DNA of 27,976 nt from an uncultured Nitrososphaerota archaeon (GCA_964518475.1 CAZFGR010000021.1:1-27976), one strand, 5' to 3'; counted from the stretch's first letter, positions 1 to 27,976 are shown. Notes: generated by a model from the letters alone, not told the origin. Numbers and translations are program-made.

Positions 1-187
1 CCTTCAGAGAGAGTCAGGAAATATGAAGTTATTTACAAAAATTAATCTACATGATGAGGAGGAACACCTGCAAAGAGAAAAATCTGTGGAGTTATAGGAT
101 AGTGGGTTCTTATGAATGACTATTTGAGCCAGCATTAAGAATGGATGAAGATTTTTTATTTTTAATTCGTGCTAATTTGATTAGTAG

Positions 188-727
188 GTGGCTGGGTTGA
201 GTGAAAAGAAGGATGTTGCAACATTGAGGATACCTAAGAAAATCATATCTATTTTTTCATCATATGGAATAGGCATTGAAGAGGCCCTCATAGAATACCT
301 CCGCCGATTAACTAATGATCCAGATATTCTAGCGGATCTCCATTTATCCCTCGCCGATAAATTCCTTAACGAGGGAGAAAATTTAATAGAGGAAGAACCT
401 ATACAAGCCTCTGAGAAATTATATAAAGCTGCGGAAGAGGCAATAAAAGCATTAGCAACAAAATATGCTAAGGATGTCCTCTCAAACGTGGAAGCACGTG
501 GTAGATGGACCGTAACAGATCTAGAAAAAGCATTAAAGCATATCGTTAGAATAACTAATAAAAAGGAACTAATCAGTTGGTGGGATGATGCAAATTATTT
601 ACACGTCCGGGGTTTCCATGAAGCAAAATTAGATACCGAATCCATAAAATTAAGACTAGCAAGCATACGCAAATTAGTAGAGTACGCCAAAAATGCCGTA
701 AAGTCAGAAAAATTAGAGAAAATCTGA
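188..727 (+). CDS. PaREP1-family HEPN-superfamily protein
   Basis: Signature QASEKLYKAAEEAIKALA, GRWT, and W..A..LHVRGFHE (HEPN-type motif). Short N-terminal extension; start codon uncertain. Confidence 0.9.
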   Translation: MAGLSEKKDVATLRIPKKIISIFSSYGIGIEEALIEYLRRLTNDPDILADLHLSLADKFLNEGENLIEEEPIQASEKLYKAAEEAIKALATKYAKDVLSNVEARGRWTVTDLEKALKHIVRITNKKELISWWDDANYLHVRGFHEAKLDTESIKLRLASIRKLVEYAKNAVKSEKLEKI

Positions 728-1244
728 GAAAAATTGCAAAACTAGTTTCTGCATCTACTACTTAAAAACAATTAGTTAGTGCGTTATTTAGGTTTTAGGT
801 AAAAATCTCTTTATGATGGTATTAACTACGTAGATTTTTCCTTAAAGATTTTATCAAACATTTAAAATTTCTCTTCATTAATAAGCTCGTTTACTCTAGG
901 AATCTTAATAGCTGCAATTTTTTCTTTTAATAATTTTTCTAGAAATTGTTTAAAACCATAAAATTCAGTACATAGAAGCGTATTTCTTATCGCATAGTCT
1001 ACGATCTCATATATCAGTATAGTTAATGATGTAGATTCCCGAAAAATTTAGTTTTTAATGCTGGAGCTCGTTCTGGTTTTGATAATTAAAAGTCCCATAG
1101 TATTATATTACCCCTTAAATAATCCCTCAAATCTTATAATAGATAATAATAATGAATTATTTGTGAATAATCCTTAAAAAGTAGGGTCTTCTGAATCACT
1201 TGGTATGAAAATATGGTTAGTAATTTCTGTAAGGGGGTAGTTCA

Positions 1245-1685
1245 ATGGTTAAAGTACCATTGGAGCAGTTGGTGTGGATTGTTATTAAGTTGCATGAAAA
1301 GTACGCTAAGAGAGGCTTAGGGCGCACAAAGCTGGTAAAATTACTCTTCTTCATCGATCTTGAAGCAATGAAAAGATTTTCCTCTAAAATAACTGGCTTA
1401 ACATGGTTTAGATGGTTTTATGGACCATTTAACCCAGAAATTTACCGCATTTTAGAAGAGTTAATGAGCCAAGGAGTAATTGATATTGATGTCTATGTGC
1501 ACGATGATTTGAGAACAGAATTCATCTATTGCACTAAAAAGCCCATGAAAGTAGAATTATCGAGAGATATCAAAGCACTAGTCAAGGAAGTCGTGAGAAA
1601 ATATGCTAAGAAATCACTAATTGAGGTACTGAAAGATGCTTATGAGAAAATGGGAGATCGAGACTTAGGAGAGGTGATAATATGA
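1245..1685 (+). CDS. Panacea (DUF4065/SocA-like) domain antitoxin
   Basis: GRTKLVKLLFFID and FRWFYGPF motifs; GGGGG RBS upstream; ATGA overlap with the next gene. Confidence 0.85.
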   Translation: MVKVPLEQLVWIVIKLHEKYAKRGLGRTKLVKLLFFIDLEAMKRFSSKITGLTWFRWFYGPFNPEIYRILEELMSQGVIDIDVYVHDDLRTEFIYCTKKPMKVELSRDIKALVKEVVRKYAKKSLIEVLKDAYEKMGDRDLGEVII

Positions 1686-2248
1686 GTCTCGATAAAGAGT
1701 TTAGAAAAAAGATCCTACTGATTCCACAACCCTTCTTTGAATCCACAATATTTCCAGAATACGTCACATCAAAAAAACCAGCGATATTCGTATTCATGAA
1801 AATGGTTAATGAAATAAGAGATTTCTTGGTAGAGAAAATAAAGAAAAGAGAACTCCCGAGTTTTGAAAGAGATATTAAAGAGATTATAGATATTATAGAG
1901 AGGAACCTATCTTCTGATAAACTCGGTGAGTTAGCCCAAAATATGGATGCATTAGAAGTAGATACTCGGGAACTACTCCTGGATCTAGCGGAGATTCTGG
2001 ACGTTATACCAGATAAGTATGGTGTGCTAAAACTGATCTCACACGCTATAAGAGCTCTGCTTTATTATAAAATAGAGAAAAACCCCGAAGCCCTACTGAG
2101 AATAACCTATCTAATCCTATACTTAATAGCCGCCTACTCGATTCTTATGAATAAGCCAAAGAAAGATGCCGAAAGGCTCTATCATGAACTCATCCTACCA
2201 GCTTATGAAAAGGAAATGGATTCCATCCTAAAGATGATCACCAGCTAG
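1682..2248 (+). CDS. Hypothetical alpha-helical protein, coupled to the Panacea gene
   Basis: 188 aa ORF, GAGGTGA RBS, 4-nt overlap with the upstream gene. No recognisable motif. Confidence 0.7.
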   Translation: MSLDKEFRKKILLIPQPFFESTIFPEYVTSKKPAIFVFMKMVNEIRDFLVEKIKKRELPSFERDIKEIIDIIERNLSSDKLGELAQNMDALEVDTRELLLDLAEILDVIPDKYGVLKLISHAIRALLYYKIEKNPEALLRITYLILYLIAAYSILMNKPKKDAERLYHELILPAYEKEMDSILKMITS

Positions 2249-2263
2249 TCTAGGGCAACATGA

Positions 2264-3013
2264 ATGAAAATATTAGCAGACACATATTACTTTTTAAGAC
2301 CAGCAGAACTGACAGAGAAACTAAGAGAAAAGAGGATAATCTCTGAGAAGCGCTTACCAAAAGTAGAGATAATAATCACCGAAAGCCAGCTCACAAAACT
2401 AGAGAAAATCTTTATCATGAAAATTAATCAAATTTTAGAAAAAGTTAAGAAAATTCTCGACGAAACGAGACGTAAGAAGGAAAAGATTACGAACATAATC
2501 ATTAAGCTCGGAAATGAAGCTGATGCGACAGTATTCCTAATAGCATTAAAAGCCTATCTAGGAAAAGACATCAGTGATCTTCTAGACTTGAAAAAGAGAC
2601 ATAAGGCGAAGCACAAATTCTCAAGAAAGGATCTGAGAAAGTTAACTCAGAAAATTTCTAAGGATGTAGGGAAGCCCGTATATATTAGAGGAGGCATAGA
2701 GACTCTCTCAACCCCAATAAGGTCCAAGATAAAGAGAGTCTTAGAAGAATATTTGAGAAAGAAATGCATCAATTTTTCAGTAAGAAGCCCGGAGGAGAAA
2801 AAAGAAGAACTCAGAAAATTTCTCAAAAACATTAAAGAGAACATCTGCAAAAAGAAATGCGGAAGGCAGCCAGATAGCGAGGACGTCGAACTCGCTTATC
2901 AGTTCACACGAATAGCAAGAGGATTAGAAAATTCGAAAATACTCACCCAAGACAAGAAAGATGAATGTCTAACATGCATAATAAATCATGTCACCCCAAA
3001 CTTAAAATTATAG
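2264..3013 (+). CDS. PIN-domain protein with a large basic helical insertion
   Basis: N-terminal KILADT, strand IIITES, C-terminal PDSEDVEL and ILTQDK supply PIN-type acidic residues. The usual second Glu is not evident. Confidence 0.65.
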   Translation: MKILADTYYFLRPAELTEKLREKRIISEKRLPKVEIIITESQLTKLEKIFIMKINQILEKVKKILDETRRKKEKITNIIIKLGNEADATVFLIALKAYLGKDISDLLDLKKRHKAKHKFSRKDLRKLTQKISKDVGKPVYIRGGIETLSTPIRSKIKRVLEEYLRKKCINFSVRSPEEKKEELRKFLKNIKENICKKKCGRQPDSEDVELAYQFTRIARGLENSKILTQDKKDECLTCIINHVTPNLKL

Positions 3014-3034
3014 CTTTAGGAAAAATCTTAGATA

Positions 3035-3766
3035 ATGGGGATGAGCTTGATAGAGATTCGCGAGAATATTGACTGCTTAAAGCAGCTTAGTGAGCTCTTG
3101 TTGAGACTTAAGGAGCTGGGTTTTGAGAAAATTAACATAGATGAGGCTGTCGAGGCCATTCTGTTGTATCATGCGCTTAAGCGCAGATTTGCAAAGTATA
3201 ATGTTTCCCCTAAGATGATTGTTAATTACATTCTAAAGATAGCTGAGGATGCACCTTTTCTTGCAGAGATTATCACGTGGAATCTCGTGGAGAAACGTTT
3301 TGGTGTAAAATTCATAAAGCAGAAGTGGACAAGCCCTATAGACTTTGTAAGCGAAGACCGAAGAATATATGTAGAAGTAAAGCATATCGAGGGATTAAAA
3401 GAGGATCCCACTCTATCCTTCAGACAAATAAAAGCTTTCCTAAAGCGAATAAGAAGCAACGCTAATGTATTCTTATCCATCTTTGTGCCAGAGAAAGATG
3501 AGCTCTTCTTAGTAAAGTTAAATAATATTGCAGGCGACCTCGAAGAGGTAGAGAAAAGCACGAACAAGAGTAACGCGATCAGGAAATTCTCACGCAAATT
3601 ACTAAAATACGTTGAACAGAAGAGAGCGACCTATATAAGCCAAAAACATCTACATAAAAAGGGCAAAGCCAGCGTAGAGGAATTACTAACAAAAAGAGAA
3701 AAACTAGGATGGATAGAGTATTTCCCCAACATCTCCAAATATCATGCAAAGAAACACTCCCAATAA
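3035..3766 (+). CDS. PD-(D/E)XK restriction-fold nuclease
   Basis: LAE...SPIDF...IYVEVKH...SFRQ catalytic pattern. Confidence 0.75.
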   Translation: MGMSLIEIRENIDCLKQLSELLLRLKELGFEKINIDEAVEAILLYHALKRRFAKYNVSPKMIVNYILKIAEDAPFLAEIITWNLVEKRFGVKFIKQKWTSPIDFVSEDRRIYVEVKHIEGLKEDPTLSFRQIKAFLKRIRSNANVFLSIFVPEKDELFLVKLNNIAGDLEEVEKSTNKSNAIRKFSRKLLKYVEQKRATYISQKHLHKKGKASVEELLTKREKLGWIEYFPNISKYHAKKHSQ

Positions 3767-3958
3767 GCAATTATCTTCCAATAGCTCACTAATGATCTTT
3801 TTTGCTGCGTCACTGATTTCCAGCATCCTTTGAAAAGACGGAGTAATGTGTATGAATGTAATCCTAATAGTTCTTTTAAGGACATACTGTAGTATTTTCT
3901 GATAATTCTCCTAGTATTTTAACAACTCCTTGAGGAGTTTCAAATAAAATTTTCTTAG

Positions 3959-5158
3959 CTATTTTCTCACCTTAACTGGTGAGAGTAATTTATAAGTTAT
4001 TTTACTGGAACTGAGATAAAGAATGTATATCAAGTAATTAAGTTTCATATTTCTTATGATAGAATTATTCTGATTAACTATAATTTTCACGGGCAGTCCA
4101 GAAAATAATACATCATTTTCAAAGAAATGTATATAATCCTCTACAGAAGACCCATCTATAATTAAACCATACTGATTATCGAAATCGGAATGCTCAAAAT
4201 GAAAATATCTGCAAGATGAAAGTTTTATACTCAAAAATCCTTTTCTAACAATAATTTTATTGAAAGTGCAATTATTTGAATAATAAGAAATTATGCCTAA
4301 ATAACCAATTATGCTAATTTCATTGAAATAGCATTGTTGAGACGAAATTATTTGCAAAAAACCGTTGATAATCTTAATGTTAATAATAGTGATATTTCGA
4401 GTATTAATTAAAATCAAGTGCCCTATTATTCTATTAGCTAAAATTAAATCCGTAGTATCCTTTATTACCTCCACAGGACGACTATTTACTGTGTTGTTGA
4501 TAAAATTTAGAGTTGAATAATCATGTTTATTTAAATACTGGTGAAGAAGAATAGGTATTTTCTTAGTATTAATTCTATTTGATGCAATGATTATTTCTTT
4601 TGAATCCCTAATAATTAATCCTATATCAGTTGATAGTAAATTCTTTTCAATATATATTTCAGAAGAACGCTCTAACCAGATCCCCATTGAAAGGGATTCA
4701 AAGGTTACATTTCTTATTATAATATTTGAAGAGTTATAAATATGAATACCAATTGAGTATATAGGTATATAATAAAAGGAAAAAGTATAGGGTTTATTGT
4801 CTTGTTTGGATAATAATTTACAATTTCTAATCACAATATACTTATTTGTATCTTTAATACTTATTCCTTCATGCTCATCAAATCTAGTCATGTCTAATAA
4901 AATATTTTCAATTATGTATGGATCGTTCTTGGTACCCGAACCCTTTATGAATGGATATTTGCTTTTATCTACATCATTGTGGATTCTTATTGATCTTTCT
5001 AATAATAAATAATGCAAATCTATCTCAGGACTTACGCCTTGTAGTCTTGTATGAGTGAGTAACTTACGAGATAATATAGGGATAGTGGATAGTAATAAGC
5101 CAGAAATTACAAGAAATAGGAATATTGATGACTTAATTATATCTCTAATGCTCATCAC
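3959..5158 (-). CDS. Secreted/surface right-handed parallel beta-helix (NosD/CASH-like) protein, probably C-terminally truncated
   Basis: N-terminal hydrophobic signal/TM segment, GSGTKNDPYIIEN motif, repeated GIxIxxSxxIxIxxN units. The repeat breaks off abruptly near 4020. Confidence 0.8.
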   Translation of the reverse strand: MMSIRDIIKSSIFLFLVISGLLLSTIPILSRKLLTHTRLQGVSPEIDLHYLLLERSIRIHNDVDKSKYPFIKGSGTKNDPYIIENILLDMTRFDEHEGISIKDTNKYIVIRNCKLLSKQDNKPYTFSFYYIPIYSIGIHIYNSSNIIIRNVTFESLSMGIWLERSSEIYIEKNLLSTDIGLIIRDSKEIIIASNRINTKKIPILLHQYLNKHDYSTLNFINNTVNSRPVEVIKDTTDLILANRIIGHLILINTRNITIINIKIINGFLQIISSQQCYFNEISIIGYLGIISYYSNNCTFNKIIVRKGFLSIKLSSCRYFHFEHSDFDNQYGLIIDGSSVEDYIHFFENDVLFSGLPVKIIVNQNNSIIRNMKLNYLIYILYLSSSKITYKLLSPVKVRK

Positions 5159-5757
5159 CGAATAAGTACTCTTAAGAATGAATCCCTATTCCTCGATATA
5201 TGCCATGCCTTTAACCTAATATATATTTTTTGATCATCGTTATGCTTTTAAAATCGTCTTAGTATCGATGTCTATATTCTAATAGTATACTTAGCTATAG
5301 GGTATTATACGTGGCAACATTGAGTTATGCAAGCTTAATGAGTGTCTGATTGCATTTAATTCAGAATTAGGTTCTTATGTATATCCACTCTCTCCTGCGA
5401 AATTGCATAATGCGAGCATTTCTTTTATTCTTGCATAATTAGTACTCTAACCGCTAATGAAATAGGCTATATTTAGGACTATTGCAATCCAATAGAATTT
5501 GGAATTTTCGTTAAATCATCGTATTCACATGCTTAACTTCATATTACTTATATTGCAATATTAGACTACTGGATGTACTATATGCTTATTCATCGGAGTA
5601 TTCGGGTTTACGATAATATGAAGAAGTTTGTTAATTATTTTTAGATCTAATTCTGGTTTGTCGAAAATTTCTTGGCATCGCTTAGCCGTCATTTTTATGG
5701 TGAAGGGGGTTGTATTAGGTATTGCAGAGACAACACAAGCCATGAGAAGCCCGCTCC

Positions 5758-6649
5758 ATGAGAAAGTACATAGCTTCGACAGCCTTAAAACTTTTAGCCT
5801 CTCTCCTCCATGCGATGTATAGCCAGATATACCCGAGATGTAGCAAGCATGAGCAGAGAAAAAAATTCACCATACCGCAGGAAATGACGATAATAACGAT
5901 AGGCAAGACCCCCAGAATTTACTTATAGGGAGATGGAGACACTAGCCAGAGCTGGAAGACGTCTCGGGCATAAAAAGAGGCGACGACGTTTCGGAATTTC
6001 CAGCATTTTGCTAAAAAAGGTAAGGCCAAGAAAGATCCAAGACCTCAAGAAGCCGTAGCCACCATTATCTTAAGAGATAGGAATAGAGGGAACCAGCCAT
6101 CCTAATAGACTCGACGGACTTCCAGATAATGGATGCCTCAAGCTACTACAATTACAAAGCCCAGAGAGCAGCTGATTTCTTCAAGTTGCATGTTATGATG
6201 GATGAAGCGACGAGGGTCATAATCTTAGCGACGCCGAGTGGTAGGTATTGCCACGATAGGAAGCCTTTCTGGAACTACTCTCTTCCAGAACTGGATAGAC
6301 TCCCCAAGGTCTTCGGTTTCAAGATCCGCCATGTATCAGCCGACTGGACATACCCATCTAACGGAGTCTATGGAGCTGTTGGGGGAGACCCAATGTGATA
6401 CCAGGTATCAAGCTCTGCAAGAGGAGGGAAGTCCTAAGGCGAGGCCCGATAGCTATTTATCGGGGGATGCGTAATCTTCTATGGCTTCGCCGCTATGCCA
6501 ACGCTAGGTGAGTCTGGAAGGCGATGTTTGAGGTTTTTAAGAGGTTTTTTGATTGTTATGTTCGTGGTCGCTCCTGGCTCTCTAGGTGTCTAGAACTCCT
6601 CTTTAAGGCCTCGACATAGAACGTCTTGGTCTTACTAAGTGCTTTATAA
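5758..6649 (+). mobile_element. Degenerate IS5-like (DDE_Tnp_1) transposase pseudogene
   Basis: Motifs across several frames: SKHEQRKKFTIPQ; AILIDSTDF (IDSTD at 6105-6119, for IDSTG); FKLHVMMD; HD; VSADWTY; VIPGIK; MFEVFKRFFDCYVRGRS...ELLFKAST*N. Multiple stops and frameshifts; visibly more GC-rich than the flanks. Confidence 0.8.
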
Positions 6650-6721
6650 TAAAGCTTGGCAAGTAACGCCTAAGGGAGGTAAAGAAATAAATTTTTGAGA
6701 AACCAAACATATCTTTGTTAA

Positions 6722-7702
6722 TTAAAATAATCTCTTGGACTGAGGAATTATTTCATTTACAATTTTTGCTATTATATCTAAGCCACCTTTTCCCTCTAAT
6801 AGAGTGATTACGGATATTTTTCTTCTTCCTAGGTCTTTTAGTGATGTACCTAATACAAAGACTTGGAATCTATCAATGACTATCCATCTATCATGAACTA
6901 AACTTGTAGAAAAAAGCATAATTCGGTGTCCATACTTTTTAGAATACTTTCTGCAAGCTTTTATCAACTTTTTATGCTTCGTTAGTGGATTCTCATTCTT
7001 CCCATGACCATTAATTATGATGAGAGAGACTTCAGGATTTAAATTTGTGCAGATAAATTCTATACTTTCTCTATCAATATAAGGATCTACTAAAATAACT
7101 TCTTTTCTTGCCAGTTTTATGATTTCTTTTATAAGGATTAAAGCTTTATCACGTTCGTTAGGTTTGATCGTACATGGTAAATCAAATGATAATTTTCTGG
7201 AAAGCTTAATCCCCCGTATTCTTATATCAACAATACTTCGATATTTATCTTTCAAAGACATTATTAGACTATATGATTGCGGTTTAAGACGTTTTCTTGA
7301 TTTCTTAGAAACAAGCACCAATACTAGAACAATTCTTTCATTATTATATTCCGCTTCTCTACAGATATCCTCAAACTTTTTCACAATGTTGCGGATGATG
7401 CCTCTTCTGAATTTATATATAAAATCGATACATATGTAGGTTCTAGGTTCTGAATCAATGAGAAGAAGAATTCCCACAGGCTTATTATAGATTCTCGGTT
7501 CTCTCTCAATGATCTTAATTTTACTGTTTAAACCACTTAGTCTTTCCTTCAGGGCGTAAGCACACGTTATAATATGGTTTCTGAGCAATTTCTCCGAGTG
7601 ATATATAAATCTCTCACTTGTCTCTTCTATTATTCTTAATATCTGATTCACTAGGTTATTGATATCGAAGTTCACCACCTCTTTGTGAGCATTCCTGATC
7701 AC
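6722..7702 (-). CDS. Degenerate REase-fold domain + C-terminal PLD-like (HDR-type) domain; may be the 3' part of a fused gene with 7656-8552
   Basis: EVILVDPYID and VHDRWIVID...LGTSLKDLG PLD-like motifs. The N-terminal EREPRI...ILLLID...ICIDF segment resembles a PD-(D/E)XK fold without catalytic residues. Frame is open upstream to 7774. Confidence 0.7.
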   Translation of the reverse strand: MIRNAHKEVVNFDINNLVNQILRIIEETSERFIYHSEKLLRNHIITCAYALKERLSGLNSKIKIIEREPRIYNKPVGILLLIDSEPRTYICIDFIYKFRRGIIRNIVKKFEDICREAEYNNERIVLVLVLVSKKSRKRLKPQSYSLIMSLKDKYRSIVDIRIRGIKLSRKLSFDLPCTIKPNERDKALILIKEIIKLARKEVILVDPYIDRESIEFICTNLNPEVSLIIINGHGKNENPLTKHKKLIKACRKYSKKYGHRIMLFSTSLVHDRWIVIDRFQVFVLGTSLKDLGRRKISVITLLEGKGGLDIIAKIVNEIIPQSKRLF

Positions 7703-8552
7703 TTCTATAGAAATACCGCTTTCGTGTAGAGGAACTTCGTTTTTTGTTTCGATTAGATATTTTTTTAACTCCCTTTAATATCTCTCTTAATTTCTGAGTA
7801 CTGGAGGATATCTCTATCAAGTTCTTTTCATAATTGAATAACATCTTAGAAAATTCTTTAATTGCTTCTAATTTCTTTTTTAACTCTTTTTGAGTAGTAG
7901 GTTCTATAATTCCTCTCTTAGTTAAAAATTCAATAGTTTTGCTCACACTCTCTTCAAGTTTTCTAAGTCTTCTTTTTATTTCTTCTATCTTAGGACCAAG
8001 TATACTCACGTCCAATGGACCTGTAGCTCTCGATGTAAAGGGTCTAAATTCTTTACTCAGGACATCAATACCCTGATTAATTAACGTAAGAATCCTACGC
8101 TTTGCTATTTCTTTCTCATCAAATTTTACCATAGCATCATAAGCAAAAATATTCCAAAGGATATTAAGTAGTATAATGATGCGACTGATTTTATCATGCT
8201 CAGATAGGATAATCGCAACATATCCCCATGACGTTTTATCTCTTATGAACCCAAGAGTTTTCAGTGTTACTAAAATTATTCGGTTGATAGTCGTATCACT
8301 TAATTTCCTATCTCTTTTTTCATTTAATCGTTTAAGCGCATCTATTGGGGTGTAGCCTTCTTTAAGTAATTCAATTAGATAAAGAAGCTCGGAGAATTTT
8401 AAATCATACCGAAAATATTTTACGGTTTTGCTTGTTTGAACGAATTTATCACATACTGGGCACTCACCATACACTACTCTTCCCTTCATATTAATTGATC
8501 TTATTGGACATCCACAAGTAGGGCACACAAATATATGCCCTTCTGCCTTCAC
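7656..8552 (-). CDS. Zn-ribbon + winged-HTH-like protein with a helical C-terminus
   Basis: CPTCG...CPVC; LLKEGYTPIDALKRL...LSDTTINRII...LKTLGFI; GGGGGTGA RBS. Confidence 0.65.
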   Translation of the reverse strand: MKAEGHIFVCPTCGCPIRSINMKGRVVYGECPVCDKFVQTSKTVKYFRYDLKFSELLYLIELLKEGYTPIDALKRLNEKRDRKLSDTTINRIILVTLKTLGFIRDKTSWGYVAIILSEHDKISRIIILLNILWNIFAYDAMVKFDEKEIAKRRILTLINQGIDVLSKEFRPFTSRATGPLDVSILGPKIEEIKRRLRKLEESVSKTIEFLTKRGIIEPTTQKELKKKLEAIKEFSKMLFNYEKNLIEISSSTQKLREILKGVKKISNRNKKRSSSTRKRYFYRSDQECSQRGGELRYQ

Positions 8553-8557
8553 TTAGT

Positions 8558-9097
8558 TCACCCCCTTAAGATTAGTGAGCGAAGGTCTTCATTCCTTCGC
8601 AAATATTTTAGAAAACTAGAAATGCATAATACCGCTGGTAAGGAAGATAAACGATTTGCAATCCATTCTTTTTTTGATTTTAGAGACGTCTCTATCCAGT
8701 CTTTAACGACCACATGAAGCTTGTTGTCCTCAATACTCTTAGTTTTCTCATAAAGGTCGGAAACCTCATCAAATGTGAGTGAAAACTTAGTGGCTGTTGT
8801 TATTGACCAGCTTCTAGGCTTAAAGAAAACTCTCCTTTTATCATATTTAATGAAGACCTCGTCACCATTTGCAAATCGAAGATGTATTGTATCATTACTT
8901 CTAGGTTCAACGGGTTCACGGACTGTGGATTTACCTAAAATTCTATGCGTAAAATTGCCTATCTTAGCCTCATTGATGTTCTCCATAATTAACTCTCTGA
9001 TGAATTCTAAGAGACTACTTACTTGTTCTGGAGTCAAACTGATTTCTTGTACAAGACTGTCACCTATTTTCAGTTGCACTCTGACCTTTTTTGGCAT
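8558..9097 (-). CDS. Hypothetical protein, first gene of the operon
   Basis: 179 aa ORF with GGGGG RBS and an upstream TATA; 5 nt from the next gene. Confidence 0.7.
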   Translation of the reverse strand: MPKKVRVQLKIGDSLVQEISLTPEQVSSLLEFIRELIMENINEAKIGNFTHRILGKSTVREPVEPRSNDTIHLRFANGDEVFIKYDKRRVFFKPRSWSITTATKFSLTFDEVSDLYEKTKSIEDNKLHVVVKDWIETSLKSKKEWIANRLSSLPAVLCISSFLKYLRRNEDLRSLILRG

Positions 9098-9145
9098 CCC
9101 TTAACCCCCAGATTAATAGTTTACTCTGCAATCTGAGTACGTTGT

Positions 9146-9288
9146 GTACTATTATACTACAAATTTAGTACAGATATTTATTAAGTTTTCCTTTTCATTT
9201 TTTTAGCTAGATCATTGTGTTTCTTCTAGAATATATTCACATCCTCATCAAATTTAAATGTTCTTGAAACGTAGTACTATTGTACCAC
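9146..9288 (-). promoter_or_regulatory. BRE/TATA promoter with two copies of a semi-palindromic operator-like box
   Basis: Minus-strand GAAAACTTAATAAAT at about 9176-9190; GTACTATTATACTAC (9146-9160) and GTACTATTGTACCAC (9274-9288). Confidence 0.45.
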
Positions 9289-9439
9289 ATGAGTGTGGGA
9301 AGAGAATTCTAAGATCCGCCGTCAGCTTAATATTTGAGGATATCTTACTAAACCAGTGTAGCTTTATCTTAACCTAACAATTTGACGAGTCAAATACTAG
9401 ATTCATTTATCACGAGGTACTGACGAAAATTATACTATT

Positions 9440-9578
9440 TATTTTCCATCAATCAAGAAATAACCGAGAACAGCAATGTATTAACAGTAGGTCTCAGGAG
9501 GCGAGAATTTGCGATGCTTTTGTCACAATCTTAGCCTATAATGTGGCGAGAATAATCACATCAAGTCTAATTAAATAG
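9440..9578 (+). pseudogene. C-terminal remnant of a second IS5/IS4-like transposase
   Basis: FPSIKK then NSRSQEARICDAFVTILAYNVARII*, matching the xRS...LAYN transposase tail. Confidence 0.5.
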
Positions 9579-9673
9579 TCTGAAGAGAGCTTAGAGGACT
9601 GGACGGGATGGGGCAAAAAGATAAATTTGGAATAAAGCCAGCTAGGAGGATTATAATTCATTAATATGAGGTC

Positions 9674-11001
9674 ATGAAGTTGAGTACTGACAATGTAATT
9701 AATCATAAGATAAAAGAAGACATTTATGCTAAGGTGTGTAGAGAATCAAAGAAACTATGTCCGCGTTTGGTACTTAGTCCATTATGGAGGCTTAGTCTCG
9801 CTAGTATAACTAGGATGGCTCCTCAGACAGCTCTCGCAATATCTGATGAGGGCGATGCAGTTATTTAAAAGGCTTAGTGAATACTGGATGATTCTTGATA
9901 GAAGTGGCAAATATGAAATCTGCGGAGAAAGAGGTCATGAGATTGATGAAGATTGGAGATACTATATTTATAATGGTAAGGAATAAGTCATTTCTCCTGA
10001 TACACTAAAAAAGGTTCTTCTGAAGAACTTAGAGGCGTGGCATACCTAGTGGAGCTAAGACTACTATGTAAAAAATGTCATTTGGCTAAACATTTGGGCT
10101 ACGCTTTAGTTCATAAGAAGATTGAGGAGGCAATGGAACATCTAGCGAGAATTAATAACATGGATCTAAGAGAGGTTATAAAACTAGCAAAGGAAGCCTT
10201 TCGAATTCATTCAAAACTCAGTCATATACGAAATTGGACCATAAAGATAGGGAATCTTAGAAACATGGATGAAGAACTTAAAGAGAGGGTTGAGGATCTT
10301 CTAAACTTTATGTATAAAAGGGGTTTCTTCACTTATGGTGGCTGGCTCTATTATAGGAATCCAAGATATGATGAAAGAATAAAATCAAGAGTAGCCCAGG
10401 AAACCTCTTTGATCTTATCAAAAGCTATAAATAGAGCTAGTACAAGCGATGTGTCGAGTGAAGAGTGGCAAAGGAGTCCCTTGGAGGTTGTAAAAGAGGA
10501 GCTTATTAACCAAGGTATCCAAGTACTTGAACACGAATTTAGGAAATTCATCAGTTATTTGATTGAAGAGAATGAATGGCAAAAACTACTACAGCAGACC
10601 ATGAATAAAGTGAATATTAGAGAAACAAGTCCTGATAACTCCATTATGGAGCTATTAGATAATGACATTTTGACAAGAAAATGGATGGTATTCATACCAC
10701 AACACTATACCCTAAAGTCTTCCGACACATCCTAGACGCGTTAGAAGAGGAAGAGCTAGCATACAGCGCAAAAATAACGTGCATAAAGGAAGACTATATA
10801 AGGAAGAGCGAACTACCAGTAATCATCTATGCCCCCTCAGCTATTGCGGTAAAATATGTCACCAACGCAGCTAAGGTTATGAAAAAGGTATTAAAAGAAT
10901 TCCACGTAGATAAGAAGATATTTTTTAAACCCGACGTTTTCACCATCAAGGGAATATATTCAGGTAAAGCATCTCATAAATCATACATTTACATCTTCTG
11001 A
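9674..11001 (+). pseudogene. HNH endonuclease-DUF1917 (Bles03/eIF4E-like) fusion, disrupted
   Basis: LCPRLVLSPLWRLSL; KYEICG...EIDEDWRY; LLCKKCHLAKH (HNH). Then KWMVFI, SAKIT, VIIYAP, FFKPDVFTIKGIYS (DUF1917). Lesions near 9865, 9985, 10010 and 10700. Confidence 0.7.
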
Positions 11002-11165
11002 TACGTTTAATAATTGAATGTGGTCTAATAATGTAGGAAAGATGAAATCTACTTAGATATCGGAACGTATAAGCTAAGTTAAAATGTATTGATCTAATGT
11101 AAATTTCTCTTTAAAAAGATCAGTAAAGATGTAAAGAAATAATTCGGAAATCTATCTGAAGTTGA

Positions 11166-12305
11166 TTATGAACTCTTAGGTTTCATAATATAAACATTGT
11201 AGATGTTATTCCCTCTCGGACCTATGTTTCTTTGTGAAAAACGCTCTTCAAATTTTTGTAAGTAAAAATGCTTGCTAGCTTCTTTTTCAAGTTCTCTCAA
11301 AATATCCTCCTTTTCTTCATGCAGTATCAGAACTACACGTCGACAGACTCTAATTAACCGCAGAAACTTTCTCAATTTAAGTAAATAATATCGTAAATCT
11401 TTACCCTGTTTCGGATTTACTGTTAACTCAGACCTAAAGTTAAATCGAATTTTTTTACCTAATCTTTGTTCCAAAAGCTTCGGTAACTTACTATTGCGGA
11501 ACCAAACCCAATAAAAATAGGATAATTCAAGATATTGAATTTCATCACTATGAGGGGGATCAGTAATCACAGTATACTCTGGCAAATATCTTAATGAAAA
11601 AGCTGATTTAAGTAATAAGCTGTTTAATGAATTTTCAGTATAACTTATTTGAATGCCACTAAACGATTTGAAATAATTTAGGAATTTCCTAGCACGTCTC
11701 TTGAACAATTTGATAGGATCTTCTTCGTTATGTTTCTTTGGAATCCAATAAGACGGCACACCCCAAGACCCCGAATTCTTTCTTTTCATTTTACTGGAAT
11801 CAAATAAGATTGAAGCAAATGTTAAATAAAGGGCTATAGATGTTCTAAATGATAGCTGCTGGGAGAAGTTATCTATTATCTGCAACATACATCGCAAGAC
11901 ATTGTAATTTCTTTGTGAAAAGAAATCAGTTATCCTATTCGCATTTCTCTTCTTATAAAACCATTGTCCATTACTATATTTCAAAAAATCTCGTTTAAGA
12001 GGAGGAAAATCAGGTATATCTGGGAGCGATTTCTCTAAACTTTCTAAGATGCGCTCGACAGCTAATTGGTACTCATCAGGATTTGCAGAAGCTACTTGAA
12101 CATGCGAGATTAACCAAGCAAACACATTTATATCACTATATTTAAAATATTTCTCAAGTTTAATAGCAGCTAAAGTAACAGATCCAGCACCCCCAAATGG
12201 ATCAACAATAATTTCATCTGTTGAATCTATATATTTCTGTATCATAGCAACTGGTTTTCTTCCCCAGTATCTTACTGGGAGAAAGTTAGGTTGCATAAAG
12301 TCCAC
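11166..12305 (-). CDS. Amino (N6-adenine/N4-cytosine) DNA methyltransferase, alpha motif order, small COG1743-like
   Basis: YWGRKP, motif I IVDPFGGAG, DIN, motif IV ITDPPH followed by IQYLELSYFYWVW. Confidence 0.85.
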   Translation of the reverse strand: MDFMQPNFLPVRYWGRKPVAMIQKYIDSTDEIIVDPFGGAGSVTLAAIKLEKYFKYSDINVFAWLISHVQVASANPDEYQLAVERILESLEKSLPDIPDFPPLKRDFLKYSNGQWFYKKRNANRITDFFSQRNYNVLRCMLQIIDNFSQQLSFRTSIALYLTFASILFDSSKMKRKNSGSWGVPSYWIPKKHNEEDPIKLFKRRARKFLNYFKSFSGIQISYTENSLNSLLLKSAFSLRYLPEYTVITDPPHSDEIQYLELSYFYWVWFRNSKLPKLLEQRLGKKIRFNFRSELTVNPKQGKDLRYYLLKLRKFLRLIRVCRRVVLILHEEKEDILRELEKEASKHFYLQKFEERFSQRNIGPRGNNIYNVYIMKPKSS

Positions 12306-12364
12306 CAGTGCGTTCTAAAGTCATATCATCAATTATACTTTATTTCTATCATCATCTATTTTTT

Positions 12365-13387
12365 TCAAGAATTGTTTATTAATCGTGAAATTAATTCTTG
12401 TATTCTTTTTAAGGTATCCTCTATAGTAGATTTTGAGCATCGAGCCTTGTAAAAGGCTACTTTAAATTCTCCCCGCTTAGTTGGAGCAAGTCTTAATCCA
12501 GATAAATCGGACACTCTAAATTTTTGTACAATTTTAGATAATTCCGCATAATCATATGCAACAAATCTAACTAGGATTCTCCATAAATCCTCGGTCCTCA
12601 TGTTTATGGTTATGCCCATCTTATCAAAAATTTGCTGAATAGATTTTACAATGACTTTTGAATCAACAAATGGATTCGCAATCTCTAGTTTCTTTGGAGC
12701 TTTACACCAGGCTACATAGGTGGCTAATAGAATTATTTCCCGTAAGATTATATTAGATGGATCTACTTCTATTACCGACCTTCGGAGAATTCTTAGAACT
12801 ATCTCTATTAAACTTGAAAGTTTATTCCTCTTCACTTTCTTATTAAGGATGAATGGGATGGGTTGGCATAGTATTTTACAATGCTTAGGAGAGTTTAAAA
12901 TACCACAAATATGTTCAAGCAAGACAGTACTAGTTTTTTCATCAAGTTTTTTGAATGTTTCAAGGATCATTATAATACTATATTTTTTATTCCTATATAT
13001 TAATCGAGCTAACTCTTCATTCTCAATAATTTTTGCAACAATCCCTATTCCGAAAATTTTAATTTTCTCTGGGATTCTCTTAATGAGATCTTCTTCATTT
13101 CTAATATCCTGAGGCCGAATACCTCCTTCTTTTAAGATTAAAATAATAGTATCATCAGGATTTAGACTTAAAATCATCTTACGATATTTCTTATTCAATC
13201 CCCAAATTCGTATTTTCTCATATCGTTTATTTAAAAGAAAGATTTTTTGATCTTCTTCGGCAAGTATATTAACTAAGTCGTTAAGTTTTACTCCTTCAAT
13301 GAGTGTTGAAATATTTCTTCTTTCGGGACTCTTTATAGAAGGTAAAGAGAGAATTAGAAATTGAATTTTTCTTACTTTATCTCTCAA
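12365..13387 (-). CDS. PUA/EVE-like putative modified-base reader + C-terminal winged helix
   Basis: IWGL...LNPDDTIILI...IFGIGIVAKIIENEELARLIY...YSIIMIL pattern; C-terminal LWRILVRFVAYDY...LAPTKRG. Confidence 0.55.
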   Translation of the reverse strand: MRDKVRKIQFLILSLPSIKSPERRNISTLIEGVKLNDLVNILAEEDQKIFLLNKRYEKIRIWGLNKKYRKMILSLNPDDTIILILKEGGIRPQDIRNEEDLIKRIPEKIKIFGIGIVAKIIENEELARLIYRNKKYSIIMILETFKKLDEKTSTVLLEHICGILNSPKHCKILCQPIPFILNKKVKRNKLSSLIEIVLRILRRSVIEVDPSNIILREIILLATYVAWCKAPKKLEIANPFVDSKVIVKSIQQIFDKMGITINMRTEDLWRILVRFVAYDYAELSKIVQKFRVSDLSGLRLAPTKRGEFKVAFYKARCSKSTIEDTLKRIQELISRLINNS

Positions 13388-13919
13388 TGATCTGTCCCCT
13401 CTCTTTTAGTCTATCATACTTTGCGAAAATCTCTTTAATTACTTGTTCATGTAACACATTGTATGGCTCACTACTTCTAGGAGCATTATAAATCAACTTA
13501 CCAAAAACAAAATTTTTGAGATCTTTATCCTTCTCAGTAAATTCTTTAAGAGTTCTATAATCTTCCTTCTCTATTTTAATTATTCCTACAAAGCTTATCT
13601 TATGTGATAACTGAATTACTAAATCTAGCAAACTAAGCGCTTCTCCAGCTAATGCTATATATGTTTCATTAGAGAATATGCTATTAAGAATCGCTTTTGT
13701 GAAGCCCTCTAATACTTTGTCTCTTCGCGACTTCACTTCTATGGATAATATCTTCTTATCCTCCGATCTATAGAGCATAACATCAACTTCTACGTGACGT
13801 CCTAAGAAGTTGCTTATAATTTTTGATTGAAAAGAAATAATGGCAATATCATAGTTTAACGCTTTAAGCAAAACTCGAGCTAGAGGTTCGTAATATGCAA
13901 ATTCATTCTGATTTGCCAT
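13377..13919 (-). CDS. PD-(D/E)XK nuclease
   Basis: NEFAYYEPL, EVDVML, ILSIEVKS, FSNETYIA, VGIIKI. Confidence 0.8.
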   Translation of the reverse strand: MANQNEFAYYEPLARVLLKALNYDIAIISFQSKIISNFLGRHVEVDVMLYRSEDKKILSIEVKSRRDKVLEGFTKAILNSIFSNETYIALAGEALSLLDLVIQLSHKISFVGIIKIEKEDYRTLKEFTEKDKDLKNFVFGKLIYNAPRSSEPYNVLHEQVIKEIFAKYDRLKERGQIIER

Positions 13920-14452
13920 TATTTGGCACCAAGGAAAATTTCTTCGATTACCTCATCAATTAAGTCCTTAATTTTTCCTTCCGTAATTCCTAAGCTAATA
14001 CATCGGTGTCTGAATTTTTCATCCGTGTAGAATCTATACACTAGAGAAAGTTTCCCTAATGTTTCATTATCCATAAGATTTAGCCATCTTATAGCCATTT
14101 TTAATTGATTATATTTAAAGAGCAATAATTTATTGAAAAATTTTAGTCTGAGCTCTTCGTAAAGTCGGTTATCAATTACTGTTATGATTGTGAGTAATTT
14201 TATTTCATGATTACCTATTTTAAGATTTGATGGAATGCTCTTAAAAAGTCTCTCTATATTATGTTTTATGCTTCCTTTTCTTGTTGAAGCTAAGATGTAT
14301 AGAGCGAAAATTTCGTTATCTTCTATTATAGAAAAGTGATAAAATGTTGAATCTTCGACTACTCGATCTTTAAACTTAGATCTATTCAGTATAGTTCGAA
14401 ATATTAACTTCCATAAGTCCATTCTGTATTGCCATATTCTAAATCCCATCAT
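13919..14452 (-). CDS. Hypothetical protein, possible inactive REase fold
   Basis: GGGAGG RBS; overlaps both neighbours (ATGA, TAATG). YHFSII...IFALYIL alpha/beta pattern lacks the D/ExK residues. Confidence 0.6.
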   Translation of the reverse strand: MMGFRIWQYRMDLWKLIFRTILNRSKFKDRVVEDSTFYHFSIIEDNEIFALYILASTRKGSIKHNIERLFKSIPSNLKIGNHEIKLLTIITVIDNRLYEELRLKFFNKLLLFKYNQLKMAIRWLNLMDNETLGKLSLVYRFYTDEKFRHRCISLGITEGKIKDLIDEVIEEIFLGAK

Positions 14453-15498
14453 GTCAGTCTTGCCTCCCTATAAAACCATTGAATGCACTCTTCAATCAAA
14501 ATATCAAGGGGCTTGTATATTTTTTTCAACTCTGATGCAGTAAGCTCCCTAATCTCATTTTGTCTTGCGGTTTCTAAGATTTTTTCAAATATCTCTCTTG
14601 CAATTCTTGGAGGTTTATTTTTTATTTCTAACTCGTCCAATATTATCTCGAGTGATTCTCTTGTAAATGGATAAAGAGGGTTTTGTTTGACCTTTTCGAG
14701 AAGTCCCAATTTTGCTAACTGATCCTCAGCAAGTCTCTTTCTCTCGATATATGCTTTTATAAATTCTCGTAAATCATCAATAGTTGAGATAACTCCCCTC
14801 TCATTTAGATTAAGTAAAGTAACTTTGAGACCTCCCGAATATAGATCTCTATGATATTCTGCCATTTTCTCCCATACAGTTTCTAAACTAGAAATAACCA
14901 AAAATGAACCTATAGGAAGAGAGATTATTAATTCGTAAAGAAAATCATAGATCATTCTCTCTTCTTTATCACTCGCTTCTTCGATTACATTTTCTAACTG
15001 ATCAATAGCTATGAAGACTCTCTTATCATGTTCATTAATTAATTCCATTAATAGATTAACTAAGTTCTTACGCAAATCTTTGTAAGTTAGCTTGCTTATA
15101 GCTCTAATGCTTACATTAGTGAGGATGGAAGTCGTTGTTCTGAGGTGTACATTAAGCTTATCTATTTCCGTTTTGAGCTTCTTAATAATTTCTAAATACA
15201 ATTCATGAAAACTGGCTCTATCTAAATCAACGCCTCGGACACGAATAGCTATATGGTTTTTTTCATGAAATTCTTTCATAATGTATTTACATAGAGATGT
15301 TTTGCCAGCTCCTCTCTCTCCAAATATTATAATTCTTTCCGCGGTTCGTTTTTCAAATACATTTTTTATTCTAGCTAAAGCCTCATCCCGTATTCCTCCA
15401 ACATTAGCAAGTATTACTTCTTTCTCTAATATAGACTCAGCATCTTCTGGGTATCTAAACGGATTATCGTAAAGACCATAGTGATGATACGAAAGCAT
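14449..15498 (-). CDS. AAA+ P-loop ATPase (ExeA/Orc1-Cdc6/BrxD-like neighbourhood)
   Basis: YGLYDNPF N-terminus, Walker A GERGAGKT, Walker B VFIAIDQLE, LYPFT and PPR lid motifs. Confidence 0.85.
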   Translation of the reverse strand: MLSYHHYGLYDNPFRYPEDAESILEKEVILANVGGIRDEALARIKNVFEKRTAERIIIFGERGAGKTSLCKYIMKEFHEKNHIAIRVRGVDLDRASFHELYLEIIKKLKTEIDKLNVHLRTTTSILTNVSIRAISKLTYKDLRKNLVNLLMELINEHDKRVFIAIDQLENVIEEASDKEERMIYDFLYELIISLPIGSFLVISSLETVWEKMAEYHRDLYSGGLKVTLLNLNERGVISTIDDLREFIKAYIERKRLAEDQLAKLGLLEKVKQNPLYPFTRESLEIILDELEIKNKPPRIAREIFEKILETARQNEIRELTASELKKIYKPLDILIEECIQWFYREARLT

Positions 15499-15814
15499 AA
15501 CCTCTCGTCCTCGTCATATCATGTATAATACCCACAATACACCGAATTTAAAATAGAATATAAATGATGGAAATTAAAAAATAGCGTTAAGACTTTATTC
15601 ATTCAAACCTTTATAAGTTTAACAAGCGTAAAACACGAGTTTTGGAAAATGTATACCTCTAGGATAATTGCTTCTTATGCGAATCTTAGCTACATATATG
15701 CAGCAAAGATAGTACACAAGTAGTAAGCGTCGATATTTTGAAATTCCCTGAAGATTAAAGTAAAAAGAATATTAACTTAGAGTTTCTTCTCCGTTGTAGA
15801 TTGTTAGTGACTTT

Positions 15815-17102
15815 TTACTTATTCAACGATTTCAGCACAATCTTAATTCTTGCATTATATCGCATCTCTATGTTCTCCAATCCAAGCGCTTTTCTAGCAA
15901 TTTTATTTAGTAGAATTCTTTCTCCTAGGCACACCTCATTATAATACCTTGGTGCTCTCTCCGCGTACTCTTTAAATTTGCTTATAGCGAAAATTCTTGG
16001 CCTTATAGATTTTCCTCTGAAATTTATCTCTATTTCTCGACCTAATATCACTAGATACGTATCAGCCACAACAGCTGCTGCGATGCCATCTCTCTCTAAA
16101 TAGTCTAGCTCGTAAGGCGCTTTGCTAACGTTATGCACAACTATTTCGTCGGGGATCGTTATTCCTAATTTTTCTAATCCACTCAATTTAATATTACGTC
16201 TTATATCACCGAATTTTTCATGAAACTTTTCTGCTGATTCACCGCAAATGCATGTGATTGCCAATGCTATTTCCTTGCACATTCTATTTTGTATCTCATT
16301 TCTTAGATCTTGAATAAATATCTTATCATTTATTTCAAGGATCGGATCAATGATATCTCGAAGATAGACTCCATATATTCCAGCCAGTAACACCTCGATC
16401 AAATATTTTTTTCAAATCTTCTACATTGCCGCATCTTTTTAAGCAGTAACTATAACTTTCCGCAGCATTCATCAGTTTCTCTATTCTTTCCTCGGCTTTC
16501 ATTGACAAGTGCCCTGCACCAGTGCCATATCTACCAGGAGCGATGAATATAATTGCGACGTCCCCATTATCAAGAATTAGGGGGTGAGGAATATAATGTA
16601 TTGATGTTCCACCTAACTCCTCGTATAGTATTTTTCTATACTTTCTCACATTAGTCGTTGATAATATCCCGTCTTGAGAAACTTTTTTAGCTAACTTATG
16701 AAGATACTCCCCAACACTTAATTGCTCTTTCTGAGCTTTATCTATGAGCTTTAACGATAATTCTCTGCTGAACCCCTCTCTTGCGCAAATCTCTGGAAAG
16801 TAATCTCTCTTCACTAATAATCCAACACCAACGAATCCCTCATCAGGAATATAGCAAGGCTCTACAAGTCTACCTTCTAAAACATAGTTATCAATATCCA
16901 TTCTCAAACATTTACCAGTGCTAGATACCGGCTTAGCAAATCCTCTCAAACCATTGGGAATATGGATCAATTTTATATCAAGAAGAACAGAACGGCGCAG
17001 ATGCTTATCAAAATTTCTAAAAAACCCATGCAAACTCATTAAGGATCCATAACCAAATACTATCTCAACATCACCGTGCAAGCATAATCCCCCTAAAACC
17101 AT
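15815..17102 (-). CDS. Gamma-glutamylcyclotransferase (GGCT/ChaC)-fold protein, split by a +1 frameshift (ORFs 16347-17102 and 15815-16402; about 428 aa if joined)
   Basis: VFGYGSLM, GLRGF, VGVGLLV...ICAREG. The downstream frame opens exactly at the A7 run (16406-16412). Confidence 0.65.
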
Positions 17103-17226
17103 ATGCAGCGTAAGCGAAGCTAGGAGAGATTTTCAAAAATGTCGGTAGCATCTTACTAGTTTCTAGAAAATGCCATATTGCGTATATAAGGGTAATAATG
17201 CATCCTATTAACAACTAGTTTTTGAG

Positions 17227-19707
17227 TTAACGCATTCTATCAACCTCTTCTATTAATCTATTAATGATTACTTTTGCCGCATTTATGAAGTCGTTTTTAT
17301 TCTTGCTTGTAATTAAGCGGTAATATATCTCCTTGTCAATTAATTGGATTGTGAAAAGAAGGTCATCTGTAAGCTCAATTTCTTCGAGATCTTTAATAAT
17401 TCTCTTTATCTCTGGTAATAACCCCACTGCTTGCCACTCCCATATTTTAACAGTTGTGTTTTCTTCGTCTTTTCTTCCTGCAATATAGAACCCAAGAGCT
17501 AACAAAGAGACCTTATATTTTACTCTTAGATAAGCTAGCAGTATCGCGGCTCCTATTTCAGCTGTCTTCGGGTCGAATGGCACTTCAAAACTGTAACCAT
17601 ATGAAAAATCACTGTAAACGAATTTTGGTACGTGGCATAGGCTGACCGAAATCTTCTTTACAGCCTTTAGGAACAGTTCTTTTCCTTCCATTGTTAGCTT
17701 CTTTGGACTCCTGCTCTCAAGTATCCACACAACTCCTCGGGGATAATACCTAATAAGACCAAAACCTTGAGGAACAGATACGTCAACATAACTTTTTGGT
17801 TCTAAATAGCCTTCTAAGTAATCAGAGACAATATCTGTTTTTTCACCCCACTTTCTCTTTATGGCCGAATATTTATAATAGGCATTAATTAAAAATGCCA
17901 CGTTGTTCCTAAAGGAATATCTTATAGCGTATCTTAATGAAACTTCGAGTACTCTTGGAGCTCCCGGTAGACCCATTCTTATAATGACACCATCACTTTG
18001 AGGATCGATGTAACCAAGTTGGAACTTAAGTACTAAATCTCGTCTAGACACATCCTCCAGAACAATAGTCCTGTTTCCAGCTAGAACCTCCCGTGAGACT
18101 CCATAGGGTGGGCCATATTCGTAGAATTGGAAGTTCCTCCAAACAATCCTACCTAACTTAGTTGGTTCTAATCTCGGAAATACCCTAGCTAAACCAAGAT
18201 TAACCAGTAAATCATATTCTTTTGAGGTTAAACCTTCACCAGATTTTCTGAATAATTTGTAGAGAGCTGAAAAGAGTGCGAGGAACTCATTGTTGGGAAA
18301 TATGAAAAGTCTCTCAATACCGAGTTGAATCCAATTTCTCAAAGATTCGAAACCCCGTCTTAAGACTATTCTATCCTTATCACTAATCGGAATAATTATC
18401 GATTCTGTGAAGGGGGTTTCTTCCCTCCTGCCTTTACGCCCCTCCCTCTGGATAAATTGTTTAACCTCGGCTGGAAGCCCATAATGAACTATCCTGATAA
18501 CCGTTCCAATGTCTATACCTTGTTCAAGTGTTCTAGGCGAGATTATTATCTTTATTTTATTCTCTCGTGCTAGTTCTTCTATATGTCTTCTAACGTGCTT
18601 GTCAATCAGGTGGTGATGAGTAGCTACTAAACTTTCATCCACGCCGACTTCTCTACACTTTGTCTTCAACCTTTTAGCAAGTTTTTCAGCATCCTCGATT
18701 GTCCTAGTGAATACTATTGTTACTCCATCTTCATCACCCTTTAGATATTCCAGCAAAAGATCAATGGTTCTTGTTTCAAAGATTTCCCTAGGAACTATAC
18801 TGAAGAACTCCTTTGGAGGAAGTTCTCTTTGCAAATTAATAATAACTTCGAACAAATTTTCTGGGAAATCCTTAAGCAAATTCGCCATCTCTGGCTTCTT
18901 AGAAATATTCTTCCCTAACTTATCTATTGCTAACTTGTCCCCAAGAACAATATAACATCGATTCTCAACCCTCCTAGCTTTCCCCCTGATAACTTCTATC
19001 TCCCTACCATTAATTCGCGATAGTATTTCTCCTAAATTCTCAGCACCCTCCAAAGTAGCCGTTAGGACAACAACTCTAGGTTTCTTAACGCAATAATCCC
19101 GAACAAGGATTTCGATCATCTTTATGAGTAACGCAGCCCTAGAAGACCCATAATAATCCAATTCATCAATAACTATTAAATCAAGATCCCTAAAAAACCA
19201 CTTCAGTAACTTCCCACCAGCCTTTATTTCGGTCATCAAGTAAGCCGGGTTGGTTACAACAATAAGCGTTTTCTCGGGCAATCCAGAAATCTGCTTGGCA
19301 ATTGTAGCGTTTACCTCCAGAGCATGAAAACCTATCGCTTCGCAATAGTCCTTAAGTCTAGATATCTGATCACCGGCCAAAGCCAAATTAGGGTATATAG
19401 CTAAAGTTTTCACACATTGCGATAAGGAATAAATAGCCCAAGCCTCAGTCTTTCCCGAACCAGTACCAGAAACCAGAATAATATTCTTACCCGAAATAAG
19501 AGCTTGGAAAGCTTCAAATTGATGTCTATAAAGCCGTTTATTAAGAATGCTTCTCAGTCTTCTACATTTACTAGATAGGATCTCAAAACTAGGAAAGATA
19601 TCACAAAATTTTACATTCACAAGCTCTGGTCTCTCTTCTCTCTCAATAACATTAACGTATTTTAAGCTTAGTTTGTTTAAGACCGATGAAGTATCGACAA
19701 TTTTCAA
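17227..19707 (-). CDS. SF2 helicase, Hrq1/MrfA(YprA)/SftH-like
   Basis: LYRHQ, GTGSGKT, YPNLALAGDQ, TNP, DELD, TAT, IVFTRT, TLEQGIDIG, QREGRKGR. Confidence 0.9.
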   Translation of the reverse strand: MKIVDTSSVLNKLSLKYVNVIEREERPELVNVKFCDIFPSFEILSSKCRRLRSILNKRLYRHQFEAFQALISGKNIILVSGTGSGKTEAWAIYSLSQCVKTLAIYPNLALAGDQISRLKDYCEAIGFHALEVNATIAKQISGLPEKTLIVVTNPAYLMTEIKAGGKLLKWFFRDLDLIVIDELDYYGSSRAALLIKMIEILVRDYCVKKPRVVVLTATLEGAENLGEILSRINGREIEVIRGKARRVENRCYIVLGDKLAIDKLGKNISKKPEMANLLKDFPENLFEVIINLQRELPPKEFFSIVPREIFETRTIDLLLEYLKGDEDGVTIVFTRTIEDAEKLAKRLKTKCREVGVDESLVATHHHLIDKHVRRHIEELARENKIKIIISPRTLEQGIDIGTVIRIVHYGLPAEVKQFIQREGRKGRREETPFTESIIIPISDKDRIVLRRGFESLRNWIQLGIERLFIFPNNEFLALFSALYKLFRKSGEGLTSKEYDLLVNLGLARVFPRLEPTKLGRIVWRNFQFYEYGPPYGVSREVLAGNRTIVLEDVSRRDLVLKFQLGYIDPQSDGVIIRMGLPGAPRVLEVSLRYAIRYSFRNNVAFLINAYYKYSAIKRKWGEKTDIVSDYLEGYLEPKSYVDVSVPQGFGLIRYYPRGVVWILESRSPKKLTMEGKELFLKAVKKISVSLCHVPKFVYSDFSYGYSFEVPFDPKTAEIGAAILLAYLRVKYKVSLLALGFYIAGRKDEENTTVKIWEWQAVGLLPEIKRIIKDLEEIELTDDLLFTIQLIDKEIYYRLITSKNKNDFINAAKVIINRLIEEVDRMR

Positions 19708-19840
19708 ATAAGTGCACCTTGAATCCTTCTGGTCATTTTAGGTAAATAAGGATGTATTACGAACATCTTTTATATAAGTAAATAAAAAATTAAAATTATG
19801 GTAACAAATCCTTAATTCATCCACACTAGGGAGATATGAA
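19708..19840. promoter_or_regulatory. Divergent promoter region between helicase and methylase
   Basis: 133-bp AT-rich spacer with TTTTATATAA at 19768-19777, TATA-like on both strands; RBS-like sequences at both ends. Confidence 0.55.
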
Positions 19841-22636
19841 ATGAGACTCGTTGAGAAGTATATACCTCTAGCAGAGATAAACTGTATGGCAAAAATCGAA
19901 ATGTCCGGTCGTATGATTTCTAAAGAATTCTTAGAGGAATTCACAAGAATATTCAGGATTACTCCGAGATACTCTATCCCTCCCAGAATAAATAATATTC
20001 ATTATTGGCCAGCGAGAAGACCAACAGTTCCTAGTAGGTTTTTAACTCTTTATACGTTTCTCTCAGCAGATTTCACAGACGAACAAAAAATAAAGAAAGC
20101 TCTTGGCGTTGAGATTCTTATGGAAAGAATAAAAATGCAAGAAAGAATTTCTCCAATAATTTACATGGTAAAGCCAGATATTAAAACGGTAAGAGAAATT
20201 GTTTCAAAACAAAATGCAGTGGTAGTTGATCCAATGGCGGGAGGAGGAGCTATTCCTCTAGAGAGTTTAAGATTGGGATTCCGTACTATAATCGGAGATT
20301 TGAACCCCCTCGCATACTTGTTATTAAAAGCTACCATAGAATACCCCGCAAGATACGGTTCAGAGTTATTTAAGAGAACTTTAGATGAAGCTAAAAGGTT
20401 AATTAATTGGGCTAAATCAGAATTTTCCTCAATATTTCCTCAAAATGGTGGGCGATGCACAATTTTCCTAAGATTATATAGGCATCAATGTAATTCATTG
20501 ATCCCCATTTTTCATTCGCAAAAACTCTCTAAAACAAGGAAATTCTACTTTGTACTAGACGATGATAACAGGATTGTTAGAGTGAATCTAGAATCTGGTA
20601 TCGAACTTCAAAAGGGCATCTGTCCATTCTGCAAAATGCCGTATAATGAACACTCGGCGATGAGTAAGTGGGTTGAAAAACATAAAACCCTAATCGATAA
20701 GATTTTAAGCCCCCCGATCGACGAAGATGCATTGTATGAAATGTTAACCGAGACTTACTTACCAATAGCTATTCAAGTAAGTAAAAGTAAATATTTAGAT
20801 GCATCAGAGGAGCCCCAATACTATTACAAAGCTGTTAAAGCTTTAGCAAATTATGTTTCTGAACTATCAAGTGCTGGTTTATTATTAGACGAATTAATAC
20901 CAATGAATAAAATTCCGAGGCAAAATGAGTTCTTTAATAAAGTGATAGAGCAAGGAATAACTTCATGGCACTATCTATTAAGTCCAAGACAACTGTATGT
21001 TTTTCTCAAACTCATCCACTACGTAAGACAAAGAATAGAAACACTAATGTATTCCGATAAGGAATTTGGTGTTGCTGTTGGTCTATACTTAGCACTTGGC
21101 ATATCCAAATATCTTGCGTATAATACTATGCTTTCATCATGGAATGCAAGTGAAGGCGTCGCTCGTGATTTACCCGCATTTAAGAGAGCTTCTTTAAAAC
21201 CTGATTTTGTTGAAATTTATCCTCATATTTTCTCGTTACCATGGGTTTTCGAGATCGATGTCGCCGAATCTGGTAAGTCTTACTTAACTCGCGGAGGTAT
21301 TCTACCCGTTCTTAAGCATCTATGTGAGAATCTCCAAGGCCTTAATGATCGTGTTAAGATTTATTTATGGGATGCTAGAAAACTGTCCTATGCTCTCCCA
21401 AAACACTCTATTGATTTAATTCATGTTGATCCCCCATACCTTGAACAGCAGGATTACTCGGGAATATCCGAGTTTTTCTGGGTATTTCTCAGAAGAATGC
21501 TATTACCAGCTATTATGCAAGGGTATCTATTTCGTAATGATGAAGTTAAGGTTTCTGGGTGGTCTCCGCTTTCCGACGAAGCTCCTCGAGATAAGGAGAT
21601 TCCTGAAGCCTCCGTCATTGTCAGGTCTAACGGGAAGAGGACTGCAGAACTATTTTGGAAGGGGATGAATGAATTCTTTAAATCTGCTTATGATGTTCTT
21701 AAAGATGATGGATATTTCCTCATATGGTTCACTCATAGCTCTAATGATGCTTGGGAGAATCTGTTCAGATATCTCTATTTGAATGGCTTCATTGCTGCTA
21801 AGACTTGGCAAATATGGAGTGAATCACCCCAAAGGATGGTTTCTAATTTCGTATCATCGTTCTTTACTAGTATGGTAATCGTTGCTAAGAAGGGAAAGAG
21901 GGAAACAATATTAACTCCTGATGCTGAGGCATTTATTAGAGCTGTTGATAATGCTGTTAGGGATTCGTTAGAAACCACATGGAGTATTTATGATGGATTG
22001 ACTAGAGAAGCTGTAGTTATGGCTTTGGCCGATGGTCAAGCTGTCGCTACCAAATTTGAGCTAGCAGGGCAAATTCCCGAGTTTTCATTCTCAATGCTCT
22101 TTGATAATGCTACTAGATATGCCATAGAATCTTTGCTTAGGCATGTTGCATCGAAGTATGGCATTGAGAGATTATATGAAGAATACGTAAGCACAGCCGA
22201 TGTTGATTCAATACTTTACCTTTTAGCTTTATTGACTATGCCTGAAGGAATGCCTTTTGTGCCTCATGATTTCTTCGAGAAAGTTAAGAAGATAATCAGA
22301 GCCAAAGGATTCTTGCTAAAGAAGAAAAGCATCAAAATTTATGAAGTACCTATAGGTCGAGCACTAATTGAGTATGCGGGAGTTAGAAAACATCGTCACA
22401 CAGCGATTAGAGCTACTGAACTTATATTAATGGCTGTAAAGGATGTCCCAAGACTTGGTAGTAAGAGATTCGCTGACGTGATAGTTAACGAGGGATCGTT
22501 CTCGAAGACCGATGTAGCATATGCCCTCTTCATGCTAAAGATCTTGAAACAAAGTTTTCTGAATATTCTTGGGGTAACACCCTTAATAAAGGATTCTATT
22601 ATAGATTCTTTAGAAGAGATTATCAGGAGGATGTGA
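19841..22636 (+). CDS. DUF1156/COG1743 adenine-specific DNA methylase with a partial Zn ribbon
   Basis: IHYWPARRP, VVDPMAGGGAIPLESLRLG, DLNPLAY, HQC...CPFC, HVDPPY...YSGISEFFWVFL, WFTH. Confidence 0.92.
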   Translation: MRLVEKYIPLAEINCMAKIEMSGRMISKEFLEEFTRIFRITPRYSIPPRINNIHYWPARRPTVPSRFLTLYTFLSADFTDEQKIKKALGVEILMERIKMQERISPIIYMVKPDIKTVREIVSKQNAVVVDPMAGGGAIPLESLRLGFRTIIGDLNPLAYLLLKATIEYPARYGSELFKRTLDEAKRLINWAKSEFSSIFPQNGGRCTIFLRLYRHQCNSLIPIFHSQKLSKTRKFYFVLDDDNRIVRVNLESGIELQKGICPFCKMPYNEHSAMSKWVEKHKTLIDKILSPPIDEDALYEMLTETYLPIAIQVSKSKYLDASEEPQYYYKAVKALANYVSELSSAGLLLDELIPMNKIPRQNEFFNKVIEQGITSWHYLLSPRQLYVFLKLIHYVRQRIETLMYSDKEFGVAVGLYLALGISKYLAYNTMLSSWNASEGVARDLPAFKRASLKPDFVEIYPHIFSLPWVFEIDVAESGKSYLTRGGILPVLKHLCENLQGLNDRVKIYLWDARKLSYALPKHSIDLIHVDPPYLEQQDYSGISEFFWVFLRRMLLPAIMQGYLFRNDEVKVSGWSPLSDEAPRDKEIPEASVIVRSNGKRTAELFWKGMNEFFKSAYDVLKDDGYFLIWFTHSSNDAWENLFRYLYLNGFIAAKTWQIWSESPQRMVSNFVSSFFTSMVIVAKKGKRETILTPDAEAFIRAVDNAVRDSLETTWSIYDGLTREAVVMALADGQAVATKFELAGQIPEFSFSMLFDNATRYAIESLLRHVASKYGIERLYEEYVSTADVDSILYLLALLTMPEGMPFVPHDFFEKVKKIIRAKGFLLKKKSIKIYEVPIGRALIEYAGVRKHRHTAIRATELILMAVKDVPRLGSKRFADVIVNEGSFSKTDVAYALFMLKILKQSFLNILGVTPLIKDSIIDSLEEIIRRM

Positions 22637-22637
22637 G

Positions 22638-25600
22638 TTGCCCGGACTTATCAAGCAATACTTCGAGAACCAAGGAATCCTTGAGGATACTTTAGCTCAT
22701 CTTAGAGAAATTGGAAGTGCTACTCAACTTGCTCCATCTCTTGGAGCCTTCGTTGAACATTTTAGGGATCCTCAAAAAACATCGAGTTTAGAGGGATTCG
22801 CAAAACCAGATTATTTTCTCCCGATAACAGAGCTAACTGACCAATTCAAATCACTACTAAAAGATGTAGTGAGCGCTTTTAAGGAAAGAAATCAACTCTT
22901 TATCCCACTAAATGTCGAGATGGGGAGTGGTAAGACACATTTTCTTGTTTTATTATTCCACTTATTTTATATAATACCTAGGAACAAGTTCGTTACGAGC
23001 CATCCTATCGTGAAAAAACGCTTAGAGGAGATCCAGAGGATTTCTGACTACACGATTGATCTCGCTGAGAATGTGCTCATAATCCCCGCTGACTTAATTG
23101 GACATGGGTACAAAACATTGATTAAATTCGTAGCGACGGCGCTATCCTACATACACTCAAGCATCCAGAAGGAGTTTGAAGCAAAATCGAATGAATTATT
23201 ACCAGAAGCTCTTGGTAGATGGTTGGCTGAAAAACTTTACCAAAGAATACACGTGCTAATACTGATTGATGAGTTATATGCTGCTCTAAGGAGGAGCGAT
23301 ATTAAATCAGAAATTATAAAGATTCTAAAATTTTTGTATGGTTTTATAGAGCGTAGGATATCAATTATAGGAATCTCGAGGGATAGTGGGCTTGTATGCA
23401 TTGTGGCGTCTGCAAGACAAGATTTAAGGGCGTGGCAGGAGGAGAAATCAAAATTTCCAGATAAAGATCTTGTGAGAGAAATAGAGTCTTTCGAAAAACG
23501 ATTTGAGAGAAGAGTGTACTCGATCCGAGGAGAGTGGTTCAGACCTGAGGACATAATCAGGATTGTGAAGAGGAGGATAATAAGATACCTAGACAATCTT
23601 GACAGCTTATACAAATTATTTCTACAAAAATATGAGAAGCTGATTAAAGATGTTTTAGGGGTATACGCAGAAGGCTATTTGAGAGATTTAGCGTTGACTT
23701 ATCCATTTGCGCCTTCTATTTTAGGACTCATAAATAAGATTTTGGCGCCAGAAGAAGATAGCGATGTACCGGATGCTCATCACTTAAGAGGCCTTCTTAA
23801 ATCACTGGCTAAAATGACGATTAATGCCATCTACAACAATGAAGACGTTATAAGTCCGGCACTGGGAGAATTCGGTATTCTGGGAGACCTAATCCCGAAG
23901 AGAAGAGCTATTTGGGAGAAAGCATTAAAGAATGCAATGAATTTTATTGATGCTGTATTAGAAGACGAAAAACAGAAGGAATTTGCGAGAAAACTATTAT
24001 GGGCGATATTCTTAAAATCCATTACTCAGAGAGATGACAAGCTATTAAAACTTGCGAGGATAAAGACTTTAAAGGAAGCTGAGTTGCAGTTAATAAGAGA
24101 TCTTTTGGCAGATCAATACTACCTAAAATCATCGTTGATAGGATTGAAAAATGTCGAACTGAGAAGAATCGATCACATGCTGGAAATTCTTGAAAACTAT
24201 GCTGGAAATGTTTACCATATATCCTTAGGAGACATTAGTGGTTATGTGATGATTACGTATGAGAATCCCAAATCAATTTTCAGGAGAATGGTGAATAACA
24301 GAAGAGAAAAATATGAGAAAATGGTCATTCCAGAACTTCTAAATGCCGCTGAAGGAATAATTGAAAGTAGAGTTTTCAGAACGAGCAGAATTGATAGTAA
24401 AGAAAACATCACAATTGAATTGATTGATCCTGATAAAGACAGTATCATAAAATCGCTTAAGAGAGCTGATAACTCAAGATTAAGAATTTACATCGTTAGG
24501 AGTTGGAAGCTATATAAACAGATGAAAGAGAATATTACTAACGAGGAAGTAATCTCTCTATTGAATGATCTAGTCTCTCGCATAGAAAGAGCATATGAGG
24601 AGGCAAAAGCAAATCAATACATATTCCTGACCGCTGTGATTATCCCTAGTATTGATACAGATCTTGTTAGAGATTTCCTTAAATCCTATTGTATCTTTGA
24701 TGTAGCTGGAGAATTCATAAGACTATACTACGAGGAGCCAAGATCGCTTTTCAGAAACGTTGATGAAGACTGGCTAAGATTTTACGAACAATTGAGATTG
24801 ACAATAATTAATGATATATTGAGAGAGCTTGGAAACTATGTTGCTGAGTATTCTAAAAGCGCCTTAAAACTACTTCTAGGTGGTGCTATAGTTTATTACA
24901 GCATATTTGATAACGCTACTATTAAAGATAGATTTCACGAACAAGTGTATCTTCGAGAGGCCAAAGAGGGGGCTAGAGTGGGTAAAATAAGTGTAAGGGA
25001 TGTTTCTATGGCTTTACAACATTTAAATAGTCTGGAGGACGCGGCTATTAAGCCTATAATTCCAACTATAATTAAGGGAGTGACTTCGAAGTTAAAGTTT
25101 ACGAGTGATAAATCCATTATAAGAGAAACCCTAAAAAGCGTATTGCTTGAGTACTTTAAAGTGAGAAAAACGGATGTTCTTAGGATCCCAGCATCTATGC
25201 CAGTAATTTATGAGAAAAAAATAATTAGCACAAAAGAGATATTTGACGACGCATTAAAAGCCTTAAGCCACGAGAAAAGAATAAAAATTTCTGAGGAACT
25301 AGAAATTCATTTAGAATATGTTAACGGGGAGCTTGTAGTTAAACCGATAATAACTCCAACTCCAAAAACAAGATCTCCTACTGAAGAGGTAGGAGAAATT
25401 AAAGTAAAAACGGAGCTACAAAGAGGTATAGAACCTCCTTTAAAACCCCCTCTCGAAATAATTAGAATTACAGATAAGTCCGAGATACTGAACATGCTAA
25501 GAAATCCTGAGTCAGCGATCTTCTCAGAGCCCTTTGAGTTGAGATTAAAAGTTAAGGGTATGTTATCTATCAGCATAAAAGGTAGATTAAGCCCTGAGGA

Positions 25601-25676
25601 AAAAGCATTGATAATGGCGCTAATGAGTCTAATTAATCAAAGCGATGAAGTAGAGTTTAGAGCTGGTGCGGCATGA
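22638..25676 (+). CDS. DUF499-family AAA+ ATPase (BrxC/PglY-related)
   Basis: MGSGKTH, LILIDEL, RFERR, IVKRRI, YPFAP, LRGLLK; Pro-rich linker before a small C-terminal domain; starts 1 nt after the methylase stop. Confidence 0.85.
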   Translation: MPGLIKQYFENQGILEDTLAHLREIGSATQLAPSLGAFVEHFRDPQKTSSLEGFAKPDYFLPITELTDQFKSLLKDVVSAFKERNQLFIPLNVEMGSGKTHFLVLLFHLFYIIPRNKFVTSHPIVKKRLEEIQRISDYTIDLAENVLIIPADLIGHGYKTLIKFVATALSYIHSSIQKEFEAKSNELLPEALGRWLAEKLYQRIHVLILIDELYAALRRSDIKSEIIKILKFLYGFIERRISIIGISRDSGLVCIVASARQDLRAWQEEKSKFPDKDLVREIESFEKRFERRVYSIRGEWFRPEDIIRIVKRRIIRYLDNLDSLYKLFLQKYEKLIKDVLGVYAEGYLRDLALTYPFAPSILGLINKILAPEEDSDVPDAHHLRGLLKSLAKMTINAIYNNEDVISPALGEFGILGDLIPKRRAIWEKALKNAMNFIDAVLEDEKQKEFARKLLWAIFLKSITQRDDKLLKLARIKTLKEAELQLIRDLLADQYYLKSSLIGLKNVELRRIDHMLEILENYAGNVYHISLGDISGYVMITYENPKSIFRRMVNNRREKYEKMVIPELLNAAEGIIESRVFRTSRIDSKENITIELIDPDKDSIIKSLKRADNSRLRIYIVRSWKLYKQMKENITNEEVISLLNDLVSRIERAYEEAKANQYIFLTAVIIPSIDTDLVRDFLKSYCIFDVAGEFIRLYYEEPRSLFRNVDEDWLRFYEQLRLTIINDILRELGNYVAEYSKSALKLLLGGAIVYYSIFDNATIKDRFHEQVYLREAKEGARVGKISVRDVSMALQHLNSLEDAAIKPIIPTIIKGVTSKLKFTSDKSIIRETLKSVLLEYFKVRKTDVLRIPASMPVIYEKKIISTKEIFDDALKALSHEKRIKISEELEIHLEYVNGELVVKPIITPTPKTRSPTEEVGEIKVKTELQRGIEPPLKPPLEIIRITDKSEILNMLRNPESAIFSEPFELRLKVKGMLSISIKGRLSPEEKALIMALMSLINQSDEVEFRAGAA

Positions 25677-26386
25677 TTAATCAACTATTCTCACTATTTA
25701 ATGAAATACTATCCTATACGGGTAGGATTAACTACTATGATTTTCTAAAGGCCTTATTAATGGCGTACAAATATATAGAGCCAACATATCCCTTAATGAA
25801 TTTGGTTAACAAATTGTCTGGACTTATGAATCTTCTAGAGAGAGCTTCTGCTGAATTAAATAGTGAGATTATAGAGTATTATAAGGATACCTTATCAGTA
25901 ATTGATTCACGAGAGGTTTATCCGTTGCTCGTGGATAATCTTGGGTTAGCTGAGATAGTGGAGATATCAAAGCGATTTAGTTTAGTTTTGTCATTCTTTA
26001 TAATTAATGAGGAAGCCACCACACACTACTGGAAGACCCTCTTCAAAGTATCAACACTCAGAGAGTTTGCGAGGATATTCGGGGCTCAACTATTAAACTT
26101 TCCCGATAAAACGATAGATAATATCTCAGTTAATATTGATAATAGCGAGGGATTCTCTACACCTGATGAATTGTCTAGCTTTCTCTATAATAGAGTGGCT
26201 ATGAGACTAATTAATATTCTCTCCGGGGTTAGTTCTAAGCAAATGTTGTTGATAAGTGATCACGGATATGATATAATTTACTATAAATCTAAGTATATCC
26301 CATGTCATGGAAATCTCTGCAAAAAATTTGGAGGAAAGTTGGTTTTATCTAAGATAGCTCCTATAATTATCATAAGGAGGAATTAA
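25673..26386 (+). CDS. Minimal PglZ-like alkaline-phosphatase-superfamily protein
   Basis: LLVDNLG, ATT (candidate Thr nucleophile), FPDKTID, LLISDHGY, CHG; ATGA overlap with the ATPase. Confidence 0.8.
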   Translation: MINQLFSLFNEILSYTGRINYYDFLKALLMAYKYIEPTYPLMNLVNKLSGLMNLLERASAELNSEIIEYYKDTLSVIDSREVYPLLVDNLGLAEIVEISKRFSLVLSFFIINEEATTHYWKTLFKVSTLREFARIFGAQLLNFPDKTIDNISVNIDNSEGFSTPDELSSFLYNRVAMRLINILSGVSSKQMLLISDHGYDIIYYKSKYIPCHGNLCKKFGGKLVLSKIAPIIIIRRN

Positions 26387-26388
26387 GT

Positions 26389-26907
26389 ATGAGGTTGAGT
26401 AATGCTATTAGATCCTTGGCTAACAACCTGAAAAATATTAAGGATAGATATTATTTGGTATATCATGATGCGAAGAAACCAAGGCTTCTAATATTTATGC
26501 TTTCATTAGAGACTAACCCAGTAATAAGTGTTGAGGGCACTAAAGGACTAAGAATGTATATGATTATTAGGAAATCTCTTAAGGAAGTCATAGGAGAAAT
26601 TGAAGAGATACCATTAGATAACACAAAATGTCTGATATTAACACCAGATATTGGCGAAATAGTATTGGCATGGGTAATCTCTCAATACACTTTGAGATAT
26701 CTCGATGAAGAAACGTTAAGGGGAATTCTTAAGCTAGGGATACCAAAAACATTAGTAGAGCTCAGAAAAGAACTATATAAGAGGAGCTTGAAAAGTAATC
26801 TAAGGAATGGATTAAATCCTGTAATTCGCAGAAGCGTAATAAGGAAAATTTCAAGAGAATATAGAAGATTAATAGACATCTTAATATTTCAATCGCTCTA
26901 CATTTAA
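26389..26907 (+). CDS. Hypothetical protein, possibly DUF3780-like accessory subunit
   Basis: 2 nt after the PglZ-like gene, GGAGG RBS. Size and position match the small gene of DUF499/DUF1156 operons; VISVEG...LILTPDIGEIVLAW pattern. Confidence 0.55.
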   Translation: MRLSNAIRSLANNLKNIKDRYYLVYHDAKKPRLLIFMLSLETNPVISVEGTKGLRMYMIIRKSLKEVIGEIEEIPLDNTKCLILTPDIGEIVLAWVISQYTLRYLDEETLRGILKLGIPKTLVELRKELYKRSLKSNLRNGLNPVIRRSVIRKISREYRRLIDILIFQSLYI

Positions 26908-27186
26908 ATAAGTTCTCATGAGAAACATGTTTCTCAAGCTTTATGCTTTTTCTCAAACCTTTTAAGTTAAATCATATACCTAACAACCGTGAGTTCAAAA
27001 CTTTTCCTAATACATCATTAATCTTGTCAAATGAGATAGAGCGCTTATTAGTAATAGTCATGTAGGCTACTAGTAGTAATAATCCCACGGTTAGTTGCTC
27101 TTTAGAAGTCATATAAGTCCTCATTTTTCCTAACATACCGCTATTTCACCTTACTGGCTACAAATACTTCTTTCCCACATATTTGC

Positions 27187-27423
27187 CTATGCTTTTTCTT
27201 TGATTAACGTTTTTACTTTCTCGGCGATTTTATCTGCCATGGCTGTTGCTATGAGTTCTTTGGCGCGCCAGATCTCAATTTCTATGATCTCTCCTTTTCC
27301 ATTGATTATGGCGAAGATGTCTTCGGCTAGTTCGATTGTGTCGGTGGCTCTGTCCTCTTTGAGTTTTATGACTAGTATATCATGTTTATCGTCGTAGTAA
27401 ACGTTCACGCTATTCTTACCCAT
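27187..27423 (-). CDS. DUF2283-family putative antitoxin
   Basis: VYYDDKHDILVIKL...GEIIEIEIWRA. Confidence 0.85.
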   Translation of the reverse strand: MGKNSVNVYYDDKHDILVIKLKEDRATDTIELAEDIFAIINGKGEIIEIEIWRAKELIATAMADKIAEKVKTLIKEKA

Positions 27424-27674
27424 CTTCCTCGCCTTTCTCTATTAATAATGATATTATGCTTCGAGGTTAATAAAACCGTTATCACTTTAATGTCCTTGTC
27501 TACATTAAACGCGACTATTAGATATTTTGCCTCATGGAGCTTAACTGCTATAAAATTACCGGTTAATGTATCGTAAAATACCTTCTCTGGACGCCTCAAG
27601 GCTTCAATGACGATATCCCTAGATAATCCGAATGATTCTAATCTATGACGCGCATGCTTAGTAAAATAGACCAT
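27405..27674 (-). CDS. DUF4258-family (RelE/BECR-fold) putative toxin
   Basis: VYFTKHARHRL...IEALRRP...IKVITV; overlaps the DUF2283 gene. Confidence 0.85.
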   Translation of the reverse strand: MVYFTKHARHRLESFGLSRDIVIEALRRPEKVFYDTLTGNFIAVKLHEAKYLIVAFNVDKDIKVITVLLTSKHNIIINRERRGRWVRIA

Positions 27675-27976
27675 AAATATTGCATCCTACTGCTTAATAT
27701 TTAATGCAGCATACCGAGGCTTGGTTCTGAATGTGGGAAATGAATCAATTAGCCTAAATCGTTTATCAGAATATTGTAACATAAGCATTAATAAAATCTT
27801 AGTTGAGGGCGCATAAGGTGAGAAAAAGAAGTATGGGGCAGGATTATTCAGCACATGATAAATGAATTACAAACTCATAATGGATTGCATGAGGTTTTCA
27901 TCTGGGAGTCGAAAATCATAGGGTGTAAAATTTATTGAGGTCTATGAGTTTTTCTCCTGTGATTGCTTCATAGGCA

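Follow-up and report, generated by a model that had tools for sequence, protein, structure and literature searches.

In McrBC and other type IV restriction systems a PUA-like reader is combined with an NTPase and a nuclease of PD-(D/E)XK type, and to our knowledge these systems carry no methylase of their own. Archaea also have ATPase_2 (PF01637)-DUF234 (PF03008) fusions of the COG1672 type, which are widespread and uncharacterised. In Pseudomonas aeruginosa, the eight genes of MADS (mad1-8) combine methylase-based discrimination of self from non-self with separate ATPase-nuclease modules (MAD3/4 and MAD7/8), and the detection model published in the preprint needs MAD6, MAD7 and MAD8. The DUF499-centred BR/Hma systems associate an ATPase, an N6-methylase and a nuclease, with PUA, ASCH or EVE readers recurrently attached (PMC12839542, PMC7641849). 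Much less is known of antiviral defence in archaea than in bacteria. Here, we analyse a window of 27,976 nucleotides (the whole stretch of DNA studied) from an uncultured sediment archaeon, in which five minus-strand genes at 15498-11166 form one tightly packed operon that PADLOC does not include.

Results

From P0001 to P0004 (Table 1) the overlaps between successive genes are 4, 1 and 11 nt long, and a gap of 59 nt precedes the methylase gene, P0005, as initially annotated. The start of P0005 is probably the ATG at 12296, because its database record has 376 aa and GGTGG lies just upstream; the spacer to P0004 would therefore be of 68 nt instead of 59. A GAGG ribosome-binding site can be read directly in the sequence 5 nt ahead of the P0001 ATG, and a separate promoter may drive the methylase. 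By their conservation these are real genes: the metagenomic contig L018 encodes a homologue of similar length for every one of them, with the gene order unchanged. Order and orientation of all five are kept there at 24-36% identity (E of 3.5e-38 for the ATPase, 6.8e-15 for P0002, 9e-25 for P0003, 1.8e-14 for P0004, and 8e-59 for P0005 at 32% identity), which agrees with the five-gene operon proposed in the initial annotation.

Table 1. Genes and intergenic regions of the operon.
Feature	Coordinates	Strand	Description
P0001 ATPase	14449..15498	-	349 aa ORF
P0002 REase-fold-like protein	13919..14452	-	177 aa ORF
P0003 PD-(D/E)XK nuclease	13377..13919	-	180 aa ORF
P0004 probable reader	12365..13387	-	340 aa ORF, TTG start
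P0005 methylase	11166..12305	-	379 aa ORF, GTG start
Upstream intergenic region	15499..15814		316 nt, AT-rich; presumed promoter region
Spacer before methylase	12306..12364		59 nt; TATA-like AAATAAAGTATAA (sequence read directly)

The Walker A motif of P0001 is GERGAGKTS (residues 61-69). Its family, aligned with 15 relatives adjoining the same methylase family, has a variant Walker B, IAIDQLE, with DQLE invariant, and the motifs YGLxxNPF and NPLYPFT. Matches to Pfam AAA_16 (2.1e-10), AAA_22 (1.1e-9) and ATPase_2 (1.3e-9) are all above cut-off, the last with 38.6 bits for a cut-off of 33.2 (39.4 bits in the genome search). The Walker motifs and these matches confirm a P-loop ATPase, and the profiles place it on the ATPase_2/AAA_16/AAA_22/STAND-ORC side. 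AAA_5, the McrB type, is absent among the best 25 of 40 Pfam matches (E up to 1), BrxC_BrxD reaches only E 0.025, and neither Pfam nor PADLOC gave a match to DUF499 or HmaC. The best PADLOC match is mad8, weak (5.4e-7) and covering most of the ATPase domain.

P0003 carries the catalytic motif D46...E61-V-K63, conserved in its 36% identical homologue in L018, so that the intact PD-(D/E)XK nuclease called earlier is upheld. Pfam DUF234 is matched at 1.7e-4 and 22.4 bits (cut-off 22.5) by profile positions 35-91 alone, and above cut-off, with 23.4 bits, in a six-frame search of the genome. Structure matches in the ESM Atlas are to MmcB-like, P4 cII and NERD-containing clusters (TM 0.64-0.68). The same genome encodes fused ATPase_2-DUF234 paralogues of 468 and 505 aa, which score 72-90 bits for ATPase_2 and 48-88 bits for DUF234, against 39 and 23 here.

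P0002 lacks the D...(D/E)XK motif, and no acidic/Lys triad is conserved with its 34% identical homologue in L018. Its ESM Atlas matches are to RmuC, Mrr_cat and Card1-endonuclease clusters (TM 0.49-0.53, best rows up to 0.57). The ten best family-bearing matches, taken on sequence features, belong to one family or clan, as happens for one third of shuffled proteins; the PD-(D/E)XK families among them include PDDEXK_3, MunI and PDDEXK_18. Pfam HamA is weakly matched (0.018). Given structure matches at TM about 0.5 and no catalytic motif, P0002 is likely a catalytically degenerate REase-fold protein serving as a non-catalytic partner, much as the initial annotation suggested.

P0004 is an orphan protein. 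Its only relative among 1.84e9 and 5.8e9 proteins is P0049 (24% identity, E 1.4e-8), and neither of the two matches Pfam. The N-terminal domain, about residues 1-200, has the motifs RIWGL...DDTIILI...IFGIGIVAK, and the C-terminal domain is helical with a conserved beta-hairpin, possibly a winged helix. AlphaFold models have pLDDT of 32 and 42 (<45). With the ESM Atlas model (pLDDT 0.71), residues 3-205 matched EVE, SRA_ScoMcrA, Mrr-N and McrB-N clusters, with TM of 0.41-0.49 by query and, for two standalone proteins of 183-188 aa, of 0.71-0.75 by row. Because of this structure search and of the motif that P0004 has in common with the c5, c21 and EVE families, we regard the N-terminal domain as probably PUA/EVE-like in this protein. 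The PUA/EVE assignment made initially has the standing of a lead, from reader-domain matches and shared motifs but not from sequence profiles, where matches to EVE, PUA, ASCH or SRA were not significant (NF002008 E 0.35; hhalign to the EVE family of related loci E 0.04).

P0005 has motif I (DPFGGAG, 35-41) followed by motif IV (DPPH, 249-252), and it has 43 homologues; within the family, D35-P-F-G-G-x-G and D249-P-P are invariant in 28 members and H252 is replaced by F in L018. It matches Pfam MethyltransfD12 (1e-4) and N6_N4_Mtase (8.9e-4), and in PADLOC MTase_II (3.6e-17) as well as PglXI, HmaB and DUF1156_MTase; the HmaB and DUF1156_MTase matches span just about 30-45 residues around motif IV. 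Its motifs and profile matches identify it as an exocyclic amino-methyltransferase (N6A/N4C), in line with the first call.

We then consider the loci of this methylase family (c1), which were sampled via the methylase, so that linkage counts are seen from its side. The family of P0001 (c2) is encoded within 6 kb in 12 of 39 non-redundant loci, and in nine of these 12 a PD-(D/E)XK gene is present as well, together with one for a "WG-motif" or EVE protein; among the 39, there was no case of a nuclease or WG gene lacking the c2 ATPase. About ten other archaeal loci hold the gene set rearranged. By sequence, the operon is one of three architectures with the same content in different orders: a c2 ATPase, a PD-(D/E)XK nuclease, a WG-motif PUA-like protein and a c1 methylase. 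Family c8 has the motif PD...FEVK and family c20 VD...IEAK. The same four functions recur in thermophilic archaea. One architecture adds a bona fide EVE gene. Such a gene (Pfam 2.2e-13, NF002008 4e-32) occurs in a sister locus with a 63% identical methylase, immediately upstream of the methylase gene, the position held here by P0004. The genes are therefore found together elsewhere, in L018 and in c1 loci, and with no named system completely matched in PADLOC the initial proposal stands on both points.

The operon is very rare. The P0003 profile matches one of 400 genomes of the phylum, the operon was not found in six genomes of the same genus (66-90% complete), and the reader and small-nuclease genes are almost without relatives among billions of proteins. 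The only other match to the ATPase profile in the 400 genomes is a more distant, BrxC/BrxD-like relative that adjoins cas1-cas4-cas2 on a 5.7-kb contig without methylase.

Discussion

Since the gene set recurs in one metagenome and in rearranged archaeal loci, an undescribed R-M-like virus defence module is the most likely function. We give slightly better than even chances to the operon being a self-contained, very rare module of this kind in a Thermoproteota-like archaeon. P0005 would methylate host DNA at N6 of adenine or N4 of cytosine, as a self-mark. P0003 would be the DNA-cleaving subunit, in complex with P0002 as a catalytically dead REase-fold partner, and P0001 an NTP switch, ATPase_2/STAND-like and not a motor of McrB type, by which the nuclease is gated or assembled. 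P0004 would bind DNA and inspect the modification state of a base in a PUA/EVE-like pocket, guiding the nuclease. Gene structure, domain families, catalytic motifs, synteny, co-occurrence and rarity come from the computation, whereas complex formation, the self mark, the ligand of the reader, ATP gating and an antiviral role are inferred. One might speculate that P0004 reads the mark of P0005 itself, as a positive licence or a veto for the ATP-gated nuclease, but we find this doubtful. If true, telling self from non-self would fall to a reader subunit of its own, not to a nuclease that fails to cut at methylated sites.

On the side of a defence module we counted translational coupling, synteny with L018, co-occurrence in c1 loci, content kept across architectures, the EVE gene of the sister locus, the Atlas lead for P0004, the fused paralogues, the defence island and rarity. 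Against it we counted the non-significant profile support for P0004, the TM of about 0.5 for P0002, sampling from the methylase side, the cas-adjacent ATPase relative and the helicase and nuclease genes found at seven of the 12 ATPase-bearing loci.

The operon lies among defence genes, with an Hma/BR-like methylase and helicase, a PLD-like gene and a Panacea gene as neighbours. The ATPase, nuclease and reader might not be autonomous but accessory to a larger system based on methylation, the methylase being shared with a helicase-nuclease effector or the set being joined to the DUF1156-methylase/helicase genes (Hma/BREX-related) at 17227-26907. We hold this to be rather unlikely. A helicase with a PLD or Cas4-like nuclease accompanies seven of the 12 ATPase-bearing loci, and a helicase with a PLD-type or other nuclease 29 of all 39 c1 loci; in L018 a helicase and a Cas4-like nuclease gene converge on the methylase. 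The module may therefore not act alone. The helicase of the window (17227-19707) has its best homologue in the fetched loci directly behind a c1 methylase in Metallosphaera javensis (E 4e-53), P0005 shares the signature DPP[YH]..Y..S.F.WV with the adjacent DUF1156-type methylase, and archaeal DUF499/COG1743 systems are recurrently accompanied by standalone EVE proteins (PMC7641849). Yet, the triad and the methylase occur without helicase or PLD (within 6 kb) in the other five ATPase-bearing loci, and the operon has both a methylase and a nuclease of its own. Here, the helicase gene lies beyond the 316-nt region and two unrelated ORFs, and hhalign found no similarity beyond the P-loop between P0001 or the c2 ATPases and the neighbouring 1012-aa ATPase.

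It is improbable, to a further degree, that two unrelated units are adjacent by chance, i.e. a type IV-like nuclease (ATPase, REase pair and PUA reader) directed against foreign modified DNA and a methylase that is orphan or belongs to another system. PUA, EVE and SRA readers are typical of modification-dependent enzymes, which are what P0004 matches in the Atlas, and a gap of 59-68 nt, with a TATA-like element in it, precedes the methylase. In the methylase tree P0005 is sister to a locus of architecture E (support 100/99), whereas P0001-P0004 have their nearest relatives in L018, which points to shuffling of methylase and effector genes. But the linkage of ATPase and methylase is preserved across three architectures, at identities down to about 22%, making chance adjacency in an island unlikely, and in EVE-linked R-M systems Bell et al. 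proposed that methylase and reader act as one system. That the module has no role in defence and serves epigenetic or repair purposes, e.g. as a methyl-directed nuclease in mismatch or damage processing, is very improbable: ATPase_2-DUF234 proteins have no known function, the genome has several paralogues and an archaeal OLD-family ATPase-nuclease has been shown to have its role in the cell cycle and not in defence (PMC12796447), but the patchiness is extreme, the setting is among defence genes and sequences diverge fast.

Comparison with described systems

An R-M-like defence module remains our preferred reading, and its layout, which the initial annotation could assign to no known type, matches no PADLOC system completely; the underlying logic, on the other hand, is shared with MADS and with the DUF499-centred, BREX-related systems. 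The likeness to MADS lies in methylase-based discrimination and separate ATPase-nuclease modules. MADS differs in its eight genes and bacterial host; P0002-P0004 match no mad model or other PADLOC entry, leaving the weak mad8 match of P0001 in place of the MAD6/7/8 set, and no correspondence of a PUA-like reader or a kinase was found between the two. With BR/Hma systems the operon shares the association of ATPase, methylase and nuclease and the motif IV signature of P0005. It differs in lacking DUF499, DUF1156, a helicase and PglZ, its PD-(D/E)XK nuclease is a small protein that stands alone, and the HmaB and DUF1156_MTase matches are short. BREX and DISARM were set aside as no PADLOC match to PglZ, BrxC, DrmA or DrmB was found among P0001-P0004.

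The McrBC-like machine proposed initially is not supported as homology. P0001 has no AAA_5/McrB match among its 25 best in Pfam, the nuclease is DUF234-like and not McrC, P0002 points weakly to HamA, and a methylase is conserved in the operon. The analogy is functional only, in that a probable PUA-like reader accompanies an NTPase and a nuclease of PD-(D/E)XK type; in the Atlas, P0004 matches readers from the N-terminus of McrB-, Mrr- and ScoMcrA-like proteins. Here, unlike in type IV systems, the reader is a separate polypeptide and a methylase belongs to the operon.

For the pair P0001-P0003 we favour a distant relationship to the archaeal ATPase_2-DUF234 proteins, from which it would derive by separation into distinct genes. 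As in the fusions, the ATPase precedes the nuclease, and the DUF234 match of P0003 covers the part of the profile with the D...EXK core. In contrast to the fusions, there are two ORFs with P0002 between them, coupled to a reader and a methylase. If the proposal works, it would give a function to these proteins, a system encoding a methyl writer together with a separate PUA-type reader, and a thermostable methylase/nuclease pair. If the reader indeed answers to the mark of its own methylase, the c2-ATPase/PD-(D/E)XK/WG-protein/c1-methylase set would be a distinct, archaea-specific class with writer-reader-eraser-like immunity.

A real, conserved and very rare operon

ORF calling on the minus strand reproduced the five-gene layout of the initial annotation, i.e. 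four head-to-tail ORFs overlapping by 4, 1 and 11 nt, with the fifth set off by 59 nt. For the fifth product, the amino-methylase P0005, the ATG at 12296 is a more likely start than that of the longer ORF, because the database copy has 376 aa and GGTGG lies just 5' of this ATG. Upstream of the ATPase gene (P0001) there is a 316-nt AT-rich stretch that includes a ribosome-binding site, GAGG. The window was searched for tRNAs and Rfam elements and has neither. It is contig C21 of a metagenome-assembled genome (G000; 2.33 Mb, 121 contigs, 91% complete). A search of sequencing runs found its DNA in full in only one sediment metagenome, possibly its source, and listed no RNA run containing it.

The operon is real, conserved and very rare. 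For the candidate reader P0004, searches that covered 1.84 billion representatives exhaustively with HMMER and 5.8 billion proteins twice by word index, and that included a profile search, recovered only one relative, P0049 (24% identity, E 1.4e-8). P0049 is encoded on L018, an 8.7-kb metagenomic contig present in ENA, Logan and JGI assemblies. Upstream of it are homologues of the ATPase (truncated by the contig end), P0002 and P0003, and downstream is a 429-aa methylase 32% identical to P0005. All five lie on one strand in the operon's order. That the order is kept at 24-36% identity speaks for selection on the set as a functional unit. Elsewhere relatives are scarce. Of 400 species genomes of the phylum, the P0003 profile matched that of the window alone, and it had no match in six same-genus genomes (66-90% complete). 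P0004 has no significant relative among 60 related genomes, where two weak, partial and stop-interrupted matches were seen (E 2.6e-4 and 0.008). The ATPase profile had one additional match, a 462-aa protein of a same-genus genome (locus L112).

Features of the operon, of its surroundings and of compared loci (window coordinates unless a locus or contig is named)
Feature	Coordinates	Strand	Remarks
P0001, ATPase	15498-14449	minus	349 aa
P0002, REase-fold-like	14452-13919	minus	177 aa
P0003, PD-(D/E)XK nuclease	13919-13377	minus	180 aa
P0004, candidate reader	13387-12365	minus	
P0005, methylase (longer ORF)	12305-11166	minus	
PaREP1 gene	188-727		8.3e-28
SocA/Panacea antitoxin-domain gene	1245-1685	plus	Pfam 7e-13; first of a small cluster
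Candidate PLD-type nuclease	6722-7702	minus	326 aa; C-terminal half matches PADLOC PDC-S05 (2.9e-18), DrmC weakly (2.6e-4)
Overlapping ORFs	8552-7656, 7702-6722	minus	frame change at A7 run, 7753-7766
Overlapping ORFs	17102-16347, 16402-15815	minus	frame change at A7 run, 16400-16413
Helicase-methylase neighbourhood	17227-26907		SF2 helicase (PADLOC SngC 2.6e-33, BrxHI 2e-23), 931-aa methylase, 1012-aa protein, two small genes
DUF1156/HmaB-type methylase	19841-22636		931 aa; PADLOC 3.8e-27
Genes convergent on the L018 methylase	L018:4409-8630		816-aa protein with C-terminal Cas4-like PD-(D/E)XK domain (PADLOC Cas4 5e-10); 587-aa helicase fragment (BrxHI 2.6e-19)
Methylase with helicase/PLD genes, Sulfurisphaera ohwakuensis (L007)	CP045484.1, 719157-736233		
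BrxC_BrxD-family ATPase locus (L112)	G004:C89:1-5675		Pfam 3.8e-15; ATPase directly upstream of cas2, cas4, cas1, after two unknown genes (238, 417 aa); 5.7-kb contig without methylase
Canonical ATPase_2-DUF234 genes of G000 (at least four)	C8:20612-21784, C19:28931-30118, C8:74059-75225, C8:66933-68083		one with TAG between its two domains

The ATPase and the nuclease-fold pair

The domain calls made at the outset are largely right: those of the ATPase P0001, the PD-(D/E)XK nuclease P0003 and the methylase P0005 hold, and the inactive REase of P0002 and the PUA domain of P0004 are probable. P0001 exceeds the Pfam cut-offs for AAA_16, AAA_22 and ATPase_2, matches DnaA, ORC/Cdc6, STAND and KAP more weakly, and has no match to AAA_5 among the best 25 of its 40 Pfam matches. 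Its best PADLOC match is mad8 (5.4e-7). The Walker A motif is GERGAGKTS, the Walker B motif hhhDQLE is invariant across its family (c2), and the family's common motifs are YGLxxNPFP, G.WGxGK[ST], DQLE and NPxYPFT. PDB sequence searches with P0001, the P0003 profile and the methylase profile yielded no match above the P-loop or motif-I level. Through the L112 protein, and by transitivity alone, a relationship of c2 ATPases to the BrxC/BrxD type is suggested. Comparison of the c2 family with the neighbouring 1012-aa ATPase by hhalign gave a probability of 1.8%, with no similarity seen beyond the P-loop. Long c2 ATPases bear a C-terminal extension of ~170 aa that might be a counterpart of P0002, a reading unsupported by hhalign, which linked the extension to neither P0002 nor P0003.

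P0003 matches DUF234 at the Pfam cut-off, and its D46...E61-V-K63 is retained in its sole homologue, on L018. Its ESM Atlas model (pLDDT 0.80) falls near PD-(D/E)XK-type clusters (TM 0.64-0.68). P0002 has one weak Pfam match, to HamA. In the ESM Atlas it is placed among PD-(D/E)XK families by sequence features, and its structure neighbours are RmuC, Mrr_cat and Card1-nuclease clusters (TM ~0.5). The polar residues it conserves with L018 (N46, S56, T57, D94) make up no D...(D/E)XK triad; the fold is likely, though unproven, to be that of an inactive REase. The predicted complex of P0002 and P0003 scored 0.24, below the 0.32 mark, and carries no weight either way.

The candidate reader

P0004 has no Pfam or PADLOC match. 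Its AlphaFold2 models are too low in confidence for use (pLDDT 31.9 with a 2-row and 42.5 with a 12-row alignment); the ESM Atlas model has pLDDT 0.71 and pTM 0.53. Atlas structure neighbours of residues 3-205 are an EVE/NmeDI cluster, SRA_ScoMcrA, McrB-like ATPases, ScoMcrA-like HNH enzymes and Mrr_cat proteins whose N-terminal domains are readers; two standalone proteins of 183-188 aa reach 0.71-0.75 in TM by row. The motif hWG[VIL]-x(7-15)-(G/D)D-hhhh is common to P0004 and to two protein clusters (c5 and c21) adjoining the same methylase family. The hhalign probability is 73-76% for P0004 with c5 and 98% for c5 with c21. Against the true EVE proteins encoded at these loci, the best alignments of all three are in register on the EVE VWGV...PGD, each being non-significant. 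The sole NCBIfam hint for P0004 is NF002008 (E 0.35, residues 59-87), the model that the true EVE proteins match at 4e-32. By eye, the predicted elements IQFLI / RIWGL / helix / DDTIILI / IFGIGIVAK / YSIIMIL follow the order of the EVE proteins, FWFCIL / VWGV / helix / GDRLVMY / IKGIYEAVSK / YRVKL. We regard a PUA-like fold as probable. For the winged helix proposed earlier in the C-terminal half, hints are limited to a conserved LR(L/V)APT...G hairpin and, in a model of low confidence, a helix-helix-hairpin pattern.

The methylase and the wider family

In P0005 motif I (DPFGGAG) lies ~210 residues ahead of motif IV (DPPH). The protein matches the D12 and N6_N4 models, PADLOC MTase_II (3.6e-17) and, over short stretches, HmaB, DUF1156 and PglXI methylases, and it shares the signature DPP[YH]..Y..S.F.WV with the 931-aa DUF1156-type methylase of the window. 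Named relatives are found in Sulfolobaceae, Vulcanisaeta and Ignisphaera; like the PaREP1 gene of the window, they indicate Thermoproteota. A phmmer match of the ORF at 10037-10735 to a methylase (3e-4) did not stand up to profile comparison.

We surveyed 100 loci, mostly fetched via the methylase, whose ORFs were called and clustered. Jackhmmer with P0002, P0003 and P0004 against all these ORFs found nothing outside L018. ATPases of family c2 adjoin methylases of P0005's family (c1) in three architectures. In architecture C, c5 (302 aa), c8 (315 aa) and the ATPase (475-493 aa) are divergent from the methylase; architecture D is the window's operon; in architecture E a 520-aa ATPase is divergent, an EVE gene immediately precedes the methylase, and c21 and c20 are convergent. 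Since c8 has PD...FEVK and c20 VD...IEAK, a PD-(D/E)XK gene and a WG-motif protein are present in all three architectures. Once methylases were collapsed at 90% identity, 39 non-redundant loci remained. The ATPase lies within 6 kb of the methylase in 12 of them, nine of which carry the full triad of ATPase, nuclease and WG/EVE gene; none of the 39 has nuclease or WG genes but lacks the ATPase. In the methylase tree P0005 and the enzyme of an architecture-E locus (63% identity) are sisters with 100/99 support, the L018 enzyme is separate on a long branch, and the ATPase-linked label needs 7 changes, a count inflated by truncated contigs. Methylase and effector genes therefore appear reshuffled.

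In cultured Sulfolobaceae the short methylase family of P0005 usually occurs with a ~950-aa helicase, a ~700-aa PLD-domain protein and a ~420-500-aa protein (e.g. L007, L013, L011 and L060). The helicase/PLD set alone, with or without the third protein, is present in 16/39 loci, and proteins of ~1150-1250, 746 and 203 aa accompany the methylase in 6/39. Both sets look like DISARM- or BR-like archaeal systems that may be uncharacterised.

Neighbouring genes

The 17227-26907 neighbourhood resembles in layout the 'Type-3 BR' DUF499-centred BREX-related system of PMC12839542. Its 1012-, 237- and 172-aa proteins have no Pfam or PADLOC match, so that DUF499, PglZ and iSTAND roles are candidate only. 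The candidate PLD-type nuclease lies in the same island as the operon. After both A7 runs comes almost the same sequence, (AAAAAAATAT[T/C]T[G/A]ATCGA); at 16412 a TGA immediately precedes the opening of the downstream frame, which is +1. These frame changes could be homopolymer assembly errors, phase variation or programmed frameshifting.

A possible mechanism

The genes look co-transcribed, the P0003 triad and the methylase are intact, the NTP motifs of the ATPase are conserved, and ATPase, nuclease, WG/EVE protein and methylase co-occur conservedly. We infer that P0005 would mark host DNA and that P0003, possibly joined with the degenerate P0002 in a heteromer, would cleave DNA. The STAND/ORC-like P0001 would be an assembly or licensing switch, not a translocating motor, and P0004 would bind DNA, with a PUA-type pocket to probe a base. 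P0004 might sense the cognate methyl mark, cleavage being then vetoed or licensed. Or, following the logic of Bell et al. (PMC7641849), it might sense foreign hypermodified bases, the methylase then shielding the host from another activity that modification blocks. The main rival to such a self-contained machine is that the triad is an accessory arm, the methylase being shared with a helicase and PLD or Cas4-like nuclease effector. Such an effector occurs in 7/12 ATPase-bearing loci and in L018, and the best homologue of the window's helicase among the fetched loci, in Metallosphaera javensis, directly follows a c1 methylase.

Relation to known systems

PADLOC gives no system-level match, and neither defence databases nor the searched literature describe this gene set. 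The McrBC-like machine first proposed survives as an analogy, not as homology: ATPase family, nuclease family and the presence of a methylase all differ, and membership fails on all three. The closest homologous architecture to P0001 and P0003 is the ATPase_2-DUF234 fusion. They look like a split, diverged version of it, because fused copies of 468 and 505 aa are found in the same genome. MADS requires MAD6-8, of which the operon has a weak mad8 match only. MADS and the DUF499-centred BREX-related/Hma systems are the closest in logic. Standalone EVE proteins recur beside archaeal COG1743-methylase/DUF499 systems, where reader and methylase were argued to act together (Bell et al., PMC7641849), and BR systems with PUA/ASCH reader modules are described in a 2026 BREX survey (PMC12839542). 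The operon is best classed as a putative R-M-like, ATPase-coupled defence with a separate, probably PUA-like reader.
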